Source of the DNA: an uncultured Steroidobacteraceae bacterium
Lineage (GTDB): Bacteria > Pseudomonadota > Gammaproteobacteria > Steroidobacterales > Steroidobacteraceae
Direction of reading: 5' to 3'
NCBI GenBank assembly: GCA_964600315.1
Contig: CAZRKS010000001.1
Span: 7,078 to 71,077, forward strand
Length of the DNA: 64,000 nt
Shown here: positions 1 through 64,000 of the stretch, piece by piece
How positions within the stretch are numbered: position 1 is the first letter of the stretch
How the letters are laid out: each line of letters starts with the position of its first letter
The notes under the pieces: model-generated
Database searches by the model: none
What the model saw: the letters and a program-made list of their open reading frames with translations, nothing else
Told to the model about the DNA's origin: nothing
Program-made: the position numbers and the translations under genes

Positions 1-608
1 CCCTGCAGCCGCACCTCGGCGACGGGACGGGTGGCGTCGTGACTGGCTCGCGGACGGCGCGTGACGCCCGCAGCGTCGAGCGCGACGGCCAAGAGCAGTC
101 GGCCCTGTTCGCTCTGCGCTGGCAGCAGCAGCCAACGCGCGGCCATCGCCGCAGGCACCGCCGGCAGCACCCCGTCGAGGCGCCAGCCCGCGTCCTCGCG
201 GCGCGCCTCGGGCGGCGCTCCCTCGAGCAGACCGATGTCGAGCGTGAAGATTTCTTCGCCGCTCGCGAGGGCCGGCAGCCAGCGCGCCGCGACCGCCTCG
301 TCGCCGACCGACAGGATCGTCGTGCCGGCGAGCGCCACGCTCTCGAGCCAGGGCACGCAGGCCAGGCGGCGACCGAACGCCTCCGCGACCAGCACGAGTT
401 CGGTGACGCCGAGGCCGAGGCCGCCGTGCGCCTCGGGAATGTGCAACCCGCAGGCGCCGAGCTCGGCGACCTGCTGCCACAGCGCCGGATCGAAGCCACC
501 GCCTTCGAATGCCGCACGCCGCATGCGCGTCGAGTCGCTCGCATTGGCGAGCAGCTCCTCGACCGAGTCCGCGATCTGACGCTGCTCTTCGCTGAGCCTC
601 AGGTCCAT
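1..608 (-). CDS. acyl-CoA dehydrogenase, N-terminal part (gene runs off the left edge)
   Basis: Own translation of the minus strand from ATG at 608: MDLRLSEEQRQIADSVEELLANASDS...GLHIPEAHGGLGLGVTELVLVAEAFGR, a typical ACAD N-domain. Absent from the ORF track because it has no stop inside the window. Starts 9 nt after the stop of the upstream SDR. Confidence 0.7.
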   Translation of the reverse strand, partial: MDLRLSEEQRQIADSVEELLANASDSTRMRRAAFEGGGFDPALWQQVAELGACGLHIPEAHGGLGLGVTELVLVAEAFGRRLACVPWLESVALAGTTILSVGDEAVAARWLPALASGEEIFTLDIGLLEGAPPEARREDAGWRLDGVLPAVPAAMAARWLLLPAQSEQGRLLLAVALDAAGVTRRPRASHDATRPVAEVRLQ

Positions 609-617
609 CTGCTCGCC

Positions 618-1493
618 TCAGCTGCCGTAGACCGGCTGTGCCGGCCGCCCTTCGGCGATCAACTGGTCGACCACCGCGGTCAACTCCGCCGGCTCCCAGC
701 GCGCTTTCTTGTCCGTGATCCGGCCCGTGTGCCAACCCTCGGCGATCGACAGCTCGCCGCCCTTGGCCTCGAAGCAGCGCCCGGTGACGTGGGACGACCG
801 CGGGCTGCCGAGCCAGACCACGATCGAGGCCACGTTCATCGGGTCCCAGACGTCGAATCCGCTCTGCGGCTTCTTGACCATCTCGGGCATCGCGCCTTCG
901 GTCATCGCGGTGCGCGCCGCCGGCGCCAGGCAATTGACGGTGATGCCGTAGCGCTTCAACTCCGCTGCCTGCACCAGCGTCAGCGCGGCGATGCCGCCCT
1001 TGGCCGCCGAGTAGTTGCTCTGCGCGACCGAGCCCTGCAGGCCGGCGCCGGAGCTGGTGTTGATGATGCGCGCATCGACCGGCTTGCCCGCCTTGCTGGC
1101 ATCGCGCCAGCGACGCCCGAGCACGCTGGCGAGGCAGAAGTGGCCCTTCAGGTGCACGCGCATCACGGTGTCCCAGTCGTCCTCGCCGAGCGACAGGAAC
1201 ATGCGGTCGCGCAGCACGCCGGCGTTGTTAACGAGCACGTGCACCTCGCCGAACGCCGCCAGCGCAGCGTCGACGATGCCCTGCGCGCCCTCGAGCGTGG
1301 TGATGTCGCCGCTGTCGGCCAGCGCGCGTCCGCCCGCGGCGCTGATCTCCGCGACCACGGCCTCCGCCGCCTCGCGCCGGATGTCGTTGACGACGACGTT
1401 GGCGCCCTCGGCCGCGAACGTGAGCGCGTAGGCGCGGCCGAGGCCGCCGCCGGCGCCGGTGATGATTGCGGTGCGTCCGTCACAGATGCCCAT
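618..1493 (-). CDS. short-chain dehydrogenase, MFE-2/Hsd4A-type 3-hydroxyacyl-CoA dehydrogenase-like
   Basis: Track ORF 618..2444 trimmed to the in-frame ATG at 1493 (MGICDGRTAIITGAGGGLGRAYAL...). Has TGxxxGxG, NNAG and YSAAK motifs. The upstream part of the track ORF is an Arg/Gly-rich shadow over the thiolase gene. Confidence 0.85.
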   Translation of the reverse strand: MGICDGRTAIITGAGGGLGRAYALTFAAEGANVVVNDIRREAAEAVVAEISAAGGRALADSGDITTLEGAQGIVDAALAAFGEVHVLVNNAGVLRDRMFLSLGEDDWDTVMRVHLKGHFCLASVLGRRWRDASKAGKPVDARIINTSSGAGLQGSVAQSNYSAAKGGIAALTLVQAAELKRYGITVNCLAPAARTAMTEGAMPEMVKKPQSGFDVWDPMNVASIVVWLGSPRSSHVTGRCFEAKGGELSIAEGWHTGRITDKKARWEPAELTAVVDQLIAEGRPAQPVYGS

Positions 1494-1498
1494 CTTTG

Positions 1499-2653
1499 CT
1501 ATCCCAGTCGTTCGATGATCGTCACGTTGGCCTGCCCGCCGCCCTCGCACATCGTCTGCAGGCCGTAGCGCCCGCCGGTGCGCTCGAGTTCGTGCAGCAG
1601 GGTCGTCATCAGCTTCGTTCCGCTCGCCCCGAGCGGGTGACCGAGCGCGATCGCCCCGCCGTTCACGTTGGTGCGCCCGTGCGGATAGCCGGTTTCCTTC
1701 AGCCAGGCCATGACCACCGAGGCGAAGGCCTCGTTGATCTCCACGAGGTCGATGTCCTCTAGCCCGAGGCCGGCTTTCGCGAGCGCCCGCCGTGTCGCCG
1801 GAATCGGCGCGGTGAGGTGCCAGATCGGGTCGTCGGCCAGCACCGACAGGTGCACGATGCGCGCGCGTGGCTCGAGCCCGTAGCGCTTCAGGGCCGCCGC
1901 CGAGACCACGAGCACCGCGGAAGCGGCGTCGCAAACGGAACTGGATACGGCCGCGGTGATCTTCGGGAACGCCGGGTCGACCGGCTGCAACGTCGCCATC
2001 TTCTCGAGCGTGCTGACGCGCGCCGTCTCGTCCATGCGCAGCCCGCCGAGCGGAACCACCTCGCGGTCGAAGCGCCCCTCGGCCATGGCCGCGAGCGCAC
2101 GGTCGTGGCTCTCCTTGGCAAAGACCTCCATCGCCTCGCGGCTGATGTCCCAGCGGTCGGCGATGCGCTGCGCCGCGTAGAACTGGTTGACCGGCGCATC
2201 GCCGAATCGCGCCTGCCAGCCCTTGCTCTGCGCGAACGGGGTCGTGAACCCGAGGGGCTGCCCGGCCCGCATCGCGGAGGAAATCGGGATGCTCGACATC
2301 GTCTGCACGCCGCCGGCCAGCACCACGTCCTGCGTGCCGCTCATCACGGCCTGCGCCGCGAAATGCACCGCCTGCTGCGAACTTCCGCACTGCCGGTCCA
2401 CCGTCGTTCCCGGCACGTTGATCGGCAGGCCCGCGGCCAGCCACGCCGTGCGCGCGATGTCGCCCGCGAGTGCGCCGATGGTGTCGACACAGCCGAAGAT
2501 GACGTCGTCGTACTCGGCCGCCGGGATGGCGTTGCGGTCGACGAGCGCCTTGATGACGTGCGCGCCGAGATCGGCGCCGTGCACCTGGGCCAGCGAGCCG
2601 TTGCGCCGGCCCGTGGGCGAGCGCAGCGCGTCGACGATGAAGGCTTCGGCCAT
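1499..2653 (-). CDS. acetyl-CoA C-acyltransferase (degradative thiolase)
   Basis: Track ORF trimmed to ATG 2653 (MAEAFIVDALRSPTGRR...). Thiolase motifs VDRQCGSSQQA, NGGAIALGHPLGASG and CEGGGQAN. 384 aa. Confidence 0.9.
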   Translation of the reverse strand: MAEAFIVDALRSPTGRRNGSLAQVHGADLGAHVIKALVDRNAIPAAEYDDVIFGCVDTIGALAGDIARTAWLAAGLPINVPGTTVDRQCGSSQQAVHFAAQAVMSGTQDVVLAGGVQTMSSIPISSAMRAGQPLGFTTPFAQSKGWQARFGDAPVNQFYAAQRIADRWDISREAMEVFAKESHDRALAAMAEGRFDREVVPLGGLRMDETARVSTLEKMATLQPVDPAFPKITAAVSSSVCDAASAVLVVSAAALKRYGLEPRARIVHLSVLADDPIWHLTAPIPATRRALAKAGLGLEDIDLVEINEAFASVVMAWLKETGYPHGRTNVNGGAIALGHPLGASGTKLMTTLLHELERTGGRYGLQTMCEGGGQANVTIIERLG

Positions 2654-2670
2654 GGAGCGTCCTTCCATTC

Positions 2671-3741
2671 TCATTTCAGGGTGGCGGCCGGCCCGAGCGG
2701 CGCGCCGTCGCAGAGCAACGCGTCGCCCAGGCGCGCCTTGTGGAACGCGCGATCGCCCCAGGCGGCGTCCAGCACCCAGGCTCGCTTCATGAACATCTGC
2801 AGGTCGACCTCCCAGGTGTAGCCGTTCGCGCCGTGGACCTGGATGCCCTTGCGCGCCGCGGTCCAGGCGGCGTCGGCACAGGCGAGCTTCGCGTGCGACA
2901 CGAGCGCCGCGCGGTGACGCTCGCCGCGCTGCAGCGCCAGCGCCGCCCGGTAGAGCACGGGCCGGGCGAACTCGATCCGGGTCACGACGTCGGCGAGGTG
3001 ATGCTTGACGGCCTGGAAGGAGCCTATCGGCTTGCCGAACTGCTTGCGCTGCGCGGCGTAGTCCACGGACAGGTCGAGCATGCGCTGCGCCAGGCCCACC
3101 AGCTGGCCGGCCACTGCGACGGTTGCACGGTCCACCGTCTCGTCCGCGAGCGCCTGCACCTCGGCACCCGCCATCAGCCTCGTCGAGACATCGAGCGGCT
3201 GCGGCAGGGTGGCGAGACGGCGCGACGCATCGATGCTGCTCATCGCCGAGCGCTGCAACTCGGCGCCGGGCACCGCGTGCAGCTCGAGGGAACCGCCCGC
3301 TCCCGCGCGGAACGCGAGCAGCAGGTCGGCCATGTGCGCGTCGGCCACCCACGGATTGACCGGGTGCTCGATCGACACGCGCGCGGTGCCGTCGGCGATC
3401 CTGGGCAGCCACTGGTCACGCAGCTTGCCGGCCCCGGGCAGTGCGCACAGCAGGCCCGTGGCCACGCAAGCCGTATCGGCCAGCGAGTCGGGAATCGCGT
3501 AGTAGCCGAGTTCCTCCGCGATCAACGCCCAGTCGACGTCGCCCATGCCGAGACCGCCATAGGCCTCCGGCACCGACAGTCCCGTCATGCCCTGCGCGGC
3601 GATCTTGGCGCGCAGCTCGGGCGAGCGGCCGCCGCCGGTCTCCCAGATCTCGCGCAGCAGCTCGGGAGCCGCCTCGTTCATCAGGAAGCGGCTGACCGAA
3701 TCGCGCAGCGCGAGCTGGTCTTCGGTGAACGTGAAGTCCAC
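2671..3741 (-). CDS. acyl-CoA dehydrogenase family protein, beta-type subunit (no catalytic-base motif)
   Basis: GTG start at 3741 preceded by GAGGGAGGG. ACAD-like over its whole length, but the C-terminus (GANGYTWEVDLQMFMKRAWVL) lacks the G-T-x-E-I motif present in its neighbour. Confidence 0.85.
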   Translation of the reverse strand: MDFTFTEDQLALRDSVSRFLMNEAAPELLREIWETGGGRSPELRAKIAAQGMTGLSVPEAYGGLGMGDVDWALIAEELGYYAIPDSLADTACVATGLLCALPGAGKLRDQWLPRIADGTARVSIEHPVNPWVADAHMADLLLAFRAGAGGSLELHAVPGAELQRSAMSSIDASRRLATLPQPLDVSTRLMAGAEVQALADETVDRATVAVAGQLVGLAQRMLDLSVDYAAQRKQFGKPIGSFQAVKHHLADVVTRIEFARPVLYRAALALQRGERHRAALVSHAKLACADAAWTAARKGIQVHGANGYTWEVDLQMFMKRAWVLDAAWGDRAFHKARLGDALLCDGAPLGPAATLK

Positions 3742-3756
3742 GATGCTCGCCCTCCC

Positions 3757-4911
3757 TCAGGATTTCGGCAGGCCGAGCACCCGCTCGGCGATGATGTTGC
3801 GCTGGATCTCGTTGGTGCCCGCGTAGATCGGCCCGGCCTGCGCAAACAGGAAACCCTCGAGCCAGTCGTGCACCTCGGGATCGTCGATGAGCTCGGCGCG
3901 CGGCCCGAGGATCCGCATCGCGGTCTCGTGCATCTGCAGGTCGAGCTCCGACCAGAAGATCTTGTTGGTGCTCGATTCGGCGCCGATTCGAGCACCCTTC
4001 AGCAGCCGGCCCACGGTGTGGTAGCTCGCGAGGTTGTAGGCCTCGGCGTCCATCCACGCCTTCAGCACCCCGTCGCGGATCGAAGGGTCGCGATCGGCAG
4101 TCGCCTGATGACGCCGGTACAGCTCGACGAGTCGCTGCGCCGTCCGCTGGAAGCGGGCCGGCGAGCGCAGCAGCAGTCCGCGCTCGAAGCCGGCCGTGGC
4201 CATCGCCACGTTCCAGCCCTGGCCTTCTTCGCCGATGCGGTTGCCGACGCTGACCCGCACGTCGTCGAAGAACACCTCGGCGAACGCCTGCTTGCCGTTC
4301 AAAGCCTTGATCGGACGGATGGTGATGCCCTTGGCATCCAGGGGCACCAGCAGGTAGCTGAGGCCATGGTGGCGGGCGCTCTGCGGGTCGCTGCGGAACA
4401 GCCCGAACAGCCAGTTGGCGAACACCGCGCGCGTCGCCCAGATCTTCTGGCCGTTGATGACGTACTCGTCGCCGTCGCGGATCGCACGGCTCGTGATGTT
4501 GGCCATGTCCGAGCCGGCGTTGGGCTCGCTCCAGCCCTGCGCCCACATGTCGTCGCAGCGGGCCATGCGCGGCAGGAAGCGCGCCTTCTGCTCCGCCGTG
4601 CCGAACTCCATCAGCGTGGGCCCGAGCAGCAGGATGCCGTTCTGGTTCACGCGCATCGGCGCGTCGGCCGCGTGGTACTCCTCCTCGAAGATCAGCCACT
4701 CGATGAGGTCGGAACCGCGGCCGCCGAGTTCCTTCGGCCAGATCACGCTGCTATAGCCACCCTCGGCGAGCCGTGCCTCCCAGGCGCGATGCTGCTCGAA
4801 ACCTTCGCGCGTATCGTAGCTCCCGAGCGGCGACTTCGGCACGTTGTCGCGCAGCCACGCGTGCACCTCGGCGCGAAAGGCTTGCTGCTGCGGAGTGAAA
4901 TCGAGGTCCAT
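3757..4911 (-). CDS. acyl-CoA dehydrogenase, alpha-type (catalytic) subunit
   Basis: 384 aa, ATG at 4911. C-terminal IYAGTNEIQRNIIAERVLGLP carries the catalytic Glu motif. The adjacent partner gene starts 16 nt downstream. Confidence 0.9.
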   Translation of the reverse strand: MDLDFTPQQQAFRAEVHAWLRDNVPKSPLGSYDTREGFEQHRAWEARLAEGGYSSVIWPKELGGRGSDLIEWLIFEEEYHAADAPMRVNQNGILLLGPTLMEFGTAEQKARFLPRMARCDDMWAQGWSEPNAGSDMANITSRAIRDGDEYVINGQKIWATRAVFANWLFGLFRSDPQSARHHGLSYLLVPLDAKGITIRPIKALNGKQAFAEVFFDDVRVSVGNRIGEEGQGWNVAMATAGFERGLLLRSPARFQRTAQRLVELYRRHQATADRDPSIRDGVLKAWMDAEAYNLASYHTVGRLLKGARIGAESSTNKIFWSELDLQMHETAMRILGPRAELIDDPEVHDWLEGFLFAQAGPIYAGTNEIQRNIIAERVLGLPKS

Positions 4912-4922
4912 GCGTCGCTCCG

Positions 4923-5678
4923 TCAGAACTTGGTGTCGCGCTTCTCGACGAAGGCGCGCCGCGTCTCCGCCGAGTCCGGGCTCAGGTAGGCCTGCAGCGT
5001 GAAGCCCTGCTCCCAGCGGTACTTCGCCTCGAGGTTGCCGTCCTCGATGCCGGTGAGCGCTTCCTTGGCGATGCGGATCATCGCCGGGCTCTTCGCGGCG
5101 ATCTTCGCGGCCACGGCCAGCGCCTCCTCGCGCAGGCGCTCGCGCGGGACCACCCGCTCGATGGCGCCGAGCCGGAACGCTTCGGGCGCAGCGATCATCT
5201 CGCCCGTGAAGAACAGGTAGCGCGTCTTCTGCACGCCGAACATGCGCTGCAGGTGCGCGGCCCCGCCCATGGCGCCGCGGTCGACCTCGGGCAGGCCGAA
5301 GCGCGCGTCCTCGGCGGCGATGACGATGTCGGCCGCGCCGCAGATGCCGATGCCGCCGCCGAGCACGAAGCCGTGCACCGCCGCGATCACCGGCACCTTG
5401 TTGAGGTGCACGGCCTGGAATGTCGCGTAATTGCCGGCGTTGACCTGCACGATCAGGCCCGGGTCGGCATCGAGTTCCTTGATGTCCACGCCCGCGCAGA
5501 AGCCACGGCCCTCGGCGCGGATGACGATGACGCGCACGGCCGGGTCGTCGCCGAGCGCGGCGATGCGCTGCGCGAGCGCGTGCCAGCCGGCGGAATTCAG
5601 CGCGTTGACCGGCGGGCGGTCGAGCACGACCTCGGCGACGCCCTCGTCGTGCACCTTGCTCGTGAACTGGTCAGTCAT
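4923..5678 (-). CDS. enoyl-CoA hydratase/isomerase (crotonase family)
   Basis: 251 aa. Crotonase oxyanion-hole motifs FCAGVDIKEL and GGGIGICGAADIVIAAEDARFGLPEV. Overlaps the upstream gene by 8 nt. Confidence 0.9.
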   Translation of the reverse strand: MTDQFTSKVHDEGVAEVVLDRPPVNALNSAGWHALAQRIAALGDDPAVRVIVIRAEGRGFCAGVDIKELDADPGLIVQVNAGNYATFQAVHLNKVPVIAAVHGFVLGGGIGICGAADIVIAAEDARFGLPEVDRGAMGGAAHLQRMFGVQKTRYLFFTGEMIAAPEAFRLGAIERVVPRERLREEALAVAAKIAAKSPAMIRIAKEALTGIEDGNLEAKYRWEQGFTLQAYLSPDSAETRRAFVEKRDTKF

Positions 5679-6756
5679 GGCCTTCCTCGACAGTGCTTGT
5701 GGCGAGCAACGAGTCGCGGCGTTCGCGCGCCTGCGCGATGATGCCGTCGATGAGTTCGCGGCAGCTCGGCAGCCGGTCGATCAGCGCCGCCACCTGGCCC
5801 GCGGACATCACGCCCTCGGCAGGCCTGCCGTCCACCATGGAGCGCTGCAGCAGCATCGGCGCATTGGCGGCCATCACCGTCTGTGCGACGCTGCTCGCGT
5901 CCTCGCGCAGGCCCTGCCAGAGCACGCCAAGGGCGTGTCCGGTCGTCATGCCGGTCTGCGCTTTCCACTGCAGCGCGAGCTGCAGCGCGAGACGCAGCCG
6001 CTTGAGCGGCGAGGCCTTCTCGAGCATCGCGAGGTACTCGTTGGGGATCATCCGCTGCGGCATGCCGTCGACGAGGTAGGAGACCTGGATCTTCTCGGCA
6101 TCCCTGGCGTCGAGGTAGCGCTGCAGCGTCGCCTGCGGCACGTGGCTGTCGCTGGTCATCAGGAAGCGCGTGCCCATGGCGATGCCCTGTGCGCCGAAGG
6201 CGAGCGCGGCCAGCAGCCCGCGACCGTCGTAGAAGCCGCCCGCGGCCACCACCGGCACCTGCACGGCGTCGACGACCTGCGGCAGCAGCACCGTGGTCGG
6301 CACGCTGCCGGTGTGGCCGCCGCCCTCGGCGCCCTGGATCGTGATGACGTTGGCGCCCATCTCGATCGCCTTCTGCGCATGCTTGAGCGCGCCGACGGTG
6401 GGCATGCAGACGATGCCTGCATCGCGCAGGCGACCGATCACTTTCTTGTCCGGCCCGCGCCCGTAGCTCACGGCGCGGACGCGATGCTTGACCGCCAGGT
6501 CGAGCAACTGCGCCGCATTCGGCTGGAACATGTGGAAGTTGAGGCCGAAAGGCCGGTCGCCCGTGAGTTCCTTGACCCGGACGATCTCGGCCTCGATGCG
6601 ATCGGCGGCGATGGTGGCGCCGGCCAGGAAGCCGAAGCCGCCGGCGTTGGTCGTCGCCGCCACCAGGTCCGAGCCCGCCACCCAGCCCATGGCCGTCTGC
6701 ACGATCGGGTAACGGCAGCCGAGCAGGTCACAGAGCGGCGTGTGGAAACCGGACAT
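5671..6756 (-). CDS. ipdC: nitronate monooxygenase-fold flavoprotein (IpdC-like acyl-CoA enoyl reductase)
   Basis: 361 aa. YPIVQTAMGWVAGSDLVAATTNAGGFGFL, GAEGGGHTGSV and VVAAGGFYDGRG are typical of the NMO/2-nitropropane dioxygenase fold. The symbol is by analogy only, from synteny with the CoA-transferase pair, crotonase, thiolase and ACADs (actinobacterial KstR2-regulon pattern). Confidence 0.75.
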   Translation of the reverse strand: MSGFHTPLCDLLGCRYPIVQTAMGWVAGSDLVAATTNAGGFGFLAGATIAADRIEAEIVRVKELTGDRPFGLNFHMFQPNAAQLLDLAVKHRVRAVSYGRGPDKKVIGRLRDAGIVCMPTVGALKHAQKAIEMGANVITIQGAEGGGHTGSVPTTVLLPQVVDAVQVPVVAAGGFYDGRGLLAALAFGAQGIAMGTRFLMTSDSHVPQATLQRYLDARDAEKIQVSYLVDGMPQRMIPNEYLAMLEKASPLKRLRLALQLALQWKAQTGMTTGHALGVLWQGLREDASSVAQTVMAANAPMLLQRSMVDGRPAEGVMSAGQVAALIDRLPSCRELIDGIIAQARERRDSLLATSTVEEGHD

Positions 6757-6768
6757 CGCGTTCGGGCC

Positions 6769-7950
6769 TCAGCGCTTGACGATGACCGTGGAGCCGTGGC
6801 CGAACAGGCCCTGATTGGCGGTGATGCCGACCCGAGCGCCGCTCACCTGACGCGCACCGGCCTCGCCACGCAACTGCCACGTCAGCTCGCACACCTGCGC
6901 CAGCGCCTGCGCCGGCACGGCCTCGCCGAAGCACGCGAGGCCACCGGAGGCGTTGACCGGGATGCGGCCGCCGACCCGCGTCGCCCCGGCGCGCAGCAGC
7001 GCGGCGGCTTCGCCGCGACCACACAGCTGCAGGTCCTCCATCCAGTCGAGCTCGAGCGCCGTCGACAGGTCGTAGACCTCGGCGAGACTGACGTCGGTCG
7101 GGGCGATACCAGCCTCCTCGTAGGCCTTCGCGGGCAGTGCGGCGCGAAAACTGTGCGCCTCGGCGGCGACGGCCGAGTCCGTGGCGAGGTCCGGCATCTC
7201 GATCATCGCCGAGGCGAAAGTCGGCGTGACGGTGGAGATCGCGGCCACGCGCGGCGCGTCCGCTCGCCCGATGCGCCGCGCATACTCGACGCTCGACACG
7301 ATCAGCGCCGCCGCGCCATCGGAGGTTGCGCACACGTCCATCAACCGCAGCGGGTTCGCCACCATCGGCGAGGCGGCGACCTCGGCCGCGGTGAAGCGCT
7401 TGCGGTAGCGCGCGTTCGCGTTCTCGAAACCGTGCTCGGAGTTCTTGATCTTGACGCGTGCGAAGTCGTCGACCGTGTCGCCGTACAACGCCATGCGCCG
7501 CCGCGCATACAGCGCGAAGTAGGTCGGATTGGTGATGCCGAGCCGAAAGCGCACCCAGTCCGGATCGTCGGGGCGATCGCCCTTGGCGGGCGCGAGGAAC
7601 CCCTTGGGCGTGGTGTCGGACCCGATCACCAGCGCGAGTTCGCACTCGCCCGAGAGGATCTTGGAGCGCGCCGCGGCCAGCGCCTGCGAGCCCGACGCAC
7701 ACGCGGCATAGGAGGTGTTGACCTGCGCGCCCTGCCAGCCGAGCGCCTGCGCGAAGGTGGCGCCGGCCACCTGCCCGGGATAGCCGTTGCGGATCGTCGC
7801 CGCGCCGCTGACGAACTGCACGGCCCGCCAGTCCACGCCGGCGTCGGCGAGCGCCGCGCGCGCCGCGACCACGCCGTAGTCGATGAAGCTGCGTCCCCAC
7901 TTGCCCCAGGGGTGCATGCCGACGCCGAGGATCGCGATGTCCTTGCTCAT
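6769..7950 (-). CDS. SCPx/lipid-transfer-protein-type thiolase-like protein
   Basis: Track ORF trimmed to ATG 7950 (MSKDIAILGVGMHPWGKWG...), 393 aa. Nucleophile-like AACASGSQA is present, but the C-terminal loop reads NASGGLACFGEAV. 4-nt ATGA overlap with the DUF35 gene. Confidence 0.85.
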   Translation of the reverse strand: MSKDIAILGVGMHPWGKWGRSFIDYGVVAARAALADAGVDWRAVQFVSGAATIRNGYPGQVAGATFAQALGWQGAQVNTSYAACASGSQALAAARSKILSGECELALVIGSDTTPKGFLAPAKGDRPDDPDWVRFRLGITNPTYFALYARRRMALYGDTVDDFARVKIKNSEHGFENANARYRKRFTAAEVAASPMVANPLRLMDVCATSDGAAALIVSSVEYARRIGRADAPRVAAISTVTPTFASAMIEMPDLATDSAVAAEAHSFRAALPAKAYEEAGIAPTDVSLAEVYDLSTALELDWMEDLQLCGRGEAAALLRAGATRVGGRIPVNASGGLACFGEAVPAQALAQVCELTWQLRGEAGARQVSGARVGITANQGLFGHGSTVIVKR

Positions 7951-8381
7951 GCGGCGGGCTTCCACTTCCAGGTGAGGTGACGCTCGCCCGAGGCCTCGGA
8001 CAGCGTCTCGATCACGAGTTCCATCGGCATGCCGAGTTGCAGTGCATCGACGTCGACGCCCTGCACCACCGGCCCGAGCACGATCATCTTCTCCCGCTCG
8101 AGTTCCACGGCGGCGATCGCGAACGGCTGGTACGGTTCGGCCGCGATGAACGGTTCGGGCGGCTGGTAGCACGCGTTCGTGTACGACCACAGGCGACCGC
8201 GCCGCGACAGCGGCACCTCCTCGAACTGCTCGCCCTGGCACGCGGGGTTGCGGCAGAAGCGCGCCTGGCGCGGAAAATAGAACGTGCCGCAACTCGTGCA
8301 GCGCGTGCCGACCAGGTGCGCGCCGGACTCGCCCTGCGCGAACCAGCCTTCGAGGAACGGTCGTTCGGTCTTCGCGCTCAT
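7947..8381 (-). CDS. DUF35 OB-fold/zinc-ribbon protein (thiolase/aldolase partner)
   Basis: 144 aa. Zn-ribbon cysteines CTSCGTFYFP...CRNPAC followed by an OB-fold-like region. Translationally coupled to the SCPx-thiolase-like gene. Confidence 0.85.
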   Translation of the reverse strand: MSAKTERPFLEGWFAQGESGAHLVGTRCTSCGTFYFPRQARFCRNPACQGEQFEEVPLSRRGRLWSYTNACYQPPEPFIAAEPYQPFAIAAVELEREKMIVLGPVVQGVDVDALQLGMPMELVIETLSEASGERHLTWKWKPAA

Positions 8382-8385
8382 GGCC

Positions 8386-9153
8386 TCAGGTTCCCAGCGC
8401 GGACGCCCGCAGCCCGTGCGGATCGAGCTGCGCGAGCAGCGCCAGCTGCCCGGCCGTCGGCGCCGCGGTGACCGGCACCTCGGCCGGGACGTGCAGCGGG
8501 AAGCCGGTCGCCTGCTGCACCTGGCCGGAGGTCACGCCCGCGTGGAGGCTGCGCAGCCGCACCTGGCGCGACGGACCGCCGAAATCCATCACGCACAGGT
8601 TGGTGACGATGAGCCGGATGTCGATGTCCTCGAGCCGCCAGCCGCGCGCGAGCCGCGCCGGGTTGTAACCCGCGGAGGCGACCATGTCGACCTCGCCCTC
8701 GACGAACACCTTGGGGCTGTGGTTCGGCACGAAGAACGAGTTGGCGTGGTTCATCGAGTTCCCCGGGAAACCGCGCACGCCTAGCATCTGTGCCTTCGGC
8801 CTGCGGTAGTCCGCGCCGATCATCGAGATGTTGGCCTGGCCATAGCGGTCCACCTGCGTGGGCCCGACCATGGCGTGGCGCTTGCCGCCCCAGACGTTGT
8901 CGAAGATGCGCGCGAAGCCCATGTGCGCCTCGCGCCGGATGCGGTAGTCGCCGCGAGGCCCGACCGGCACCGGTTCGGCCACCAGCCACGCCTCGCTGTC
9001 GGTCATCATCAGGTCCGGATTGCAGGTCCTCTTCGCGAGCGAGGCGGCCAGCCGCGGCACGATGCCGATGCCGCTCGCGAGCACCTCGCGGTCGTGGCGC
9101 CAGGCCTCGGAGGCCGCGCAGATGAGGGTGTCCACCAGGGTCGTGTCGGTCAT
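8386..9153 (-). CDS. ipdB: CoA-transferase subunit B (IpdB-like)
   Basis: 255 aa, ATG 9153, glutaconate/3-oxoacid CoA-transferase beta-subunit-like. Follows the subunit A gene by 11 nt. Symbol by synteny analogy. Confidence 0.8.
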   Translation of the reverse strand: MTDTTLVDTLICAASEAWRHDREVLASGIGIVPRLAASLAKRTCNPDLMMTDSEAWLVAEPVPVGPRGDYRIRREAHMGFARIFDNVWGGKRHAMVGPTQVDRYGQANISMIGADYRRPKAQMLGVRGFPGNSMNHANSFFVPNHSPKVFVEGEVDMVASAGYNPARLARGWRLEDIDIRLIVTNLCVMDFGGPSRQVRLRSLHAGVTSGQVQQATGFPLHVPAEVPVTAAPTAGQLALLAQLDPHGLRASALGT

Positions 9154-9164
9154 CGCGCGCTCCG

Positions 9165-10040
9165 TCAGAACACCGGCAGCGGCAAACTCTTCACCGCCAC
9201 CTCACCGCCGACACGCTGCAGGTACTCGGCCTCGCCGCAGGCGACGTAGCGCTCGAAGTACTGCGCCCAGCCGCTCTGTTCCTTCGCGCTCGCGGCGTAC
9301 TCCTTGAAATGCCTGACGTCGAACCCGTAGAGCGGCGCACAGGAAGTCGGGTGTGCGCCACAGGGCGCGTGCACGACGCCGGTGGTCTGTGCGCGCTCCC
9401 AGAACACGTAGCGCGCCTCCTCGCCCTGCTCGAACACGGCCGGCTCGACCAGTTCGTCGCACGTGACGTACGTGCGCGTGGCCGCGCGCGCGTACAGATC
9501 GTCCATGTAGAGGTCCGGACCCTTGACCTGACAGACGCCGCGCGCATCGGCACGGTCCACGTGCAGCAGGGCGACGTCGAGCGGCAGCGCCGGCATCGCC
9601 ACCCACTGCCGGTCGTCGTAGGGCGAGTCGACGAGCTGGATTCCGGGGTTGTGCCGGAGCACGTCGGTGCCGAGCCCCACGCGCGTCGGTATGAACGGCA
9701 CGCGCATCGCCGCCGCCTTCAATCCGAGCAGGAGCAACCCTTCGTCGATCTCCATCACTTCGATCGACCCGGACTGGCGCGCGACGCGGAAGTAGGGTTC
9801 GAGCGGGATGAAGTCGAGCGACACGAAGGCGAAGACCAGCTTCTTCACCTTTCCGGCAGCGCACAGCATGCCGACGTCCGCGCCGCCGTAGGACACGAGG
9901 GTGAGATCCTCGAGCGGGCTGCGCAGGATCTCGCGGATGAGCGCCATCGGCTTGCGCCGCGGCCCCCAGCCGCCGATGCCGATGGTCATGCCGTCGCGCA
10001 GCTGCGCGACGACGTCGCTGGCAGTCATGAGCTTGTTCAT
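9165..10040 (-). CDS. ipdA: CoA-transferase subunit A (IpdA-like)
   Basis: 291 aa. MTIGIGGWGPRRKPMALIREI is a typical class I CoA-transferase alpha N-terminus. First gene of the minus-strand operon. Alternative start at MTASDVV (10028). Confidence 0.8.
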   Translation of the reverse strand: MNKLMTASDVVAQLRDGMTIGIGGWGPRRKPMALIREILRSPLEDLTLVSYGGADVGMLCAAGKVKKLVFAFVSLDFIPLEPYFRVARQSGSIEVMEIDEGLLLLGLKAAAMRVPFIPTRVGLGTDVLRHNPGIQLVDSPYDDRQWVAMPALPLDVALLHVDRADARGVCQVKGPDLYMDDLYARAATRTYVTCDELVEPAVFEQGEEARYVFWERAQTTGVVHAPCGAHPTSCAPLYGFDVRHFKEYAASAKEQSGWAQYFERYVACGEAEYLQRVGGEVAVKSLPLPVF

Positions 10041-10116
10041 TCGAAAGCCATCCAGGCCACGAGCGCATCCCGAAAGATGCCAGCTCGCTTTTTACGCGAT
10101 CAGGTGGTGGGTGGCG

Positions 10117-10136
10117 CTACGTCCTAAAGGACTAGG
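10117..10136. promoter_or_regulatory. operator-like palindrome CTACGTCC-TAAA-GGACTAGG
   Basis: 12/16 arm positions match CATCGTCC-N4-GGACGATG. Lies in the 285-nt divergent region between the ipdA-like gene (start 10040) and the SDR (start 10326). Confidence 0.4.
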
Positions 10137-10325
10137 ACCGGCAAGCATCGAGCGAAATTGCCTTGCAACTGAGACGCTTGCGCGGACGCAGCCTGCGGCG
10201 GACCCAGGTTGGGGCTGCTCCATTTGCCATTCGCTCAATCGTTCTCGCAAACTGACCTCAACCACCCCCGCCTGCCGAGGACTCGCGGCGGCCCGGTGGA
10301 CCCGCGCTACGGAGGCAGGAACGCA

Positions 10326-11135
10326 ATGACGAGGCTCGCCGGAAAGATCGCGATCGTGACGGGTGCCGCTCGCGGCATGGGGGCGGCGATTGCGCGCCGT
10401 TTTGCGGAGGAAGGGGCGACCGTCGCGCTGACCGATGTCCTGCCCGAGGTCGAAGCGACGGCCGCGGCGATCGGTCCGATGGCCACGGCCTACCGCCACG
10501 ACGTTACCGATGAATCCCGCTGGCAGGAAATCGTCGACGGCGTGATCGCGCGCCACGGCCGCATCGACGTGCTGGTCAACAACGCGGGCATCCTGATGTT
10601 CAAGGACCTGCTCACGACGACCGTCGCCGACCTGCGCAGGATCCTCGACGTCAACGCGGTGGGCACGTTCATCGGGATGCGCACCGTCGCGCCCCACATG
10701 ATCCGGCAGCGCAGCGGTTCCATCGTCAACAACTCGTCGTGCGACGGCATCTCACCGGCCAACTCGCTCATCGCCTATGCCAGCTCGAAGTTCGCCGTGC
10801 GCGGGATGACGAAGGTTGCCGCGCTCGAACTCGGCCCGCATGGCGTGCGCGTCAACTCGGTGCACCCCGGCAGCATCAACACCCCCATGGTGAACCCGCT
10901 GGGTGCACCCACCGACGCGCTCAACCGAGGAATGTCGTGGTACTCGGCACAGCGGGTCGGCGATCCCGTAGAGGCCGCCAACTGCTTCGTGTTCCTCGCC
11001 TCCGACGAGTCGAGCTTCTGCATGGGCACCGAGTTGGTCGTCGACGGCGGCCTCATCGCCGGTCACTATTACTACGGCCTGCCTGGTGCACCCGAAGGGG
11101 TCCTGCCGCCGATGCGGAAGCCTTCGGGAGAATAG
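10326..11135 (+). CDS. short-chain dehydrogenase/reductase (hydroxysteroid dehydrogenase-like)
   Basis: Track ORF trimmed to ATG 10326, with GGAGG 10 nt upstream. [30 protein letters not shown] and YASSK motifs. Confidence 0.85.
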
Positions 11136-11200
11136 GCCGGATCGGTCACGGATGGCCTGGCGGCGCGGCCCCGGCGCCGCGCAGCGCCGCACCCGGTCCG

Positions 11201-12661
11201 TCAGCCGCGGCAATCGAAGTCGGCGGGATCGGGCGTCGTCATGGCATCCGCGAACGCCTGGTAACTCCACGGCCAGGTGTTTGGCACGCCCTCGGCGTCG
11301 AGGTACCAGCTGGCGCAGCCGGTCCCGAAGATCGTGCCTCGCGCCGCGGCGATGCGCCGCTCCTCATAGGCGGCAAGTGCGCTGCGCCTGGGCGCGATCT
11401 CGCGGCACTCGCCCCGATCGAGGCGTTCGATGAGCTGGGCGATGTAACCCCACTGGCGCTCGGCGACGTCGATGAGCGAGAAATTGCCGACGGGTGCGCC
11501 CGGTCCGTTCAGCATGAACAGGTTCGGAAAATCGGGCATCGAGATCGCCAGGTAGGCGTGCGGCCGCCTCGCCCAGAACTCCTCGAGCCGGACCCCGTCG
11601 CGGCCGACGACGTCCATCGGCCGCATGAAGCGATCGGCATGGAAGCCCGTCGCGAGAATCAGGACGTCGAGACCGTGGAGTGCGCCGTCGGCCGTCCGCA
11701 CCCCCTCCCCCTCGATGCGCTGGATCCGCTCCGTGACGAATGCGACGTCGGGTCGCTGCACGGCCTGGTAGTAGTCCGGCGAGAACACGAGACGCTTGCA
11801 CGCCGCGCGGTACGTCGGGCGCAGTTTCTCCCGCAGCGCCGGATCCTGGATGCTGCTCTCGAGGTGGGACCGGACGAGGCCCTCGATGAGGTGCATCGGC
11901 TCGGCGTCCGGATCCGCCACGGCATCGGTGAAGCGGCGGACGTTCGCGAGGTACGTATCGTCGAAGCGGATGGCATCGATGAGCCCGGGATCGGCGCGAA
12001 ACGCGCGCCGCTGCTCGTCGGTGTAACGCGGGTTCTCGATCGGCATGATCCACTGGGGCGAGCGCGAGAACTGCTCGACGCGCGCGGCGACTCCGGCGAG
12101 GGCGGAGACGAGCTGCACGCCCGTCGAGCCGTTGCCGATGATGCCGACGCGCTTGCCCTTCAGGTCGATGCCATCCTGCCAGCGCGCACTGTGGAAACAC
12201 GGACCCGCGAACGACCCGAGGCCCTCGATGTCCGGCATCCGCGGATGGTGCAGCACGCCGGTCGCGGCAATGACGACGTCGGCCTCGTAGCGGCCGCCGC
12301 GCAGGGTCTCGACCCGCCAGCAGCCGTCGAGAAAGCGGCACCGGCTGACCTCCTCGTCGAAGCGCATGACCTCGTGCAGTCCGAATCGGTCTGCGACGCC
12401 CTCGAAATAGCGCTGGATCTCCGGACCCGGGGCCAGATAACTGCTCCAGTCCGGATTCGGCGCGAAGGAATACGTGTAGGCATGGGCGGGCACGTCGCAA
12501 TAGAGCCCCGCATAGCGGTTCTCGCGCCAGGTGCCCCCGAGAGTCGCCCCCTTCTCGAGAATCGCGACCTTCTCATAGCCCGCCTCGCGCAGCCGGATAC
12601 CCGCGAGAATGCCGGACATTCCGGCGCCGATCACCACGAACCGCAGGTCACGATCAGGCAT
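11201..12661 (-). CDS. type I Baeyer-Villiger monooxygenase (FAD/NADPH)
   Basis: 486 aa. Dinucleotide motifs GAGMSG and GNGSTG. BVMO fingerprint FAGPCFHSARW (FxGxxxHxxxW). Confidence 0.85.
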   Translation of the reverse strand: MPDRDLRFVVIGAGMSGILAGIRLREAGYEKVAILEKGATLGGTWRENRYAGLYCDVPAHAYTYSFAPNPDWSSYLAPGPEIQRYFEGVADRFGLHEVMRFDEEVSRCRFLDGCWRVETLRGGRYEADVVIAATGVLHHPRMPDIEGLGSFAGPCFHSARWQDGIDLKGKRVGIIGNGSTGVQLVSALAGVAARVEQFSRSPQWIMPIENPRYTDEQRRAFRADPGLIDAIRFDDTYLANVRRFTDAVADPDAEPMHLIEGLVRSHLESSIQDPALREKLRPTYRAACKRLVFSPDYYQAVQRPDVAFVTERIQRIEGEGVRTADGALHGLDVLILATGFHADRFMRPMDVVGRDGVRLEEFWARRPHAYLAISMPDFPNLFMLNGPGAPVGNFSLIDVAERQWGYIAQLIERLDRGECREIAPRRSALAAYEERRIAAARGTIFGTGCASWYLDAEGVPNTWPWSYQAFADAMTTPDPADFDCRG

Positions 12662-13499
12662 CTTCGTCGTACTCCGCGGCCATCGATGGCGTCGCCTGGG
12701 TCGTGAGGTAGTGCGCGCGTTCCGCAGCCATCTGCGTCGTCATCTCCGGGTGGGTCGATACCCAGAAACGACGCGCCGCAATGCCTTCCAGGATGAGCCG
12801 GGCCGCCTCGTCGGGTTCCATTCCATGGGCGGCCAGCAGCCGCTTCATCTGGGCGACGTGGCGGGTGACAGGCCCCGGGCGGGTATCTTGCGGTACATCC
12901 TCGAAGATACGGGTCTTGACCGGGCCGGGCAGCACCGCCGAGACGCTCACGTGCGGCGCCGCGAACTGCAACTCGAGCGACAGGCACTCGCTGAACGAGA
13001 GGACGGCGTGCTTGCTCACGAGGTACGGCGCTTCCCACGCGGCCATGCCCAGACCGCCGACCGAGGAGAGGTTCGCGATGTAGGCCGGAGCACCGCGCTC
13101 GATCATCGGCGGCAGGAAGGTGCGCGCGCCGTGGATCACGCCGAGCACGTTCACGCGCAAGGCCCGCTCCCAGTCCCCAGCCGTCAGGTCCCACGTGCTG
13201 CCCGCGAGTTCGACGCCCGCGTTGTTGACGAGGAGACGGACGTCGCCGAATCGTTCGCGGGTCGCGGCGGCGAGCGCTTCGACGGAGGCTGCGTCGGCGA
13301 CGTCGGTCGTCACGGGCAACGCAGCACCTCCTCCGGCGCAGATTTCCTCCGCGACGCGCGCGATGCGCTCCGCGGCGATGTCCGCGAGCACGACGCTCAT
13401 GCCGAGGCCCGCGGCGGCGCGCGCAATGCCCTCGCCGATGCCGCTGCCGGCCCCCGTCACCACAGCGACGCCGCCTGCGAATGCTTCTCGCGGATTCAC
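12654..13499 (-). CDS. short-chain dehydrogenase/reductase
   Basis: GTG start 13499. VAVVTGAGSGIGEGIA, NNAG and YLVSK motifs. 8-nt overlap with the BVMO gene. Confidence 0.85.
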   Translation of the reverse strand: MNPREAFAGGVAVVTGAGSGIGEGIARAAAGLGMSVVLADIAAERIARVAEEICAGGGAALPVTTDVADAASVEALAAATRERFGDVRLLVNNAGVELAGSTWDLTAGDWERALRVNVLGVIHGARTFLPPMIERGAPAYIANLSSVGGLGMAAWEAPYLVSKHAVLSFSECLSLELQFAAPHVSVSAVLPGPVKTRIFEDVPQDTRPGPVTRHVAQMKRLLAAHGMEPDEAARLILEGIAARRFWVSTHPEMTTQMAAERAHYLTTQATPSMAAEYDEDA

Positions 13500-13533
13500 T
13501 GCAAGCCGTGTCCTCTGTCGCCCTGCCGGGCCG

Positions 13534-14505
13534 TCAGTCGAACATCGCGCGACGCAGCGCCTCGCGACTGTCGCGCAGCGCTGCCAGTGACGTGCGCGCC
13601 TCTGCCGCGATGTTGAATCCGTGGTACGCGCCCGGATAAACGTGCAGTTCGACCGCGACCCCTGCGCGAGTCAGGCGACGCGCGAACTCCAGGTTTTCCT
13701 CCAGGAACAGGTCGAGCGCACCGACCGAGATGAAGGCCGGAGGGAGCCCGGAGAGATCCGTCGCTCGCGCCGCGGCGGCGCAGGCCGGGACGCCCTCGCC
13801 TCCGGCGGGCCGCCCCAGGTACGCCTCCCAGCCAATCCGGTTGTCCTCCGGCGTCCATACGAATTCGCCGGTGTACGGATGCGGATCTGGATCGACGCAG
13901 GTCCGGTCGTCGATCATGGGGTAGATCAGGTGCTGGAAGGCGATGGCCGCCAGACCCCGATCACGTGCCAGCAGGGCGAGGGCGGCCGCGAGCCCGCCGC
14001 CTGCGCTCTCGCCCATGACGCCGATTCGCGCCGGATCGACCCCGAGCGACGATGCCTCGCGGGTGAGCCAGTGCAGGACCGTGAAGCAGTCCTCCAGAGC
14101 CGCCGGGTACGGATGCTCGGGCGCCAGGCGGTAGTCCACCGAGCAGACGACGCAACCGAGTTCCGCGACCAGCAACCGGTTCGACAGGTCGTTGACCTCG
14201 GGCGCGCCGACCACGTAGCCGCCACCGTGGATCTGCAGCACAGCCGGACGCAGCCCCGCGGCACCCACCGGCCTGTACAGCAGCACGCGCACGTCCGTTG
14301 CATGGCCCGGCGCGCCCGCCCGAAGCTCATCGCGGCGGACCGGAAGATCGTCGCGCGGTGGAACTTCCGCGTACAACGTCGCGAAGCGCGCGCGCGTTTC
14401 CGCAATGGTCTCGGGGGTGAGTCGAATCGCCGGGAGCAGTTCGAGCCCGGGCTTCAACTGCGGATCGACGAGGTGAGCGGTCGCTCGCACGACGCGGGAG
14501 TTCAA
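13534..14505 (-). CDS. alpha/beta hydrolase, hormone-sensitive-lipase-family esterase
   Basis: HGGGYVVG oxyanion motif and GESAGG nucleophile elbow. The track start at 14505 is TTG, overlapping the upstream stop (TTGA). In-frame GTG codons a few residues downstream are alternatives. Confidence 0.8.
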   Translation of the reverse strand: MNSRVVRATAHLVDPQLKPGLELLPAIRLTPETIAETRARFATLYAEVPPRDDLPVRRDELRAGAPGHATDVRVLLYRPVGAAGLRPAVLQIHGGGYVVGAPEVNDLSNRLLVAELGCVVCSVDYRLAPEHPYPAALEDCFTVLHWLTREASSLGVDPARIGVMGESAGGGLAAALALLARDRGLAAIAFQHLIYPMIDDRTCVDPDPHPYTGEFVWTPEDNRIGWEAYLGRPAGGEGVPACAAAARATDLSGLPPAFISVGALDLFLEENLEFARRLTRAGVAVELHVYPGAYHGFNIAAEARTSLAALRDSREALRRAMFD

Positions 14506-16199
14506 GGCTGCTCACTGAAGAGGCGCTGGAGATCGGCCTTGAGCAGCTTGCCCGTCGGATTCTTCGGCAGCGGTTCCCGGCGCACGAGGATGCGGGACGG
14601 CACTTTGTAGGCGGCGAGGCGCTCGGCGACGAAGGCCCGGAGCTGCGCCTCGGTCGGGGACGCGCCTGCCACCGGAACGACGACGGCCGCCACCGCCTCG
14701 CCGTGTGCCGGGTCGGGGATCGGTATCACGCCGGCCTCGGCGAGTCCCGGGTGCTGCAGCAGGCAGGATTCGACCTCGGCTGCCGCGATCTTCTCGCCGG
14801 CCCGGTTGATGACGTTCTTGATCCGGTCGACGACGAACAGGGAGCCGTCCTTCAGGTAGCCGACATCGCCGGTGCGCAGCCAGCCATCGTGCAGCGCCGC
14901 GGCCGTCGCCTCAGGCATGCCCCAGTACTCGCGCATCACGGCGACGCCGCGCACCTGGATTTCGCCCGCCTCACCCTCCGGCTGGATCCGGCCCTCGGGG
15001 CTCACGATGCGCAGCTCCGCGATCGGTGAGATCTTGCCCGAGCTCGTGGGCGCCGCGCGGAAGCCGTCGCCCGAGATCGCGGTCACCGCGCCGCCGGTCT
15101 CGGTCATGCCGAAGCCGACGCCCGACATCGACGGCCCGAGGCCTTCGAGGACCTCGTCGATCACGCGCTGTGGCAGCCCGGCGCCGCCGAAGCCGATGCC
15201 GGCGAGCAGGCTGCGCACCGCCTTGTAGTCGAACGTCGGGTGCTCCAGCATCCGCATCACCATCGCCGGCGCGGCGTTGAACTGCGTCACCCGGTGCTCG
15301 AGGATCAGTTCGATCGCTTCGGCCGGGTCCCAGCGGTGCATGAAGACGAGCTTGCGGCCGTGGACCAGATTGGTCAGGAGCTGCGCGTGCAGCCCGCTCA
15401 CGTGGAAGAGCGGCACGACCGTGAGCGTGGTCGGCGCCAGCGCGCGGCGCATGAGGTTCTCGACGACGCCCGGGGAGGACATCGCCGACAGGGCGGCGAT
15501 GTAGTCGATGTTCATGATCGACTGGCAGACCGCGAGATGGGTCGTGAGCACGGCCTTCGGCCGCGTCGTGGCTCCCGAAGTGAACAGCAGCAGCGCCGGG
15601 TCCTGCGGACCGAGCTGCACCGGCGGCGGCGCCGGGCGCGCGGGCCGCGTGACGTCGTGCCACGCGTGCACGCCACTGCCGGGCTTGGGCTCGCCATCGC
15701 AGAGCACGACCTCGGCGCCGAGCGACCGCCAGTCCTCGCCCAGCCGCTCGAGCCGGTCGGCATCCATGATCAAGGCCCGAGGCTTGACCGTGGCGCACGC
15801 CCCCAGCAGCTCGTCATGCAGGCCGAAGCTGTTCACCGGCGCGGGCACCGCACCCGCGAGTGCGGCGCCCAGGAACGCGACCGCCCATTCCGGCCGGTTG
15901 CGCATCGCAATCACGACGCGGTCGCCCGGCTGGACACCCAGCTTTTCCCTCAGTGCCCAGGCCAGGGCATCGGCCTCGGCGAACACGCGCGCGTACGTCC
16001 AGGTCTCGTCCCGGTAGACGATGAACGGCTTCTCGCCGTGCGCCCGCGCGGTGTTGATGAGATCGGGCAGCGTCGCCTTTGCGTGGCGGTAGGCCCGGAG
16101 CTTCTGTCCGCCGACTTCGACTTCGGTCAGCTCGAACGGCGCGCCGGGCCCCGTCAGCTTCTCACGCAGGCCCGTCAGCAGGCTGGTAATGGCGTCCAT
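14502..16199 (-). CDS. acyl-CoA synthetase (AMP-forming, ANL superfamily)
   Basis: Track ORF trimmed to ATG 16199 (MDAITSLLTGLREKL...), 565 aa. AMP-binding motif LLFTSGATTRPKAV, plus GFGMTETGG and TGDVGYLKDG. Confidence 0.85.
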   Translation of the reverse strand: MDAITSLLTGLREKLTGPGAPFELTEVEVGGQKLRAYRHAKATLPDLINTARAHGEKPFIVYRDETWTYARVFAEADALAWALREKLGVQPGDRVVIAMRNRPEWAVAFLGAALAGAVPAPVNSFGLHDELLGACATVKPRALIMDADRLERLGEDWRSLGAEVVLCDGEPKPGSGVHAWHDVTRPARPAPPPVQLGPQDPALLLFTSGATTRPKAVLTTHLAVCQSIMNIDYIAALSAMSSPGVVENLMRRALAPTTLTVVPLFHVSGLHAQLLTNLVHGRKLVFMHRWDPAEAIELILEHRVTQFNAAPAMVMRMLEHPTFDYKAVRSLLAGIGFGGAGLPQRVIDEVLEGLGPSMSGVGFGMTETGGAVTAISGDGFRAAPTSSGKISPIAELRIVSPEGRIQPEGEAGEIQVRGVAVMREYWGMPEATAAALHDGWLRTGDVGYLKDGSLFVVDRIKNVINRAGEKIAAAEVESCLLQHPGLAEAGVIPIPDPAHGEAVAAVVVPVAGASPTEAQLRAFVAERLAAYKVPSRILVRREPLPKNPTGKLLKADLQRLFSEQP

Positions 16200-16227
16200 T
16201 CGATCTTCCCCCTGGTCTCGCCGGCCG

Positions 16228-17376
16228 TCAGAACGCCCGCAGGCGCGCGTAGCGATCGCGATGAAACGAGCCGTCGCCGAAAGTCTGTTGTAGCACGCGT
16301 GCCCGCTTGAGAAACAGCCCGATGTCGAGGTCGTCGGTGACGCCGACGCCGCCGTGCATCTGCACCGCCTCGTTGAGCGCCTTCTCGCTAAGGTCGGAGG
16401 CGCGCGCCTTGGCGAGGCTCGCGAGCTCCGCCGCCCCGCCCTCGCCACGGTCGTCGGCATCCGCGGCCTCGAGCGCCGCGGCGAGGCTGCTGCGCAGCAG
16501 TTCGATCTCGACGTACAGCCGCGCAGCGCGGTGCTGCAGCGCCTGGAACGATCCAATGGGCACGTCGAACTGCACCCGCTGCTTGAGATAGGCGACCGTA
16601 CGCTCGAACGCCTCGCTGATCACGCCCAGCAGTTCCGCGGCGACGCAGACGCGCGCACGATCGAGCACGCGGTCGAGCACGCCGAACGCCACGTCCGGCG
16701 CGCCGATGACAGCCTCGTCACCGAGCTGAACGCCCTCGAGGCGGACGCGCGCCGCGTTGCGGCTGTCCACCATCCAGCGGCGCTCGACCTGCACGCCGGG
16801 CGCCGCCGGGTCCACGAGGAAGAGGCTGAGCCCGGCAGACTGACCCGCCGCGCCCGAACTGCGCGCCACCACGATGAGCCGGTCGGCGACGTGGCCGTCG
16901 AGCACGAACTCCTTGTCCCCGTCGAGCCGCCAGAGACCCGCCTCGCGCGAGGCACGCAGCGTCACCCGCGTCGGGTCGTGGCGCGGCGTCTCTTCGAGCG
17001 CAACGGCGAGCAGCGCCTCGCCCGCGGCGATCCTCGGCAGCCAGATCTCGCGCTGCGCCTCGCTGCCGGCCTCCGTGAGCAGGCCCCCGCCCAGCACGAC
17101 GGTGGACAGGAGTGGCGTGGCGGCGAGGTTGCGGCCGATCTGCTCGAAGACGGCGCCCAGGCCCTGGTAGCCGACTCCCAGTCCGCCGTAGGCCTCGGGC
17201 AGCACGGCGGCCGGCCAGCCGAGCCCGGCCATCTCGTGCCAGATTGCCGGGTCGTAGCCGCGCTCGTCGCGTCGATCCCGCAGCGCCCGCAGCGCCGAGA
17301 CCGGCGAACGGGTGGCTAGGAACTCTGCCGCGCTGTCGCGCAGCATGCGCTGCTCGTCGTTCAAGAGGAGCGTCAC
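16228..17376 (-). CDS. acyl-CoA dehydrogenase family protein, beta-type subunit
   Basis: Trimmed to GTG 17376 (VTLLLNDEQRMLRDSAAEFL), with GAGG 5 nt upstream and 8 nt after the partner's stop. The C-terminus HGGVGVTDDLDIGLFLKRARVL lacks the catalytic Glu motif. Confidence 0.8.
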   Translation of the reverse strand: MTLLLNDEQRMLRDSAAEFLATRSPVSALRALRDRRDERGYDPAIWHEMAGLGWPAAVLPEAYGGLGVGYQGLGAVFEQIGRNLAATPLLSTVVLGGGLLTEAGSEAQREIWLPRIAAGEALLAVALEETPRHDPTRVTLRASREAGLWRLDGDKEFVLDGHVADRLIVVARSSGAAGQSAGLSLFLVDPAAPGVQVERRWMVDSRNAARVRLEGVQLGDEAVIGAPDVAFGVLDRVLDRARVCVAAELLGVISEAFERTVAYLKQRVQFDVPIGSFQALQHRAARLYVEIELLRSSLAAALEAADADDRGEGGAAELASLAKARASDLSEKALNEAVQMHGGVGVTDDLDIGLFLKRARVLQQTFGDGSFHRDRYARLRAF

Positions 17377-17383
17377 GGCGACC

Positions 17384-18556
17384 TCAGGTCGGTAGCCCGA
17401 GCACGCGCCGGGCGATGATGTTGAGCTGGATTTCCGAGGCGCCGCCCGCAATCGTGTACGACTTGGCATAGAGCCAGAGCCGGCACACCGCGCGCTCATC
17501 CGTGGTGAAGCCCTCGCCTTCCATGCCGAGACCGCGCTGCCCCATGATCTGCTGCAGCAGTTCGTACTTGGCGGATTCCTGTTCCGTCTGCACGAGCTTC
17601 ATGATCGAAGCGAGCCCGTGGACGTCCTCGCGCGCCAGGGCCATCTCGCGCAGGCGGCGCACCGTCAGCGAGAACGCGTGCTGGTCCATCAGCGCGGCGG
17701 CCATGCGGTCGCGCCACACCGGACCGGCCTCGGCCAGGTAGGGCACGGCAATGGCCAGCGCGTCGAGCGACGGGGCGCCGCCCTCGGACAACTTCGACAT
17801 CGCGGCCCGCTCGTGTTCGAGCAGCTTCTTCGCCACGCCCCAGCCCTGGTTGATGCCGCCGACGACATTCCGCGCCGGCACGCGCACGCCATCGAAAAAC
17901 ACTTCGCAGAACCCGGACTTGCCGCTGATCAGCTCGATCGGGCGCACCGTGACCCCGGGCGACTTCATGTCGAGCAGGATGAAGCTGATGCCCTGCTGCT
18001 TCTTCGCCTGCGGATCGGTGCGCACCAGGGCATACATCCAGTCGGCCAGGTCGCCGTCGCTGGTCCAGATCTTCTGTCCGGTGACGATGAAGTCGTCGCC
18101 GTCGCGCACCGCGGCGGTCTTCAGGCTCGCAAGGTCCGAGCCGGCGTTCGGCTCCGAGAAGCCCTGGCACCAGCGCACCTCTCCACGAGCCATCGGGACC
18201 AGGTGTTCCCGCTTCTGCTCCTCGGTGCCGAACTCGAGCAGCACCGGTCCGAGCATCCAGATGCCCAGGTTGTACTGCGGCTCGCGGCAGCCGAGCGCGC
18301 GCGTCTCCTGCTCCAGGATCCGCTGCTCGCGCGGACCGAGGCCGCCGCCACCAAGCGCCTTGGGCCAGCCGGGGACGAACCAGCCGCGGTCACGCATTCG
18401 CTCGAACCAGACACGCTGGTCCTCCGCGCGGAAGCTGACGCGGGAACCACTCCACACCATCTCGTCCGGGCTCGTGATCGGAGAGCGCATCGAGTGCGGG
18501 CAATTGGCTTCCAGCCATTGCCGCGTCTCGGCCCGAAACGTGTCGCTCTCGCTCAC
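17384..18556 (-). CDS. acyl-CoA dehydrogenase, alpha-type (catalytic) subunit
   Basis: Trimmed to GTG 18556 (VSESDTFRAETRQWLEANCP), preceded by GGGAGA. C-terminal YTIAGGASEIQLNIIARRVLGLP. The exact start is uncertain. Confidence 0.8.
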   Translation of the reverse strand: MSESDTFRAETRQWLEANCPHSMRSPITSPDEMVWSGSRVSFRAEDQRVWFERMRDRGWFVPGWPKALGGGGLGPREQRILEQETRALGCREPQYNLGIWMLGPVLLEFGTEEQKREHLVPMARGEVRWCQGFSEPNAGSDLASLKTAAVRDGDDFIVTGQKIWTSDGDLADWMYALVRTDPQAKKQQGISFILLDMKSPGVTVRPIELISGKSGFCEVFFDGVRVPARNVVGGINQGWGVAKKLLEHERAAMSKLSEGGAPSLDALAIAVPYLAEAGPVWRDRMAAALMDQHAFSLTVRRLREMALAREDVHGLASIMKLVQTEQESAKYELLQQIMGQRGLGMEGEGFTTDERAVCRLWLYAKSYTIAGGASEIQLNIIARRVLGLPT

Positions 18557-18636
18557 CAGTGCGTCTCCCTGTGGTCGGCCCTCTGCGCGACGCTGCGGCG
18601 GAAGGCGTCGTTCGCCTCGATGGGGCGCGCGGCCGC

Positions 18637-19410
18637 CTAGAACAGGGTCGGACGGCTCATCCCGTCGACGCCGCCGTCGACGAAGACCTGGGTGCCATGG
18701 ACATAGCTGGCGCCCGGTCCCATCAGGAACTCGATCACCGACGCCAGTTCCGCGGGCCGCGCTCGCCGCCCGATGGGTGCGACGAATTCGCTGATGGCCT
18801 TGCCATAGAGGGGGTCTGCCAGCCCGGCCTGCAGGAGCGGCGTCTCGACCGCACCGGGCGCCACGGTGTTCAGGCGAATCCCGAGCCGGCCCCACTCGAC
18901 CGTGCGCCGCCGCACCGCCACCGTCAATGCGTTCTTGGAGCCCGCATACGCCAGTTGCCCGGCGTGCTCGCCCGCCTTGCCCAGCACCGCGGCCACCTGC
19001 GCTTCATCCCCGGCCTCGAGTGCCGGTCCGATCGGGTTCTTCTCCCACGCCACGTGCACCGATGCCACCGAGGAGACGACGACTGCAGCGGGCGAGGAGC
19101 CGCGTGCCAGCGCATCGCGGAGTCCGTCGAGCAGCGCCACCGCCCCGAAGTAGTTCACCGCGGCAATCTTCGCGTGGGGCTTCACGACCGGGCCGAGGCC
19201 TGCGCACAGCACGAGGCCGTCCAGCGTCCCGTTGCAGCGCTCCAGCACCGCCGAGACCGCGCCGGCACGCCCTTCCGCCGACGACAGGTCGGCAGTGACG
19301 TCCGCTCCCTCGATGTCGATGCCGAGGGTTCGGTGCCCGCGCTCGCGCAACAGCGCGACCGTCGCTGCCCCGATCCCGGACCTGGAACCCGTGATGGCGA
19401 TGAGTGACAT
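18637..19410 (-). CDS. hsdA: 3alpha-hydroxysteroid dehydrogenase/carbonyl reductase-like SDR
   Basis: Trimmed to ATG 19410, 257 aa. MSLIAITGSRSGIGAAT...GLVLCAGLGP...LAYAGSKNALTVAVR...PLLQAGL...YVHG aligns along its full length with my recollection of Comamonas testosteroni 3alpha-HSD/CR, which is also 257 aa. Confidence 0.8.
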   Translation of the reverse strand: MSLIAITGSRSGIGAATVALLRERGHRTLGIDIEGADVTADLSSAEGRAGAVSAVLERCNGTLDGLVLCAGLGPVVKPHAKIAAVNYFGAVALLDGLRDALARGSSPAAVVVSSVASVHVAWEKNPIGPALEAGDEAQVAAVLGKAGEHAGQLAYAGSKNALTVAVRRRTVEWGRLGIRLNTVAPGAVETPLLQAGLADPLYGKAISEFVAPIGRRARPAELASVIEFLMGPGASYVHGTQVFVDGGVDGMSRPTLF

Positions 19411-19456
19411 GGCGTTTTCCCTCTCCGGGAAACATGTCACAGCTCCCCGGCGGCCG

Positions 19457-19476
19457 CACCCGCCAAACGGACGATG
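19457..19476. promoter_or_regulatory. operator-like site CACCCGCC-AAAC-GGACGATG
   Basis: Contains the exact 13-mer CAAACGGACGATG (19464-19476), 53 nt upstream of the hsdA-like start. 13/16 to the palindrome consensus. Confidence 0.55.
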
Positions 19477-19533
19477 CCGGCCCCGCATGCCCGGCGCCCG
19501 CAGATGCGCCCGGGTCGGTCCGCTGCGCCGTGT

Positions 19534-20904
19534 TCAGGCCGGCTGCAGGCGCAGCGGGACTCCGTCGGCCGGCTTCGGCAGTGGGACCCACTCCAGGCGC
19601 GGCGCGTAGCCCTCCGGCACCGTGAACTCGTAACGCCGGACGAATTTCCAGAGGAAGGCCTTCACCATCAGTTCGGCGAAGAACATGCCGATGCACTTGT
19701 GCGCGCCGCTGCCGAACGGGTGGAAGCACATCGGGTGGCGCTTCTGCTCCTGGCGCGGCGCCGCGAATCGAGCCGGATCGAAGGTGTCAGCGTCGGTCCA
19801 CCAGCGCGGGTCACGCTGGTTCATCATCATCGGCAGGTGGAGGACCGTGTGCGCCGGGACCCTGAACCCGCCGAGCTCGGTGTCGCGGATCGTGCGCCGC
19901 ATGGCCATCGGCACCGGCGGGTGCAGGCGCATGGCCTCGTACAGGCAGTGCTGGGCGAAGTCCATGCGGGCGAGGTCGGCATGGGCGAGCGGACCGGGCC
20001 CGAACTGCGCCAGGTGCTCGCGCAGGCGCGTCTGCAGCGCAGCATCCCGGCCGAGGTACATCGCGAGGTGCGAGAGCGCGCTGGTGCTGGTGTCGTGCGC
20101 GGCGAACAGCAGGAAGATGGTGTGATCGACGATCGCCCCCACGTCGTACGGCCGGCCCTGTTCATCCGTCGCGCGGCACAACTGGCTCAGCACGTCGTCG
20201 CCGGCGGCCCCGCGCTGGCGGCGTTCGGCGATCATCGCCCTGCACCAGCGCTCGAGTTCGCGTCGCGCGCGCATTGCACGACCAAAAGTCCCGAACGGCA
20301 GTTCGACCCGCAACACGGAAGTCAGGCCCGCATTGAGGTCGAGGAACAGGTCGTTGATGGTGACGGCCTCGCGCTCGAAGTCCTCGATGCCGAGGAAGCA
20401 CAGGGCGCCGATCTCGAGCAGCAGCTGCTTGATGCGCGGATAGAAGACGACGCCCTCCTCGCGGCCCCAGACCTGCAGGTGGCGGTCCATCACCGGTTGC
20501 ATCATCTCGACGTAGCGATGCAGCGCCGCCGCCTTGAAGGCGCCCTGCATCATCCGCCGGTTGGCACGGTGCTCGTCGAAGTCCATCAGCAGCAGGCCGC
20601 GCGGATAGAACGTGCCGAGCTGCCTGTTGTAACCCTTCTCCGCGGAGAAGCACTCCTCGGGGTCGTGGAAGATGCGCTCGTACAGATCGACGCCCGTCAC
20701 GAGCAGCCCGCCCTGCCACGCCAGCCGGATACGCGACACTGGCCCGAACTCGCGCACGTGGCGGGTCGCCACCGCGTGCAGGTCGTGCAGCACCGCAAAC
20801 GTCTGGCCGATCACCGGCCAGCCCTCGTCTCCCGGGATGTGCGCCAGGTCGGTCGCGTCGGACGCCTGCCGGTAAGACCGGTCGACCGCGGACTGCGCCG
20901 TCAT
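19534..20904 (-). CDS. cytochrome P450 monooxygenase
   Basis: Heme-thiolate loop FHPFGSGAHKCIGMFFA and EXXR (YEAMRLHPP). Trimmed to the ATG at 20904, because the track start at 20973 is TTG. 456 aa. Confidence 0.85.
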   Translation of the reverse strand: MTAQSAVDRSYRQASDATDLAHIPGDEGWPVIGQTFAVLHDLHAVATRHVREFGPVSRIRLAWQGGLLVTGVDLYERIFHDPEECFSAEKGYNRQLGTFYPRGLLLMDFDEHRANRRMMQGAFKAAALHRYVEMMQPVMDRHLQVWGREEGVVFYPRIKQLLLEIGALCFLGIEDFEREAVTINDLFLDLNAGLTSVLRVELPFGTFGRAMRARRELERWCRAMIAERRQRGAAGDDVLSQLCRATDEQGRPYDVGAIVDHTIFLLFAAHDTSTSALSHLAMYLGRDAALQTRLREHLAQFGPGPLAHADLARMDFAQHCLYEAMRLHPPVPMAMRRTIRDTELGGFRVPAHTVLHLPMMMNQRDPRWWTDADTFDPARFAAPRQEQKRHPMCFHPFGSGAHKCIGMFFAELMVKAFLWKFVRRYEFTVPEGYAPRLEWVPLPKPADGVPLRLQPA

Positions 20905-20963
20905 CGACGCAACCCGGAACCGCCGGCGGGCGGGCGAGCCCGCCTGCGCACGCAACGCGCTGT

Positions 20964-20983
20964 TCGCGTCCAAACGGACGATG
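20964..20983. promoter_or_regulatory. operator-like site TCGCGTCC-AAAC-GGACGATG
   Basis: Exact 13-mer at 20971-20983, in the 143-nt divergent region between the P450 (start 20904) and the OYE-type reductase (start 21048). 13/16. Confidence 0.55.
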
Positions 20984-21047
20984 ACCGGAACGTTTCCAAC
21001 ATCAGAATGCCTCCGACAACTTCGCCGCCCGCACGAGTGGAGTCTAT

Positions 21048-23171
21048 ATGACCGCCGCCCTCACGCACCTCCTCGAGCCGGGTCGCATCGGCGGGCTCGA
21101 ACTGCGCAACCGCATCGGCATGGCGCCGATGGGCTCCAATTTCGCCGAGGCCGACGGACACTGCGGCGAGCGCATCCAAGCTTATTATGAAGCGCGTGCA
21201 AAGGGCGGCGCCGGACTGCTGATCATGGGCGTGGGCTCCATCGCCTACCCCGCGGGCGCGGCCGAGCCTTACCAGGTCGGCATCTCCCGCGATGATTTCA
21301 TCCCGGGCCTGGCCGGCGTGGCTGAACGCGCGCACCGGCACGGCGCCAAGATCGCGATTCAGCTGCAGCACGCCGGCAAGACCGCCATGCGCGACCTCGC
21401 CGAGGGGCGCCCCCTCTGGGCGCCGTCGCCGCCGCCCCCTGCGTCGAACGCGATGCTGAGCGCCCTCACTCGCGAAGAGATGGCGGCCTTCGTCGGCGGC
21501 ATGGGCAGCCACAAGCCGCAATTGCGCGTGATGGACCAGGGCGACATCGAGCAGCTGATCGAGTGGTTCGCCGCCGCGGCCGCACGCGCGCAGGCCGCCG
21601 GATTCGATGGCGTCGAGTTGCACGGCGCGCACGGCTACGTCGTCGCGAGCTTCCTCTCGCCCTACTACAACAAGCGCGAGGACGAATACGGCGGCCCGCT
21701 CGAGAACCGTGCCCGGCTGCTCCTCGAGATCATCCGGGCCGTGAAGAGCCGCGTCGGCGCCGATTTTCCGGTCTGGGTGCGGCTGGACGGCGAAGAACTG
21801 CGCACCACAGGCGGCATCACCATCGACGACACCGTGGCCACGGCCCGCATGGCCGAGCAGGAAGGTGCGGACGCCTTCAGCATTTCGGCGTACTCACGGC
21901 TCACCGACGGCGTCGCGTTCACCGAGGCCCCGCTCGTTCACCAGCCGGGCGCGCTCGTGGGCTACGCCGCAGCGGTCAAGAAGGCCGTCGGCGTTCCCGT
22001 CCTGGCTGCGGGGCGCATCGCCCCGGAGGTGGCGGACGAAGGCATCGCGCAGGGCAATTACGACTTCCTGCTCGTCGGCCGCGGGCTGCTGGCCGACCCG
22101 GAGCTGCCCCACAAGCTCGCGCAGGGAAGCACCGAACTGATTCGGCCGTGCATCTACTGCTACTCGTGCGTCAGCCAGATCTTCATCAACCGGCGCGTCA
22201 AGTGCGCCGTCAACGCGCAGTGCGGCCACGAGTATGAATGGCCGCTCGAGGCGGCCCCGGCACGGCGCCACGTGCTGGTGGTCGGCGGCGGGCCGGCGGG
22301 CCTCGAGGCAGCGCGCGTGGCGGCCGAGCGCGGCCACCGCGTGACGCTCGTCGAGCGCAGTGACCGCCTCGGCGGCGTGCTGTTCTTTGCCGCGCTCGCC
22401 TATGAATCGAACGGCCCGTTGCTCGACAACCTGCTGGCGCAGGTGCGCGCGCTGCCGATCGAGGTGCGACTGTCCACCGAGGCCACTCCGGCGCTGGTCG
22501 CCGAGATCGAGCCGGACGCCATCATCGTCGCGACCGGGCTGCGCCGCACGGCCCCGCCCATTCCGGGCGCGGACCTGCCGCACGTCTGGAGCGGCGACGA
22601 GCTCAAGCGCCTGATGACGGACGACCGCGCCGAGGAGATCGCCGCCCGCAAACTCACGCTCGCCCAGCGCGCGCTGCTGAAGGCAGGCGGCATCCTGAAG
22701 GTCACGGACAGCACGCGCGCGCTGCAGGGTCTGTCGAAGCTGTGGATGCCGCTCGGCCGGCGCGTGGTCATCGTCGGCGGGGGCCTGGTCGGGCTCGAAC
22801 TGGCGGAGTTTCTGCTGGCGCGCGACCGGGAAGTCACCGTCCTCGAGGGCTCGGACAAGGCGGGGCGCGAGCTGCCGATCGTGCTGCGCTGGCGCGTCGT
22901 GGATGCGGTCGAGAAGCGTGCCCAGCTGCACCGCAAGGCGCGCGTGACGTCCATCACGGAGGATGCCGTGCTGTGGACCGACGCGCTGGGCGCCGAGCAG
23001 CGCACCGAGGCGGATTCGGTCATCATGGCTCTCGGCGCCGAGCCGGACGACAGCGTCGCGCAGGCCCTGGCCGCGAGTGGCGTGCCGTTGCACCGCGCCG
23101 GCGACTGTCGCACGGTCGGCTGCATCGAAGGCGCGATCGAGGACGGCTACAACGCCGGGCGCCTCGTCTGA
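21048..23171 (+). CDS. OYE-family FMN / FAD-NAD(P)H / [4Fe-4S] oxidoreductase (2,4-dienoyl-CoA reductase FadH / BaiH-type enoate reductase)
   Basis: 707 aa. N-terminal OYE TIM-barrel motifs (RIGMAPMG, IQLQHAGK, VELHGAHGY). Cys cluster CIYCYSCVSQ...C. C-terminal GGGPAGLEAA and GGGLVGLELA Rossmann motifs. Confidence 0.9.
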   Translation: MTAALTHLLEPGRIGGLELRNRIGMAPMGSNFAEADGHCGERIQAYYEARAKGGAGLLIMGVGSIAYPAGAAEPYQVGISRDDFIPGLAGVAERAHRHGAKIAIQLQHAGKTAMRDLAEGRPLWAPSPPPPASNAMLSALTREEMAAFVGGMGSHKPQLRVMDQGDIEQLIEWFAAAAARAQAAGFDGVELHGAHGYVVASFLSPYYNKREDEYGGPLENRARLLLEIIRAVKSRVGADFPVWVRLDGEELRTTGGITIDDTVATARMAEQEGADAFSISAYSRLTDGVAFTEAPLVHQPGALVGYAAAVKKAVGVPVLAAGRIAPEVADEGIAQGNYDFLLVGRGLLADPELPHKLAQGSTELIRPCIYCYSCVSQIFINRRVKCAVNAQCGHEYEWPLEAAPARRHVLVVGGGPAGLEAARVAAERGHRVTLVERSDRLGGVLFFAALAYESNGPLLDNLLAQVRALPIEVRLSTEATPALVAEIEPDAIIVATGLRRTAPPIPGADLPHVWSGDELKRLMTDDRAEEIAARKLTLAQRALLKAGGILKVTDSTRALQGLSKLWMPLGRRVVIVGGGLVGLELAEFLLARDREVTVLEGSDKAGRELPIVLRWRVVDAVEKRAQLHRKARVTSITEDAVLWTDALGAEQRTEADSVIMALGAEPDDSVAQALAASGVPLHRAGDCRTVGCIEGAIEDGYNAGRLV

Positions 23172-23192
23172 GCCCCCGTCAGGCCCGCGGAG

Positions 23193-23966
23193 TCAGACCC
23201 AGATCGGGGCCTCTGCGCCGCCGTCGACGCCGAGCACCTTGCCTGTGATCCAGCCCGACGCCGGGGACGCGAGGAACAGCGCGGCCGCGGCGATGTCCTC
23301 AATCTCGCCCAGCCGTGCGAGCGGAGTGCGTTCGAGCATCGCCGCGTTGCGCTCGGGCGTGAGGTACGGCCGCAGCGCATCGGTCAGGATGCTGCCGGGC
23401 TCGATGGCATTGATGCGGACGTGCGGCGCGAAGTCCTGCGCCAGGTTGCGCGTCATCTGGTTGAGAGCCGCCTTGGCCGCACCATAGGCGCTGAAATGCT
23501 TCTGCGCATAGCGCGCGGCGCTCGACGAGATGTTCACCACCGCGCCGCCACCGGCCTCGCGCATCCGGGGGACGCACTTCTGGATCAGCGCATAAGCCGG
23601 CACCACGTTCCAGGCCAGCACCTTGGCGAAATCCGCGCCCGGCATCCGCCGCGGATCGTTCGGCCCGGCGCCGCCCGCGTTGTTGACCAGGATCGTGACC
23701 TTGCCGAGTTCCGCCACCGTGGACTGGACCAGTCGGTCGAGCGCCGCGTCGTCGTTGACGTCGCAGGTCACTGCGATGGCGCGCCGGCCTGCGGCGCGGA
23801 TTTCGTCGGCGACTGCATCGATGTCGGGACGCGTGCGCGCCGCGACGGCGACGTCGGCACCCGCCTGCGCGAGGGCGAGCGCGCAGGCACGGCCGATGCC
23901 CTTGCCGGCACCGGTGACGATGGCCACCTGGCCTTCGACGGAAAACAGGGCGGGGATATTCCGCAT
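23193..23966 (-). CDS. short-chain dehydrogenase/reductase
   Basis: Trimmed to ATG 23966 (MRNIPALFSVEGQVAIVTGAGKGIG), with GGAG upstream. NNAG and YGAAK motifs. 257 aa. Confidence 0.85.
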   Translation of the reverse strand: MRNIPALFSVEGQVAIVTGAGKGIGRACALALAQAGADVAVAARTRPDIDAVADEIRAAGRRAIAVTCDVNDDAALDRLVQSTVAELGKVTILVNNAGGAGPNDPRRMPGADFAKVLAWNVVPAYALIQKCVPRMREAGGGAVVNISSSAARYAQKHFSAYGAAKAALNQMTRNLAQDFAPHVRINAIEPGSILTDALRPYLTPERNAAMLERTPLARLGEIEDIAAAALFLASPASGWITGKVLGVDGGAEAPIWV

Positions 23967-24028
23967 CGAGACGACTCCGTTCGCGGACTGGCGAGCGCCA
24001 TGATCCTCGGGCTCCGCCGGGCGGGAAG

Positions 24029-24048
24029 CATCGCACAAACGGACGATG
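24029..24048. promoter_or_regulatory. operator-like site CATCGCAC-AAAC-GGACGATG
   Basis: Exact 13-mer at 24036-24048, in the divergent region between the SDR (start 23966) and the membrane protein (start 24145). 14/16. Confidence 0.55.
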
Positions 24049-24144
24049 GCCCTCGAGCGCGGCACGCCCTAGTCTGGCGGACCATCGGGGGCGAGGCGTG
24101 CGCCGTGGCGCGTGCCACATGTGGCGTGATGTCAGACAAGAGGC

Positions 24145-24648
24145 ATGACCATGTCCAATCGAAGACACTTCATCATCTCGCAGCAGCTGACTCCGTTCGT
24201 CATCAACGGAGTCCTGAACGGCTGGATCGCCTGGGCCACGCACAAGAACCATCCCCCGGCGTCGCTCTGGGGGGCTCATGGCTACTGGTCCGATCTCGTG
24301 CTCACCGGCGTGCTGCTGCCCGGCATCACCTGGCTGATCCTCTGGCCGCTGATCCGCAAGCAGGCGGCCGCCGGCAAGGCCCCGGCAACGGACGGCGTTC
24401 CCGAGCCCTGGGCCCTGCGCTTCTTGCCGAGCACGCTGTGGGGCGGTTCCGCCGTGATCGGCATCCTCGGCGGATTGATCGGTCTCGTCGTCGCGGGAAT
24501 CATGCACGCCCTCGGAGCTCCCAGCCTGCCGGCGGCGAGCTACATGGTCTTCAAGGGCGTCTACGGCGGCATGCTCTCCGTGCTGCTGCAGCCGTCGATG
24601 GTCTTCGCCATTCTGCGATCCGTCCGAGCGGTTCCCGCGCGAGCCTGA
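24145..24648 (+). CDS. hypothetical integral membrane protein
   Basis: 167 aa with several hydrophobic spans (LVLTGVLLPGITWLILWPLI, AVIGILGGLIGLVVAGIMHAL, GGMLSVLLQPSMVFAIL). No family recognised. Confidence 0.5.
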   Translation: MTMSNRRHFIISQQLTPFVINGVLNGWIAWATHKNHPPASLWGAHGYWSDLVLTGVLLPGITWLILWPLIRKQAAAGKAPATDGVPEPWALRFLPSTLWGGSAVIGILGGLIGLVVAGIMHALGAPSLPAASYMVFKGVYGGMLSVLLQPSMVFAILRSVRAVPARA

Positions 24649-24671
24649 GCGACGGGCGGGAGACCGTCTCC

Positions 24672-25697
24672 ATGCGGGTGATGGTCACCGGATCGACCGG
24701 CTACGTCGGCGCCTTCAGCGTCAAGGCGCTCATCGACGCCGGCCACCGGGTCCGGTTGCTCGTGCGCGATCCCGCCAAGGCGGGAACCGTGCTTCGTGCC
24801 GTCGGGGTCAGCGGCCGGCTGGACTGCGTGCAGGGTGACATGACCGACGAAGCGTCGGTGCTGGAGGCCCTGAAGGGCTGCGACGCGGCACTGCACTGCG
24901 CGGCCGTGGTCAGCACGCACGCGTCGCGCGAGCAGGAAATGCTGCGCGCCAATCCGCAGGGTGCCGAGTTCGTGATCGGCCACGCCGTGCGCCTGGGGCT
25001 CGATCCGGTCATCCATTGCTCCAGCGTCACCGCCCTGCTGCGGCCGGGCGCCACGGTCCTCACGGCCGACATGCCGCCGGGCACGCTCACGCGCGGCTAC
25101 GCAGGTTCCAAGATCATCTGCGAGCAGTACGTGCGGACGCTGCAGAGCACGGGCGCGCCGGTCGTCATCACCTACCCCGGCAGCGTGACGGGTCCGGCTG
25201 CGTGGAGCATCCTCGGTGAAGCGACGCTGGGCGTGGCGGCGACCGTCCGCGCGGGCTTGCTGCCGACGCGCGAGGCGGCCCTTTCGATCATCGACGCGCG
25301 CGACCTCGGGGCCATACACGCCGCACTGATGACCCGCGGACGCGGCCCACGACGGATCCTGTGCGGCGGCCACTACCTGACTCCGGTGGACATCGCGCAG
25401 CGACTGCAGAATCTCACGGGGCGAAAGTTCCGCGTGCTGCCCGTGTCCGCCGCGCTGCTGCGCGGCGCTGGCCTGCTGTCCGACGCCGTTTCGCGCGCGC
25501 TGCCGCGGCTCGCCAACCCGTTCACGCACGAGGCCATGGTCTATTTCACGCAGTTACCGCCGACCGACGACTCCGCGGTGTGGCGTGAACTCGGCCTGCG
25601 TTACCGCGATGTCGAGGACACGCTGCGCGCGTCCATCCTCGCGGCGCGGGCCGCCGGTCTGCTGAGCGACGCTCAGATCGGCAAGCTGGCGTCTTGA
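24672..25697 (+). CDS. NAD-dependent epimerase/dehydratase-family (extended SDR, 3beta-HSD-like) protein
   Basis: Trimmed to ATG 24672, with GGGAGA upstream. MRVMVTGSTGYVGAF Rossmann motif and YAGSK catalytic motif. 341 aa. Confidence 0.8.
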   Translation: MRVMVTGSTGYVGAFSVKALIDAGHRVRLLVRDPAKAGTVLRAVGVSGRLDCVQGDMTDEASVLEALKGCDAALHCAAVVSTHASREQEMLRANPQGAEFVIGHAVRLGLDPVIHCSSVTALLRPGATVLTADMPPGTLTRGYAGSKIICEQYVRTLQSTGAPVVITYPGSVTGPAAWSILGEATLGVAATVRAGLLPTREAALSIIDARDLGAIHAALMTRGRGPRRILCGGHYLTPVDIAQRLQNLTGRKFRVLPVSAALLRGAGLLSDAVSRALPRLANPFTHEAMVYFTQLPPTDDSAVWRELGLRYRDVEDTLRASILAARAAGLLSDAQIGKLAS

Positions 25698-26692
25698 CGA
25701 TCCCGCCGCGGCCGTGCCGCGGCGCGCGGTTTCTGCCGGGACCGTCCCCGGGTCCGACCGGACCCTGTCGCACGCACCTTGCGCTTCCCCCCGGCCGTCG
25801 CCGCCTGCGTGGTTTCCCGCATGAATTCGCCCATCCGGGCGATTGCCGCCTTGGTCTCGGGCAGGAACGGCACCATGTGCCACACGTGCGGCACCTGGTC
25901 CCAGACCTCGACCCTGAAGTCCACGCCCTGCGCGACGGCGCGCTTCGCGACGCGACGCGTGTCGTCGAGCAGCACCTCGGTGCTGCCCACTTGCGCGAGG
26001 ACCGGCGGCAGCCCGTGAAAGTCGCCGAACACCGGCGAGACCAGCGGGTTGTCGTGCAGCGCGTCGTCGAGATAGAGCGCGTTCATCATCTTCATGCTCT
26101 TCGGCGACAGCATCGGGTCGCGACGCGCATTCGAGAACCGCGACTCGCCGCCGAAACTGAAGTCGGTGAACGGCGAGATCACGACCGCGCCGGCCGGCAT
26201 CGGGTCGCCGTCGTCCCGCAGCGCCAGCAGGGTCGACAGCGTCAGCCCGCCTCCGGCGGAGTCGCCGGCAATCACGATGCTCGCGGGGTCGGTCCCGAGG
26301 TCCAGCAGGTGGCGATAGGCCGCCAGGCAGTCCTCGAGCCCGGCCGGAAACGGGTGTTCGGGCGCCAGCCGGTAATGCACCAGCAGCGCCCGCGATCCTG
26401 CCGCCCGGCACACCCGTGCCACCATCAGCGGCACCTGCCCCGACGCCGGCAACATGAAGCCGCCGCCCGGCAGGTAGAGCAGGGTCATCGCATCGCTCGA
26501 CTCCCGCGTCCGTATCCATTCGCCGCGGAAGGCGTGAGCCGCCACCGGGGACATCTTCACTCCGGCCGGCAACCTCGGCCTGCCCCGCCCTTCGACGAAG
26601 CGCCGCGTCTCCTCGAGCGTGCTGTTGGTCATCATCCGCTTGACCGTGAAGTGCAGCACCAGGTTCAGGACCTTTGCCTGCCAGCTCGCCAT
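25673..26692 (-). CDS. alpha/beta hydrolase, HSL-family lipase/esterase with basic C-terminal tail
   Basis: 339 aa. LPGGGFM oxyanion region and GDSAGG nucleophile elbow. The last ~40 aa are Arg/Lys-rich (GGKRKVRATGSGRTRGRSRQKPRAAARPRRDR). The 3' end overlaps the convergent gene by 25 nt. Confidence 0.8.
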   Translation of the reverse strand: MASWQAKVLNLVLHFTVKRMMTNSTLEETRRFVEGRGRPRLPAGVKMSPVAAHAFRGEWIRTRESSDAMTLLYLPGGGFMLPASGQVPLMVARVCRAAGSRALLVHYRLAPEHPFPAGLEDCLAAYRHLLDLGTDPASIVIAGDSAGGGLTLSTLLALRDDGDPMPAGAVVISPFTDFSFGGESRFSNARRDPMLSPKSMKMMNALYLDDALHDNPLVSPVFGDFHGLPPVLAQVGSTEVLLDDTRRVAKRAVAQGVDFRVEVWDQVPHVWHMVPFLPETKAAIARMGEFMRETTQAATAGGKRKVRATGSGRTRGRSRQKPRAAARPRRDRQDASLPI

Positions 26693-26699
26693 CGTAACC

Positions 26700-27689
26700 T
26701 CACTTCGCCGGCGCCGTGCGCGCGGCTGACGGTCGCCGGGCCGGTCGCCTCAGCTTGCGGAAAGTCTCAAGCAGCTTCGCCGTGCGCGTCCCTGCCTGCC
26801 GGTAAGGCCGGCCCGCCGCCTTGAACGCCTCGGACCAGATATGCGCCAACTGCCGCGTGATGTCGCCTGACATCCTGGAATTGCGCGTGCAAGCCTCGCG
26901 GACCACCACGACGCGTCGGCGAAACGACTCGGCCCGACGCAGGTCGCGCATGAATTCCAGCTTGGCGCCGAGCGACTCGCGCTGGTGCCGCGACAAGCTC
27001 GCACTCGCCTTCGTCGCTCCGGCGAGCAACGCGCTGACGGCCTCGATCGCCGCGGCCGCCTCGACCCAGTTGGAGCGCGCGGCCTGCCGGCGACCGGCAT
27101 GGGGCGCAATGTCCTCGTGCCCGCGGAGCACCTCGAATTCGGCCGTGGCTTCCTCCCCGAACACCGGGTCCAGGATCGGCTTCATGTTCGCATCGATCTC
27201 GGCCCAGTCCGCGGACCTGAGCACCTGCCGGGCACGCGGGAAGGCCCGGAGTTCCTCGACGTCCATGTGCCGCCGCAGATGGCCGATATAGCGGTGTGCG
27301 CTCTTGCGCAGCGCGAAGGTGTCGGCGGTCCTGGGATCGGCACGGCAGCGGTCGATCAGCGCGAGCAGCTCGGCGCCCCGCGCCAGGATCTGCACGTGGT
27401 CCGCGAGCAAGTGCTCCACCTGCGGCGCGGAGGGCGGATCGCGCTCCACGAGCTTGCGGAAGACGAGGTCCTCCTTGGGGTGGTGGAAGCGGTCCGGGTA
27501 GTTGGTCATGTAGCGCATGACGCCGTGCATGACCTCGTAGTCGGGCTGCTTGCGCTGGTTGAGCAGGGCCACCTGCTTCTCCAGCAGCCTGAACACCCGC
27601 AGCTGGTAATGGTGCTCTTCGACCAGGGCCCGCAGGATGTCGGGCACCTCCAGAGCCTGTTTGCCACGTCCTCGTGCTGGGGTCGCCAT
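26700..27689 (-). CDS. hemerythrin-like domain protein with helical, basic C-terminal extension
   Basis: 329 aa, GAGGGAGA SD. The N-terminal ~190 aa carry His/Glu motifs typical of hemerythrin/HHE domains (EEHH, FHHPKED, LLADH, HLRRHMDVEE). The C-terminal ~140 aa match no family I recognise and end in KLRRPARRPSAARTAPAK. Confidence 0.75.
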   Translation of the reverse strand: MATPARGRGKQALEVPDILRALVEEHHYQLRVFRLLEKQVALLNQRKQPDYEVMHGVMRYMTNYPDRFHHPKEDLVFRKLVERDPPSAPQVEHLLADHVQILARGAELLALIDRCRADPRTADTFALRKSAHRYIGHLRRHMDVEELRAFPRARQVLRSADWAEIDANMKPILDPVFGEEATAEFEVLRGHEDIAPHAGRRQAARSNWVEAAAAIEAVSALLAGATKASASLSRHQRESLGAKLEFMRDLRRAESFRRRVVVVREACTRNSRMSGDITRQLAHIWSEAFKAAGRPYRQAGTRTAKLLETFRKLRRPARRPSAARTAPAK

Positions 27690-27716
27690 GGGGTCTCCCT
27701 CGTTCAGCCTCTGCCG

Positions 27717-28175
27717 TCAGCCGCGGGTGCTCCGGCGCCTGCCCGCTGGCTTCCTGTTGACCGGGCGCGTCCCCGCGGCCCGCCGTTGCGGTTCGGCGCG
27801 CGCGAGCAGGCGATCGACCTTGTCGCGCAGCTCGGCCATGTCCTCGCCGGTCGGCACGCCCAGGCGCATCAAGACCGCCATGACCCGCTCGTCGAACACG
27901 CCCTGCAATCGCCCTTGGGACGGCAAGCCCATCATTCTGCTCGGCGACCCGGTCCAGTCACTCCAGACCTTGCGGGCCACCTCGTGCAGTTCCGGCTCCA
28001 GCCTGCGGCCTTCTGCGACGAGGGTCCTGAAGTCCGCCCGGGCCCGGTTCCTGTCGGCCCCGTTGGCACGGTTCAGGGACGCCAGCCCGGCGAGGACGAC
28101 GTCGTGGGACGACTCCCGGACGCGCGAAAGCCAGGCGTCGGATTCGGCCTTCGTGCGGATCTTTCGGCTCGGCAT
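27717..28175 (-). CDS. phasin-like granule-associated protein (PhaI/PhaF N-domain type)
   Basis: 152 aa, GGAGAAATC SD. VVLAGLASLNRA...FRTLVAEGRRLE...VFDERVMAVLMRLGVPTGEDMAELRDKVDRL matches the pattern I recall for Pseudomonas PhaI/PhaF (WLAGLGAY...FDxRVxxxLxRLGxPSxxDxxxL). Basic tail. Confidence 0.7.
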   Translation of the reverse strand: MPSRKIRTKAESDAWLSRVRESSHDVVLAGLASLNRANGADRNRARADFRTLVAEGRRLEPELHEVARKVWSDWTGSPSRMMGLPSQGRLQGVFDERVMAVLMRLGVPTGEDMAELRDKVDRLLARAEPQRRAAGTRPVNRKPAGRRRSTRG

Positions 28176-28244
28176 GATTTCTCCGGTGCTCGCAGATGGG
28201 AATGCCCGATTCAGACCCTAGGCCCCGGGATTAGAGCAATCAAC

Positions 28245-28937
28245 TCAGGTACTTCCCGCAAGCTGCGGCAGGTAGCGGCGCGCCACGCGCCGGAACTCCT
28301 CCTGCTTCGGGCCTCGAAGGTAAGGGGTGACCAGCGACATCACCTGGAAGACTCCTTGCGAGAGCGCGTCGTCGTCGACCAGGGCCGGTCCGGCACCCAC
28401 CGGGCGCTGCAGGGCTCGAAAGTTCAGCCAGTAGGTCGTCAAGAGCGAGATGTTGGTCGCCAGCGCGCGCGCCTCGTCCGGCGTCGCATCGAGCGAGCCG
28501 GAGGTGACGAGCGCCCGGCAGTAGGCGCTCAGGCGGGAAACGCCGGACTCGAGACCGCGCAGGAAGCGCCGGCGCAGCACTGGATACGCCGAGCACAGTT
28601 CGCTCAGGTCGCGGTGAATGAACTGGTAGTCCTGGATCACCTCGAACGACAGGTGCAACAGCAGCCACAGGTCGTCGACAGCCTGCCGGTAGCCGGCGTC
28701 GTCGCCGGTGACCTCCGCGACGGCGCCCTGGTAGCGCTCGAACAGCGCCATGACGATGTCTTCCTTGTGGCGGAAGTGATAGTAGAGGTTGCCCGGGCTG
28801 ATCCCGGCCGCATCGGCGACGTGATTGGTGGTGACGTGCGGCACGCCTCGTTCGTTGAACAGGGCCAGCGCCGCCGCCAGGATGCGCTCGCGGGTCTGGG
28901 TCGCTCCGCGCCTCGCGGCAGGCTCGCGCGGCTTCAC
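28245..28937 (-). CDS. TetR/AcrR-family transcriptional regulator
   Basis: GTG start 28937, overlapping the WS/DGAT stop (GTGA). HTH segment RERILAAALALFNERGVPHVTTNHVADAAGISPGNLYYHF. Confidence 0.85.
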   Translation of the reverse strand: MKPREPAARRGATQTRERILAAALALFNERGVPHVTTNHVADAAGISPGNLYYHFRHKEDIVMALFERYQGAVAEVTGDDAGYRQAVDDLWLLLHLSFEVIQDYQFIHRDLSELCSAYPVLRRRFLRGLESGVSRLSAYCRALVTSGSLDATPDEARALATNISLLTTYWLNFRALQRPVGAGPALVDDDALSQGVFQVMSLVTPYLRGPKQEEFRRVARRYLPQLAGST

Positions 28938-30433
28938 GCGCGGGCCCGTCGCTTCGCTGCCTTGCGTGGTGTCGCGGCGCGGGGCGACCTGAGGCCCATG
29001 GCCTTCTCGAGGATCGCGAGTTCCTCGCCGGCATACACGGCGATCCGCTGCGGGCTCGGGCAGAGATCGGGACAGGCCAGGATGCCCATGTCCAGGCTGG
29101 CGCCGAAATTGCTCACCGTGATGTTCAGCGCCTGGCCCGCCAGCAGCAGCGAAGTCGCATACATCGCCTCGAGCCGCGCGCCGTTGACGTACTGAGTCTC
29201 GCGCGGTCCGGGCACGTTGGAGATCACGAGGTTGGCATTGAGCACCTTGTGCGCGAACGTCGTCTTCGCCGCGAGAATCTGCGGGATCATCGCCAGCTGG
29301 GTGTAATTCTGGTAAGTGTCCGCGTCGAGCTCGTGCATGAGCCCCTTGTTGGCGCGGCTCGAGGCAACGACGGCCAGCAGGCGTCGCCGGGGGTTGGCGA
29401 TTTCGGTTCCGAGCGACACCAGGATCTGGCCGACCGCATTGCCGCTGGCCGCGTCATCGGCGCGCTCGCGCGCCACCGGGCAGGCGGCGATCAGCGGCTT
29501 CTCCGGCAGTGCACGCTGCTCCTTCAGGTAGCGGCGCAACGCGCCGCCACAGACGGCCAGCAGGACCTCGTTCACCGTGGCGCCGCCGGGCACGGCCGCG
29601 CCGATCGCCTTCATGCGATCGATCGACAGCGACACCGTGCCGAGCCGCCGGCGCGCGGTCAGCGTGCCGTTCAGGATCGTCGCCGGCGCCGAATACGGAG
29701 CGATCTTGCCCCCACCGGATTTGCCGAGGCTCAGCTCGCCCACCTTCTGCAGCGCCGTGCCCCAGGAGGCGAGCGCCTGCAGGGTGCTCGTCTGCGGGAC
29801 CGGCACCTTCTTTTTGGCCGGTGCTTTCGCGGCGCGGGCGCGCAACTGCTTCAGGTCGACCGCCCAGACCGGCGGCATCCCTCGCGCCGCGGGATCGGTC
29901 GAGCGGATGTACCGGCTGAGTTCCATGCCCCGCTTGCCGTCGAACTGCGAGTGGTGGAGCTTGGTGTAGATCGCGAAGCGCCCGCCCTCCAGCCCCTCGA
30001 TCAGGTGCATCTCCCACAGCGGGCGGCTGCGGTCGAGACGGTTCACGTGCAGGCGCGCAACGAGTTCGCCGAGTTCACGCTGGCCGCCGGGACGCGGCAG
30101 GGCGTGCAGGTAGATGTGTTCGTCGACGTTCACCTTGTCGAGCTTGGCCCAGGCCCGGAACGGCTTGGGTTTGCCGCCGCCGAGCACGCGTGGCCGCAGC
30201 TTGCCCAGCAGCGACTTGCGCTTCGGCTCCGGTGCGACCGTCACGAGCTTGTAGTTGAAAGGCTCGGCCCGCACCGGCGACTTGCGCAGGTAGGCGTGCA
30301 GCTGCTGGAGGTAGTCGCGTCCCGCCCCCTCCGGCAAATCGTAGATCTCCAGTCCGCCGATGTGCGTCGGCGCCGCGACAGTGTCGGAGTCGAGGAAATA
30401 TTCGTCCTGCCGGTTCAGTCGTTGGAAGGCCAT
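28934..30433 (-). CDS. wax ester synthase/acyl-CoA:diacylglycerol acyltransferase (WS/DGAT), paralog 1
   Basis: 499 aa. Active-site HHxxxDG motif (KLHHSQFDGKRG) and N-terminal APTHIGGL typical of WS/DGAT. Basic C-terminal tail. Confidence 0.9.
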   Translation of the reverse strand: MAFQRLNRQDEYFLDSDTVAAPTHIGGLEIYDLPEGAGRDYLQQLHAYLRKSPVRAEPFNYKLVTVAPEPKRKSLLGKLRPRVLGGGKPKPFRAWAKLDKVNVDEHIYLHALPRPGGQRELGELVARLHVNRLDRSRPLWEMHLIEGLEGGRFAIYTKLHHSQFDGKRGMELSRYIRSTDPAARGMPPVWAVDLKQLRARAAKAPAKKKVPVPQTSTLQALASWGTALQKVGELSLGKSGGGKIAPYSAPATILNGTLTARRRLGTVSLSIDRMKAIGAAVPGGATVNEVLLAVCGGALRRYLKEQRALPEKPLIAACPVARERADDAASGNAVGQILVSLGTEIANPRRRLLAVVASSRANKGLMHELDADTYQNYTQLAMIPQILAAKTTFAHKVLNANLVISNVPGPRETQYVNGARLEAMYATSLLLAGQALNITVSNFGASLDMGILACPDLCPSPQRIAVYAGEELAILEKAMGLRSPRAATPRKAAKRRARA

Positions 30434-30445
30434 GGCCTCGCCCCC

Positions 30446-31846
30446 CTATGGCTTCGAAACACGTGCATGGGCACCGCGCGCCGCGCGACCCCTCGCGCGC
30501 GGCTTCAGCTCGAGCGCCGCCTCCAGCTCACGCAGCGCGACCGGCAGCTGCAGCGCCAGGTACTGCACGCTCGGCAGCGTGTCGGGGCAGGCGACGAGGC
30601 CGAAATGCAGGTGCTTGCGATAGCTCAGCACCGTGATGTTGAGCCGCTGGTCCCCCGACAACACTGACAGCGGGTACATGCCGTCGACCTCGGCGCCCCG
30701 GAAATACAGTCGTTGCATCGGTCCCGGCACGTTGGAGATCGTTAGGTTGGTGAACGCCGCCCGATCGGGATCCGTGTTCTCGCGCTTCGGGACCATCATC
30801 ATGAGCTGCATGCCGACGGAATTGACCGCCTTGTGCAGCGACATGGGCATGACCTGGAATTCCTCTTTGGCCGCGCGCATTTCCTTGCGAATGGCCAGCA
30901 ATCGCTTGCGGGGGTCGCGCTGCTGCGTCGCGATCGCGGTGTGGATGCTGGCGACGGAACTGCCGTGCGTGTCGCCCGCGGGGCGCGGCAGCGCGACCGG
31001 CACCGTGGCGAGCAGGCTGTCCTTCGGGATGCGGTCACATTTCGCGAGGTAAGCGCGCAGCGCACCGCTGCAGACCGCCAGCACGACGTCGTTGACCGTG
31101 GCGTTCGCCGCACGGGCGACGGCCTTGATGCGCGGCAGGCTCAAGTCCTGCGTGGCGAGGCGCCGCCGGCTGGTGCTGCTCCCGTTCAGCACGCACCGGG
31201 GTCCGCGCGGGATCAGCGGCACGTCGCGCGAACGCGCCCGCGATCCGCCGACGTTGCGCAGCAACTCCGCGAAGAACCGGCGCCAGTCCTCGTCGGCCGA
31301 CTGCGTCGCCCGGACGGTCACGCGGGCCCTGCGCGGTGTCGACCACGGCGGCAGACTCGGGCTGCGCGGCGACTCGCCGAGGGCGCCCGCGACCTTGTTG
31401 ATCAGCCCGATCCCGTCGCCCAGGGAGTGGTGGACCTTGAGGTACAGCGCGAAACGGTCGGGCCGCAGGCCTTCGATCAGCGTGCACTCCCACAGCGGGC
31501 GCGAACGCTCGAGGGGCAGCGAATGCAGGCGCGAGATCGCAAGCCCCAACTCGCGCTGGCCGCCCGGCCACGGCAACGCCTCGTGGCGCAGGTGGTACTC
31601 GAGGTCGACGTGTTCGGCCGCCTCCAGCGCGGGCGAGTACTTGCCGAGGCCCCGCTTCTCCACGAGCCGCAGGTTGAACGGCTCGCTGTCCACGGCGCAG
31701 CGCGCGAGCTTCGCGTGCAGTTCCTGCATGAAGTCGGGCGACGCCCCCTTCGGCAGCCTGCAGGTCATCAGGAGCCCGATGTGCATCGGGGCCTCGGGGG
31801 TTTCGAGTCGCAGGAACAAGGCGTCCTGCGTGCTGAGCTTGACCAT
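30446..31846 (-). CDS. WS/DGAT acyltransferase, paralog 2
   Basis: Trimmed to ATG 31846, with AGGAGAA upstream (MVKLSTQDALFLRLETPEAPMHIG). HHSLGDG motif. 466 aa. Confidence 0.9.
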   Translation of the reverse strand: MVKLSTQDALFLRLETPEAPMHIGLLMTCRLPKGASPDFMQELHAKLARCAVDSEPFNLRLVEKRGLGKYSPALEAAEHVDLEYHLRHEALPWPGGQRELGLAISRLHSLPLERSRPLWECTLIEGLRPDRFALYLKVHHSLGDGIGLINKVAGALGESPRSPSLPPWSTPRRARVTVRATQSADEDWRRFFAELLRNVGGSRARSRDVPLIPRGPRCVLNGSSTSRRRLATQDLSLPRIKAVARAANATVNDVVLAVCSGALRAYLAKCDRIPKDSLLATVPVALPRPAGDTHGSSVASIHTAIATQQRDPRKRLLAIRKEMRAAKEEFQVMPMSLHKAVNSVGMQLMMMVPKRENTDPDRAAFTNLTISNVPGPMQRLYFRGAEVDGMYPLSVLSGDQRLNITVLSYRKHLHFGLVACPDTLPSVQYLALQLPVALRELEAALELKPRARGRAARGAHARVSKP

Positions 31847-31984
31847 CGGCTCTGATTCTCCTGCAGGGGCCGGTTCTGCCGCCGGCACTCGTGAGCGATG
31901 ACACGGCCGGGCCCGACCGTCGAGTCGGCGTTCCGGCCTCGCCAGCGTCGCAGGCAGGACTGCTGCGCTCATCCCCCGTTCAGA

Positions 31985-33469
31985 CTACCGGCGCCGCGCA
32001 GCGCCGCGTCCGGGGCTGGTCGGCCGGGCGGCCCGGCGCGAGCCTGAGCCGGTCGTACGCCGGCCGGCGAGCGCCCGCTCGAGTTCGTCGAGTGACTCCA
32101 GGATGAGCCCGCCGACCCGCCGCGGATCCGGGAGCAGATCCGGACAGACCAGCACGGCCACGTCGAGCATGTTCCGGCGGCTGATCACGGTGATGTTCAT
32201 CGCCTGTCCCGGCACGAGCAGCGACATCGGGTAGTCCGCCTCGATCAGGGCCCCGTTCGAATAGCGCTTCTCGCGCAGGCCCACGACGTTCGAGATCACG
32301 ACGTTGTGGGCGTGCGCCTTCTCGGCCCGGCCGAAAATCGTGAACAGGATGTAGGGCAGGCCGATCAGGCCCATGTAGATGTTGAGCGCCGTGGGCGACG
32401 GCAGGCCGTGGATCAGTTCCTTCGCGTGCTGGCTCGACGAGCGCACGGCCTCGAAGCGCCGCACGGGATCCTTGAGATGCGTCGCGAGCGAAACCTGGCC
32501 GGACGCAATCGCATTGCCGCCGGCCTGGCCGCCGGCCCGGGTCACGGCGACGATCATGTTGGCGACCAGCGCCTCCTTCGGCAACGCGTGCCGCCCGAGC
32601 AGATAGCGGCGGAGCGCGGCGCCGCAGATGGCCATCACGACGTCGTTGATCGTCGCGCCCTGGGACCTGGCCAGCCGCTTGAGGCGCGACAGCGGGAGCC
32701 GCGTGACACCGATCTCGCGCTGGGCCGTGACCTTGCCATTGAGGATGCTGTCGGGTGCGCGGTAGATCGGCACCAGGCCGCCGTCGGTCGGATGCCGATA
32801 CGAGTCGATCACCCGGCCGAACGCGGTGCCGAGTTCGCTCACGACCTCGACGCCGTCGCTCACGCCGGCGCGGCCGCGTTCCAGCCAGCCGCGCGCGGGT
32901 TCCGCGCTCCGCCCGCCCCGCTTCGTCGCCGCCGCTTCGCTCCTCTCCTCCATGGTCACGCCCCAGAACGGCAGCAGCCCGCGTTCGTCGGGGTCCGCGC
33001 TGGTGGTCTCGCGGTAGAGCCGCATGCCCCACTGGCCATCGACGTACGCGTGATGGATGCGCGAGAAGGTTGCGTACCGGTTGCCAGGGAGGCCCTCGAT
33101 CAGGTGGTGCTCCCACAGCGGCCGCGAGCGGTCGAGCAGCCCGGAGTTGAGGCGCGAAACGAGTTCGAACAGTTCGTTCTCCGTCCCCGGCCACGGCAAC
33201 GCGTGATGGAAGATGTGCCTGCGAAGGTCGACCGCGTCGAGGACCTTCCAGCCAGGGATACCCGGCAGCGGCCCGCTCGCCGTGTACAGGTAGTTGAAAG
33301 GCGCGCCGTTCGCAGGGATGTTCATCAGCTGATCGCGCAGCTTGCGCACGTAGTCGCGACCCGCGCCGGGCGGCTTGCGCAGGATCTGCACGCCGGCGAC
33401 GTGCATCGGCGTCTCGGGCGACTCCATCGTCAGCATCATGATGTCCATCGGATTCATCGACTTCAGCAT
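31985..33469 (-). CDS. WS/DGAT acyltransferase, paralog 3
   Basis: Trimmed to ATG 33469 (MLKSMNPMDIMMLTMESPETPMHVAG). HHAYVDG motif. 494 aa. Close paralog of the next gene. Confidence 0.9.
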   Translation of the reverse strand: MLKSMNPMDIMMLTMESPETPMHVAGVQILRKPPGAGRDYVRKLRDQLMNIPANGAPFNYLYTASGPLPGIPGWKVLDAVDLRRHIFHHALPWPGTENELFELVSRLNSGLLDRSRPLWEHHLIEGLPGNRYATFSRIHHAYVDGQWGMRLYRETTSADPDERGLLPFWGVTMEERSEAAATKRGGRSAEPARGWLERGRAGVSDGVEVVSELGTAFGRVIDSYRHPTDGGLVPIYRAPDSILNGKVTAQREIGVTRLPLSRLKRLARSQGATINDVVMAICGAALRRYLLGRHALPKEALVANMIVAVTRAGGQAGGNAIASGQVSLATHLKDPVRRFEAVRSSSQHAKELIHGLPSPTALNIYMGLIGLPYILFTIFGRAEKAHAHNVVISNVVGLREKRYSNGALIEADYPMSLLVPGQAMNITVISRRNMLDVAVLVCPDLLPDPRRVGGLILESLDELERALAGRRTTGSGSRRAARPTSPGRGAARRR

Positions 33470-33530
33470 CGCTGCAAACCTCCCGCTGCCTGACCTCTTC
33501 CCCGGCTCCTCGCAACACCGGCACCCGATC

Positions 33531-34946
33531 CTACCGCTTCCTGGCGAGCGCCCGTTCGAGCTCGTCCAGCGATTCCGCGATGGCCTCGCCGACACGCTGC
33601 GGACCGGGGACCACGCTCGGGCAGACGAGCACGGCCACGTCGAGCATGTTCGCGCGGCTGATGACCGTGATGTTCATCGCCTGGCCCGGCACGAGCAGCG
33701 ACATCGGGTAGTCGGACTCGACCAGCGCCCCGTTGACGTAGCGCCTTTCGCGAAGGCCGATGAGGTTGGAGATGACGACGTTCTGGGCCCGCGCCCTGTC
33801 GGCCCGGCCCAGGATCGTGTAGAGCGCGAACGGCACGCCGGTCAGGCCCATATAGAGGTTGAGCGCCGTCGGCGAGGCCATGCCGTGGATGTGGTCCTTC
33901 GCGCGCCGGCTCGACGAGCGCACGGCCTCGAAACGCTTGACCGGGTCCCTGAGGTGGGTCGCCAGCGACACCTGCGCGGCCGCAACGGCGTTGCCGGCGC
34001 TCGCGCCCTGCTGACGTGCGACGGCCACGATCATGCCCGCGATCAGCGCCTGCTTGGGCAGGGCGTCGCGCTCCAGCAGGTAGCGCCGCAGGCCGCCGCC
34101 GCAGATGGCCAGCACGACGTCGTTGACCGTCGCACCGTGCGCCCGGGCCAGCCGCTTGATGCGCGCCAGCTCGAATTGCGTGACGCCGATCTCGCGTCGC
34201 GCGGTGACCTTGCTGTTCAGGATGCAGAGCGGCGCCTGGTAGATCGGCACGAGGCCGCCGTCCGTCGGATGCCGGCGCGCTTCGAACAGGTGGCCGAATG
34301 CGGCGCCCAGTTCGGTCACGGCCTCGACGCCTTGATCGAGGCCGGCGCGGCCCCGTTCCAGCCAGCCCGGCGTGGGCGGCCCGCCGCGCGGGGAAGCCCT
34401 CTTCGGCGTCGCAGCGGGCTTCTCGTGGATTTCCACGGCCCAGTACGGCAGCAGCCCGCGGACGTTCGGGTCCGGACTGGTGGTCGCCTCGTGCAGCTTC
34501 ATGCCCCACTGGCCGTCGATCAGCGCGTGGTGCACGCGCATGAACGTGGCATAGCGCTGCCCCGCGAGACCCTCGATCAGGTGGTATTCCCAGAGGGGCC
34601 GCGAGCGATCGAGGTGACTCGAGTTGAGGCGCGAGACGAGCTCGAACAGTTCCGCCTGCGTCCCTGGCCAGGGCAGCGCGTGGTGGAAGACGTGCTCCCG
34701 GAGGTCGACCTCGTCCAGCACTTGCCACGCGGGCACGCCCGGCACCAGCCCGCTGGCGGCGTACCGATAGTTGAAGGGGGCGGCGCGCGCCGGGATGCGC
34801 AGCAGCTGGTCGCGCAGCTTGCGCACGTAATCGCGGCCTGCGCCGCGGGGTTTGCGCAGGATTTGCACGCCACCGATGTGCATCGGCGTTTCCGGTGACT
34901 CCATCGCCAGCAGCATGGCGTCCAGCAGGTTCATCGATTTCAGCAT
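33531..34946 (-). CDS. WS/DGAT acyltransferase, paralog 4
   Basis: 471 aa (MLKSMNLLDAMLLAMESPETPMHIGG). HHALIDG motif. First gene of the minus-strand string. Confidence 0.9.
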   Translation of the reverse strand: MLKSMNLLDAMLLAMESPETPMHIGGVQILRKPRGAGRDYVRKLRDQLLRIPARAAPFNYRYAASGLVPGVPAWQVLDEVDLREHVFHHALPWPGTQAELFELVSRLNSSHLDRSRPLWEYHLIEGLAGQRYATFMRVHHALIDGQWGMKLHEATTSPDPNVRGLLPYWAVEIHEKPAATPKRASPRGGPPTPGWLERGRAGLDQGVEAVTELGAAFGHLFEARRHPTDGGLVPIYQAPLCILNSKVTARREIGVTQFELARIKRLARAHGATVNDVVLAICGGGLRRYLLERDALPKQALIAGMIVAVARQQGASAGNAVAAAQVSLATHLRDPVKRFEAVRSSSRRAKDHIHGMASPTALNLYMGLTGVPFALYTILGRADRARAQNVVISNLIGLRERRYVNGALVESDYPMSLLVPGQAMNITVISRANMLDVAVLVCPSVVPGPQRVGEAIAESLDELERALARKR

Positions 34947-35057
34947 CGCCGCAAACTCAACCGCCCGGCACTCTCACCCGTTCTCGTAGCACCTGTTCGA
35001 GCGGGGGTCCATACGCGGCCGCCACGAGCCCCATGAGCGCGCCGGCTTGCGTCCGGG

Positions 35058-35077
35058 CGTCGTCCGAAGGGACGATG
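35058..35077. promoter_or_regulatory. near-perfect palindromic operator CGTCGTCC-GAAG-GGACGATG
   Basis: 15/16 arm positions are symmetric. Lies in the 171-nt divergent region between WS/DGAT paralog 4 (start 34946) and the SDR (start 35118). Confidence 0.6.
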
Positions 35078-35117
35078 TCCGGGCCGGCGGCGGCACTCAA
35101 CCTTTGGACTCGCTGCA

Positions 35118-35966
35118 GTGGAGCACCTCGTGAACCTCCAGAGCCCACCCGTCGTCCTCGTCACCGGCGCTAGCCGCGGCATCGGCGCGGCCACCGCACT
35201 GGCCTTCGCCCGGAGCGGCTGGCGCGTCGCGATCACGGCGCGAACCCAAAGTGAGGGACAGCGGCTGGACCACCAGCTGCGCCGCCCCGACGGCACGGTC
35301 ATGGCGGGCAGCCTGGCGTCCACCGCCGCGGCCGTGAGTGAGGCCGGCGCGGAGGCATTCGCATATCCGATGGATCTCATGGATTCGGGTTCGCTCGACG
35401 CCGCCTTCGATGCGGTGCTCGCGCACTTCGGCCGCATCGACGTGCTGCTGAACAACGCCGTCTACCAGGACAGGGAGTCCAACGCGATGCTCGCCGACCT
35501 GACCGACGCGGCGCTCGAGCGCACGCTGCGGGGCAATGTGATCGCGCCGTTCCACCTGGTACGCCGCGCCCTGCCGGTCATGGTGGCGCAGGGCGGCGGC
35601 CAGATCGTCAACGTCAGCTCGGGCGCCGGCCAGCACGACCCGCCCGTGCCGGCCGACCAGGGCGCCTGGGGCTATGCCTACGGCGCCTCCAAGGCGGCCC
35701 TGGCACGGCTCTCCGGCTGCATCAACGTGGAATATGGCCGCCAGGGCGTACGCGCGTACACGGTCAATCCGGGCCTGGTCAGCACCGAGGCGGTGACGGC
35801 CACGCTCGGCGACGGAGGCGTGCTGGAACAGCGCTATGGCGCGATGACGCCGCAAGCGATCGCCGGCGCCCTCCTCTGGCTCGTCACCGACCCCGAAGCC
35901 GCGACGCTCGCCGCCCGTCCGTCGATGATCGACCTGCAGGACCTGATTCGAGAGGGCCGCGTCTAG
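35118..35966 (+). CDS. short-chain dehydrogenase/reductase
   Basis: VVLVTGASRGIGAATA, NNAV and YGASK motifs. Start is GTG at 35118, or the in-frame GTG at 35130. Confidence 0.8.
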   Translation: MEHLVNLQSPPVVLVTGASRGIGAATALAFARSGWRVAITARTQSEGQRLDHQLRRPDGTVMAGSLASTAAAVSEAGAEAFAYPMDLMDSGSLDAAFDAVLAHFGRIDVLLNNAVYQDRESNAMLADLTDAALERTLRGNVIAPFHLVRRALPVMVAQGGGQIVNVSSGAGQHDPPVPADQGAWGYAYGASKAALARLSGCINVEYGRQGVRAYTVNPGLVSTEAVTATLGDGGVLEQRYGAMTPQAIAGALLWLVTDPEAATLAARPSMIDLQDLIREGRV

Positions 35967-37573
35967 GCGCCGGCCCGCTCCGCCGCCACCTTCTTCGCCC
36001 AGCCGTAGTCGGCCTTGCCGGCGGGCGTGCGCTTGACCTCTTCGACCAGCACGACCGCGCGCGGCACTTTGTAGCCCGCGAGCTTCTCGCGGCAGACCCG
36101 GTCGAAATCGGCGCGGTCGAAGACGGCCCCCGGCAACAGCGCGACCACGGCCACGACCTTCTGGCCCCAGCGCTCGTCGGGCACTCCGACCACCAGCACG
36201 TCGCCGACGGGCGGGTAGCGGCGCACGGCCTCCTCGACCTCCTCCGGGAAGACCTTCTCGCCGCCGGTGTTGATGCACGACGAGCCGCGACCGAGCAGGA
36301 CGTAGGTGCCGTCGTCGTCGATGCGGACGCGGTCGCCGGTGACGACCCAGATGCGGTTGTCGATGCTGACGAAGGTTTCCGCGCTCTTCTTCGCGTCGCC
36401 GTAATAGCCGATCGGTGTGAAACCGGTGCGCGCCAGCGTGCCCTCGGTGCCCGGGGCATCGACGATGCGGCCGTCGTCGCCGATCACGGCGAGGTCCGGG
36501 CGCGGGTCGATCACCATGAAGCCGCCGGAGTGGTCGACGCGGTCGCGGCCGCCGATGACCCCCGATTCCGACGAACCCATGCCGTTGCTCACGATGATGT
36601 TCGGCAGCAGGGCCTTCAGGCGCGCCTGGGCCTGCTGCGAGAACACCGCCCCGCCGTTGCCGAAGGTGATCAGGTACGACAGGTTCCAGCGTCCGGGGTT
36701 CTCCTCGAGCGCACGGATCAGCGGCATGGCCATCGCGTCCCCGACCACCTGCACGATGTTGACGCCGTCGCGCACCACGAGATCCCAGACGTGCTCCGGA
36801 TCGAAGCGCGGCTCGTCGTTCACCACGACCGTGTAGCCGGCGAGCAAGCTGATCAGCGTCGCCCACATCGCCGCGCCATGCATCATCGGCGCGACCGGGA
36901 AGAAGGACAGCGGCGGACCGTGCGGGACGAACTCCTCCAGTTCCTCCGGACGCTGGATCGGCGGGCGGCGGAAGAAGATGCCGCCGCCCCCGAGCGCCGC
37001 CATGAAGATCGACTTGTGCGGCCACATCACGCCTTTCGGCATGCCCGTCGTGCCGCCCGTGCACAGCATGTAGATGTCGTTGTCCGACCGGTCCGGGTCG
37101 TCGAGCTGCGGCTCGCCGGAGGCGATCACGGCGGCAAAGTCCTCGCGGCCGGCCGGCGGGACGCCGTCGCCGACGCGCAGCAGCGTCTGGAGCGTCGGCA
37201 CGCGCGGGACCGTCGCGGCCACCTCGGCTTCGAAGTCGGATCCGTACACCAGCGCCTTGAGATCCAGCATGCCGAACAGGTAGGCGAGTTCCTCGCTGAC
37301 GTAGCGGTAGTTCACGTTGACCGGCACGGCGCCGATCTTGCAGCAGCCGAAGAACGTCTCGAGGTACTCGACCGAGTTGTAGAGCTGGATGCCGACGTGG
37401 TCACCGCGCCGCAACCCGCGCGCGCGCAGCGCCGTGCCGAGCCGGTTGGCGCGCTCGTCGAGTTCGCGGTACGTCAGTGCATGGTCGCCGCAGCGGAACG
37501 CGATGCGGTCCGGCACGCAGCCGGCCACGATCTCGAACAGGTCGGCGAGATTGTAGGTTCGCGAACGGCTCAT
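35963..37573 (-). CDS. acyl-CoA synthetase (AMP-forming, ANL superfamily)
   Basis: Trimmed to ATG 37573, with GGGAGA upstream (MSRSRTYNLADLFEIVAG). Motifs MLCTGGTTGMPKGV and TGDRVRIDDDG, with C-terminal PAGKADY. 536 aa. Confidence 0.85.
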   Translation of the reverse strand: MSRSRTYNLADLFEIVAGCVPDRIAFRCGDHALTYRELDERANRLGTALRARGLRRGDHVGIQLYNSVEYLETFFGCCKIGAVPVNVNYRYVSEELAYLFGMLDLKALVYGSDFEAEVAATVPRVPTLQTLLRVGDGVPPAGREDFAAVIASGEPQLDDPDRSDNDIYMLCTGGTTGMPKGVMWPHKSIFMAALGGGGIFFRRPPIQRPEELEEFVPHGPPLSFFPVAPMMHGAAMWATLISLLAGYTVVVNDEPRFDPEHVWDLVVRDGVNIVQVVGDAMAMPLIRALEENPGRWNLSYLITFGNGGAVFSQQAQARLKALLPNIIVSNGMGSSESGVIGGRDRVDHSGGFMVIDPRPDLAVIGDDGRIVDAPGTEGTLARTGFTPIGYYGDAKKSAETFVSIDNRIWVVTGDRVRIDDDGTYVLLGRGSSCINTGGEKVFPEEVEEAVRRYPPVGDVLVVGVPDERWGQKVVAVVALLPGAVFDRADFDRVCREKLAGYKVPRAVVLVEEVKRTPAGKADYGWAKKVAAERAGA

Positions 37574-37675
37574 CGTCGGGTCTCCCTGAATTTCACTCCC
37601 GGCCGGGACGCGCCGCGCGCAGGCCACGCCAAGGGTTCGTGGCCTCGGATGTTCTGCCCCCTCCTGCCCTCCCCT

Positions 37676-37687
37676 CATCGTCCAAAC
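37676..37687. promoter_or_regulatory. isolated half-site CATCGTCC-AAAC
   Basis: Perfect left arm plus AAAC spacer, but no recognisable right arm. Lies in the divergent region between the acyl-CoA synthetase (37573) and the FAR (37842). Confidence 0.2.
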
Positions 37688-37841
37688 AGGGTAGCGGAGG
37701 GCGTCGGCCGGCGTGTCCCGCACCGCAGCACGACCGGGCCGACGGGCGCCTGCGGCTAGTCCGGTTGAGTGATTTGTCCGTCGACGGGGGAAACTAATGT
37801 GCGTTACTCGAAGATCCAAGCGACAGGCAGGGGAGACAATC

Positions 37842-39833
37842 GTGCAGTACTTCGTCACCGGCGGAACCGGATTCATCGGTCGTTTCCTGATCGGCAAGCT
37901 GCTCGAGCGCGGCGGCACCGTGCACGTGCTCGTCCGGGCCGGCTCCGGGCAACGCTTCGAGCAGTTGCAGGCGCGCTATCCGTCGGCAGGCGACCGCCTG
38001 CAGGCCGTGACCGGCGACCTGGCGCGGCCACGCCTCGGCCTCGCGGACCCCGACGTCGAGCGCCTGCGCGGGCAGATCGGCCACTTCTTCCACGTCGGCG
38101 CGATCTACGACATGAACGCCGACGCCGCGCGCCAGCAGGCGGCCAACGTCGACGGCACACGCCACGCCGTGCAGTGTGCCGAGGCCCTCGAGGCGCGTTG
38201 CTTCCAGCACGTCAGCTCCGTCGCCGTGGCAGGCCTGTACGACGGCAGCTTCAGCGAGGACATGTTCGAGGAGGCAGGCGAACTGCCGCATCCCTACTTC
38301 CAGACCAAGCACGACTCGGAGGCCGTGGTGCGCCGGGAGTGCAGGCTGCCCTGGCGCATCTACCGCCCGGCATCGGTGGTGGGACATTCCGAAACCGGCG
38401 AGATCGACAAGATCGACGGCCCCTACTACTCGTTCAAGCTGCTGCAGAAGATCCGGCGGCTGCTGCCGCCATGGTTCCCGCTGATCGGCATCGATTCCGG
38501 CAAGTTCAACATCGTGCCCGTGGACTACGTCGCGGCGGCGATGGACTGGCTCGCACACCAGGACGGCCTCGACGGCGAGTGCTTCCATCTCGTCAACCCC
38601 GAGCACTACAGCAGCGGCGAGATGCTCAACATCTTCGCGGACGCCGCGCACGCCCCGCGTTTCGCGCTCCGGCTCGACAGCAAGGTGTTCTCGTTCATGC
38701 CGTCGGGACTCGCCGCCACGCTCGGCAAGCTGCCGCCCGTCAAGCGCCTGATGTCGTCGCTGCTGGCCGGGGCCGGCCTGCCGTCGGGCGCGGCGGCGCT
38801 GTTCAACTGGAACACCCGCTTCGAAAGCCGCATGACCCGCAAGGCGCTCAAGGGCAGCGGCATCGAGGTACCGAAGCTCGACAGCTACGCCCACCGGCTC
38901 TGGGATTACTGGGAACGCAACCTCGACCCGGACCTGTTCATCGACCACTCGCTCGAAGGCAACGTGCGCGGCAAGGTCGTCATCGTCACCGGCGGCGGCT
39001 CCGGCATCGGCCTGGCCGCGGCCCGCCGCCTGGCCGGCGCCGGGGCGATCCTCGTGATCGCCGGGCGCACGCTCGACAAGCTCGAGGAAGCGAAGCAGTC
39101 GATCGAGGCCGCCGGCGGCATCTGCCACCTCTATCAGGTCGACCTGGCCGACCTTGCCGCGGCCGACCGCTTCATCGACCAGGTGCTCGCCGACCATGGC
39201 CGCGTCGACGTCCTGATCAACAATGCCGGCCGCTCGATCCGCCGCGCGGTGGAGCATTCCTACGACCGCTTCCACGACTACGAGCGCACCATCCAGATCA
39301 ACTACTTCGCGCCGCTGCGGCTCGCGCTGCGCGTGCTGCCCGGCATGAGCGAGCGACGCTCGGGCCACGTCATCAACGTCTCGTCCATGGGCGTGCTCGG
39401 CCCGCCGGCGCGCTTCTCCGCGTACATCGCGTCGAAGTCCGCGCTCGAGGGCTGGACGCGCTGCGCCGAGGTCGAGTACGCGAACCGCAACGTGCACTTC
39501 ACGAACATCAACATGCCGCTGGTGCGCACGCCGATGATCAGCCCGACCAAGGTGTACGAGTACGCGCCGACGCTCACCCCCGAGGAGGCGACCGAGCTGG
39601 TGGTCGACGCCGTGATCAACCGGCCGAGCCGCGTCGCGACCGACATGGGCCGCTTCATGCAGATCTGGAACCTCCTCTCGCCCAAGTCCTATGCGAACTC
39701 CATGAACGGCATCTTCCGCATGTTCGACGAGACGCTGGCGGCGCCGGCCGCCAGGGGCGCGCCGGCCCTGCCTGCGGAGCCCACCAGCGAGCAGGTCGCG
39801 ATCGCCTCGCTGATGAAGGGGGTCCATTACTGA
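37842..39833 (+). CDS. two-domain fatty acyl-CoA reductase (N-terminal thioester-reductase-type domain plus C-terminal SDR)
   Basis: Trimmed to GTG 37842, 5 nt after GGGGAGA. N-domain FVTGGTGFIG...YFQTK. C-domain VTGGGSGIG...NNAG...YIASK. The architecture matches what I recall for Marinobacter-type FAR enzymes. Confidence 0.8.
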   Translation: MQYFVTGGTGFIGRFLIGKLLERGGTVHVLVRAGSGQRFEQLQARYPSAGDRLQAVTGDLARPRLGLADPDVERLRGQIGHFFHVGAIYDMNADAARQQAANVDGTRHAVQCAEALEARCFQHVSSVAVAGLYDGSFSEDMFEEAGELPHPYFQTKHDSEAVVRRECRLPWRIYRPASVVGHSETGEIDKIDGPYYSFKLLQKIRRLLPPWFPLIGIDSGKFNIVPVDYVAAAMDWLAHQDGLDGECFHLVNPEHYSSGEMLNIFADAAHAPRFALRLDSKVFSFMPSGLAATLGKLPPVKRLMSSLLAGAGLPSGAAALFNWNTRFESRMTRKALKGSGIEVPKLDSYAHRLWDYWERNLDPDLFIDHSLEGNVRGKVVIVTGGGSGIGLAAARRLAGAGAILVIAGRTLDKLEEAKQSIEAAGGICHLYQVDLADLAAADRFIDQVLADHGRVDVLINNAGRSIRRAVEHSYDRFHDYERTIQINYFAPLRLALRVLPGMSERRSGHVINVSSMGVLGPPARFSAYIASKSALEGWTRCAEVEYANRNVHFTNINMPLVRTPMISPTKVYEYAPTLTPEEATELVVDAVINRPSRVATDMGRFMQIWNLLSPKSYANSMNGIFRMFDETLAAPAARGAPALPAEPTSEQVAIASLMKGVHY

Positions 39834-41140
39834 TGGCCGCCGCGCTGCAACTGCTGCGCTCGCTGCTCGCGGGCGTCGTCCTGGCGCTCACCGCCGGCGG
39901 CGCGGCCGGCCAGGCACTGCCGGTTCCCGCGGCGGCTCCGGCGATCGATCCTGCACGGCTGATGCAGGGCTTTCCGCCGCCGCCGGAGTACCGCGTCTAC
40001 ATCGGCAACTGGCAGCGCTGGCCGCAGAAGATCTGGTCGTTCCAGCACACGCGTGAGCTGTTCCCGACGCGCCGGCTGCAGCCCGTGGGTCCGGTGTGGA
40101 AGTTGCCTGCAGCGCGCCGGTCGCTCGACCAGCTGCAGGTCGGGACCGCGGAAGCGCCGCAGACCTGGCCGCAGATGCTCGAAGCCTCGCACACGGATGC
40201 CGTGCTCGTGCTCCACAAGGGGCGCATCGTGGAGGAGCGGTACTTGAACGGCATGCGGCCCGAGACGCCGCACCTGATGTTCTCGGCCACCAAGTCCATG
40301 GTGGGGCTGATGGCCGCAGTGCTGGTCGCCGAGGGCAAGCTCGACCCCGCGGCGCGCGTAGGCACGCTGATTCCAGAACTCGCGGCGAGCGCCTGGGGTG
40401 AGGCGACGGTCCGCCAGGTGCTGGACATGACCGACGCGGTGCGCTTCACCGAGGTCTACACGGACCCGAAGTCGGACATCTTCGCCTACGTCGGCGCGAT
40501 GGGCTGGGCACCCGAACTCAGGAATCCCGCCAACCCGACCGGCATCCGCGACATGCTGGCGACCCTCACCACGCAGACCGGCGAGCCGCGCGGGACGGCG
40601 TTTCACTATCACTCGCCGGCCACGGATGTGGCCTGCTGGCTCGCATCGCGTGCGGCCGGTCAGTCGCTCACCGATTGGCTGCAGCAGCGTCTCTGGAGCC
40701 AGCTCGGCATGGAGTTCGACGGCAACATCATGCTCGACCCGGTCGGTACCGAGGTCGCATTCGCCGGGATGAGCGCCAGCCTGCGCGACCTCGGCCGTCT
40801 CGGCCAGATGCTGCTGCAGCACGGCCGGGTCCACGGCCGGCAGTTCATCCCGGCGAGCGTCGTCGACGAACTGATCCGCGGCGGCGACGTGCGTGCCTTC
40901 GAATCCTCGGGCATGCCGTTCCGGGCCGGCTGGTCGTACCGGTCGCAGTGGTGGGTCAACCCCAACCCGCCGCGGTCCTTTGCGGCGATGGGTGCGTTCG
41001 GTCAGCGGCTGTACGTCTTCCCGGACGCGGACATGGTGGTCGTGATGTTCGGCAGCCACCCCGAGCCGATCGCGGCGCTGATCGACCCGCAGCAACGGCG
41101 CGCGTTCGCGGCCTTGATCGACGCGCTCGGCGAGCGCTGA
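39833..41140 (+). CDS. exported beta-lactamase/esterase-family serine hydrolase
   Basis: ATG overlaps the FAR stop (TGATG). Signal-peptide-like MAAALQLLRSLLAGVVLALTAGGAAGQA. SxxK motif in FSATKSMVG. 435 aa. Confidence 0.8.
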   Translation: MAAALQLLRSLLAGVVLALTAGGAAGQALPVPAAAPAIDPARLMQGFPPPPEYRVYIGNWQRWPQKIWSFQHTRELFPTRRLQPVGPVWKLPAARRSLDQLQVGTAEAPQTWPQMLEASHTDAVLVLHKGRIVEERYLNGMRPETPHLMFSATKSMVGLMAAVLVAEGKLDPAARVGTLIPELAASAWGEATVRQVLDMTDAVRFTEVYTDPKSDIFAYVGAMGWAPELRNPANPTGIRDMLATLTTQTGEPRGTAFHYHSPATDVACWLASRAAGQSLTDWLQQRLWSQLGMEFDGNIMLDPVGTEVAFAGMSASLRDLGRLGQMLLQHGRVHGRQFIPASVVDELIRGGDVRAFESSGMPFRAGWSYRSQWWVNPNPPRSFAAMGAFGQRLYVFPDADMVVVMFGSHPEPIAALIDPQQRRAFAALIDALGER

Positions 41141-41220
41141 TCGAGCGCTCGGCGCGCCTGAGCCGAGGGCCGCCCGAGCGGCCTGGACGTTTCAGTGATT
41201 CGACAGTGGAGGAACAGCTC

Positions 41221-42759
41221 GTGCCCCTGCACCGATTCTTCGCAGCTGCGGTGATGGCCGCCGCGATGGCACCTGTCGCCGCGTCGCACGCCGCGCCGGC
41301 GGCGCAGCGCCCGAACATCCTCGTGATCATGTCCGACGACGTCGGCCACACCAACGTGGGCCTCTACAGCCACGGCATGATGGTGCCCACGCCGAACATC
41401 GACCGCATCGGTCGCGAAGGCCTGCTGTTCACCGACCATTACGCGGAGCCGAGCTGCACGCCGGGCCGCGCGGCGTTCGTCACGGGCCAGATGCCGATCC
41501 GGACCGGCCTGACGACGGTGGGCCTGCCGGGCTCGACCATCGGCCTCGACTCGCGCGACCCCACGCTCGCGGAGGTCCTGAAACCCCTCGGCTACCGCAC
41601 CGGACAGTTCGGCAAGAACCACCTCGGCGACCGCAACAGCCATCTGCCGACGGTGCACGGCTTCGACGTCTTCTACGGCAACCTCTACCACCTCAACACC
41701 GAGGAGGAGCCCGAGCTCGCGATGTGGCCGAAGGACGCGGGCTTCGACCAGCGCTACCGTCCGCGCGGCGTGCTCGACTGCGTGGCCACCGACGTGGACG
41801 ACCCGACAGAGGACGCGCGCTTCGGCCGCGTGGGCCGGCAGCGCTGCAAGGACACCGGGCCGCTCACGGCGAAGCGCATGGAGACGATCGACGACGACCT
41901 CGAGGCTCGCACCGAGAAATTCATCACGGAGTCCGTCCGTGCGAAGCAGCCCTTCTTCGTATGGTTCAACTCGACGCGCATGCACATCTACACGCACCTG
42001 AAGCCCGAGTCGCGCCACCTCGCCGATTCGATCTCCTCGGAGTTCGACACCTTCGGCAGCGGCATGATGGAGCACGACGGGCATGTCGGCCGCCTGCTCG
42101 CGCTGCTCGACCAACTGCAGATCGCCGACGACACCATCGTGATCTACACCAGCGACAACGGGCCGATGAGCGCGTGGTGGCCGGATGGCGGCACCGGGCC
42201 GTTCCGCGGACAGAAGGCCACGACCTGGGAAGGCGGAGTGCGCGTGCCGATGCTGCTGCGCTGGCCCGGACACGTGCCGGCCGGCAGCGTGTCGAACGGC
42301 ATCCAGACACATTACGACCTGTTCACGACGCTGGCGTCCGCCGCAGGCGCGCCCGGCATCGCGGACCGGCTGCGCGAATCGAACAAGGTGCACATCGACG
42401 GCGTCGACAACCTGCAGCACTGGCTCGGCAAGTCGCCGTCGCAGCGCAACTCGCTGATCTACTACAACGAAAGCGAGATCACGGCGGTACGCATCGGGCC
42501 CTGGAAGTCGCATATCAAGACGCGCGAAGGTTTCTTCGACTTCCTGCAGCCGAGCACGCTCGTGTTCAACCTGCGCATGGACCCGTTCGAGCAGCACGGT
42601 GGCCAGAAGTCGAACGACCTCGCCATGCGCATGGGCGTGGCGTTCGGCGGCCAGGTGTACGACCTGATGGGCGCGCACCTGGCCTCACTCAAGCAGTTTC
42701 CCCCGCGACAGAAAGGCGGCAGCCTGATGGTCAAGACGAAACAGGACGCGGCGCAGTGA
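41221..42759 (+). CDS. exported formylglycine-type (aryl)sulfatase
   Basis: Trimmed to GTG 41221, with GGAGGAA upstream. Signal peptide, then ILVIMSDDVG, the CxPxR motif (SCTPGRAAFVTGQ) and GKNHLGD. 512 aa. Confidence 0.85.
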   Translation: MPLHRFFAAAVMAAAMAPVAASHAAPAAQRPNILVIMSDDVGHTNVGLYSHGMMVPTPNIDRIGREGLLFTDHYAEPSCTPGRAAFVTGQMPIRTGLTTVGLPGSTIGLDSRDPTLAEVLKPLGYRTGQFGKNHLGDRNSHLPTVHGFDVFYGNLYHLNTEEEPELAMWPKDAGFDQRYRPRGVLDCVATDVDDPTEDARFGRVGRQRCKDTGPLTAKRMETIDDDLEARTEKFITESVRAKQPFFVWFNSTRMHIYTHLKPESRHLADSISSEFDTFGSGMMEHDGHVGRLLALLDQLQIADDTIVIYTSDNGPMSAWWPDGGTGPFRGQKATTWEGGVRVPMLLRWPGHVPAGSVSNGIQTHYDLFTTLASAAGAPGIADRLRESNKVHIDGVDNLQHWLGKSPSQRNSLIYYNESEITAVRIGPWKSHIKTREGFFDFLQPSTLVFNLRMDPFEQHGGQKSNDLAMRMGVAFGGQVYDLMGAHLASLKQFPPRQKGGSLMVKTKQDAAQ

Positions 42760-43550
42760 GCGACCGCCTGCAGGGTCGCAGCGCCGTCGTCACCGGCGGC
42801 GCGCTCGGCATCGGGCGCGGCATCGCGCGCGCCTTCGCCCGCGAAGGGGCTTCCGTGCTGGTGTCCGACGTCAACGAGGAAGCCGGCCTCGCGACGGTGC
42901 GGCAGCTGCGCGACGAATTCGGCGCGCGCGCGGAGTTCACGCGCACCGACGTCAGCGTCAAGGCCGACGTGCTGGCCATGGTGGCGACGGCGCGCGAGCA
43001 TTTCGGGACGGTCGACATCCTGGTCAACAATGCCTGGGCCGGCAGCGGCCTGAAGCGGGTCGAGCACAAGAGCGACGAGGACTTCGAGCGGTCGCTGCGC
43101 ATCGGCCTGATGGCGGCGCTGTGGTCGATGCAGGCGGTCTTCCCGCTCATGCGCGAGCGCCGGCAGGGCCGCATCATCAACCTCGCCTCGCTCAACGGCG
43201 TGAACGCGCACGTAGGCACCGTCGACTACAACGCCGCCAAGGAAGCGCTGCGCGCGCTCACCCGGACGGCGGCGCGCGAGTGGGCTCCGCACCAGATCTG
43301 CTGCAACGTCATTTGCCCGGGCGCACGAACCGAGGCGTTCGACCGCTTCGCCGCACACAGCCCCGAGAATGCACGCGCCATCACGGCTGCCAATCCGATG
43401 GGCCGCTTGGGCGACCCGGAGGGCGACATCGGGCCGGTGGCGGTATTCCTCGCGAGCGACGACTGCCGCTACCTGACCGGCAACACGCTGTTCGTCGACG
43501 GCGGCAGCCACATCAACGGGGTGGCCTGGGCACCGCAGCTCCCGGACTGA
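42756..43550 (+). CDS. short-chain dehydrogenase/reductase
   Basis: GTG 42756 overlaps the sulfatase stop (GTGA). SAVVTGGALGIGRGIA, NNAW and YNAAK motifs. 264 aa. Confidence 0.85.
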   Translation: MSDRLQGRSAVVTGGALGIGRGIARAFAREGASVLVSDVNEEAGLATVRQLRDEFGARAEFTRTDVSVKADVLAMVATAREHFGTVDILVNNAWAGSGLKRVEHKSDEDFERSLRIGLMAALWSMQAVFPLMRERRQGRIINLASLNGVNAHVGTVDYNAAKEALRALTRTAAREWAPHQICCNVICPGARTEAFDRFAAHSPENARAITAANPMGRLGDPEGDIGPVAVFLASDDCRYLTGNTLFVDGGSHINGVAWAPQLPD

Positions 43551-43564
43551 CCGGCGTCGCGGCG

Positions 43565-45001
43565 TCAGTTGGCCGGCACCAACCGTGGCAGCGGAGCGGC
43601 ACCACGGCGCATGGCCTCGGACGGCAGGTAGATGCGCAGCACCAGGGCATAGGCTCCGGCCGGCGCCGGCAGCCAGTGGCTCGTGTCGGACGGCGCCTCG
43701 TGCTGCAGCAGCAGTTCCAGTGAGCCGTCGGCCTGGCGCTGCAGGCCCGGCGTGCGATCGCCGACCGCGTAACGACCGATCGGGTTGTCGATGAAGAACA
43801 GGCGGCCGTCGCCACTCTTCTCGTACATCGACAGCGACCAGAAAGCCTGCGTCTCGATGGGTGGCACGACGAGCTTCCAGCGCTGCGTCCCGCTGAGCGG
43901 CGCGCCGTCCGGATCCGTTTCGCGCGTCAGGTAGAGCGCCTCGATCGGCGGCAACGCACCCAATCCGCCGAGCGCCACGGCAGCGCGCAATGGCTCGTCC
44001 CCCTGGTAGTCGCCCAGTTTCGGCGACGGCATCGACCAACCTTCCACCGTGCGGGCGCCGTATTGCAGGCCGATCTCGAGGTTTTCGTGCAAGACCGGCA
44101 GGCGTCGCTGCCACGCGGCCTGCACCTCCGGGCTCGTGCGCAGGTACGCATCGGGCCCTGCGCCGATGCCGAGATCGCTCCAGCCCCGGTAGCGCGCCCG
44201 CTCGGCCGCCGGCAGCGGGTTGCGCGACAGGAACTCGTTGACCACCGCAAGAAAATTCGCGGGATCGGTCGACGTGGTCACCGTCACCCACTGCGGCAGC
44301 AACGGCGCCTCGGCGGCCACCTGGCTGAGGCGAATGCCGTCCTGCAGGCGGTGAACGGCCGGCGCATCGGCGGGGCCGTCGACCAGGAACCGACCGATGA
44401 GCTGCGCATCGCTGGTGGGCGAGCGGATCACCCGGCCCGCCGGCACCGGGCCCGTCCAGTCCGGCCCCACGACCACCACGTCCACGGGGCCGCTGCCGTC
44501 CATGCGCCGGCCGAGGATCGCGAAGTCGTTCGTCCAGGCGTCGAGCAGCGCGACCGACCAGTAGCGATCGCCGTCGACCCGGGGCACGTGGATGCGCACC
44601 GGCGTGGCATGCAGGTCGAGCCACGTGCCGGAATAGAGCGTGTCGTTGTTTGGTGTCGTGACCTGCCGGGCGGTGTGGTCGGCCAGCGTGCGTCGGTGGA
44701 CGGGAGTGCCGTTCGGCGGGCGCGGCGACGGATTGCGCGGGTTGGCGATCGTGTTGAATCGCATGCGCGCCATTTCGTACAACGGAAACGTCGCGATGAA
44801 GGCCTCGTCCACGCGGCGCTCGAGCTCGCTCGCCGGCCGCGACGGTACCAGGGAATCGGCCGACGCGGGCAGTGCTGCCGCCGGGCCGGGCCACGCCGCA
44901 ATCGCGACGACCGCGACCGCGAGCAGCGCACGCAGTCCGTGCACTCCGCGCACTCCGCGCGCTCCTGGACCGACGACGAAGTTGGGCGATGGCACGTTCA
45001 T
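43565..45001 (-). CDS. DUF1254/DUF1214 two-domain protein, exported
   Basis: 478 aa. Hydrophobic N-terminal leader, DUF1254-like PNNDTLYSGTWLDL and DUF1214-like AFWSLSMYE. ATGA overlap with the upstream paralog. Confidence 0.75.
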   Translation of the reverse strand: MNVPSPNFVVGPGARGVRGVHGLRALLAVAVVAIAAWPGPAAALPASADSLVPSRPASELERRVDEAFIATFPLYEMARMRFNTIANPRNPSPRPPNGTPVHRRTLADHTARQVTTPNNDTLYSGTWLDLHATPVRIHVPRVDGDRYWSVALLDAWTNDFAILGRRMDGSGPVDVVVVGPDWTGPVPAGRVIRSPTSDAQLIGRFLVDGPADAPAVHRLQDGIRLSQVAAEAPLLPQWVTVTTSTDPANFLAVVNEFLSRNPLPAAERARYRGWSDLGIGAGPDAYLRTSPEVQAAWQRRLPVLHENLEIGLQYGARTVEGWSMPSPKLGDYQGDEPLRAAVALGGLGALPPIEALYLTRETDPDGAPLSGTQRWKLVVPPIETQAFWSLSMYEKSGDGRLFFIDNPIGRYAVGDRTPGLQRQADGSLELLLQHEAPSDTSHWLPAPAGAYALVLRIYLPSEAMRRGAAPLPRLVPAN

Positions 45002-46383
45002 GGTCGCAGAGGCTCCACGGGAGGCGCGCTCCAGCGTGCGGAGCGGATCTCCTCGCGCGGCAGGTACGTGCGCAGCGTCAGCACGAACGGCGTGGCCGGC
45101 GTCGGCAGCCAGTTGCTCTCGCGCGCCGGGCCGGGCGATTCGTGTTGCACGTCTATCGTGATCGCGCCATCGGCGTCGCGCTGCAGCGAAGGCAACATCG
45201 GCGAATTGATCACGTATCGCTCGAGCGGGTTGGCATAGAGCAGCCGCTCCTCGGTATAGACGGTGATCGACCAGAACGCGTCGACCGGCGGCAACTGGCC
45301 CGCGGCGAAGCGGATGCGGTAGCGCTTGCTGCCGTCGAACGGCTGCCCGTCGGCATCGGCCTGCCAGCCGACTCCCAGGAATTCTTCGGCCGAGTTGCCG
45401 AGGATCCCGAGCATCGCACCCGTGGCTCGCGTCAGGTAATCCTGCTTCAGGAATTCCCGGCTGCCGAACAACTCGGCCGACGAGCGCACGCGACGCGCCC
45501 GCGCCTGCATCTCCTGCAGGGCCGCGGCCATGCCCGCCTCCACCTCCCGTCGCAGCGCGTCACCGGGCGCGAACCGTCGGCCCGGCACGACGCCCAGCGA
45601 CTCGAAGTCCTCACGCATTCGCGCCTCGTCCGGCAGCACGGGCATGAACTGCAGCATCCAGTTGAGCACGTCGAAGAATGCCGGGTCCGTGGCGCGCTGG
45701 CGCAGGTTCAATGGCGGCGCGAGCGGCGGCAAGGGCAGCGCTGCGGGGGCGCTCCGCCCCAGGTATGCCGAGAGCGTTCGTACGCGCATGCGGTCCTGCA
45801 GCGCGTGCACGTTCGCGAGGTCGTGCGGCCCGAACGACTGCGTGCGGAACATGCCGAGCGTGAGCTGCGTCGTGGAGTGGAAGACCTGGCGGATACCCGG
45901 CGGTGTCGGTCCCAGCCAGCCCGGCGGCGCCACCAGGAAATCCCCGCCAGCCTGTCCGTTGGTACGCGGGGTGACGTAACCGAGGATCCACGAGTAGAGG
46001 TCGGACAACTGCAGGGACAGGTAGCGTTCCCGCTCGAACGGCGGCACGGTGACGACCACCGGTTCCGCGCGCAGGTCGAGCCAGGCATACGAGTACGGCG
46101 TATCGACATTCGGGGCGATGACCGCGCGGTCGTCCGGCGTCGCCACGGCACGGGCATGGCCGACACCGTTGAGCGGAGCCTTGAACTCGGGCGACGACCG
46201 ATCCAGCGCGTATCCGCACAGGATCGCGTAGAGATCCACGGTGGGATAGCCCCAGATGTACGCATCACGCGCCAGATCCCGAGCGGCAGCCTGCCCCCGC
46301 CCTATGGCGGGCCAGCCGAGGCCGAGCGCGCCCAGTGCGCGCAGGAACGCGCGGCGGTCAAGCGTGCTCGCTGCGCGAGTCAT
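44998..46383 (-). CDS. DUF1254/DUF1214 two-domain protein, Tat-like leader
   Basis: Trimmed to ATG 46383 (MTRAASTLDRRAFLRALGALGLG). PNVDTPYSYAWLDL and AFWSITVYT motifs. 461 aa. Confidence 0.75.
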   Translation of the reverse strand: MTRAASTLDRRAFLRALGALGLGWPAIGRGQAAARDLARDAYIWGYPTVDLYAILCGYALDRSSPEFKAPLNGVGHARAVATPDDRAVIAPNVDTPYSYAWLDLRAEPVVVTVPPFERERYLSLQLSDLYSWILGYVTPRTNGQAGGDFLVAPPGWLGPTPPGIRQVFHSTTQLTLGMFRTQSFGPHDLANVHALQDRMRVRTLSAYLGRSAPAALPLPPLAPPLNLRQRATDPAFFDVLNWMLQFMPVLPDEARMREDFESLGVVPGRRFAPGDALRREVEAGMAAALQEMQARARRVRSSAELFGSREFLKQDYLTRATGAMLGILGNSAEEFLGVGWQADADGQPFDGSKRYRIRFAAGQLPPVDAFWSITVYTEERLLYANPLERYVINSPMLPSLQRDADGAITIDVQHESPGPARESNWLPTPATPFVLTLRTYLPREEIRSARWSAPPVEPLRP

Positions 46384-46414
46384 GCGCCCCGGTGTGCGGG
46401 CACGCACGGAAGCG

Positions 46415-47176
46415 TCACGACAGGATGACGCGGTCGCCGGCGGTCCAGCCGCCGTCGACGAGAAGGCAGTGGCCCGTGACGAACGAAGCATCGTCGGAGA
46501 CGAGGAACAGCGCGGGCCCCGCGACCTCCTCGGGCCGGCCGAACCGGGCGAGCGCGTGCCAGTCCCGCATCTGCTGCTCGACCGGAGGGTACTGTGAGAT
46601 CGCCGCCGTCATCGGCGTCTTGATCACCCCCGGACACAGCGCGTTGACGCGGATGCCGAGCGCTCCGTATTCCATCGCCATGGACCGGACCAGCATCACG
46701 ACCCCGCCCTTCGACATGCTGTACGCGGCGCTGCCGGCCTGGGCGTGCAGCCCGAGCACGCTCGCGAGCAGCACGATGCTGCCGCTGCGCGCCGCGAGCA
46801 TCGGCCGGACCGCGTGCTTGGCCACGTACGCCGAGCCCTTCAGGTTCACGTCGAGGACGCGCTCGAGGCTCGCGGCCTCGAGCTCGTGTGTGGCGCCGTG
46901 GCCTTCGATGCCGGCCGCGTGCACGACCGCGTCGAGCCGGCCGTGCCGCTGCAGCACGGCCGCCACCATGGCTTCGACACTGCGCTCGTCGCTGACGTCG
47001 ACCGCGAGCGACAGCGCCCCGGGCGCCTGGAGCCACGCCGCGGCGCCGTCCATCGGCTGCTGGTCGGCCCCGGCGACCAGCGCGCCCTCCCGTGCGAAGC
47101 GCTCCGCGCAGGCCGCACCGATGCCCGAGGCGGCGCCGGTGACCAGGACGACCTTGCCATCGATTCTGTGGGCCAT
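46415..47176 (-). CDS. short-chain dehydrogenase/reductase
   Basis: 253 aa. KVVLVTGAASGIGAACA and YSMSK motifs. Confidence 0.85.
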   Translation of the reverse strand: MAHRIDGKVVLVTGAASGIGAACAERFAREGALVAGADQQPMDGAAAWLQAPGALSLAVDVSDERSVEAMVAAVLQRHGRLDAVVHAAGIEGHGATHELEAASLERVLDVNLKGSAYVAKHAVRPMLAARSGSIVLLASVLGLHAQAGSAAYSMSKGGVVMLVRSMAMEYGALGIRVNALCPGVIKTPMTAAISQYPPVEQQMRDWHALARFGRPEEVAGPALFLVSDDASFVTGHCLLVDGGWTAGDRVILS

Positions 47177-47279
47177 GGTCAGTTCATCCGTATCGTGATT
47201 GGCGATCGCGCTGCCGCTGATGCGGCCGGCCAGTTGTCGGCGGCTCGAGCTTCAGTCTCGCAGCGCGGGTCTGGCCACG

Positions 47280-47299
47280 CCTCGTCCGAACGGACAACC
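47280..47299. promoter_or_regulatory. operator-like site CCTCGTCC-GAAC-GGACAACC
   Basis: 12/16. Sits between the TetR stop (47322) and the SDR start (47176), directly abutting a hairpin. Confidence 0.45.
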
Positions 47300-47320
47300 G
47301 GGTGCCCGATTCGGGCACCC
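47300..47320 (-). terminator. GC-rich hairpin GGGTGCCCG-ATT-CGGGCACCC immediately after the TetR stop
   Basis: Perfect 9-bp stem with a 3-nt loop, 1 nt downstream of the stop codon at 47322-47324. No U-tract follows, so intrinsic-terminator function is uncertain. Confidence 0.35.
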
Positions 47321-47321
47321 G

Positions 47322-48050
47322 TCACTGCGCACCGCGGGCCTTGCGTCCGTTCGACAGCATCAGTTCGCCGCTCAGCATTCGCTCGAAGGCACGCAGCAGG
47401 GACGCAAAGTCCTTGCTGCCTGTCGGCGGACCGTCCACCGCAGCCAGCCCCGAGATGCAGGCAATCAGCATCTGTGCCGCCGCCTCGATGTCGACGCCGC
47501 GCCCGAGTTCCCCGCGCCGACGGGCCCGCCGCAGCAAGCCGCGAAAGAACTCCGGAAACGCGTTGGCATCCTCGGGGTCCAACCAGTCGAGATCGTCGTA
47601 GCGAGCGATCTCGCCGGCCGAAGCCCCCGCGAATGCCATCAGCCCGGGATAGCGCCGCGACAGCGCCAGCACCTTTTCGAGGCCCAGGCACAACTGCCCC
47701 ATGCTGGTGCCGTCCGGAAGTTCCTCGCACGCCGAACGGTAGGCATCGACGAGGATCGCATTCGCCGCCTGCAGGGCACTGCGGTACAGCGCCGCCTTCG
47801 AGTCGAAATAGTGATACAGGAGCGTCGCCGTGACGCCTGCATCGGCTGCGATGGTCTTGTTGCTCGCCTTGGCGTAGCCCTGGCTCGCAAAGCACCGGAT
47901 GGCCGCTTCGATGATCCGCTGCCGCGTGTCCGCCGCGACGCTGCCGCCCCGGGGGCGACCCGGTCGGCGCCGGGCAGGGGCGGTGGCGGCTGGCTTGCGG
48001 GGCATGGTTGCGCGCCAGTCTATGCGCAGCGTGCGCGGCTCGACAATCAT
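47322..48050 (-). CDS. TetR/AcrR-family transcriptional regulator
   Basis: HTH segment RQRIIEAAIRCFASQGYAKASNKTIAADAGVTATLLYHYF. ATG at 48050 or the in-frame ATG at 48005. Neither has a clear SD. Confidence 0.8.
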   Translation of the reverse strand: MIVEPRTLRIDWRATMPRKPAATAPARRRPGRPRGGSVAADTRQRIIEAAIRCFASQGYAKASNKTIAADAGVTATLLYHYFDSKAALYRSALQAANAILVDAYRSACEELPDGTSMGQLCLGLEKVLALSRRYPGLMAFAGASAGEIARYDDLDWLDPEDANAFPEFFRGLLRRARRRGELGRGVDIEAAAQMLIACISGLAAVDGPPTGSKDFASLLRAFERMLSGELMLSNGRKARGAQ

Positions 48051-48213
48051 CCGCGCTGGGCAAGGCGCGCACGGGCCGCAGCCGTTTCGGGTTGGCCACC
48101 GGCAACGGAGGCTTCATGTCGAAGCAATCGGTGGGCATCTACTCGAGCCTGCCCGGCGCGGGCTAGTGGCGGCGCTAGGCGACGTCAGCAACCACAAGGG
48201 GCGCAACACGTTC

Positions 48214-48233
48214 GTGCCGAGGCCATTCGGCAC
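48214..48233 (-). terminator. hairpin GTGCCGA-GGCCAT-TCGGCAC downstream of Mo operon 1
   Basis: 7-bp stem about 80 nt after the delta 1 stop. A second short stem, CGGTG-TCTTCGG-CACCG, lies nearby. No U-tract. Confidence 0.25.
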
Positions 48234-48315
48234 CTGATCCCGCCGGTGTCTTCGGCACCGCCGTTCACCGGAGCGAAGATCGCGGCGCTGCGACGCCCCG
48301 GCTCGTCGACCCGAC

Positions 48316-48951
48316 CTACGGCAGGGTCGCGAGGCGCGCAATCAGGCGCGCGAGGGTGAGGTAGTACCGGTGCGCGTCGTGGCGCTCCAGCCGCGCCGCC
48401 AGATCCGTCGCCCAGCGCGCCGGATGGCGGCGCTGGAAATCGGTACGCGCGCGCCGGTAGTCGTCGGCGCCTGTGCCCGCGACCAGGCACTCGGCCTCGC
48501 GCTGGCTCAAGAAATGCAGGAAATCCATCTGCGCGAACGCATGATCGGGCAGCTCGTTCCCCGGCGCACCGGCGGCGGTGAGCCCGAAGTGGTTATAGAA
48601 CCGCACCAGTTCCTCCAGCAGCTTCATGCGTCCGTCCTGCCCGAGCAGCGCACCGCTGTTCAGCGGGCACGCCGGGCCGCCCGGCCCGATCGGGTCGAAC
48701 AGCCGTGAGTATTCGGTCGCGAGCGCTTCGCCCGCGGGAACGTCCGCGAGCGCCGACCAGTCGATCGCACCTTCCAGCGACGGGTCGAGCGCGCCGAGCA
48801 GCTCCCTCGCCCGCTGCATCACCGCACCATCCTGGATCAGTGCCACCAGCGCTGCGTCGGGGTATTCGAGCGCGGCGGCCAGCAACCCCCACGCCTCGCT
48901 GCGCAGCCGCGCCCTCTCGGCCAGGCGCCCGCGGTCGAGCGCAATCGTCAT
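48316..48951 (-). CDS. NarJ/TorD/EbdD-type molybdoenzyme assembly chaperone (delta 1)
   Basis: Trimmed to ATG 48951, overlapping the alpha stop (ATGA). 211 aa. EYSRLFDP motif and acidic helical character typical of redox-enzyme maturation proteins. Confidence 0.7.
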   Translation of the reverse strand: MTIALDRGRLAERARLRSEAWGLLAAALEYPDAALVALIQDGAVMQRARELLGALDPSLEGAIDWSALADVPAGEALATEYSRLFDPIGPGGPACPLNSGALLGQDGRMKLLEELVRFYNHFGLTAAGAPGNELPDHAFAQMDFLHFLSQREAECLVAGTGADDYRRARTDFQRRHPARWATDLAARLERHDAHRYYLTLARLIARLATLP

Positions 48952-51836
48952 GCCCGGGTCACCTCGACCGCCGCGCCGCGCGGGACGTGGCTGGGTGCGC
49001 CGTAGAACATCCGGTAGTGCAACTGGCTGTAGCCACCCGCAAGGTGCAGCGCCTTCCACGGCGCCTCGATCGGTTCGGTGGGCCCCTTCCACTGCTTGAA
49101 CTGGTAAGGCTCCCACGCGTGATAGACGATCACCTCGCCCGGGGCCGTCGCCGCCGCGACCTTCACCATGCACTCGAACTCGCCGCGGTCATTGTGCACG
49201 CGCACGCGGTCGCCGTCGGCGATGCCGCGCGGCTCGCAGTCGCGAGGATTCATGAAGCAGACCGGCTGCCCGCGCTCGAGTTGCAGCATGAGCTTCATGT
49301 CGCGCCAGATGGCGTGGACGCTCCAGCGGTTGTGCCCGCCATAGACCCGCAGCGGAAACCTGCTGCTCGCGAGCGGCGGATCCTTGTGCACCGGCAGCAC
49401 CTCGCCGCCCTCGAGGTACCACGGATGGTCGAGGTAGAACTGCTGGCGGCCGGTCAGCGTGGGCCACGCGACCTTCTTCTCGACGAAATCACGGTGCGGC
49501 CAGTGCGTGTCGTTCCGGTCGTAGTCGCTGTAGTTCTGGTAAATCAGTGTCGGGCGCGCGGTATCGATCACCGGGACCGCGCCCATGTCGAGCGCTTCGC
49601 GCGCGCTGTTCGCGGCCACGCTGGGGCTCCCGGCGAAGATCGCGTCCATCAGCCGCAGCGGATCCTCCGGATCGGTCGGGTCGTACTTGCCGTCCTGCGT
49701 GTGGCGGTCGTACACGGTCCGCAGGTCGAGCGGCTCGTCGCGGAAGCCGCGTACCGTCGAGACGCCGCGCTGCCGTGCTCGTTCGGCGATGTACTTGCTC
49801 AGCAGGCCGAACGTCTCCCAGTCGGACTTGGCCTCGCCGGGCGGCTCGGTCGCCTTGTCCGAGCAGATGATGTACGGCACGTAGGTCTGTCCGTACTTGA
49901 TGCCGTACTTCTCGTAGTAACCCGCCACCGGCAGGACGTAGTCGGCGTACATGCCCGAAGTCGACATGCGGAAGTTGACCGACACGACGAGGTCGAGCTT
50001 CGGCCACAGCTTCTCGCGCGCGATCTGCGCCGCCGGCCAGCGCCGCAACGGGTTGCAGCCGGTGAAGATGTAGACCTTCGGCGAACGGTCCTCCGGCGGG
50101 TGGACCTTCATCCAGCCGCGGTCGAGGGATTCGCGCACGTACTCGCGGAGGTGGCGCGGCAGCGCCGGGTCCTGCAGGTGAGCCTCGTCCCACATCTCGC
50201 GGTAGCCACCGTGGACGTACAGGAACACCATCAGCGGCACGATCGGCTCCCGCTCGCTCATGCCGACGAAGACGCTCTCGTAGTCGCGCGGCGTCAGTCC
50301 GCGGATCGCCTTCGGAATGAGCCGCAGCTTCTCCATCGTGGTCAGCGCCGACTGCGAGGCGATCGCATCGAGGCCGTCCATGCCCCACCACGCCGCGATG
50401 CGCACGCCGCCGCCCTGCCGCCCCTGGTTGCCGGTCAGCGCCATCAGCAACATCATCGAGCGCTGGAACAGATCGCTGTGGTAGTGCTTGCAGGCACCCC
50501 AGGACGCGAAGATCATCGAGCGCCGCGCGCCGGCCATCCCACGCGCAAAGGTCCGGATGGTGTCCGGATGCAGGCCGGTGAGCACCGCGGCCTGCTCGGG
50601 GCGATAGTGCGCGTCGAGCTGCGCGCGCAGCCTGTCGAACACCGTCTCGACCCAGACTTTGGAGCCGTCGGCGAGCTTCACCTCGAAGCGTCCGGACAGC
50701 GCCGGACGGATGCTGCCGAGCGCGAGGCTGCGCCCGCCCTCGCCATCGCCCTCGCAGCCGGGTGCCTGCACGAGCCGATTCGTCGCCTGGTCCCACAGGT
50801 ACAGCGCGTTGTCCGCACCGCCGCGCCGGAGGTCGGATTCACGCAGGAAACGCTGATTGTCGGCGCGCACCAGGAACGGCAGGTCGGTCTGTTCGAGCAC
50901 GTAGTCCGGCTTGAACAGCTGCTCCTCGATCATGACCTGCGCGCACGCGAGCCCCAGCGCGGCGTCGGTCTCCGGCCTCACGTTGAGCCACAGGTCGGCG
51001 TGGATCGCGCTCGGACTGTAGTCCGGCGCGATCACCACCAGCCGCGCGCCACGGTAGCGTGCCTCGTGCATGAAGTGCATGTCGGGGATGCGCGTGTACG
51101 CGGGGTTCCCCAGCCAGACCACGATGTAGTCGGACAGGAACCAGTCGTCGGCGGTGCCCTCGCTGTTGAACAGCCCCCAGGTCTGCACCGCGCCCATCGG
51201 CATGTCGCTCACGCCGGCCCACGAGTCGATGCGCGTCGCCTGCAGCGACTGCGCGAAACGCATGTCGCCCGCCGAATCCGGCCCGTAGCCGGCATTGGTC
51301 GTGCCGTCGTCGAAGATCACCGACTCGGTGCCGTGCTCGAGCGCGGCGTCGATCACGCGATCGGCGATGTCGGTCAGGGCCTCGTCCCACGAGACGCGCT
51401 TCCACTTGCCCTCGCCGCGCTCGCCCACCCGCTTCAGCGGATGCGTGACGCGCGATTCGGCGAGCTGCAGGTGCGTGTAACAGGCACCCTTCTGACAGCC
51501 ACGCGGGTTGAAGTCTGGTACGTCGGGACGGTGCGGCGCGTAGACCGCGGCCTGCTCCTCGCGCCACGCGATCCCGTCCTTCACGTAGACGTCCCACGAG
51601 CACGCGGAGATGCAGTTGGCGCGAGTGTGCGTGCCCTTGGCCACCCGGTCCCAGGTCCATTTCTCGCGCCAGATGTCGGAGAAGTCGTCGTAGCGCACGC
51701 GCTCGGTGGCCACCGGCGGCACCGGCTGGTAGGCGGGCTTCTGCGCCGGCCGCGGGCGCAGGTTGTGGAGAATCAGGCCACCCGCAGCGGCCACCGCGGC
51801 CGAACCGAGGATGAAGCGACGACGTGAGATGGACAT
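48948..51836 (-). CDS. molybdopterin oxidoreductase catalytic subunit, type II DMSO-reductase family (EbdA / steroid C25 dehydrogenase alpha-like), copy 1
   Basis: 962 aa, AAGGAGAA SD. Twin-arginine leader MSISRRRFILGSAAVAAAG. N-terminal His/Cys cluster HTRANCISACSW...NPRGCQKGAC. Candidate Mo-ligand Asp in WAGVSDMPMG. Confidence 0.9.
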   Translation of the reverse strand: MSISRRRFILGSAAVAAAGGLILHNLRPRPAQKPAYQPVPPVATERVRYDDFSDIWREKWTWDRVAKGTHTRANCISACSWDVYVKDGIAWREEQAAVYAPHRPDVPDFNPRGCQKGACYTHLQLAESRVTHPLKRVGERGEGKWKRVSWDEALTDIADRVIDAALEHGTESVIFDDGTTNAGYGPDSAGDMRFAQSLQATRIDSWAGVSDMPMGAVQTWGLFNSEGTADDWFLSDYIVVWLGNPAYTRIPDMHFMHEARYRGARLVVIAPDYSPSAIHADLWLNVRPETDAALGLACAQVMIEEQLFKPDYVLEQTDLPFLVRADNQRFLRESDLRRGGADNALYLWDQATNRLVQAPGCEGDGEGGRSLALGSIRPALSGRFEVKLADGSKVWVETVFDRLRAQLDAHYRPEQAAVLTGLHPDTIRTFARGMAGARRSMIFASWGACKHYHSDLFQRSMMLLMALTGNQGRQGGGVRIAAWWGMDGLDAIASQSALTTMEKLRLIPKAIRGLTPRDYESVFVGMSEREPIVPLMVFLYVHGGYREMWDEAHLQDPALPRHLREYVRESLDRGWMKVHPPEDRSPKVYIFTGCNPLRRWPAAQIAREKLWPKLDLVVSVNFRMSTSGMYADYVLPVAGYYEKYGIKYGQTYVPYIICSDKATEPPGEAKSDWETFGLLSKYIAERARQRGVSTVRGFRDEPLDLRTVYDRHTQDGKYDPTDPEDPLRLMDAIFAGSPSVAANSAREALDMGAVPVIDTARPTLIYQNYSDYDRNDTHWPHRDFVEKKVAWPTLTGRQQFYLDHPWYLEGGEVLPVHKDPPLASSRFPLRVYGGHNRWSVHAIWRDMKLMLQLERGQPVCFMNPRDCEPRGIADGDRVRVHNDRGEFECMVKVAAATAPGEVIVYHAWEPYQFKQWKGPTEPIEAPWKALHLAGGYSQLHYRMFYGAPSHVPRGAAVEVTRA

Positions 51837-51890
51837 GGCGCAATTCTCCTTCCGGCCGACCGATCCGTGCCCCGCCCCGACGCGCTCCGC

Positions 51891-52913
51891 TCAGACCCAC
51901 TTGATCGTCTGGGGATCGCGGTCAAAGCCGCCGAACATGTCCTGCCAGCGGTAGGCGATCAGCAGGTCCATGAGTTCGGAGCGCTCGCCGCGCGCGGTCT
52001 TCGCGCGCTCCTCGGCCAGGATGCGCAACGCGTCGAGCACCCGCTCGCCGAACAGCGACACGAGGTACTCGTTCGGGATGCGCGGGCTCGCGGTGTCGAC
52101 GCGTCCCTCGGCGTCGAAACGCGCGGGAGCGCTCGGCGGCACGTAGAACACGTTCGGCTCGGTGCCGAATTCCGGATGCAGCGGCAAGGCAACCTGCCAC
52201 TTGTCGACCAGCTTCCAGATCGGCGCATCCTGGTCGTCCCGGTACCCGACGAAGCGCACGCGCCCCGGGCACTGGCGGGCGCACGCCGGCGCCACGCCCT
52301 GCTCGAGACGGGGAAAGCAGAAGATGCACTTCTGTGACACGCGCGTGGCGTGATTGAAGTAGATCTTCTTGTACGGGCAGGCTTCCATGCAGTGGCGGTA
52401 GCCGCGGCAACGGTCCTCGTTGACCACCACGATGCCGTCCTGCGCGCGCTTCTCGATCGCCCCGCGCGGACAGGCCTCCCTGCACGCCGGATGTGTGCAG
52501 TGGTTGCAGAGGCGCGGCAGGTAGAAGAAGAAACTGTTGGGGAATTCACCGCCACCCTGGTCCTCGTCCCAGTTCGGTCCCCACTGCGGCGCGGCGCCCT
52601 TCACCGACAGGTGCACGTCCTGCCCTTTGCCGCCGTAGAACACTTCCTCGTGGTTGTACTGCCACGCATCGCCGAATTCGCCCAGCGACGGCAGCGTGCC
52701 GAGTTGCGCCTCGCCGCCCGGGAAGCCGCCGCCCATCTTCTCCCACTGCCGCGGTGTGCCCTCGCCGGGCATCGTGTTCACGGTGTTGAAGAACATGTGC
52801 TCCATGCCCTGGCTCGACGTCCACAGCGTCTTGCAGGCGACGCTGCAGGTCTGGCAGCCGATGCACTTGTTGAGATCCAGGACCATCGCCATCTGGCGCT
52901 TGATTTCCGCCAT
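51891..52913 (-). CDS. four-cluster Fe-S electron-transfer subunit (NarH/EbdB-like beta), copy 1
   Basis: 340 aa. Cys clusters CIGCQTCSVACK, CNHCTHPACREACP, CRGYRHCMEACP and CIFCFPRLEQGVAPACARQCP. Confidence 0.9.
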   Translation of the reverse strand: MAEIKRQMAMVLDLNKCIGCQTCSVACKTLWTSSQGMEHMFFNTVNTMPGEGTPRQWEKMGGGFPGGEAQLGTLPSLGEFGDAWQYNHEEVFYGGKGQDVHLSVKGAAPQWGPNWDEDQGGGEFPNSFFFYLPRLCNHCTHPACREACPRGAIEKRAQDGIVVVNEDRCRGYRHCMEACPYKKIYFNHATRVSQKCIFCFPRLEQGVAPACARQCPGRVRFVGYRDDQDAPIWKLVDKWQVALPLHPEFGTEPNVFYVPPSAPARFDAEGRVDTASPRIPNEYLVSLFGERVLDALRILAEERAKTARGERSELMDLLIAYRWQDMFGGFDRDPQTIKWV

Positions 52914-52955
52914 CGCCTCGCTCCCCTGGGTGCCCCGGCCAGATCGCCGACGTGA

Positions 52956-53600
52956 CTACGCGAGCACCAGTTCCCGCCAATCGCCCGAGTACGCCTTCAG
53001 TCCACCGCGTTCCCGGTGCGACCCTTCCCACACCGCGACGCCGAAACGCGTCGTCTGTCCGGCCGCGAGCGCGAGGCTGTCGGCGTTGCCTTCGCCCGCA
53101 AGCGTGCGCGCCATCACCAGTTGCCAGGCCTCACCGCGCCATGCCGCCCGCGCCTGCACGCCACGGCCGGTGATGCGCGTCGTCCCCGGCCCCTCGGCAC
53201 GAACCTCGAAGCCCTGCGGGCCGCTGTCGGCACGCCACAACCACGCCGTGAGCGGCATGCCCGGTGCGCCCATCGTGATCAGGGGCGCAGACGCGTGCAG
53301 CGGCAGTGCGATCGCGGCGGCGTCCGGGAACACCGTGTTGTCACCGTGGTCGTAGTTCGGTGCGGGATCGGCCCAGCGCAGATGGAAGAGCAGTGAATCA
53401 CCCGCGACGAGGGCCCGCACCTCGACCGCGCGGACTGCGCCGATGACACGATCGTACCAACCGTTGCGCACCGCGGCGGTGGGCTGCAATCCGACCGGAG
53501 TGCCCTGCAACGCGACCGCGGTCGCCGCCACCTCGCCCCACGCGGGTGCGGCGGGATCGAGCAGGCTCGCCAGGGAGTGAACGGTGGAACTCGCTTTCAT
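52956..53600 (-). CDS. heme b-binding gamma subunit (EbdC / EB_dh-domain-like), copy 1
   Basis: 214 aa. LITMGAPGMP and C-terminal ERGGLKAYSGDW resemble the Met and Lys heme-ligand contexts I recall for ethylbenzene dehydrogenase gamma. The N-terminus also resembles EbdC. Confidence 0.75.
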   Translation of the reverse strand: MKASSTVHSLASLLDPAAPAWGEVAATAVALQGTPVGLQPTAAVRNGWYDRVIGAVRAVEVRALVAGDSLLFHLRWADPAPNYDHGDNTVFPDAAAIALPLHASAPLITMGAPGMPLTAWLWRADSGPQGFEVRAEGPGTTRITGRGVQARAAWRGEAWQLVMARTLAGEGNADSLALAAGQTTRFGVAVWEGSHRERGGLKAYSGDWRELVLA

Positions 53601-53817
53601 CGCCCTGCTCCGGAAACGGCAGCCGCCATCGGCACGTGTCGGGATTCACCTGACCAACGATTCTAGGGAGCGTGCAACGGCACGGAGGGCCGGCATCCCC
53701 AGATTGGGCGATCTGGCGCCCGCTCTGGCCGGGACCCGTCGCGTCGACAGTTCGCCGCACCCTTCGCTATCATCGCGCGGGGCCCGAGCCCGCCAGCCGA
53801 CTCGCCGGGGCCGCGAC

Positions 53818-54276
53818 GTGAAGATCGACGAAGCCGAGTTCTCCGCGCATTACTACCAGCTCTCGTACATGCTCTCGCGCTTCCTCGTACCGACGATGCG
53901 CGAAACCTACCGCGAGTTCGGCGGAGACATGCTGCTAACGCTGGTGCTCGGCGAGATCGCCACGCGCAACCTCGGACAATTCTTCGCACGCGGCGAACCC
54001 GAACTGCCGGAATCGGTGCTGAACGACCCGTCGCTGCAACGACGGTTGCTGCGTCCCTGCAATGCTCTGTCGATCAGCGACGCGACCGGGATTCCGCGCG
54101 AAACCGTGCGTCGACGCGTCAAGACGCTGTGCGAACTCGGATTGATCGACCAGGACGAACGCGGACACCTCTACGTGACACAGAAGGCCGCGGACCGATT
54201 CCAGCGCATCACCCGCTCGGCGCTCGAGGACCTTCTCCCCATCGCCGAATCCCTCAACGCCCTGCTGCGCCGGTAG
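53818..54276 (+). CDS. putative winged-helix transcriptional regulator
   Basis: The C-terminal two-thirds contain ISDATGIPRETVRRRVKTLCELGLIDQDERGHLYVT (HTH plus wing). GTG 53818 was chosen because the longer track ORF would overlap the gamma gene start. The start is uncertain. Confidence 0.45.
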   Translation: MKIDEAEFSAHYYQLSYMLSRFLVPTMRETYREFGGDMLLTLVLGEIATRNLGQFFARGEPELPESVLNDPSLQRRLLRPCNALSISDATGIPRETVRRRVKTLCELGLIDQDERGHLYVTQKAADRFQRITRSALEDLLPIAESLNALLRR

Positions 54277-54294
54277 TTCGGTCTACGAGCGAAA

Positions 54295-55743
54295 TCAGCC
54301 GCCGGCGACCGCCTCGGCGACGGTGAAGCCCGACATGATCGCCTGCTGCGTGCCGATGCCCCGGCCGCCGGCATCACAGCCGACCAGGTAGAGGCCCTGC
54401 ACCGGAGTCTGGATCGACGGCTTGCTGTCCCCGCACTGGCCGACGATCTGTGCCAGGCCGATGGTCTCTCCACCGGTGCCTGGCAGGGTGGGGTCACGGG
54501 TGGCGTTCGAGACGCTTCGGGTGGTGTAGAGGTCCTTCTCCTCGATCAGGCCGCGCGCCTGCGGGAACAGGCCGAAGAAGATCTCCTCGCCGGCATTGGC
54601 CCACGCCGCAATCGATTCCTTCCTCATCGCCGGATCGGGCGGGCAGAACGAGCCGGTGAGGATCACCTGCTTGCCGGCCGGTGCGGCGCCGGGGTGGTAG
54701 TTGTTGGGTGCTTCGAAATAGAGCACCCCTTCGCGCGACGCCTCGCCGCGGTCGGCGGCAGCCAGCCGGGCACTGCTCCAGGGGCTGCTGTCGGAAAAGA
54801 CCACGCCGAACCCCTTGTCGGTGATCGGCTCCCGGAGGAAGTAGCGGTAGCCGAGCAGCGCCTGCGAGGGCACGAGTCCCTTGACGCGCTCGACGTAGTC
54901 GGTCGGGAATGCCGCCTCGCCGGCCAGCTTCAGCACGGTCGGCTGGATGCCGGCGTTGCTGATCACGATCGGCGCCCGATGGATGGCGCCGTCCCTGGTT
55001 TCGATGCCGGTCACCCGCCCCGCTTCGATCAGGATGCGGTTGACGCGGGTGTGCATCCGCACCGTACCACCGTTGCGACGCACCGATTCCACGCATGCCT
55101 CGCCCAGTGCGCCGTATCCCCCCTGACAGAAGAGCCCACCGCCGCGCAGGAAGATGTCCTGGAGCCCCAGGATCGCCTCGGCGGCGTCGAGCCGGTCGAC
55201 CGGCACCATGTACATTCCGTCGAGACAGAGACTGACGATGAAGGCATAGAGCGGCTGCGGGAGGCCGGCGGCCCTGATGAGGCTCTCGAAATCGGTGCCC
55301 TCGTGGCTCTTGATCCGCTCCGGCGGCATCAGGGTGAGGGCGATGAAGAACTCGAGCGCCCGGGCGCGGTCGGGACCGGCGACGCCGAGCCAGTCGAAGA
55401 GAAGGTTGGGGTCGACATGGCCGTCCATTTTCGGCATCGCGTGGTACTTCCCCTGGGGGGTCTTGTAGTAGCTGCCCGACTCGGAGGCGACCAGCGTGAC
55501 GGCATCCGCGATCCCGAGCTCATCGACCAGCTTCTGGCACCCGTTCGGCCTGACCGGAGCCCCCATGATCGGCCAGGCGGAGTAGGTGAAACCCTTCTTG
55601 CTCAGGGACAGCGCCTTGCCGCCGGCGACGCTGTTCTTCTCCACGACCAGGACGTTGAGCCCCCGCCTGGCGAGCAGTCCGGCACAGGCGGCACCGCCGA
55701 GGCCAGCCCCGATCACGATGGCGTCGAGACCTCTGCTGGTCAT
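54295..55743 (-). CDS. FAD-dependent oxidoreductase, phytoene desaturase (CrtI)/amine-oxidase-like family
   Basis: Trimmed to ATG 55743, overlapping the TetR stop (ATGA). DAIVIGAGLGGAACAGLLARRGLNVLVVEKNSVAGGK dinucleotide fold and C-terminal GLYLVGCDAGGRGIG. 482 aa. Confidence 0.8.
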   Translation of the reverse strand: MTSRGLDAIVIGAGLGGAACAGLLARRGLNVLVVEKNSVAGGKALSLSKKGFTYSAWPIMGAPVRPNGCQKLVDELGIADAVTLVASESGSYYKTPQGKYHAMPKMDGHVDPNLLFDWLGVAGPDRARALEFFIALTLMPPERIKSHEGTDFESLIRAAGLPQPLYAFIVSLCLDGMYMVPVDRLDAAEAILGLQDIFLRGGGLFCQGGYGALGEACVESVRRNGGTVRMHTRVNRILIEAGRVTGIETRDGAIHRAPIVISNAGIQPTVLKLAGEAAFPTDYVERVKGLVPSQALLGYRYFLREPITDKGFGVVFSDSSPWSSARLAAADRGEASREGVLYFEAPNNYHPGAAPAGKQVILTGSFCPPDPAMRKESIAAWANAGEEIFFGLFPQARGLIEEKDLYTTRSVSNATRDPTLPGTGGETIGLAQIVGQCGDSKPSIQTPVQGLYLVGCDAGGRGIGTQQAIMSGFTVAEAVAGG

Positions 55744-56432
55744 GCGGCGCGGGCCGCCCGGTCCATGGCCCCCTCGACCAGCATGGCCACGAGTTCGGCC
55801 TGCTTCTTCCTCGCCCTCGCAGACATCGGCTCGGCGCCCAGCAGTCCCGCATAGAGCGGCGCCATGGTGATGTAGGACATCACCATGTTGTTGAGGGCCA
55901 CGACGGCCCAGCCCTGCAGCAGCCGCTCTCCCAGCACTTCGAGATTCGCGGTTTTCAACTTCGCCGGATCGCGGCGAAACATCGGTCCGAGCAGCCTGGC
56001 GACGAGCTCCTCGGTGCGGGGTCCGCCGTCGAGCGCGGCATGCTGCAGCAGTCGCGCCAGGTTCGGATGCTCGAAGTGCCGCGCGACGTAGCGGCGCAGC
56101 CATTCGAGCACGCGCTCGCGCGAGATCACCCCGGTCTGCAGCTCGGTCGTGAGCGGCACGAAACGCGCGAGCAGCCGCTCCATCACCGCGAGGTACAGCG
56201 CTTCCTTGCTGCGGTAGTGGCTGTAGAGGCTCGGGGCGCGGATGCCGACCTGCTCGGCGATGTCCACGAGCGAAGCGGCCGCGTAGCCGCGCGCCGCGAA
56301 CGTCTGTTCCGCGACGTCGAGGACGCGTTCGGCGGTGGACGTGCGCTGCCCGGTGCCGCGTGCGGGGAGTGCCGCGGGCCGGCGCCGGCGGCCCGTGCGG
56401 GCCGGCTCAGCCCGCTGCGATGCGCGTGTCAT
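55740..56432 (-). CDS. TetR/AcrR-family transcriptional regulator
   Basis: 230 aa. HTH segment AERVLDVAEQTFAARGYAAASLVDIAEQVGIRAPSLYSHY. The 5' end overlaps delta 2 by 26 nt. Confidence 0.8.
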   Translation of the reverse strand: MTRASQRAEPARTGRRRRPAALPARGTGQRTSTAERVLDVAEQTFAARGYAAASLVDIAEQVGIRAPSLYSHYRSKEALYLAVMERLLARFVPLTTELQTGVISRERVLEWLRRYVARHFEHPNLARLLQHAALDGGPRTEELVARLLGPMFRRDPAKLKTANLEVLGERLLQGWAVVALNNMVMSYITMAPLYAGLLGAEPMSARARKKQAELVAMLVEGAMDRAARAA

Positions 56433-56910
56433 GTTGGAATGCCTCGAGAATGGCTGTCATGCGTGCATCGCCGTGCTGCAGCGCCGTGCGCGCCGCCTCC
56501 GACCAGGGGGCGATGCAGCGCTGCACCAACCCTGCCACGAGCACCGGCTCCTCGCGCTCGATGGCGAGCGCGTAGAGCTCGCACGCGAGCGCCAGGTGAT
56601 CGGGCGGCAGCAGTCGCCCGCTAGTCTCGACCTCGAGGTGCTCGGCAACCCTTAGCAGCGTCTCGCGCAGCGTGCTGCCGTCGGCGCCCGGCAGCGCGTG
56701 CAGTTGCAGGGGCACGGGGGGTTGCGGCACTCCGGCATGGAAGGTGTTCCAGAAATCGACGCACGCGGTGTCGTAGCTGCCCGGCAGCGCGAGCGCCTCC
56801 CACGCTGCGTGGAGCGTGGCTACCTCGCTCAACGGGCTCCACAGTCGCGCCCAGGCGAGCATGCGCAGCGTGCCGTCCTTGATCGCGGGCACCGTCGCCA
56901 CGGAGTTCAC
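56407..56910 (-). CDS. putative molybdoenzyme assembly chaperone (delta 2)
   Basis: GTG 56910 overlaps the gamma 2 stop (GTGA). 167 aa, acidic and helical, in the position of EbdD/NarJ. Sequence similarity to delta 1 is weak by eye. Confidence 0.5.
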   Translation of the reverse strand: MNSVATVPAIKDGTLRMLAWARLWSPLSEVATLHAAWEALALPGSYDTACVDFWNTFHAGVPQPPVPLQLHALPGADGSTLRETLLRVAEHLEVETSGRLLPPDHLALACELYALAIEREEPVLVAGLVQRCIAPWSEAARTALQHGDARMTAILEAFQHDTRIAAG

Positions 56911-57452
56911 GCGAGCTCCACCCAGCCGGGGCTGACGGACTTGAGTCCGGCGCGTTCCTGCTCGGCGCCGCGCCAGATGGCGAGCGCGAGGCGACGGTGC
57001 GCCGCGAGCGCCGGCCACTCCGCCACCGCGAAGGCCACGCGCCAGCGGCCGCTCTCCCAGGCCGACGTCGCGCGGATGCCGGATGGAACTGCACTGCGCT
57101 GCATGCTGCCGAGACCTTCCGCACGCACCCGCAGTGGCGCGTCCTTGTCCGCGCGCCAGAGCCAGCCCTGCACGGCCATGCGCGGCGCGCCCATGGTGAT
57201 CCACGGCGCCTCGGGGACTTCGGGCGCGAAGATGGCACAGGCGTCGACGAAACGGTCGGTCTCGCGGGCGACATCCCGCACCGGCTGTGGGCAATCCCAG
57301 GCGAGCACGATCTGCCACCCCTGGTCCGCGGGCTCCACGGCGATCTCAGCCGTGGCGGTGAGCGGCGTCGCGCGATCGGCGTAGGCTGCCGGCACGTAGC
57401 CGCCGGGCTGGATCGCGGTCGGCGCCGACATCAGTGCGACTCTCTGCTTCAT
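56907..57452 (-). CDS. heme b-binding gamma subunit (EbdC-like), copy 2
   Basis: 181 aa. WITMGAPRMA and ERAGLKSVSPGW are counterparts of the copy 1 motifs. Starts 4 nt after the beta 2 stop. Confidence 0.7.
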   Translation of the reverse strand: MKQRVALMSAPTAIQPGGYVPAAYADRATPLTATAEIAVEPADQGWQIVLAWDCPQPVRDVARETDRFVDACAIFAPEVPEAPWITMGAPRMAVQGWLWRADKDAPLRVRAEGLGSMQRSAVPSGIRATSAWESGRWRVAFAVAEWPALAAHRRLALAIWRGAEQERAGLKSVSPGWVELA

Positions 57453-57456
57453 GGCA

Positions 57457-58494
57457 TCACGCGAACACTTCGCGCTGGTGCGGTGCCAGCCGGAAATTCT
57501 GCTGCCAGTCGTACGCGATCAGCAGGTCCATGAGTTCGCTCGGCTCACCGCGCTGGCGCTTCGCGCGCTCGGCACGGAGCGTCTCGAGCGCAGGTCGCAC
57601 GGCCGCGCCGAACAGCGACTCGAGATACGCGAGCGGAATGCGCGGCTCTGCCGTCGGGCGCCCGTCCGCATCGAGCTGCGGCGGCGAGAGCGGCGGCACG
57701 TAGAAGACGTTCGGCCCCAGGCCGTACTCGGGGTGCAAGGGAATGGCCACCTGCCACTTCTCGACCAGCTTCCAGATCGGGCCCTGCTCGTCGTCGCGGA
57801 AGCCGACGAAGCGCAGGCGGCCCGGGCACTGCCGCGCGCAGGCCGGCGCCACGCCCTCCTCGATGCGCGGCAGACAGAAAATGCACTTTGCCGCGACCTG
57901 GCGCACGTGGTCGTAGTAGACCTTCTTGTAGGGACAGGCCTCGACGCAGAAACGATAGCCGTGGCAGCGGTCCTGGTCGACCAGCACGATGCCGTCCTGC
58001 CTGCGCTTCTCGATCGCCGCGCGCGGGCAGGCATCGAGGCAGGCCGGATGCGTGCAGTGGTTGCACAGGCGCGGCAGGTAGAAGTGGTGATTGTCCCGAG
58101 GATAGCGGCCGGCGCCCTGGTCCTCGTCGAAGTTCGGCCCCCATTGCACCTGCCCGGCGGGCCGGATCCAGATCTTCTCCTTCGCGCCCGCCGACGCGCG
58201 CGCCTGCTCGTGATCGAAGGTCCACGCGCGCCCGTAGCCGGTATCGACGTTCGGCACGACGCCGCGCTTCACCTCGCCGCCCACGGTGCGCCCACCCGTC
58301 GCGGGATCGTGCACGCCCGCCGGGAAGCCCTTGCCCGGCAGCGTCTCGACGTTGTTCCAGTAGCTGTAGTTCGTGCCCTCGTCGGTGTTCCAGAGCTTCT
58401 TGCAGGCGATCGTGCAGGTCTGGCAGCCGAGGCACTTGTTGAGGTCGAGCACCATCGCGACCTGGGCGTCGGGTTTCGGGACGTCGTACTTCAT
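57457..58494 (-). CDS. four-cluster Fe-S subunit (NarH/EbdB-like beta), copy 2
   Basis: Trimmed to ATG 58494 (MKYDVPKPDAQVAMVLDLNKCLGCQTCTIACK). Further clusters CNHCTHPACLDACP, CHGYRFCVEACP and CIFCLPRIEEGVAPACARQCP. 345 aa. Confidence 0.9.
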   Translation of the reverse strand: MKYDVPKPDAQVAMVLDLNKCLGCQTCTIACKKLWNTDEGTNYSYWNNVETLPGKGFPAGVHDPATGGRTVGGEVKRGVVPNVDTGYGRAWTFDHEQARASAGAKEKIWIRPAGQVQWGPNFDEDQGAGRYPRDNHHFYLPRLCNHCTHPACLDACPRAAIEKRRQDGIVLVDQDRCHGYRFCVEACPYKKVYYDHVRQVAAKCIFCLPRIEEGVAPACARQCPGRLRFVGFRDDEQGPIWKLVEKWQVAIPLHPEYGLGPNVFYVPPLSPPQLDADGRPTAEPRIPLAYLESLFGAAVRPALETLRAERAKRQRGEPSELMDLLIAYDWQQNFRLAPHQREVFA

Positions 58495-58504
58495 GCGGGG
58501 CGCC

Positions 58505-61465
58505 TCAGGTGTCGACCACCGGCTTCGCGCCGGTGGCCTGCCCCGTCCAGGGACGCAGGCCGATGCGCGTGTCCTGCACGGCACTGCCGGGTTGATAACG
58601 ATTCATGGCCTGCCGGATGTGGCCGTAGCCTCCCGCCATGTGCAGCGGGTTGACCAGGCCCGGGATTAGGAACTTGTAGGACTCGTGATTCGCGAACTGG
58701 TGCGGCTCCCAGGCGTGGTAGTAGTACGCGACGCCCGGGCGCACCATGGCGGCGACCTTCACGCGCATGCGCACCGAACCGTAGTCGTTGAAGATCTCCG
58801 CGTACTCGTAGTCGTGCACACCGCAGCGCGCGGCATCTTCGGGGTTGACCCACACCTGCGGCTCGCCGCGTTGCAGCCGCAGCATCATCGGCGTGTCGCG
58901 CCAGGTGGAGTGGATCGACCAGCGCGCGTGGCAGCTCACGAACTGGAACGGGTAGTCGCCGCCGGCCTTCGGGCTCGCCTTGTGGGTCGCGAACTGCTCG
59001 CGGAATTCCACGAACCACGGGTGGTCGATGAACGTCGTGATGCGCCCGCTGTAGGTCGGCCACGGCTCCTTGTGCTCGGTGAAGCGCGTGAGCGTCGTGA
59101 GCACGCCGGGGCCCTTCCAGTCGGGGTTGTGCAGCGACGTCGCCGCAATGTCCATGCCGGTGGCGGTGTAGCGGGCGATGCCTGTCTGCTTGAGGCCCGC
59201 GACGGTCATGCCGTCCGTGGACTTGCTGCGCAGGATCTCGTCGGCGAGCTTCTCGGCATCCTTGGGGCCGAGCGTGCCCTGGTTGGAATAACGCTGGTGC
59301 AGCGTCTTCCAGTCGATCGGCCCGCGGCCGCAGCCGTCGAACACCGGCAGGTCGCGCTCCTGCGCGAGGCGCTCGATCTCGCGGCTCAGGAGCCAGTAGA
59401 TCTCGTACTCGTCCTTCGCTTCGCCGAGCGGCGGCACGGCCGCGTCGCAGTAGTGGAGGTAAGGGACGTGCGCGACGGTGTACTTGATGCCCGATTTCTC
59501 GTACCAGCCGGCCGCCGGCAGGATGTAATCCGCGTGCATGCCGGTGAAAGTGAACTTCGGGTTGATGTCGACGATCAGCTCCATCTGGTCGAGCTGATGG
59601 GCCTTCAGGTACTGCGGCAGGTTGTTCCGCCGCAGCAGGTTGGCGCCGCCCGAGAAGTACACCCTGGGCGGCGCCTTGCGCGGCAGGCCCGGCGCCCAGC
59701 CTTTGTCGTGCGCCTCGTCGTAGTAGGCGCCGAGCGGGCGCGGCGACAGGCCCTGCTGTTCGCGCTCGAGCGCGGCCCGGTAGCCCGGCGCCTTCAGGTT
59801 CACCTCCACGACGTCCGTCGTGCAGAGCTTCGTATCGAGGTACTTGGTCTCGCCCGCGAGCGCCACGTCGAGTTCGGTCTTGCGCTTCCTGGCGATCTCG
59901 AGCATTGCGTTGAAGAGTTCGCCGGGCGTGACGGCCCCGAACAGCACGGCGAGCCGGCCGCGCAGCCCGGGCTGCTCCATCCGCATCGCGTTGCTGAACC
60001 CGTCGAGGTCGACCCATGCGGTCGATTGATAGCCCGCGCCCCTGCGCCCGAGCGCGCCCTTCAGCGCCAGGCACAGGAGCTTCGCGCGGTTCATCAGGTC
60101 GGAGTGCACGTAGCGGTTGGAGCCCCACGAGGACAGCACCATCGGCCGTTCGGCCCGCGCCCAGCCCTGCGCGAACTGCCGGACCTGATCGACGTGAAGG
60201 CCGGTGACCTCGGCCGTGCGCTCGAAGGTCCAGGGCTCGAGATGCTCTTTCAGCAATGCGCCCACCGGGACCACGAGCACCTCGCGGCCGTCGGCGAGCG
60301 CCACCGGCCACTGACCGTCGATTGGCGGCTCGAAGTCGAGCGTCAGGCGGCGCGTCTCGCTGCCCGAAGCGCCGGGCGCTGCGACGGGCTCCCTGCGTCC
60401 CGGGTGCCACAGGTAGAGCTGGTCCGGCCGGCCGCCCGTCTGGAGATCCTCTTCGCGCAGGAAGCGCCCCGTGTCGAGGCGCACCAGCAAGGGCAGGTCC
60501 GTCTGCTCGCGCACGAAGGGCAGGTCGACGGCGTTCGCCTCGAAGAGGTGCCGCGCCACGGCGAGCGCGAGCGCCGCATCGGTACCGACGGCAATCGGAA
60601 GCCACTGGTCGGCGTGGATGGCGGTGGGCGAGTAGACGGGATCGATCACCACCAGTTCGGCGCCCCCGTAGCGCGCCTCGTAGAGAAAATGCGCGTCCGG
60701 GATCTGCGTGACCGACGGGTTCATCATCCACACGACGAGGAAGTCGGAGAGGAACCACTCGTCCGAGGAGCCACCGGTGTGCGCGAAACCCAGGGTCATG
60801 GTCGCGCCGATGTTGAGGTCGCCGATCTCGGCCCAGTTGTCGGCGAAGATCCCGCCCGCCATGAACTGGAACTTGAAGCGCCCGGCGGTCGTGGGACCGA
60901 AGTCGAAGTTCGGGCCGAGATCCTGGTACAGCGTGTCGGTGCCGTAGCGCGTGGCCGCGTCGATGCATTTCCCGGCGATCTCGCGCATCGCCTGCTCCCA
61001 GCCGATGCGCTGCCACTGGCCCGAGCCACGGGGCCCGATGCGCTTCAGCGGCACGAGGGTGCGTGAGGGCCCGTACATCACTTCCGTGTAGCAGGCGCCT
61101 TTCTGGCAGCCGCGCGGATTGAAGTCCGGCACGCCGGGCTCCGACTGCGCATAAGTGGCCGTTTGCTCTTCGCGGACCACCACGCCGCCCTTGACGTACA
61201 TGTCCCAGGCGCAAGCCGAGCGGCAGTTGGCCCAGCCGTGGGAGCCCTTGACGACGCGGTCCCAGGTCCACCGCTGGCGGTAGAGGTCCTGCCAGTTGCC
61301 GAGCTTCGGCGTCGTGCGGGGCCCGGGCACGGCGGCGGGCGCGCCACGCTTGAAGACGTAGTGGTACAGCGGAATGCCGGCGGCGCTCGCGGCGGCCGCG
61401 CCACCCAGCAGCTGCAGCAGGCGGCGGCGGTTCAGGCGCAGGCCCCGGCGTTCGTCGACGGACAC
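58505..61465 (-). CDS. molybdopterin oxidoreductase catalytic subunit, type II DMSO-reductase family (EbdA/S25dA-like), copy 2
   Basis: 986 aa. GTG start 61465, preceded by GAGGGAGAG. Tat leader RLNRRRLLQLLGGAAAASAAG. HGWANCRSACAW...NPRGCQKGAC. Candidate Asp in WAEIGDLNIG. Confidence 0.9.
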   Translation of the reverse strand: MSVDERRGLRLNRRRLLQLLGGAAAASAAGIPLYHYVFKRGAPAAVPGPRTTPKLGNWQDLYRQRWTWDRVVKGSHGWANCRSACAWDMYVKGGVVVREEQTATYAQSEPGVPDFNPRGCQKGACYTEVMYGPSRTLVPLKRIGPRGSGQWQRIGWEQAMREIAGKCIDAATRYGTDTLYQDLGPNFDFGPTTAGRFKFQFMAGGIFADNWAEIGDLNIGATMTLGFAHTGGSSDEWFLSDFLVVWMMNPSVTQIPDAHFLYEARYGGAELVVIDPVYSPTAIHADQWLPIAVGTDAALALAVARHLFEANAVDLPFVREQTDLPLLVRLDTGRFLREEDLQTGGRPDQLYLWHPGRREPVAAPGASGSETRRLTLDFEPPIDGQWPVALADGREVLVVPVGALLKEHLEPWTFERTAEVTGLHVDQVRQFAQGWARAERPMVLSSWGSNRYVHSDLMNRAKLLCLALKGALGRRGAGYQSTAWVDLDGFSNAMRMEQPGLRGRLAVLFGAVTPGELFNAMLEIARKRKTELDVALAGETKYLDTKLCTTDVVEVNLKAPGYRAALEREQQGLSPRPLGAYYDEAHDKGWAPGLPRKAPPRVYFSGGANLLRRNNLPQYLKAHQLDQMELIVDINPKFTFTGMHADYILPAAGWYEKSGIKYTVAHVPYLHYCDAAVPPLGEAKDEYEIYWLLSREIERLAQERDLPVFDGCGRGPIDWKTLHQRYSNQGTLGPKDAEKLADEILRSKSTDGMTVAGLKQTGIARYTATGMDIAATSLHNPDWKGPGVLTTLTRFTEHKEPWPTYSGRITTFIDHPWFVEFREQFATHKASPKAGGDYPFQFVSCHARWSIHSTWRDTPMMLRLQRGEPQVWVNPEDAARCGVHDYEYAEIFNDYGSVRMRVKVAAMVRPGVAYYYHAWEPHQFANHESYKFLIPGLVNPLHMAGGYGHIRQAMNRYQPGSAVQDTRIGLRPWTGQATGAKPVVDT

Positions 61466-61566
61466 TGCTTCGCTCTCCCTCGGCTGGACGGTGGACCGCG
61501 GGAGGAGCGTAGCAGACTAACGCCTAATAGGGTATAGGTTCCGCAAGGCGGCGCGACGCGAGGCGG

Positions 61567-62580
61567 TCAGGACCGCAGCAGTTCCGCGACGTCGCGCACG
61601 GCGTCGATGTCCTGGCAGGCGACCAGCATCGTCGTCACCGGTGACTCTTCCCAGACGGCGAGGCGCTCGCGTATGCGCGCGCGTGGCCCGAGCAGCGAGA
61701 TCTCGTCGGCGAACTGGTCCGGGACGGCCCTCACCGCCTCGGTGCGCCGGCCCGCGAGGAAGTGCTCCTGGATGGCGTTCGCCTCGGCCTCATAGCCCAT
61801 GCGCGCCATCAGGTTCTTGTGGAAATTGTGTTCCTGCGCACCCATGCCGCCGACGTAGAAGGCGAGCGCCGTCTTGACCGGCAGCAGCGCAGCCTGCAGG
61901 TCGTCGTTCACGTTGACCATCACCATCGGCGCGATCTCGAAGCCGGGCTTCGCATCGCGGATCTGGTCCGCGTAGATCTCGGGGTGAAACGGTGTGTAAT
62001 AGAGCGGCAGCCAGCCGTCGGCAATGGCCGCCGTCTGGGCAACGTTCTTCGGGCCTTCCGCGCCGATGTAGATGGGAATGTCCGCGCGCAGCGGATGCGT
62101 GTTGGCGCGCAGCGGCTTGCCGACGCCGACGGCCCCGGGCCCGCGATAGGGCAGCGGGTAATGAGGGCCCGGGTTCGTCACGGGCTTCTCGCGCCTGAGC
62201 ACCTGGCGCACGACGTCGACGTATTCCCGGGTTCGCGCCAGGGGCTTGTCGAAGGGCATCCCGTACCAGCCTTCCACGACCTGCGGACCGGAGACCCCGA
62301 GACCGAGGATCATCCGTCCGCCGGACAGCCGGTCGAGCGCCAGCGCCGCCATGGCGCACGCGGTCGGCGTGCGCGCGGAGAGTTGCGCGATGCCCGTGCC
62401 GAGCTTGATGCGCTTCGTGTGCGCACCGATCCAGGCGAGCGGCGTGAAAACGTCGTTGCCCCACGACTCCGCCGTCCAGACCGAGTCGAAGCCGAGACGC
62501 TCCGCTTCCTGCGCCAGCCCGACGTGGCCATCGGGCGGCGGCTCCGAACCCCAGTAACCGAGCTGCAATCCGAGCTTCAT
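61567..62580 (-). CDS. luciferase-like (LLM-class) flavin/F420-dependent oxidoreductase
   Basis: MKLGLQLGYWGS...GFDSVWTAESWGND is typical of LLM TIM-barrel enzymes. ATG 62580 is preferred, with GGAGG 10 nt upstream. The track start is GTG 62589. Confidence 0.85.
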   Translation of the reverse strand: MKLGLQLGYWGSEPPPDGHVGLAQEAERLGFDSVWTAESWGNDVFTPLAWIGAHTKRIKLGTGIAQLSARTPTACAMAALALDRLSGGRMILGLGVSGPQVVEGWYGMPFDKPLARTREYVDVVRQVLRREKPVTNPGPHYPLPYRGPGAVGVGKPLRANTHPLRADIPIYIGAEGPKNVAQTAAIADGWLPLYYTPFHPEIYADQIRDAKPGFEIAPMVMVNVNDDLQAALLPVKTALAFYVGGMGAQEHNFHKNLMARMGYEAEANAIQEHFLAGRRTEAVRAVPDQFADEISLLGPRARIRERLAVWEESPVTTMLVACQDIDAVRDVAELLRS

Positions 62581-62677
62581 TTCGTTCACGCCTCCGCCGT
62601 CATCATGGGTTCTGTGGGCCGAGGGCTGCCTCGGCGGTCGCGAGGGCCCAGCACCACGCCCTCGCCTCGAGCATCTT

Positions 62678-63859
62678 TCAGATCACCTGCTGGTCGTGCA
62701 ACTCCTGCACTTCCCGGGCGCCATAGCCCAGGCTGCGCAGGATCTCGTCACTGTGTTCGCCCAGCCGGGGTGGCCGGCGATCGACGGTGAACTGGAAGTC
62801 ACTCATCTTCACCGGGAAAGTGAAATGCCGATAGCGCTCACCGTCCGGGCCGACACCTTCGGCGACCATGCCCCGCGCCTGCGTCAAGGGATGCGCGACC
62901 ACCTCGTCCAGTCGCAGCACCGGCGTGGCGCAGCCATCGACGCCGTCGAGCAGGGACTGCCAGTCCGCCAGGGAGCGGCTGCGGACGAGTTCGGCGACTT
63001 CCGCCTTCGCGGCCGCCGCCTGCGGTCCCATCGCCCAGGCTTTCGGGATCAGGTCCGGTCGTCGCGCCGCCTCGCAGAGCGCCTGCCAGAATTGCGGCTC
63101 GAGCGCACCGAGCGCCAGCCAGCGGCCATCCGCGGTCTCATACACGCCGTAACAAGGGAGGCAACCGGTCACATAGTCTTCGCCGCGCGCCATCGGCTGG
63201 CCCTGGCCATAGGTGTCCATGGCCGCCATCGCCGACACCATGTTGACCAGACTGGCGTCGGTCATCGAGACATCGAGATACCGGCCGCGACCGCTGCGCC
63301 CGGCGTCGAGCAGCGCGGCCAGCACCGTCATCGCTGCAGTCAATGCTCCGCCCGCCACGTCGCCCACCTGGAATCCGCCCGGCGCCGGCGGACCGCCGGC
63401 GGTGCCGCTTTGTTCGAGGACGCCCGCCATGCTCTGGTAGTTGATGTCGTGGCCGCCGAGCTGCGACCACGGTCCGTCCTGCCCGTAGCCCGAGATGGAG
63501 CAATAGACGAGGCGTGGATTGACGGCCCGGAGCGCTTCGTATCCCAGGCCGAGTCGATTCATCACGCCGGGACGGAAGCCCTCGATCAGGACATCGACCT
63601 CGCCCGCGAGCCGCCTGGCGATGGCAGCGCCCTCCGGACGGCGCAGGTCGAGCGCCAGCGAACGCTTGTTGCGATTGAGCAGCAGGAACATCCGCGAGGT
63701 TCCTCCCCCCGGCTGCGGCCGCGCGAGATCGCCGCCCACGCGGTTCTCGACCTTGATCACGTCGGCCCCGAGGTCGCCGAGGTGCTGGGTTGCCAGTGGC
63801 CCGGGCAGGTATTGCGTGAAGTCGAGGACGCGGATTCCAGAAAGCGGCTTGTCGTGCAT
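62678..63859 (-). CDS. family III CoA-transferase (CaiB/BaiF / alpha-methylacyl-CoA racemase-like)
   Basis: 393 aa. GIRVLDFTQYLPGPLATQHLGDLGADVIKVE, NRNKRSLALDL and VLIEGFRPG are hallmark family III motifs. Confidence 0.85.
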   Translation of the reverse strand: MHDKPLSGIRVLDFTQYLPGPLATQHLGDLGADVIKVENRVGGDLARPQPGGGTSRMFLLLNRNKRSLALDLRRPEGAAIARRLAGEVDVLIEGFRPGVMNRLGLGYEALRAVNPRLVYCSISGYGQDGPWSQLGGHDINYQSMAGVLEQSGTAGGPPAPGGFQVGDVAGGALTAAMTVLAALLDAGRSGRGRYLDVSMTDASLVNMVSAMAAMDTYGQGQPMARGEDYVTGCLPCYGVYETADGRWLALGALEPQFWQALCEAARRPDLIPKAWAMGPQAAAAKAEVAELVRSRSLADWQSLLDGVDGCATPVLRLDEVVAHPLTQARGMVAEGVGPDGERYRHFTFPVKMSDFQFTVDRRPPRLGEHSDEILRSLGYGAREVQELHDQQVI

Positions 63860-64000
63860 CGTCAGGTTCCCGAGGGTTGAGTGCGCCCTGCGACGTCAGG
63901 CGCATGGCCGCTTGCATGCTGTGTGCGCCCGGCGCTCCCGTCAAACGGCGCCCGGCACCGGGAACCGCTTCGCGACGGCGGAATCCGGCCATCGCGGCGG

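Follow-up and report, generated by a model that had tools for sequence, protein, structure and literature searches.

Transcriptional control through a palindrome placed inside a divergent promoter region is well known for proteins of the TetR family. At the divergent tetR-tetA promoters, a TetR dimer bound to tetO, a palindrome of the 15-20 bp class, controls both directions, while FadR (Bacillus, Thermus), FasR and PsrA are acyl-CoA-sensing TetR proteins whose lipid-derived ligands release or modulate binding. In steroid degradation, EdcR of Caenibius tardaugens is a TetR-type, estrogen-dependent repressor of the edc cluster; its single palindromic operator is repeated in the promoters Pa, Pb, Pt and Pr of that cluster, occurs in a weaker copy at the promoter of the regulator itself, and is conserved in a related species (PMC8700777). 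KstR and KstR2 of actinobacteria are TetR repressors of cholesterol and lipid catabolism, acting through a short palindrome present in many lipid and steroid catabolic promoters and often located in divergent intergenic regions (PMC1995591). PhaD of Pseudomonas putida is a TetR-family activator whose gene closes a storage-polymer synthase operon, next to phasin genes; PhaD operators consist of two inverted 6-bp half-sites in two promoters, and a CoA intermediate is the proposed effector of PhaD (PMC7590123).

We describe here a 20-bp imperfect palindrome repeated in a window of 64,000 nucleotides (the whole stretch of DNA analysed) from an uncultured Steroidobacteraceae bacterium. It shares with the sites of TetR, FadR, FasR and PsrA a position inside divergent promoter regions; the sequences are unrelated, and in the window site the left arm and an asymmetric spacer far outconserve the right arm. 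The likeness to EdcR lies in a palindromic operator that recurs among the promoters of one metabolic cluster, together with a TetR-family gene (in the window, that of a candidate regulator) in the same cluster, in an operator copy that would serve the regulator's own expression and in the conservation of the operator in related organisms. The EdcR operator, TnnCnnTACnAnTnGTAnnGnnA, is nevertheless unlike the window site, and it overlaps the -10 box (PMC8700777), whereas the window site covers the predicted -35 region. The two regulators also differ in TetR subfamily, the candidate regulator of the window having a PF13972 C-terminal domain. KstR and KstR2 belong to a different phylum; the KstR motif is TnnAACnnGTTnnA, and the window site lacks its AAC-NN-GTT core and does not match it. 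With the KstR model, the best scores of the window TetR proteins were 19-29 bits (19 for the TetR encoded at 28245-28937) against a cut-off of 280, and membership in a KstR regulon was ruled out on the motif mismatch together with these scores. PhaD is likened to the window system by gene order and operator layout; it differs in that it activates, in that its half-sites lie 8 bp apart as against 4 bp in the window, and in its storage compound, which is PHA and not wax ester or triacylglycerol (PMC7590123).

A conserved palindromic site in predicted promoter regions

An exact 13-mer, CAAACGGACGATG, occurs in the window at 19464-19476, 20971-20983 and 24036-24048, each time on the plus strand, and a scan allowing up to one mismatch found no further match elsewhere in the window. 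All three copies are intergenic, in a window of which our gene map assigns 6.6% to intergenic DNA, and they share one orientation, as a sequence-only reading of this DNA had claimed. They precede by 53, 66 and 69 nt, respectively, the start codons of three minus-strand genes, again as claimed: the 'hsdA-like' SDR (19410), a P450 (20904) and a further SDR (23966), start codons being placed from the sequence and in-frame translations. The statement that two of the three copies fall in divergent promoter regions was likewise confirmed, these being the P450/OYE-type flavoprotein (21048-23171) and SDR/membrane protein (24145-24648) regions; the remaining copy (19464-19476) is in the gap that separates the end of the P450 gene from the start of the hsdA-like gene. 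The same reading had considered three exact copies very unlikely by chance, which proved correct only in a restricted form. A triple 13-mer alone is not rare in a window of 70% GC, where 53 distinct 13-mers are present at least three times against a mean of 25 in order-3 Markov simulations; a triple as rich in A/T as this one is uncommon, a 13-mer with at least six A/T occurring at least three times in 7 of 150 simulations. The sole other such A/T-rich 13-mer (at least six A/T, at least three copies) in the real sequence lies in paralogous WS/DGAT genes. Because repeated 13-mers are common here, it is where this one lies, and its retention in other genomes, that make it significant, and not how often it occurs.

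The motif was found at orthologous promoters in related loci (L001, L003/L161, L004, L084, L085, L165, L167, L172, L174, L175, L176 and L177); some ten metagenome lineages, either Steroidobacteraceae or labelled as Burkholderiales, retain the 13-mer at corresponding promoters. Across four promoter classes, with 6-9 lineages each, pairwise identity is 0.88-1.00 within the 13-mer and 0.32-0.41 in the flanks. The operator of the hsdA-like operon reaches 0.95 over eight lineages against the same flanking range, and the 13-mer at 24036-24048 is 100% identical across nine lineages, some of whose loci encode a TetR with as little as 52-53% identity. Related loci totalling 437 kb contain 40 matches at up to one mismatch, all of them in DNA without coding periodicity, as compared with no match to the 13-mer in 2.1 Mb of other, unrelated loci. 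Two loci encoding a P450 83% identical to that of the window, but in a different gene context (L002/L081), lack the motif and serve as a control; homologues were used since an exact look-up of the window's P450 returned no record. A fourth operator, at 35058..35077, is kept in L170, L171, L174, L175 and L177. Taken as a whole, the comparative evidence is decisive for a real regulator-binding site, to which we refer as a putative operator.

The 13-mer is the conserved core, comprising the strong half and the spacer, of a 20-bp imperfect palindrome that, when read toward the minus-strand genes, has the layout 5'-CATCGTCC-nTTn-GGACGATG-3'. Arm positions match in 23 of 32 cases over the four strong window sites (P = 6.5e-7), and the symmetry is register-specific, with 5.5 of 8 arm matches in the correct register against 0.8-3.2 when an arm is shifted. 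This is the layout of an operator, an inverted repeat within the range of about 14-30 bp with half-sites approximately one helical turn apart. Conservation is far stronger in the left arm and the asymmetric spacer than in the right arm, and a simple symmetric dimer accounts neither for this imbalance between the arms nor for the retention of a non-palindromic spacer. Recognition of the palindrome also alters the census of sites: the three exact copies of the 13-mer stand as counted earlier, but the window holds six palindromic sites, not three. Our first weight matrix, built on the 13-mer, found the site at 35058 and missed weaker ones at 10117 and 47280, which were recovered with the palindromic core (GTCC-N4-GGAC; CGTCC-N4-GGACG at up to one mismatch).

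The four strong sites, all assigned to the minus strand, are distributed as follows. The operator of the hsdA-like SDR operon (19457..19476) reads CATCGTCCGTTTGGCGGGTG on the minus strand and includes the exact 13-mer at 19464-19476; the operon itself (11201-19410) encodes the hsdA-like protein, two acyl-CoA dehydrogenases, an acyl-CoA ligase, an esterase, an SDR and a Baeyer-Villiger-type monooxygenase (BVMO). The operator at 20964..20983, between the divergent P450 (19534-20904, minus strand) and OYE-type flavoprotein (21048-23171, plus strand) genes, reads CATCGTCCGTTTGGACGCGA, has the core CGTCC-GTTT-GGACG and includes the exact 13-mer at 20971-20983. A 24-bp palindrome adjoining this second site, GATGACCGGAACGTTTCCAACATC, was dropped as a candidate, not being kept in orthologues. 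The third operator (24029..24048) reads CATCGTCCGTTTGTGCGATG, contains the exact 13-mer at 24036-24048, and separates the SDR gene at 23193-23966 (minus strand) from the divergent membrane protein and epimerase-like genes (24145-25697, plus strand). The fourth (35058..35077), found by weight matrix and differing from the 13-mer at two positions, is the best palindrome: it reads TCGTCC-GAAG-GGACGA on the plus strand, a perfect 6-4-6 arrangement at 35062-35077. It is flanked by an SDR gene (35130-35966, plus strand) and by WS/DGAT-4 (33531-34946, minus strand), the first gene of an operon encoding, in order, four WS/DGAT proteins, a TetR protein, a phasin, a hemerythrin and a lipase.

Predicted promoter geometry around the site

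A canonical sigma-70 promoter scan of 19380-24200 gave no match, and the -10 boxes given here are predictions from conservation across lineages; the start sites, too, are predicted. On the T-rich side of the operator, nAnnnT occurs at a fixed offset in 22 of 30 sites, and on the opposite side it occurs at 19-21 nt in 24 of 30, each against a background of 1.9%. Of those 24, 22 make up the full set from the three divergent promoter classes, and the remaining two are hsdA-class sites with a divergent gene (L085, L172); the other six hsdA-class sites have no divergent gene and no opposite-side hexamer. In the window, the predicted -10 of the hsdA-like promoter is CATGTT (19431..19436, minus strand), preceded by TG and 20 nt from the operator edge, with nAnnnT at this offset in seven of eight lineages (background 1.9%). 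That of the OYE-type promoter is CAGAAT (21003..21008, plus strand), 19 nt from the edge; nAnAAT is found at exactly this distance in all seven lineages, across an intervening 19 nt that is unconserved. For the SDR at 23193-23966, the predicted box is GAGGAT (24003..24008, minus strand), with nAnnAT at the offset in eight of nine lineages, and for the membrane-protein/epimerase promoter it is TAGTCT (24070..24075, plus strand), 21 nt from the edge, where TAnnCT occurs at 19-21 nt in nine of nine. The SDR at 35130-35966 has a predicted CAACCT (35098..35103, plus strand) 20 nt from its operator; the P450 and WS/DGAT promoters of the window itself yielded no convincing -10.

The -35 hexamers are poorly conserved except for the TG supplied by the operator arms, and the operator centre lies at approximately -42 to -43 from both predicted starts. 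As -10-like hexamers flank the operator at a distance of 19-21 nt wherever a gene lies on that side, the site would cover the -35 region and not the 5' UTR. Conserved, palindromic and promoter-located, with the geometry just described, it bears out the earlier proposal of a shared transcription-factor site, for which the footprint, the register-specific dyad, the exclusively intergenic location and the fixed spacing to -10-like hexamers all speak. Weak -35 elements combined with a centre near -42 are as compatible with an activator as with a repressor.

These features also bear on readings in which no operator is involved. The sequence-only reading had allowed for a shared 5'-UTR element, as might serve a small RNA or an RNA-binding protein, and the common orientation of the three copies 53-69 nt upstream of start codons would suit this notion. 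However, the conserved -10-like hexamers are found downstream of it, and by these predicted boxes the motif would therefore not be transcribed. In two orthologues, L085 (at 14715) and L167, about 40 nt separate the motif from the start codon, too few to accommodate a leader. Folding of the putative leaders is no better than that of shuffled sequences (z-scores of -0.33, -0.07 and +0.60), and a search against Rfam gave no match. Recognition as DNA is favoured instead by the DNA-level dyad symmetry and by the fact that divergent genes on the opposite strand use the site as well. The RNA proposal is thus unsupported, and we regard it as very improbable. It is scarcely credible that the 13-mer recurs by chance, is a REP-like element of the dispersed kind or belongs to an alternative-sigma promoter (ECF or sigma-54), even though many 13-mers recur in this GC-rich window and ECF -10 boxes contain CGTC or CGTT, as the motif does. 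Its exact conservation across lineages, amid flanks at random-level identity, argues against chance, and a REP-like origin, for which numerous copies within a longer hairpin-forming unit would be expected, typically between convergent genes or at gene 3' ends, is at odds with copies that, in the window and the related loci, occur only in 5'/promoter regions, with unrelated flanks and no longer repeat unit around them. An ECF promoter was rejected: anchored alignments contain no conserved AAC-type -35 partner at 16-17 nt, and when -35 GGAAC was sought with -10 CGTT, a GGAAAC was present near site 2 only, where it is not kept in orthologues, sites 1 and 3 having no partner. A sigma-54 promoter (GG-N10-GC) was likewise discarded, with the GG/GC spacing off by one and the GG unconserved. 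Complementarity of CATCG to CGATG around some start codons was confined to P450 genes and, not being general, was dropped.

Candidate regulator and proposed regulon

The candidate cognate regulator is a TetR-family protein of 230 aa, with TetR_N and PF13972 C-terminal domains (Pfam), whose gene (28245..28937, minus strand) lies between the WS/DGAT genes and the phasin gene. Orthologues of this PF13972 type, with 52-85% identity, are syntenic in the same cluster of nine operator-carrying lineages. The palindromic site precedes the TetR-containing operon in the window and in L170, L175 and L177; none was found before that operon in L171/L165 and L176. No PF13972 TetR is present in the approximately 20 kb seen of the operator-carrying L174, L172/L173 and L167, and the motif is absent from L178, the locus of a TetR homologue with 46% identity. 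The structural model of the window protein (pLDDT 88.6) has a TetR fold and resembles the uncharacterized 3NNR and 3RH2, then EthR, FasR, KstR2 and FadR, lipid-sensing members of the TetR family. Our search of the literature on the operator sequence, on PF13972 and on WS/DGAT-TetR-phasin clusters found nothing relevant, and a plasmid search returned generic TetR annotations only. From these comparisons we infer that the protein encoded at 28245-28937 is the most likely binding protein.

We consider it probable that a dimeric helix-turn-helix regulator, likely this local TetR, recognizes the 20-bp repeat as its operator and presides over a lipid/steroid regulon. Operators of this sort are commonplace gene switches; the version seen here is an undescribed one. 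Its six window copies are distributed over the promoter regions of the majority of transcription units from about 5 to 47 kb, which would place under common control the CoA-transferase/beta-oxidation operon, the hsdA-like/ACAD/ligase/BVMO operon, the P450, the OYE-type reductase, the SDR, the membrane protein with the epimerase, the WS/DGAT-TetR-phasin-hemerythrin-lipase operon and two more SDR units. Positioned 19-21 nt inside the -10-like hexamer and centred near -42, the operator would lie over the -35 region of one or two back-to-back promoters, where a single bound dimer could control both directions. As to the direction of control and the ligand, we infer that the TetR probably represses, that a lipid-derived ligand, for example an acyl-CoA or a steroid/lipid intermediate, probably releases it, and that the site at 35058-35077 probably serves its autoregulation.

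It is possible, though on balance unlikely, that the site is bound by an activator, either the local TetR, in the manner of PhaD, FasR or DhaS, or a dimer of the CRP/FNR type serving as class II activator near -41.5 on one or both of the divergent promoters. The poorly conserved -35 hexamers and the distance of the operator from both predicted starts are in keeping with activation, the predicted centre at about -42.5 and the weak -35 elements being near what a class II site would show; in addition, the succession of four WS/DGAT genes, TetR and phasin has the same architecture as the PhaD locus. The 5-4-5 or 6-4-6 half-site layout is that of FNR-type boxes, but the site sequence is unlike the CRP or FNR consensus (TGTGA-N6-TCACA or TTGAT-N4-ATCAA), and no cNMP-binding or CRP-type gene occurs among the window genes scanned with Pfam. 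Characterized TetR proteins are, moreover, mostly repressors (PMC7590123), which counts against an activator. A particular version, which we hold to be unlikely, makes the PF13972-type TetR a PhaD-like activator or dual regulator that couples storage and oxidation genes through an asymmetric operator at about -42 of back-to-back promoters. The invariant 13 bp, including the non-palindromic TT spacer, would then always be oriented toward the main operon, and neutral-lipid storage (four WS/DGAT genes, phasin, lipase and fatty acyl-CoA reductase) would be coupled to steroid/lipid oxidation (P450, 3-alpha-HSD-like SDR, BaiCD-like reductase and BVMO) in a regulon common to Steroidobacteraceae and Burkholderiales-labelled metagenome genomes. 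It also appears doubtful that a real operator is served here by some other protein, whether the TetR encoded at 47322-48050 or at 55740-56432, the unassigned protein at 53584-54276, or a regulator elsewhere in the genome. The link to the TetR at 28245-28937 is purely one of co-localisation, L174, L172/L173 and L167 have operators with no PF13972 TetR in view, and one site adjoins the TetR gene at 47322-48050; against this, no operator-like sequence was found in the promoter regions of the other two TetR genes of the window, and in nine lineages the PF13972 TetR stays within the regulated cluster.

These sites provide a ready-made map of the proposed regulon for an uncultured group of steroid/lipid degraders common in wastewater and soil metagenomes. 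Genes that one would not connect from annotation alone, namely wax-ester/triacylglycerol synthases, a phasin, a lipase, a P450, several dehydrogenases and beta-oxidation genes, are tied together by one 20-bp putative operator, and a testable candidate regulator-operator pair can be named. Should the ligand be a steroid or an acyl-CoA, the pair could become a biosensor, as has been done for EdcR. Conceptually this would be a standard local regulon, and its value is thus practical and not one of surprise.

Two weaker related sites

Both sites recovered with the palindromic core are assigned to the minus strand. A probable weaker related site at 10117..10136 reads ACGTCC-TAAA-GGACTA on the plus strand and lies between the CoA-transferase operon (starting at 10040, minus strand) and an SDR gene (plus strand) that ends at 11135 and whose start is uncertain, the longest ORF beginning at 10209 and our gene map using 10326. 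The identical 16-mer is found in the orthologous intergenic region of L172/L173, where the flanks have diverged. The other probable related site, at 47280..47299, has the form GGTTGTCC-GTTC-GGACGAGG and lies upstream of an SDR gene (46415-47176) and two DUF1254/DUF1214 genes, with GAGACT (47254-47259) 20 nt past it. This site is located directly downstream of the TetR gene at 47322-48050.

Copies and dyad structure of the intergenic motif

A search of the window recovered CAAACGGACGATG three times, exactly and on the plus strand (19464-19476, 20971-20983 and 24036-24048), just where the sequence-only reading had reported it, with no further match at up to one mismatch elsewhere in the window. 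Start codons of the minus-strand genes, placed by reading of the DNA and in-frame translation, fall at 19410 for the hsdA-like SDR (best NCBIfam match PRK12428, score under the cut-off), 20904 for the cytochrome P450 and 23966 for a further SDR, which confirms the reported gaps of 53, 66 and 69 nt. All three copies are indeed intergenic, in a window where intergenic DNA amounts to 6.6%, and two do lie in divergent regions, the P450 gene facing that of a 707-aa OYE/2,4-dienoyl-CoA-reductase-type flavoprotein (21048-23171, +) and the SDR gene starting at 23966 facing genes for a 167-aa membrane protein and an epimerase-like protein (24145-25697, +). The argument that three copies are unlikely by chance holds for location and conservation, on which the significance of the 13-mer rests, and fails for copy number alone: at 70% GC, the window contains 53 distinct 13-mers with at least three copies, versus a mean of 25 in order-3 Markov simulations. 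GC-rich 13-mers thus recur by composition alone, so that repeat counts in this window need composition-aware controls; only A/T-rich words are rare, a three-copy 13-mer with at least six A/T positions appearing in 7 of 150 simulations.

Scanning the window with a weight matrix made from orthologous sites revealed a fourth site, between WS/DGAT-4 and an SDR gene (35058-35077, plus strand TCGTCC-GAAG-GGACGA), which is a perfect 6-4-6 palindrome kept in five related loci (L170, L171, L174, L175 and L177). All sites match CATCGTCC-nTTn-GGACGATG in this register, which implies that the 13-mer spans the left arm and the spacer and extends one base into the right arm. Over the four window sites (19457-19476, 20964-20983, 24029-24048 and 35058-35077), the arms are complementary to each other at 23 of 32 positions (P = 6.5e-7), and the dyad signal is lost once the right arm is displaced by 1-3 nt. 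The right arm differs by promoter class, and the spacer is non-palindromic yet conserved. A core search added two weaker sites, one between a CoA-transferase operon and an SDR gene (10117-10136, with an identical 16-mer retained in the related locus L172) and one upstream of genes for an SDR and two DUF1254/DUF1214 proteins (47280-47299); at all six window sites the T-rich strand is the minus strand. The latter site is directly preceded by a GC-rich hairpin lacking a T-run, GGGTGCCCGAATCGGGCACCC (47301-47321, -), immediately 3' of the stop codon of a TetR gene (47322-48050). Adjoining the second operator, in the P450/OYE region, is a 24-bp imperfect palindrome, GATGACCGGAACGTTTCCAACATC (20980-21003), which is not conserved in orthologous loci.

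Conservation and promoter geometry

P450 scans of genome and metagenome collections, in which the homologues carry Steroidobacteraceae MAG labels, together with context look-ups, provided roughly ten related lineages. Written in the direction of the genes as CATCGTCCGTTTG, the motif occurs at orthologous promoters of every locus retaining the cluster, with three exact copies in L003/L161, four copies in L085, three in L165 and two in L004, where the third site and its SDR gene are both missing; it is also present in L167, L172, L174, L175, L176 and L177. In an anchored comparison, pairwise identity is 0.88-1.00 within the 13-mer versus 0.32-0.41 in the flanks, roughly the random level for the base composition. 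The sequence-only reading had regarded an equal frequency in coding DNA genome-wide as contrary evidence; across 437 kb of related loci, all 40 matches with up to one mismatch fall where the DNA shows no codon periodicity. There were no matches in 2.1 Mb of unrelated loci, and none was found in L002/L081, where the P450 orthologue has a different gene context. The Steroidobacteraceae MAG JABAQU (L172/L173) has more operator-like intergenic palindromes, at 633, 8533 and 12476, preceding a CoA-transferase operon, an acyl-CoA ligase operon that faces a DJ-1 gene, and the gene for a TonB-dependent receptor, which faces an amidase gene; the regulon of that genome is thus larger.

On the T-rich side, 22 of 30 sites have an nAnnnT hexamer at +28 to +33 after the 13-mer, that is, 20 nt past the 20-bp operator (hexamer background rate, 1.9%). 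On the other side, TAnnCT or nAnAAT lies 19-21 nt off the operator edge at 24 of 30, comprising all sites in the three classes of divergent promoter and the hsdA-class sites of L085 and L172, which also have a divergent gene; it is missing from the six hsdA-class sites without one. The stretch between operator and hexamer is conserved in length, not in sequence. This geometry places the operator over the -35 region, its centre near -42, of one or two back-to-back predicted promoters. The motif would then lie outside the transcript, with which the folding of the putative leaders (no better than shuffles) and an Rfam search without matches are consistent; a shared 5'-UTR element, the other possibility originally raised, is thereby not borne out. 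Conservation, palindrome and hexamer geometry together bear out a shared transcription-factor site, and we regard the 20-bp sequence as very probably the operator of a regulator. At L085 14715-14727 and L167 12349-12361 the start codon follows the motif by about 40 nt, immediately after the predicted -10 hexamer (TAGACT and GAGGAT, respectively), which suggests leaderless mRNAs or a hexamer doubling as ribosome-binding site.

A candidate regulator and its proposed mode of action

The candidate is a TetR-family gene with a PF13972 C-terminal domain (28245-28937, -), itself within the regulated WS/DGAT-phasin operon. In nine lineages an orthologue (52-85% identity) is found at the same position, and the operator is present at all nine loci. 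A palindromic site precedes the TetR-containing operon in the window, L170, L175 and L177, which suggests autoregulation. The AlphaFold model (pLDDT 88.6) has a TetR fold, nearest the uncharacterised 3NNR and 3RH2, then EthR, FasR, KstR2 and FadR. Against the assignment, sites occur in L174, L172/L173 and L167 with no such TetR within the DNA seen, no site lies ahead of the TetR operon in L171 and L176, and the motif was not found at L178, the locus of a 46%-identical homologue. The recognition helix is invariant in all homologues, that of L178 included, so it does not discriminate and counts against the assignment as well. In L174 a truncated WS/DGAT fragment runs directly into the hemerythrin gene (7631-8362), TetR and phasin being missing and three operators intact; the regulator is therefore encoded elsewhere, or the assignment is wrong. 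The L178 locus encodes phasin, patatin, TetR, fatty acyl-CoA reductase and WS/DGAT, and its intergenic regions 8029-8241 and 19257-19484 have TAGTGTGA in common, which may be the site of the L178 regulator itself.

With this evidence, we lean toward the 20-bp site being the operator of the TetR protein acting as a repressor, which would occlude the -35 region until released by a ligand. The chief alternative is that the regulator activates from this operator position. PhaD of P. putida is a TetR-family activator whose gene ends a storage-polymer synthase operon with phasin genes adjacent, and whose operators have inverted 6-bp half-sites (PMC7590123). The WS/DGAT-TetR-phasin operon agrees with this architecture. 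Among described systems, EdcR (PMC8700777), KstR (PMC1995591) and PhaD (PMC7590123) come closest; the window operator differs in sequence from that of each, and a literature search for it gave no match. The kind of system is well known.

Gene content around the sites

Pfam and NCBIfam matches define a minus-strand operon of the hsdA-like SDR, two acyl-CoA dehydrogenases, an acyl-CoA ligase, an esterase, an SDR and a Baeyer-Villiger-type monooxygenase (11201-19410), and a long one of four WS/DGAT genes, TetR (28245-28937), phasin, hemerythrin and lipase (25673-34946, -). Also mapped were a fatty acyl-CoA reductase gene and a sulfatase gene of uncertain start position. Two further TetR genes, 47322-48050 and 55740-56432, each lie near a DMSO-reductase-family molybdoenzyme gene set resembling steroid C25 dehydrogenases (48948-53600 and 56907-61465), comprising a large Mo subunit, a 4Fe-4S subunit and an ethylbenzene-dehydrogenase-like haem subunit. 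The stretches 48050-48948 (about 0.9 kb) and 39833-40675 (about 0.8 kb) are unusually long, without a confidently called gene. The long operon belongs to a neutral-lipid storage cluster (25673-39833) in which the four WS/DGAT genes are tandem paralogues, the lipase is steryl-acetyl-hydrolase-like, and an acyl-CoA ligase and the fatty acyl-CoA reductase are added. Its core (WS/DGAT, TetR, phasin, hemerythrin and lipase) is kept in loci labelled Steroidobacteraceae and in others labelled Ideonella or Betaproteobacteria, which could reflect horizontal transfer or mis-binning.

Follow-up and report, generated by a model that had tools for sequence, protein, structure and literature searches.

Polybasic C-terminal tails on the wax ester synthases, phasin and lipase of a Steroidobacteraceae bacterium: a possible tether of lipid bodies to a cellular polyanion

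In Ralstonia eutropha the PHB synthase PhaC1 is linked to the nucleoid by its activator PhaM, which carries a PAKKA tail. To our knowledge, the positioning, spacing and inheritance of neutral-lipid droplets are known only for actinobacteria (MLDS/TadA) and, by analogy, for PHA granules (PhaF, PhaM); we know of no established droplet-organising factor in the Gram-negative producers of wax esters or TAG, nor of polyanion-tethering tails described for these lipid-storage enzymes. The C-terminus of the phasin PhaF is AKP-rich and histone-like and binds DNA non-specifically (PMC7590123). The PAKKA C-terminus of MLDS also binds DNA non-specifically, and recruits DNA to the droplets (PMC5504291), while relatives of HBHA are stated to be found only in actinobacteria (PMC6176652). 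In MLDS/TadA (Rhodococcus) and HBHA (Mycobacterium), as in the proteins described here, a droplet-targeting part is followed at the C-terminus by a polycationic tail rich in A/K/P, and PAKK-like motifs are enriched in the tails of the wax ester synthases (WS/DGATs) sampled from relatives. MLDS, TadA and HBHA are, however, structural, non-enzymatic and actinobacterial, whereas the tails reported here are borne by proteobacterial acyltransferases, a lipase and PHA-type phasins, all of other Pfam families.

The stretch of 64,000 nucleotides analysed (the window) holds a string of lipid-related genes, all on the minus strand. A sequence-only reading had claimed that six of the products end in basic tails beyond their conserved domains, and this is confirmed: the six tails match the minus-strand ORFs letter for letter, and the Pfam domains end before the tails in WS1–WS3 (24–31 residues before the stop) and in the phasin (25 residues before the stop). 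WS/DGAT1 (WS1, 28934..30433, PF03007 and PF06974) has a tail of 19 residues (LRSPRAATPRKAAKRRARA, 28937..28993, net charge +8). The tail of WS/DGAT2 (WS2, 30446..31846 with a chosen start, PF03007 and PF06974) is also 19 residues long (KPRARGRAARGAHARVSKP, 30449..30505, net +7), and that of WS/DGAT3 (WS3, 31985..33469, PF03007 and PF06974) comprises 26 residues (GRRTTGSGSRRAARPTSPGRGAARRR, 31988..32065, net +9). WS/DGAT4 (WS4, 33531..34946) has no tail and ends in ...ELERALARKR; the TetR-family regulator encoded within the string (28245..28937, PF00440 and PF13972) is tail-less as well. Arg dominates the six tails and Lys is scarce (0–3 in each), and the only PAKK-like motifs in the window are PARR/RRPA in the hemerythrin protein and RKPA in the phasin.

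The four WS/DGATs of the window are assigned with E-values of 1e-53 to 1e-62 for the catalytic domain (PF03007) and 1e-25 to 1e-29 for the C-terminal domain (PF06974). The active-site motif HHxxxDG is present in every translation (HHSQFDG in WS1, HHSLGDG in WS2, HHAYVDG in WS3 and HHALIDG in WS4), and H160, H161, D165 and G166 are invariant in the WS/DGAT alignment. The two-domain fold and the catalytic motif are shared with the Marinobacter WS/DGAT (6CHJ) and with AtfA/WSD of Acinetobacter baylyi (7NXG). WS1 matches 6CHJ with an E-value of 4.8e-77 and the alignment stops at WS1 residue 480; unlike WS1–WS3, the 6CHJ and 7NXG enzymes are tail-less, their chains finishing level with WS1 residue 478–480. 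In the AF2 model of WS1 (pLDDT 87) the last helix spans residues 461–478, and the tail (481–499) shows a pLDDT of 63, falling to 48. Some internal loops of the WS1 model are also basic and of low confidence. WS4 is a duplicate of WS3 (71% identical) and the sole tail-less member among 15 complete paralogues in the genome; aligned with WS3, it differs at the stop by a 1-nt indel and has no convincing tail remnant downstream. Since WS4 and the 6CHJ and 7NXG enzymes work without it, the tail seems unnecessary for catalysis. The model enzymes with solved structures lack the tail, which may be why it has gone unremarked so far; a literature search, in which the phrase 'WS DGAT' may miss 'WS/DGAT', returned no paper that connects a wax ester synthase with the nucleoid or with Lys-rich tails.

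The phasin gene (27717..28175) lies between the TetR-regulator and hemerythrin genes, downstream of the four WS/DGATs. Its product is of the PhaF/PhaI type (PF05597, E=1.7e-13, residues 10–127) and ends in 25 residues of net charge +8 (EPQRRAAGTRPVNRKPAGRRRSTRG, 27720..27794), with +7 and +8 in the orthologues. The analogy with PhaF that had been drawn from the sequence is apt: in both proteins an N-terminal PF05597 domain is followed by a polybasic low-complexity C-terminus, and each of the 15 PF05597 phasins sampled from the order is polybasic at its C-terminus (the order-level homologues have Lys-rich tails of 26–64 residues). Unlike the histone-H1-like AKP-rich C-terminus of Pseudomonas putida PhaF, the window tail is short and Arg-rich, without AAKP repeats; its gene belongs to the WS/DGAT string and not to a pha cluster (both PhaC genes are on other contigs), and here the WS/DGAT enzymes and the lipase themselves bear tails.

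The lipase/esterase (25673..26692) is an HSL-type Abhydrolase_3 protein (PF07859, E=9.5e-51, residues 71–273) with a GDSAGG nucleophile motif, and its tail comprises 40 residues (AGGKRKVRATGSGRTRGRSRQKPRAAARPRRDRQDASLPI, 25676..25795, net +12). In four of four syntenic orthologues the tail carries +10 to +12, at 30–44% identity against 77–87% in the domain. An ancient origin was ruled out for this tail: it is restricted to close relatives and is absent in 18 order-level homologues (35–44% identity), which end at about query residue 293–300. The hemerythrin/HHE-domain protein (26700..27689, with another possible start at 27647; PF01814, E=7.1e-11, residues 18–153) has a C-terminal extension of roughly 160 residues, and its full-length form is found in close relatives only. 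The terminal 18 residues (KLRRPARRPSAARTAPAK, 26703..26756, net +7) make the weakest tail of the six, with a net charge of 0 to +7 across orthologues (0, +3 and +5 in the others) and no tail in L014. This tail shows no conservation and could be noise; we put the chance that it is a by-product of composition at about even. A fused hemerythrin-lipase ORF (contig C10) was considered as the source of the tail and rejected, its linker being Ala/Thr/Pro/Glu-rich and not basic.

The abundance of such tails was measured as the number of Arg and Lys residues (R+K) among the last 25, with cut-offs of at least 9 or at least 7, in our own gene calls for the Steroidobacteraceae MAG (a sludge bacterium, 3,125 genes, 69% GC). 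The higher cut-off is reached by 35 genes (1.1%) genome-wide and by five of the eight neighbouring genes of the string (WS2 scores 7), for which the binomial P is ~1e-8, with genes that are non-independent through paralogy. With the lower cut-off, 14 of 15 complete WS/DGAT paralogues are tailed, versus 166 of the remaining 3,110 genes (Fisher P ~4e-17). Polybasic tails are also found on three phasins, and the strongest of the whole genome belong to two Phasin_2 proteins; the remaining top tails are on nucleic-acid binders (PcnB, two S4-domain pseudouridine synthases, the KH domain of Der, and LysR/TetR/HxlR/AraC regulators) and on a SET-domain protein. Tails concentrate on lipid-body proteins, namely the WS/DGATs and phasins genome-wide plus the window lipase.

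Two nulls were built, one off-frame and one from in-frame read-through of 25 codons beyond real stops. The read-through null gives R+K of at least 9 in 5.8% and of at least 7 in 21.7% of genes; individually, the window tails are near the upper range of this yield, an observation that speaks against tethering. The earlier caveat that very GC-rich DNA tends to produce such tails anyway therefore carries some weight where one Arg-rich tail is considered, but fails for the family. With 14 of 15 tailed (P ~6e-9 even under this null), Lys at 11% of this genome's WS/DGAT tails (1% in read-through and 2.2% in the proteome, a 5–10-fold enrichment) and a GC3 of 0.85 (though just 0.63 in the WS2 tail), read-through does not account for the WS/DGATs. 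Together with the relatives at 42–75% GC, the two nulls rule out a GC artefact for the WS/DGAT family and leave it live only for the hemerythrin tail.

Tails were found on 87 of 158 WS/DGATs from relatives, a non-random sample of non-independent kin in genomes of 42–75% GC. The tail frequency is 68–71% below 60% GC, 49% at 65–70% and 14% above 70%, and no WS/DGAT tails are present in Kribbella and Kofleriaceae (69–75% GC). The K/(K+R) ratio drops as GC rises (rho=-0.69, P=1.5e-13), and the low-GC tails are Lys-rich, AKP/PAKKA-like and also longer. The pooled tails contain 22% Ala, 21% Lys, 11% Arg and 7% Pro, with only 0.4% aromatics (FWY), and range from 19 to more than 160 residues. The P[AV][KR][KR] and [KR][KR]P[AV] motifs are 3.8-fold more frequent in the 87 tails than in composition-preserving shuffles, with z-scores inflated by internal repeats. 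Six long tails scanned against Pfam gave no domain, only a sub-threshold HC2 histone-H1-like match (E=0.11). In a random sample of Gammaproteobacteria, WS/DGATs are present in 6 of 150 genomes besides this one and one or two of the 11 genes are tailed, so the tail is lineage-restricted and not universal.

Among orthologues, charge is kept at 17–53% identity in the tails versus 57–87% in the domains. Loss of the tails in orthologues or lower-GC relatives had been named beforehand as refuting. Charge, but not sequence, is kept by the syntenic orthologues of the lipase, the phasin, WS1 (21–53 residues, net +6 to +17) and WS3 (+11, +13 and +5), while the WS2 tail is retained in L014 and L015 (+7 and +8) and lost in L016 and L017, and the hemerythrin tail is not conserved. 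The tails of WS1, WS3, the lipase and the phasin thus passed the refutation test named beforehand. Net charges lie at roughly +6 to +17 in this genome and reach some +40 in relatives. On the tree, tail state requires at least 27 changes versus 52 with shuffled labels, and hence is clustered, yet gained or lost repeatedly. One homologous shared tail was ruled out, as no alignment is found between different proteins or paralogues. Judged from these sequences, the tails are compositional features, repeatedly gained and lost, and are kept by selection for positive charge; they are a real feature and not translated junk. The proposal of a common device on a lipid-body proteome survives in part: the selected tails concentrate on lipid-body proteins, but a single device common to all six is not supported, the tails being non-homologous and those of the lipase, WS2 and hemerythrin protein restricted, twice lost and unconserved, respectively.

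In nine WS/DGAT-phasin gene pairs of the order, a long phasin tail (+13 to +27) accompanies an enzyme without a tail, and a short one (+5 to +7) accompanies a tailed enzyme (+7, +8); the pattern represents about five lineages. In one WS/DGAT subfamily the tether thus appears to be supplied in trans by the adjacent PhaF-type phasin. As with PhaM, a storage-polymer synthase would be tied to DNA via a Lys-rich tail, but unlike PhaM, whose tail acts in trans to the synthase, most WS/DGATs here have it in cis.

Fat droplets are probably anchored by these tails to DNA or to some other structure of negative charge. By analogy with the described systems, we hold with moderate confidence, evenly balanced against doubt, that these disordered polycationic tails tie the proteins of the lipid body to a polyanion of the cell, nucleoid DNA being the most probable one. 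The tail follows the last helix of the fold on nearly every WS/DGAT, on phasins and on the lipase, and net positive charge is preserved while sequence, length and Lys/Arg ratio drift with genome GC. It would act by electrostatic tethering to the polyanion, as the tails of PhaF, PhaM and Rhodococcus MLDS do, with the tether fused in cis to the enzymes. What the tails bind (DNA or anionic lipid) and what they do in the cell (droplet siting, spacing or segregation, or DNA protection) are inferred.

The target could instead be lipid, since anionic phosphoinositides, and not DNA, are the reported ligands of the similar AKP tail of HBHA, and this Lys-rich C-terminus is needed for both phosphoinositide binding and lipid-inclusion formation (PMC6176652). 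The tails would then keep the enzymes, the phasin and the lipase at the negatively charged phospholipid of the inner membrane or droplet monolayer, and not at DNA, concentrating them where neutral lipid is made or mobilised. Every tailed window protein acts at a lipid surface, and the lipase, with its conserved tail, has no obvious reason to contact DNA. We nevertheless regard this anchoring as rather unlikely: membrane-binding polybasic motifs usually need aromatic or hydrophobic residues, which are nearly missing here, the enriched PAKK-like motifs are typical of DNA-binding tails, similar tails elsewhere in the genome belong to DNA- or RNA-binding proteins, and the phasin N-domain and WS/DGAT fold already bind the surface in tail-less homologues. 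An improbable explanation is that of a general helper without specific tethering, either a solubility tag or entropic bristle for aggregation-prone amphiphilic proteins or a promoter of RNA/polyphosphate condensates; it agrees with the conservation of charge alone, the wide range of lengths, the 27 gains and losses and the basic low-confidence loops inside WS1, but leaves unexplained the consistently cationic, never acidic character of the tails, the enrichment of PAKK-like motifs and the apparent trading of tails between enzyme and partner phasin. That the sequence from fold end to first stop is Arg/Ala/Pro-rich by default in 69%-GC DNA and functionless is very improbable and, despite the read-through yields, the Arg dominance in the window, the low GC3 of the WS2 tail and the unconserved hemerythrin tail, is refuted at the family level by the 14 of 15 tailed WS/DGATs, the Lys enrichment, the conserved charge and the commoner and longer tails of low-GC relatives, being plausible only for the hemerythrin tail.

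Returning to tethering by charge, these tails are hidden by domain-based annotation, and a charge-conserved, histone-like tail, present in over half of the WS/DGATs sampled, offers a concrete hypothesis. Tentatively, the neutral-lipid synthase may be nucleoid-tethered in many Gram-negative accumulators (Steroidobacterales, Halieaceae, Limnobacter and others), where a histone-H1-like tail on the WS/DGAT or on an adjacent PhaF-type phasin, exchanged between cis and trans, would seed wax-ester/TAG droplets on the chromosome. The droplets would be positioned, inherited and perhaps DNA-protecting, as is the case for PHA granules through PhaF/PhaM and for the droplets of Rhodococcus through MLDS, and a shared charge code would bring lipases to the same scaffold. 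Where WS/DGATs are used in wax-ester and biodiesel engineering, the tails may influence their solubility, localisation and yield.

The lipid string of the window comprises eight co-directional genes on the minus strand, as assigned by a Pfam scan. Four of them encode wax ester synthase/diacylglycerol acyltransferases, each with PF03007 and PF06974 domains: WS4 (33531-34946), WS3 (31985-33469), WS2 (30446-31846) and WS1 (28934-30433). They are followed by a TetR regulator (28245-28937, PF00440 and PF13972), a PhaF/PhaI-type phasin (27717-28175, PF05597), a hemerythrin-domain protein (26700-27647, PF01814) and an HSL-type lipase (25673-26692, PF07859). The Arg/Lys-rich C-termini quoted in the sequence-only reading for the lipase, hemerythrin protein, phasin and WS1-3 match the window translations letter for letter in all six cases. 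The lipase ORF shares its final 25 nt (25673-25697), which hold the stop codon and the last part of the tail, with the 3' end of a convergent NAD-dependent epimerase-like gene on the plus strand (24672-25697).

In the tailed proteins the fold ends well ahead of the stop codon. The Pfam domain ends 24-31 residues before it in WS1-3 and 25 residues before it in the phasin. Alignment with the solved Marinobacter (6CHJ) and Acinetobacter (7NXG) enzymes reaches only residue 478-480 of WS1; the tail is absent from these crystallised model WS/DGATs, whereas it is present on WS1. The AlphaFold2 model of WS1 has a mean pLDDT of 87 and places the last helix at residues 461-478, beyond which pLDDT drops to 63 and then 48. 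Two internal loops of WS1 (residues 71-90 and 201-220) also have low pLDDT (59-69) and a basic sequence of their own (…GKLRPRVLGGGKPKPF… and …RARAAKAPAKKKVPVP…), thus positive charge extends beyond the C-terminus.

In the genome examined (3.48 Mb, 480 contigs, 69% GC, ~71% complete), a codon-bias model called 3,125 genes; these are our own crude calls, and false ORFs among them would raise the background, so that the enrichment test is conservative. At least nine Arg+Lys among the last 25 residues occur in 35 of the called genes (1.1%) and in five of the eight adjacent string genes (WS2 has seven), a clustering with P of roughly 1e-8, though three of these string genes are paralogues. Translation of 25 codons in frame beyond real stop codons (read-through null) gave at least nine in 5.8% and at least seven in 21.7% of cases, nearly all of them Arg, therefore a lone Arg-rich tail is unremarkable in this genome. 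The caveat that GC-rich DNA produces such ends by composition holds to this extent, but it breaks down for the WS/DGAT family. Of 16 WS/DGAT genes, 15 are complete, and 14 of these carry at least seven Arg+Lys in the last 25 residues, versus 166 among the other 3,110 genes (Fisher P=4e-17); under the read-through null the probability is about 6e-9. Lys makes up 11% of these tails, against 2.2% of the proteome and 1% of read-through sequence, and their GC3 (0.85) is of the coding type. The 16 paralogues are spread over contigs C1, C5, C10, C20, C21, C76, C110, C116, C277, C350 and C404. Elsewhere the family is rare, being found in 6 of 150 other genomes in a random class-level draw and in none of four other genera of the same bacterial family.

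The sole complete WS/DGAT of this genome without a tail is WS4, a 71%-identical duplicate of WS3 that is absent from the syntenic string at locus L014 of a relative. Comparison of 33445-33575 with 31960-32090 revealed a 1-nt indel exactly at the origin of the WS4 TAG stop, and a frameshift may account for the loss of the tail; no clear tail remnant was found in the sequence downstream of WS4.

The host is a Steroidobacteraceae MAG with its nearest kin from activated sludge. The same string is found in synteny in three genomes (loci L014, L015 on contig G014:C34, and L017) and in part at a fourth locus (L016). Orthologues share 57-87% identity in the folded domains and 17-53% in the tails, which vary in length. 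The sequence-only reading had proposed orthologue comparison as a check, and across orthologues the net charge of the tail is kept for the lipase (+10 to +12, 4/4), WS1 (+6 to +17, 5/5), WS3 (+5 to +13, 4/4) and phasin (+7 to +8, 3/3). For WS2, the tail is kept in three (+7, +7, +8) and lost in two, while that of the hemerythrin protein is unconserved (0 to +7, absent in one).

The wider survey comprised 80 WS1 homologues from named genomes, 56 WS/DGATs from 27 evenly drawn genomes of the same order, and 11 from a class-wide draw. The tail was defined uniformly as all residues beyond the HMM of the C-terminal domain, and an enzyme was counted as tailed at net +6 or more. By this measure 87 of 158 enzymes are tailed, in a non-random sample of relatives with non-independent kin; median length is 42-71 residues by GC band, with a maximum above 160. 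Tails persist in lower-GC relatives, and at higher frequency: 68-71% of enzymes are tailed below 60% genome GC, 47% at 60-65%, 49% at 65-70% and 14% above 70%. The high-GC Kribbella, Nocardioides and Kofleriaceae enzymes end directly at the last helix, and tails such as KKPAAPKKPVAAKKPALAKKPAAAKKPAAA are found in Limnobacter (52-57% GC), Halieaceae and a 44%-GC Cellvibrionales MAG. The Lys share of basic residues drops as GC rises (rho=-0.69, P=1.5e-13). On the C-terminal-domain tree at least 27 tail-state changes are needed, versus 52 (minimum 44) for shuffled labels, with FastTree on ~150 columns overcounting such changes; the tail is thus clustered, yet gained or lost repeatedly. Since tails are commoner at low GC, exchange Lys for Arg and cluster on the tree, the compositional explanation fails at the family level. 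The conserved property is charge, and codon pressure sets whether Lys or Arg supplies it.

A single device shared by all six proteins is not supported. Among lipase homologues of 35-44% identity at 18 loci of the order, none has a C-terminal tail, and the lipase tail is a recent addition within a narrow clade, conserved inside it. Only close relatives have the hemerythrin protein in its long form. The phasin tail, in contrast, is order-wide: all 15 PF05597 phasins found there end in a polybasic stretch of 12-64 residues, an architecture that is classical for PhaF. Of these 15, nine adjoin, or sit a single gene away from, a WS/DGAT that belongs to one subfamily (C-terminal ...EFEKL|LLxxLM...). 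Six of these nine pairs combine an enzyme without a basic tail with a long phasin tail (+13 to +27), and three a tailed enzyme (+7, +8) with a short one (+5 to +7). Tail charge thus seems to trade off between the partners, which suggests, on about five independent lineages only, that either the enzyme itself (in cis) or the phasin (in trans) can provide the tail. The pair is conserved across the order (L198-L211 with L121-L131) and is also present in the source MAG (G000:C116:341-2316); this pairing suggests that wax-ester or TAG bodies are coated by these PF05597 'PHA' phasins.

A second lipid module (G000:C10:15424-19000, minus strand) contains a single open frame in which a hemerythrin domain with its helical extension is fused to an Abhydrolase_3 lipase (identity to the window lipase 49%); a tailed WS/DGAT comes directly downstream. 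Such a fusion connects the functions of the window's neighbouring hemerythrin and lipase genes, and O2, NO or iron sensing may control lipid mobilisation.

Outside the WS/DGATs, two Phasin_2 proteins (contigs C88 and C244) have the strongest tails, which are basic and very long. As the genome encodes two PhaC-type PHA synthases (G000:C19:9725-11437 and G000:C157:356-859), these may belong to PHA granules and not to lipid droplets; the C-terminus of the C19 synthase, the one read, has no tail. The remaining strong tails are almost all on nucleic-acid-binding proteins: poly(A) polymerase (arginine-rich C-terminus), two S4-domain pseudouridine synthases, the Der KH domain, regulators of the LysR, TetR, HxlR and AraC types, and a bacterial SET-domain protein (PF00856, G000:C23:3173-3799, plus strand), which is basic at both ends, with 14 Arg+Lys among its last 25 residues. 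The C-terminal part of SucD (succinyl-CoA ligase alpha; G000:C139:6569-7123, minus strand) continues into about 85 aa of basic sequence with three KRSTAA repeats, unusual on an enzyme of central metabolism.

The pooled tails consist of A 22%, K 21%, R 11%, T/S 15%, P 7% and aromatics 0.4%. Motifs of the forms P[AV][KR][KR] and [KR][KR]P[AV] exceed composition-preserving shuffles 3.8-fold, with z-scores inflated by internal repeats. The same composition and motif are found in Rhodococcus MLDS, whose PAKKA tail binds DNA and brings it to lipid droplets (PMC5504291), in PhaF, with its AKP-rich histone-like domain (PMC7590123), and in HBHA/TadA, whose A/K/P C-terminus binds anionic phosphoinositides and is one on which the formation of lipid inclusions depends (PMC6176652). 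Tails on structural proteins of storage granules are already known; our literature search found no description of tails fused to WS/DGAT enzymes or to a lipase. Given this match, we read the tails as putative electrostatic tethers of lipid-body proteins. The main rival for the tether partner is an anionic phospholipid surface. Nucleoid DNA, to which, with binding itself inferred from sequence, the tails would most likely tether the lipid-body proteins, is favoured by the kind of motif, by the missing hydrophobic residues and by the nucleic-acid-binding company of such tails in the genome.

Follow-up and report, generated by a model that had tools for sequence, protein, structure and literature searches.

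Genes at the locus

The sequence analyzed here is a window of 64,000 nucleotides from the genome of an uncultured Steroidobacteraceae bacterium (contig CAZRKS010000001.1). An open reading frame at positions 26700-27689 (-) of this window encodes a 329-aa protein, P0001, in which a hemerythrin-like domain is followed by a C-terminal extension. Stop-free translation of this frame gave the same protein that was quoted in an earlier note on this DNA. The GC content at the three codon positions is 0.72, 0.48 and 0.88, values that real genes in this window of 70% GC typically show, and the ATG is preceded by a Shine-Dalgarno sequence of the AGGGAG type. P0001 has about 60 full-length homologues, which are 317-375 aa long. 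These observations confirm that P0001 is encoded by a real gene. A scan of positions 25300-29100 for promoters and terminators gave nothing above shuffled sequences, and NCBIfam holds no curated model for P0001 or for the hemerythrin-lipase fusions described below.

The gene directly upstream, at 27717-28175 (-), encodes a 152-aa phasin of the PhaI/PhaF type (PF05597, E=1.7e-13), which keeps the same position in relatives. Farther upstream, four tandem WS/DGAT genes occupy 28934-34946 (-), at 28934-30433, 30446-31972, 31985-33595 and 33531-34946, and all four products match PF03007 and PF06974. On the downstream side, at 25673-26692 (-), is the gene for P0090, a lipase/esterase of the HSL family (Abhydrolase_3; PF07859, E=9.5e-51) and the inferred partner of P0001. 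The domain matches thus bear out the earlier note, which had placed the P0001 gene between a phasin and a lipase and downstream of four WS/DGATs. There is also a TetR-family regulator of 230 aa at 28245-28937 (-), between WSD4 and the phasin, that was absent from that note (GC3 0.87; PF00440 and PF13972). The start of the TetR gene overlaps the stop of WSD4 by 4 nt, and the gene is kept at related loci L081-L084.

The P0001 and lipase genes are in different frames, with an intergenic gap of 7 nt. At their junction (26690-26706 (-)), the TGA stop is embedded in a GAGG Shine-Dalgarno sequence that precedes the lipase ATG by 5 nt, and the two genes are translationally coupled. Hemerythrin stop and lipase start overlap at the orthologous loci L081 and L082, and likewise at the split loci L124 and L125. 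The gene order of two to four WS/DGATs, TetR, phasin, hemerythrin-extension gene and lipase is kept in Steroidobacteraceae, Ideonella and Rubrivivax MAGs. Within the genus, the operon is patchy: the source genome aside, 1 of 24 genomes carries a full-length orthologue of the window type.

P0090 has a GDSAGG nucleophile motif, an LLDD aspartate and a PHVW histidine, and the same motifs are invariant in the fusions. Its Abhydrolase_3 fold, GDSAG motif and Ser-Asp-His triad are those of the HSL family (family IV), but at the HGGG oxyanion-hole motif P0090 and the fusions read PGGG (LYLPGGGF). The best NCBIfam subfamily was GESAG_HSLs, at 242.6 bits against a cut-off of 430, and the LipY model matched weakly, at 58.5 bits against a cut-off of 450. 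Some sources name relatives of P0090 acetyl esterase or epsilon-lactone hydrolase. P0090 begins with MASWQA, in agreement with the invariant SWQ at the start of the lipase part in the fusions.

The hemerythrin-like domain

Residues 16-178 of P0001 (27156-27644 (-)) form an HHE-type hemerythrin-like domain, a four-helix bundle with two short helices, as judged from Pfam, AF2, Foldseek and the ligand pattern. The Pfam family Hemerythrin / HHE cation-binding domain (PF01814) matched residues 18-153 with 43.1 bits (E=7.1e-11), above its curated gathering threshold of 25.3 bits, and all 55 homologues compared match it as well. AF2 predicted N-terminal helices at residues 17-44, 51-83, 85-117 and 124-156 with pLDDT above 90, consistent with a four-helix-bundle fold. 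The best Foldseek matches were the hemerythrin-like structures 2p0n (NMB1532; TM 0.80, rmsd 2.8 Å) and 3cax (PF0695), and matches were confined to the hemerythrin part of the protein. The hemerythrin domain of FBXL5 (3v5x), a protein that serves as an iron- and O2-dependent switch, ranked lower and was non-significant (E=1.0 and above). Sequence identity of P0001 to NMB1532, PF0695 and FBXL5 is 10-18%, and none of the three has the helical hairpin or a link to a lipase. A profile search of PDB sequences with P0001 returned no hemerythrin at E<=1 and no meaningful match. An apolipophorin-III match at rank 34 in Foldseek was dismissed as meaningless.

The earlier note had reported hemerythrin/HHE His/Glu motifs in the N-terminal ~190 aa, and conservation agrees with this. 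Residues H26, H69, H70, E73, D74, H98, H132, H141, D143 and E145 are invariant in 55/55 full-length homologues, whose hemerythrin domains have a mean pairwise identity of 67%. They include the ligand pattern H26, H69xxxE73, H98, H141xxxE145 (H-HxxxE-H-HxxxE), which is also kept in the fused hemerythrin-lipase clades. To judge from the alignment, invariance of this kind favors a functional metal site over a degenerate scaffold. The canonical signature of O2-binding hemerythrins and bacteriohemerythrins is H-HxxxE-HxxxH-HxxxxD, with five His, one Glu and one Asp (PMC9388753). P0001 does not have it: H98 is followed by L102 (no HxxxH), and the last motif is H141xxxE145 (no HxxxxD). Because the ligand set is of the HHE type and not the five-His type, O2 binding is uncertain and O2 is just one candidate signal for P0001.

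The C-terminal extension

The extension, approximately residues 196-329 (~135 aa), has 41-44% mean pairwise identity among homologues. A flexible connector (residues 179-203; 27081-27155 (-)), with pLDDT of 56-71 and 35% mean pairwise identity, leads to a family-specific helical hairpin (residues 204-297; 26799-27080 (-)) and an Arg/Lys-rich tail (residues 298-329; 26703-26798 (-)). AF2 predicted two long helices, at 201-252 and 256-297, with pLDDT above 90 for residues 230-290; a short helix and then a disordered tail follow. Near-invariant residues are E210, A211-A213, E216, G224, H235, N243, R259, N270, W285, P295 and Y296. When the extension alone was searched with phmmer against 1.8 billion representatives, only its own family was found.

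The description of the C-terminal ~140 aa as helical with a basic end, given in the earlier note, therefore held: the helices are predicted with confidence, the region is conserved in homologues and residues 196-329 carry a net charge of +20, with +9 in residues 301-329. Tail charge varies among the 55 homologues, with a family mean of +4.2 and a charge of +4 or more in 32 of them. Similar basic tails end five other proteins of the operon: WSD2, WSD3, WSD4, the phasin and the lipase. Structure prediction and amphipathicity analysis of this region had been suggested in the same note. Besides the two long helices, they gave a high hydrophobic moment (0.5-0.6) for helix 263-300 and an Ala-rich hydrophobic stretch at residues 206-226.

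Whether "phasin-like", the term used in the earlier note, describes a homology was addressed with the Phasin_2 family (PF09361). This family scored 14.8 bits on the extension against a threshold of 24.9. Matches below threshold were seen in 11 of 55 members (best E=1.7e-4), more than for any other spurious family, and none of the 55 homologues reached the Pfam cut-off. In a profile-profile comparison (hhalign) of the extension with 30 real Phasin_2 domains, P was 0.13, compared to 0.044 for the reversed-sequence control. The extension is no better than the reversed control, and we rejected it as a phasin homologue.

Fused and split hemerythrin-lipase relatives

Halieaceae such as Parahaliea maris and Haliea sp. 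E17 have single ORFs of 618-688 aa that encode a Hemerythrin domain, a middle region of ~150 aa and an Abhydrolase_3 domain. Among the 120 proteins listed for P0090, ~45 are PF01814+PF07859 fusions of 558-594 aa, and these dominate the tier at ~50% identity. This next-closest tier consists mostly of single polypeptides (hemerythrin, helical linker, lipase) together with some split pairs. The hemerythrin clade of P0001 is joined to the lipase clade of P0090 on a single polypeptide in dozens of protein clusters, and WS/DGAT genes repeatedly flank it. The source genome itself carries a fused copy (Hemerythrin + Abhydrolase_3) on another contig (L089:3056-5278), directly upstream of a WS/DGAT gene.

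All of the unfused members of the lipase clade that were inspected have a hemerythrin-plus-extension gene directly upstream, with stop and start overlapping or nearly so. The lipases P0162 and P0208 (~50% identity), for example, are immediately preceded by a gene for a 317-318-aa hemerythrin protein with overlapping stop and start, and WS/DGAT genes adjoin. One of these hemerythrin proteins is 52% identical to the fused protein P0178 over 254 residues, linker included. In at least 14 pairs of window-type hemerythrin and lipase homologues, the length of the longest contig is identical, which indicates that the two co-occur 1:1. In the lipase tree, at least three changes between the fused and split states fall on well-supported branches, and the window clade is sister to a fused clade with a long linker. 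Fission always occurs at one point, just before the SWQA helix of the lipase. Stand-alone 190-aa relatives of the same hemerythrin clade are found in unrelated gene contexts; therefore, the link to lipids is specific to the extended and fused forms.

The extension of P0001 takes the position of the fusion linker, between the hemerythrin domain and the SWQA N-terminus of the lipase. For the window extension against the linkers and extensions of other clades, hhalign reached 95% probability only if the DPVFG end of the hemerythrin domain, which both sides share, was kept in the comparison; without it, the result was not significant (P=0.08). HMM searches with reversed decoys and pairwise shuffles were not significant, and global runs found nothing either. 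Sequence homology to the linkers and extensions of other clades was therefore rejected, and the equivalence of extension and linker is positional only, since the similarity vanishes without the shared hemerythrin end. An AF2 model of one fused relative gave no confident interface between hemerythrin domain and lipase (linker pLDDT below 50, pTM 0.55).

Discussion

We propose that P0001 serves the HSL-family lipase, whose gene starts 7 nt downstream, as a non-catalytic di-iron (HHE-type) sensor or regulatory subunit, and put the probability of this reading at roughly 0.55. We regard the P0001 and P0090 genes as a split version of the hemerythrin-linker-lipase protein found in Halieaceae, in other proteobacteria and at the second locus of this genome. 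We infer that P0001 binds iron and forms a complex with P0090. O2, redox conditions, NO or the iron supply would alter the di-iron center in its oxidation state, its ligand state or its metal occupancy, and this change would be relayed to the lipase through the helical arm of residues 204-297. The hairpin may stand in for the covalent linker, as a docking arm or a spacer. Hydrolysis of the stored wax esters or triacylglycerols made by the neighboring WS/DGATs would then be limited to times at which the cell can respire the fatty acids that are released. Five more proteins encoded in the operon share the basic tail, which probably recruits P0001 and P0090 to the surface of the lipid inclusion or the nucleoid. 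The earlier note had suggested that a di-iron domain joined to a phasin-type, lipid-binding extension couples storage-lipid synthesis or mobilization to oxygen or iron status. A link to mobilization is supported, far more strongly than that note had grounds for, by the lipase fusions, the translational coupling and the WS/DGAT neighbors, but the extension as a phasin relative had to be given up.

Several known systems resemble parts of this arrangement. In characterized chimeric bacterial hemerythrins, the domain acts as an O2/redox sensor that drives an attached output domain (reviewed in PMC9388753). DcrH (an MCP), Bhr-DGC, Bhr-HD-GYP and the hemerythrin-like domain of a P1B-5-ATPase all have a four-helix di-iron domain joined to an output that is thought to be switched (PMC9388753). 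The fused relatives of P0001, including the second locus in the same genome, have exactly this sensor-plus-output layout on one polypeptide, whereas P0001 and its output are separate polypeptides in the window. Two further differences are the H-HxxxE-H-HxxxE motif in place of the canonical one and the output itself, an alpha/beta-hydrolase lipase outside of the characterized classes (MCP, c-di-GMP enzymes, P-type ATPase). LipY of Mycobacterium tuberculosis mobilizes stored triacylglycerol, and its N-terminal PE domain modulates its activity. In mycobacteria, the oxygen link operates through transcription. LipY is likewise an HSL-family lipase with an N-terminal non-catalytic module (for context, see PMC3121879 and PMC6572852), but this module is a PE domain and not a metalloprotein, and the NCBIfam match of P0090 to LipY is far below the cut-off. 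PhaP/Phasin_2, PhaI/PhaF, Rhodococcus MLDS and TadA share amphipathic helices and basic C-terminal tails with P0001 (PMC5504291; PMC6176652). Phasins are also encoded with a regulator beside storage-polymer genes, and a TetR-phasin pair lies just upstream of the P0001 gene. In contrast to P0001, phasins have no metal domain; no homology was detected, and the extension of P0001 has near-invariant polar residues.

Binding of P0001 to a lipid surface through its amphipathic helices and basic tail is possible. The extension could then be a phasin-like amphipathic binder of lipid inclusions, with P0001 as a surface di-iron sensor for storage-lipid metabolism generally and not specifically via the lipase. 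The hydrophobic moment of helix 263-300, the Ala-rich stretch, the net charge of the extension, the kind of basic tail common to the phasin, three WS/DGATs and the lipase, the adjoining phasin gene and the excess of sub-threshold Phasin_2 matches all fit this explanation, as does the tethering of the Rhodococcus lipid-droplet protein MLDS to DNA by basic C-termini (PMC5504291). However, amphipathicity is expected of any helical hairpin, the Phasin_2 comparisons were negative and the split relatives h124 and h125 are without basic tails. Small residues (A211-213 and G224) complementary to aromatic ones (W285 and Y296), along with the near-invariant polar residues, point to a specific fold or interface; to the extent that such conservation can be read, the extension seems unlike a generic amphipathic coat. 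The fusions tie the hemerythrin domain to the lipase, and we consider this broader explanation unlikely.

Considerably less probable still are two explanations that keep the lipase as partner. The hemerythrin-like domain could be catalytic or protective, as a di-iron oxidase, oxygenase, peroxidase or catalase acting on released lipids or reactive species at the inclusion, in series with the lipase. Activities such as catalase are mentioned for some hemerythrin-like proteins (PMC9388753), two enzymes of the same pathway are often fused, and H70, D74, H132 and D143 are invariant beyond the minimal ligand set. However, no precedent for a lipid-oxidizing hemerythrin was found in the literature searched, no conserved reductase partner occurs at the module loci compared, and the stand-alone relatives in unrelated contexts do not fit. 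P0001 could equally act as a steric chaperone or scaffold dedicated to the lipase, akin to the Lif foldases of family I lipases, with a hemerythrin fold that is structural only. An all-helical partner with an adjoining, translationally coupled gene and a constant fission point just before the lipase SWQA helix would suit such a role. This would leave the invariance of the full metal-ligand set across split and fused forms unexplained; scanned against Pfam, neither the whole of P0001 nor its extension matched a foldase family, with Hemerythrin the sole match. Moreover, Lif is a periplasmic protein, but neither a signal peptide nor a membrane anchor is present in these proteins. That P0001 is an ordinary stand-alone hemerythrin-like protein, for O2/iron buffering or Fe-S repair, and lies beside the lipase by chance is very improbable. 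Stand-alone proteins of ~200 aa do make up most of this hemerythrin clade in an evenly drawn sample of genomes from the same class, but repeated fusion to and tight coupling with one lipase clade, and synteny conserved across orders, contradict a chance placement.

Returning to P0001 as a regulatory subunit of the lipase, the literature searched contained no paper linking hemerythrin with lipases, wax ester, WS/DGAT or lipid droplets, and the review of hemerythrins does not mention lipase (PMC9388753). We tentatively suggest, at slightly less than even odds, that fused or split hemerythrin-lipases are a previously unrecognized class of metalloprotein-gated lipases that switch wax-ester and triacylglycerol hydrolysis post-translationally on O2, redox, NO or iron. 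Since the fused gene occurs in cultured bacteria (Parahaliea maris and Haliea sp. E17), this hypothesis is testable now, and a switchable lipase could be of use for engineering oleaginous bacteria. If true, lipase would be added to the known outputs of hemerythrin sensors, which are chemotaxis, c-di-GMP turnover and metal transport. The timing with which bacteria use stored wax ester and triacylglycerol is poorly understood, and the known controls are mostly transcriptional. The hemerythrin-lipase pair would be the first direct sensor-to-lipase control of neutral-lipid mobilization in bacteria, and it would make this mobilization depend on the availability of the electron acceptor that beta-oxidation requires, or on iron or nitrosative stress.

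Gene and operon structure

The window has a GC content of about 70%, and long spurious ORFs are abundant in it. The frame at 26700-27689 (-) has a codon-position GC of 0.72/0.48/0.88, the signature of genuine genes in the window, and its translation is the same 329-residue protein that was first read from the sequence. The earlier note had placed this gene between a phasin and a lipase, downstream of four WS/DGATs, and this was confirmed by codon-position GC, translation and Pfam. The operon, all on the minus strand, contains four WS/DGAT genes (WSD1-4; 33531-34946, 31985-33595, 30446-31972 and 28934-30433), a TetR regulator absent from that note (28245-28937; GC3 0.87, PF00440 and PF13972), a PhaI/PhaF-type phasin (27717-28175), the hemerythrin gene and an Abhydrolase_3/HSL-family lipase (25673-26692). 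Intergenic gaps range from -4 to 69 nt. The GAGG ribosome-binding site of the lipase contains the hemerythrin stop codon, with 7 nt to the lipase ATG. Just upstream are genes for two further enzymes, an acyl-CoA synthetase and a fatty acyl-CoA reductase.

Taken at their longest, the WSD1 and WSD2 ORFs share 65 nt (33531-33595), so the true WSD2 start is probably downstream of 33595. Between WSD4 and TetR, stop and start share 4 nt. Two genes converge on the lipase: one for a hydrophobic protein of 167 aa that no Pfam family matches (24145-24648, +) and an NAD-dependent epimerase-like gene (~24650-25697, +) whose 3' end overlaps that of the lipase (25673) by ~25 nt. The same pair, an epimerase/NAD_binding_4 protein and a family-less protein of 165-172 aa, comes after the lipase at other loci too, Rubrivivax among them.

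Arg/Lys-rich C-termini, with 8-14 K/R per last 40 residues, were seen on six operon proteins: WSD2, WSD3, WSD4, the phasin, the hemerythrin protein and the lipase. WSD1 and TetR have no such tail. Like tails occur on the fusion protein and WS/DGAT of a second locus in the same genome (L089, described below) and in Parahaliea. In Rhodococcus, lipid droplets are tethered to DNA by the lysine-rich C-terminus of MLDS (PMC5504291). By analogy, the tails may serve as a common signal that localises the proteins to the lipid inclusion or to the nucleoid. In Parahaliea maris, a WS/DGAT-like protein upstream of the hemerythrin-lipase fusion (L021:8067-9824, +) ends in an Ala/Lys/Pro-repeat tail of ~100 residues, which resembles the histone-H1-like DNA-binding tail of PhaF.

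Hemerythrin domain and C-terminal extension

The hemerythrin/HHE-type N-terminal domain, proposed from its ligand motifs, was borne out by a Pfam Hemerythrin/HHE match at residues 18-153 (43.1 bits, cut-off 25.3) and by invariant ligand residues. Around 60 full-length homologues of 317-375 aa were found in metagenomes and MAGs, and H26, H69, H70, E73, D74, H98, H132, H141, D143 and E145 are invariant in 55 of them. The protein carries the HHE-type pattern H...HxxxE...H...HxxxE. It lacks the signature of O2-carrying hemerythrins, H-HxxxE-HxxxH-HxxxxD (PMC9388753), since residue 102 is Leu and helix 4 has HxxxE. AlphaFold2, run with the homologue alignment, gave a mean pLDDT of 85 and a confident four-helix bundle at residues 17-156. 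With Foldseek, the N-terminal module alone was matched, best by the hemerythrin-like structures 2p0n (TM 0.80) and 3cax; the FBXL5 hemerythrin domain ranked lower, with non-significant E-values.

In the same model, a low-confidence connector (~179-203) leads to long helices at 201-252 and 256-297, with pLDDT >90 over 230-290, and then to a short helix followed by a disordered tail. At a pTM of 0.57, the model does not define the mutual arrangement of hemerythrin module and extension. The extension has diverged more quickly than the hemerythrin domain (mean pairwise identity 41-44% vs 67%) and has a net charge of +20 over residues 196-329. Its near-invariant residues are E210, A211-A213, E216, G224, H235, N243, R259, N270, W285, P295 and Y296. 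An antiparallel hairpin with its turn at ~254 would set the small A211-213 and G224 against Y296 and W285, which would fit specific packing.

The extension had been described as phasin-like, and this holds only for its general character. The window extension scores 14.8 bits against Pfam Phasin_2 (threshold 24.9), and sub-threshold matches occur in 11 of 55 family members (best E = 1.7e-4). Profile-profile comparison of the extension family with 30 true Phasin_2 domains, taken from same-order genomes, gave P = 0.13. The reversed-alignment control scored better (0.044), and the value lay inside the column-shuffle range. Membership of a phasin family is thus not supported. An extension-only search of 1.8 billion representative proteins returned its own family and no others.

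Fused and split forms of the hemerythrin-lipase pair

Halieaceae, among them Parahaliea maris and Haliea sp. E17, have fusions: a single ORF of 618-688 aa, in most cases with an adjacent WS/DGAT, encodes a member of this hemerythrin clade, a central region of ~150 residues and a member of the window's lipase clade. When the window lipase was used as a query, orthologues at ≥62% identity were stand-alone, and the ~50%-identity tier consisted mostly of Hemerythrin+Abhydrolase_3 fusions of 558-594 aa. WS/DGATs flank two of the three fusions inspected in this tier. Both unfused lipases inspected there have a 317-318-aa hemerythrin protein directly upstream, with stop and start overlapping, and WS/DGAT neighbours. 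One of these hemerythrin proteins is 52% identical to a fused protein over 254 residues, linker included. A conserved SWQA motif always opens the lipase part, and MASWQA is the N-terminus of the window lipase. In position, the extension of the window's hemerythrin protein corresponds to the fusion linker; no sequence homology to linkers or extensions from other clades was demonstrable.

The same genome holds a second locus (L089, contig C10), where a Hemerythrin+Abhydrolase_3 fusion (L089:3056-5278, -; open frame up to 740 aa) is directly upstream of a fifth WS/DGAT (L089:1425-2999, -). A divergent COesterase-family carboxylesterase lies at L089:5248-7146. Another chimeric hemerythrin of this genome has a universal-stress-protein (Usp) domain fused to the hemerythrin domain (L090:555-2213, -; contig C128), with a long Arg-rich N-terminal open frame that leaves its true start uncertain.

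A maximum-likelihood tree of 78 lipase domains requires at least three changes between fused and split states on well-supported branches, and seven by parsimony. Truncated gene calls may account for some "split" rows; three split positions were verified as real, namely the window clade, the clade of P0162, and P0208 (P0162 and P0208 being unfused lipases of the ~50% tier). The window clade is sister to a long-linker fused clade. An AF2 model of one fused relative did not resolve an interface between hemerythrin and lipase.

The window lipase and its fused relatives have PGGG (LYLPGGGF), conserved across split and fused forms, whereas family IV/HSL lipases normally have HGGG at the oxyanion hole. 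Source names for these relatives vary (acetyl esterase, lipase, monoterpene epsilon-lactone hydrolase), and Pfam also matches the clade to Say1_Mug180, a steryl acetyl hydrolase. Instead of triacylglycerol, the clade could act on a steryl or wax ester.

The order of two to four WS/DGATs, TetR, phasin, hemerythrin-extension protein and lipase is kept in Steroidobacteraceae, Ideonella and Rubrivivax (Burkholderiales) MAGs, with the hemerythrin stop and lipase start overlapping in some of these loci. The hemerythrin clade was present in 34 of 400 same-class genomes drawn evenly, nearly always as a stand-alone protein of ~200 aa; stand-alone members of 190 aa have unrelated neighbours. A full-length, window-type orthologue was found in one of 24 other genomes of the genus. 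The hemerythrin-lipase module is rare and patchy. In three Alphaproteobacteria MAGs (L041, L046, L076) the short form is in tandem duplicate. A third architecture occurs in uncultured Gammaproteobacteria/Cellvibrionales (L015, L019, L024, L026; ~9914-10963, +): a hemerythrin protein of ~350 aa, whose C-terminal extension is different and non-homologous, and a related lipase ~860 bp further downstream.

A putative hemerythrin sensor for a lipase

Gene structure, homology, synteny and predicted fold are what the analysis shows; all that goes further is inferred. Incidental adjacency of the hemerythrin gene and the lipase is contradicted by the fusion and synteny data and is effectively excluded. 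One hemerythrin clade and one lipase clade have repeatedly fused and split, always at the same break point, and such a pattern is the classical signature of a single functional unit in two parts. The other rivals considered were the phasin-like sensor on the lipid surface proposed in the earlier note, a di-iron enzyme with a catalytic or protective role, and a scaffold for the lipase resembling a foldase. The best reading is that the hemerythrin protein would be a di-iron sensor or regulatory subunit of the lipase, because fusion and fission recur, all metal ligands are invariant whether the form is split or fused, and the chimeric hemerythrins that have been characterised sense O2 or redox state and drive the output domain joined to them (PMC9388753).

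The characterised hemerythrin outputs listed in a 2022 review (PMC9388753) are MCP, c-di-GMP enzymes and a P-type ATPase. In the library searched, no paper linked hemerythrin to lipases, wax esters, WS/DGAT or lipid droplets. Neither the hemerythrin-extension protein nor the fusions have a curated NCBIfam model, and public annotation gives the fusions merely names such as "alpha/beta hydrolase fold domain-containing". Hemerythrin sensors themselves are known; the new element would be a hemerythrin sensor with a new output, a lipase, here in split form. Fatty acids from wax esters or triacylglycerol would be useful solely when they can be respired, which may be the rationale for placing the lipase under such a sensor.
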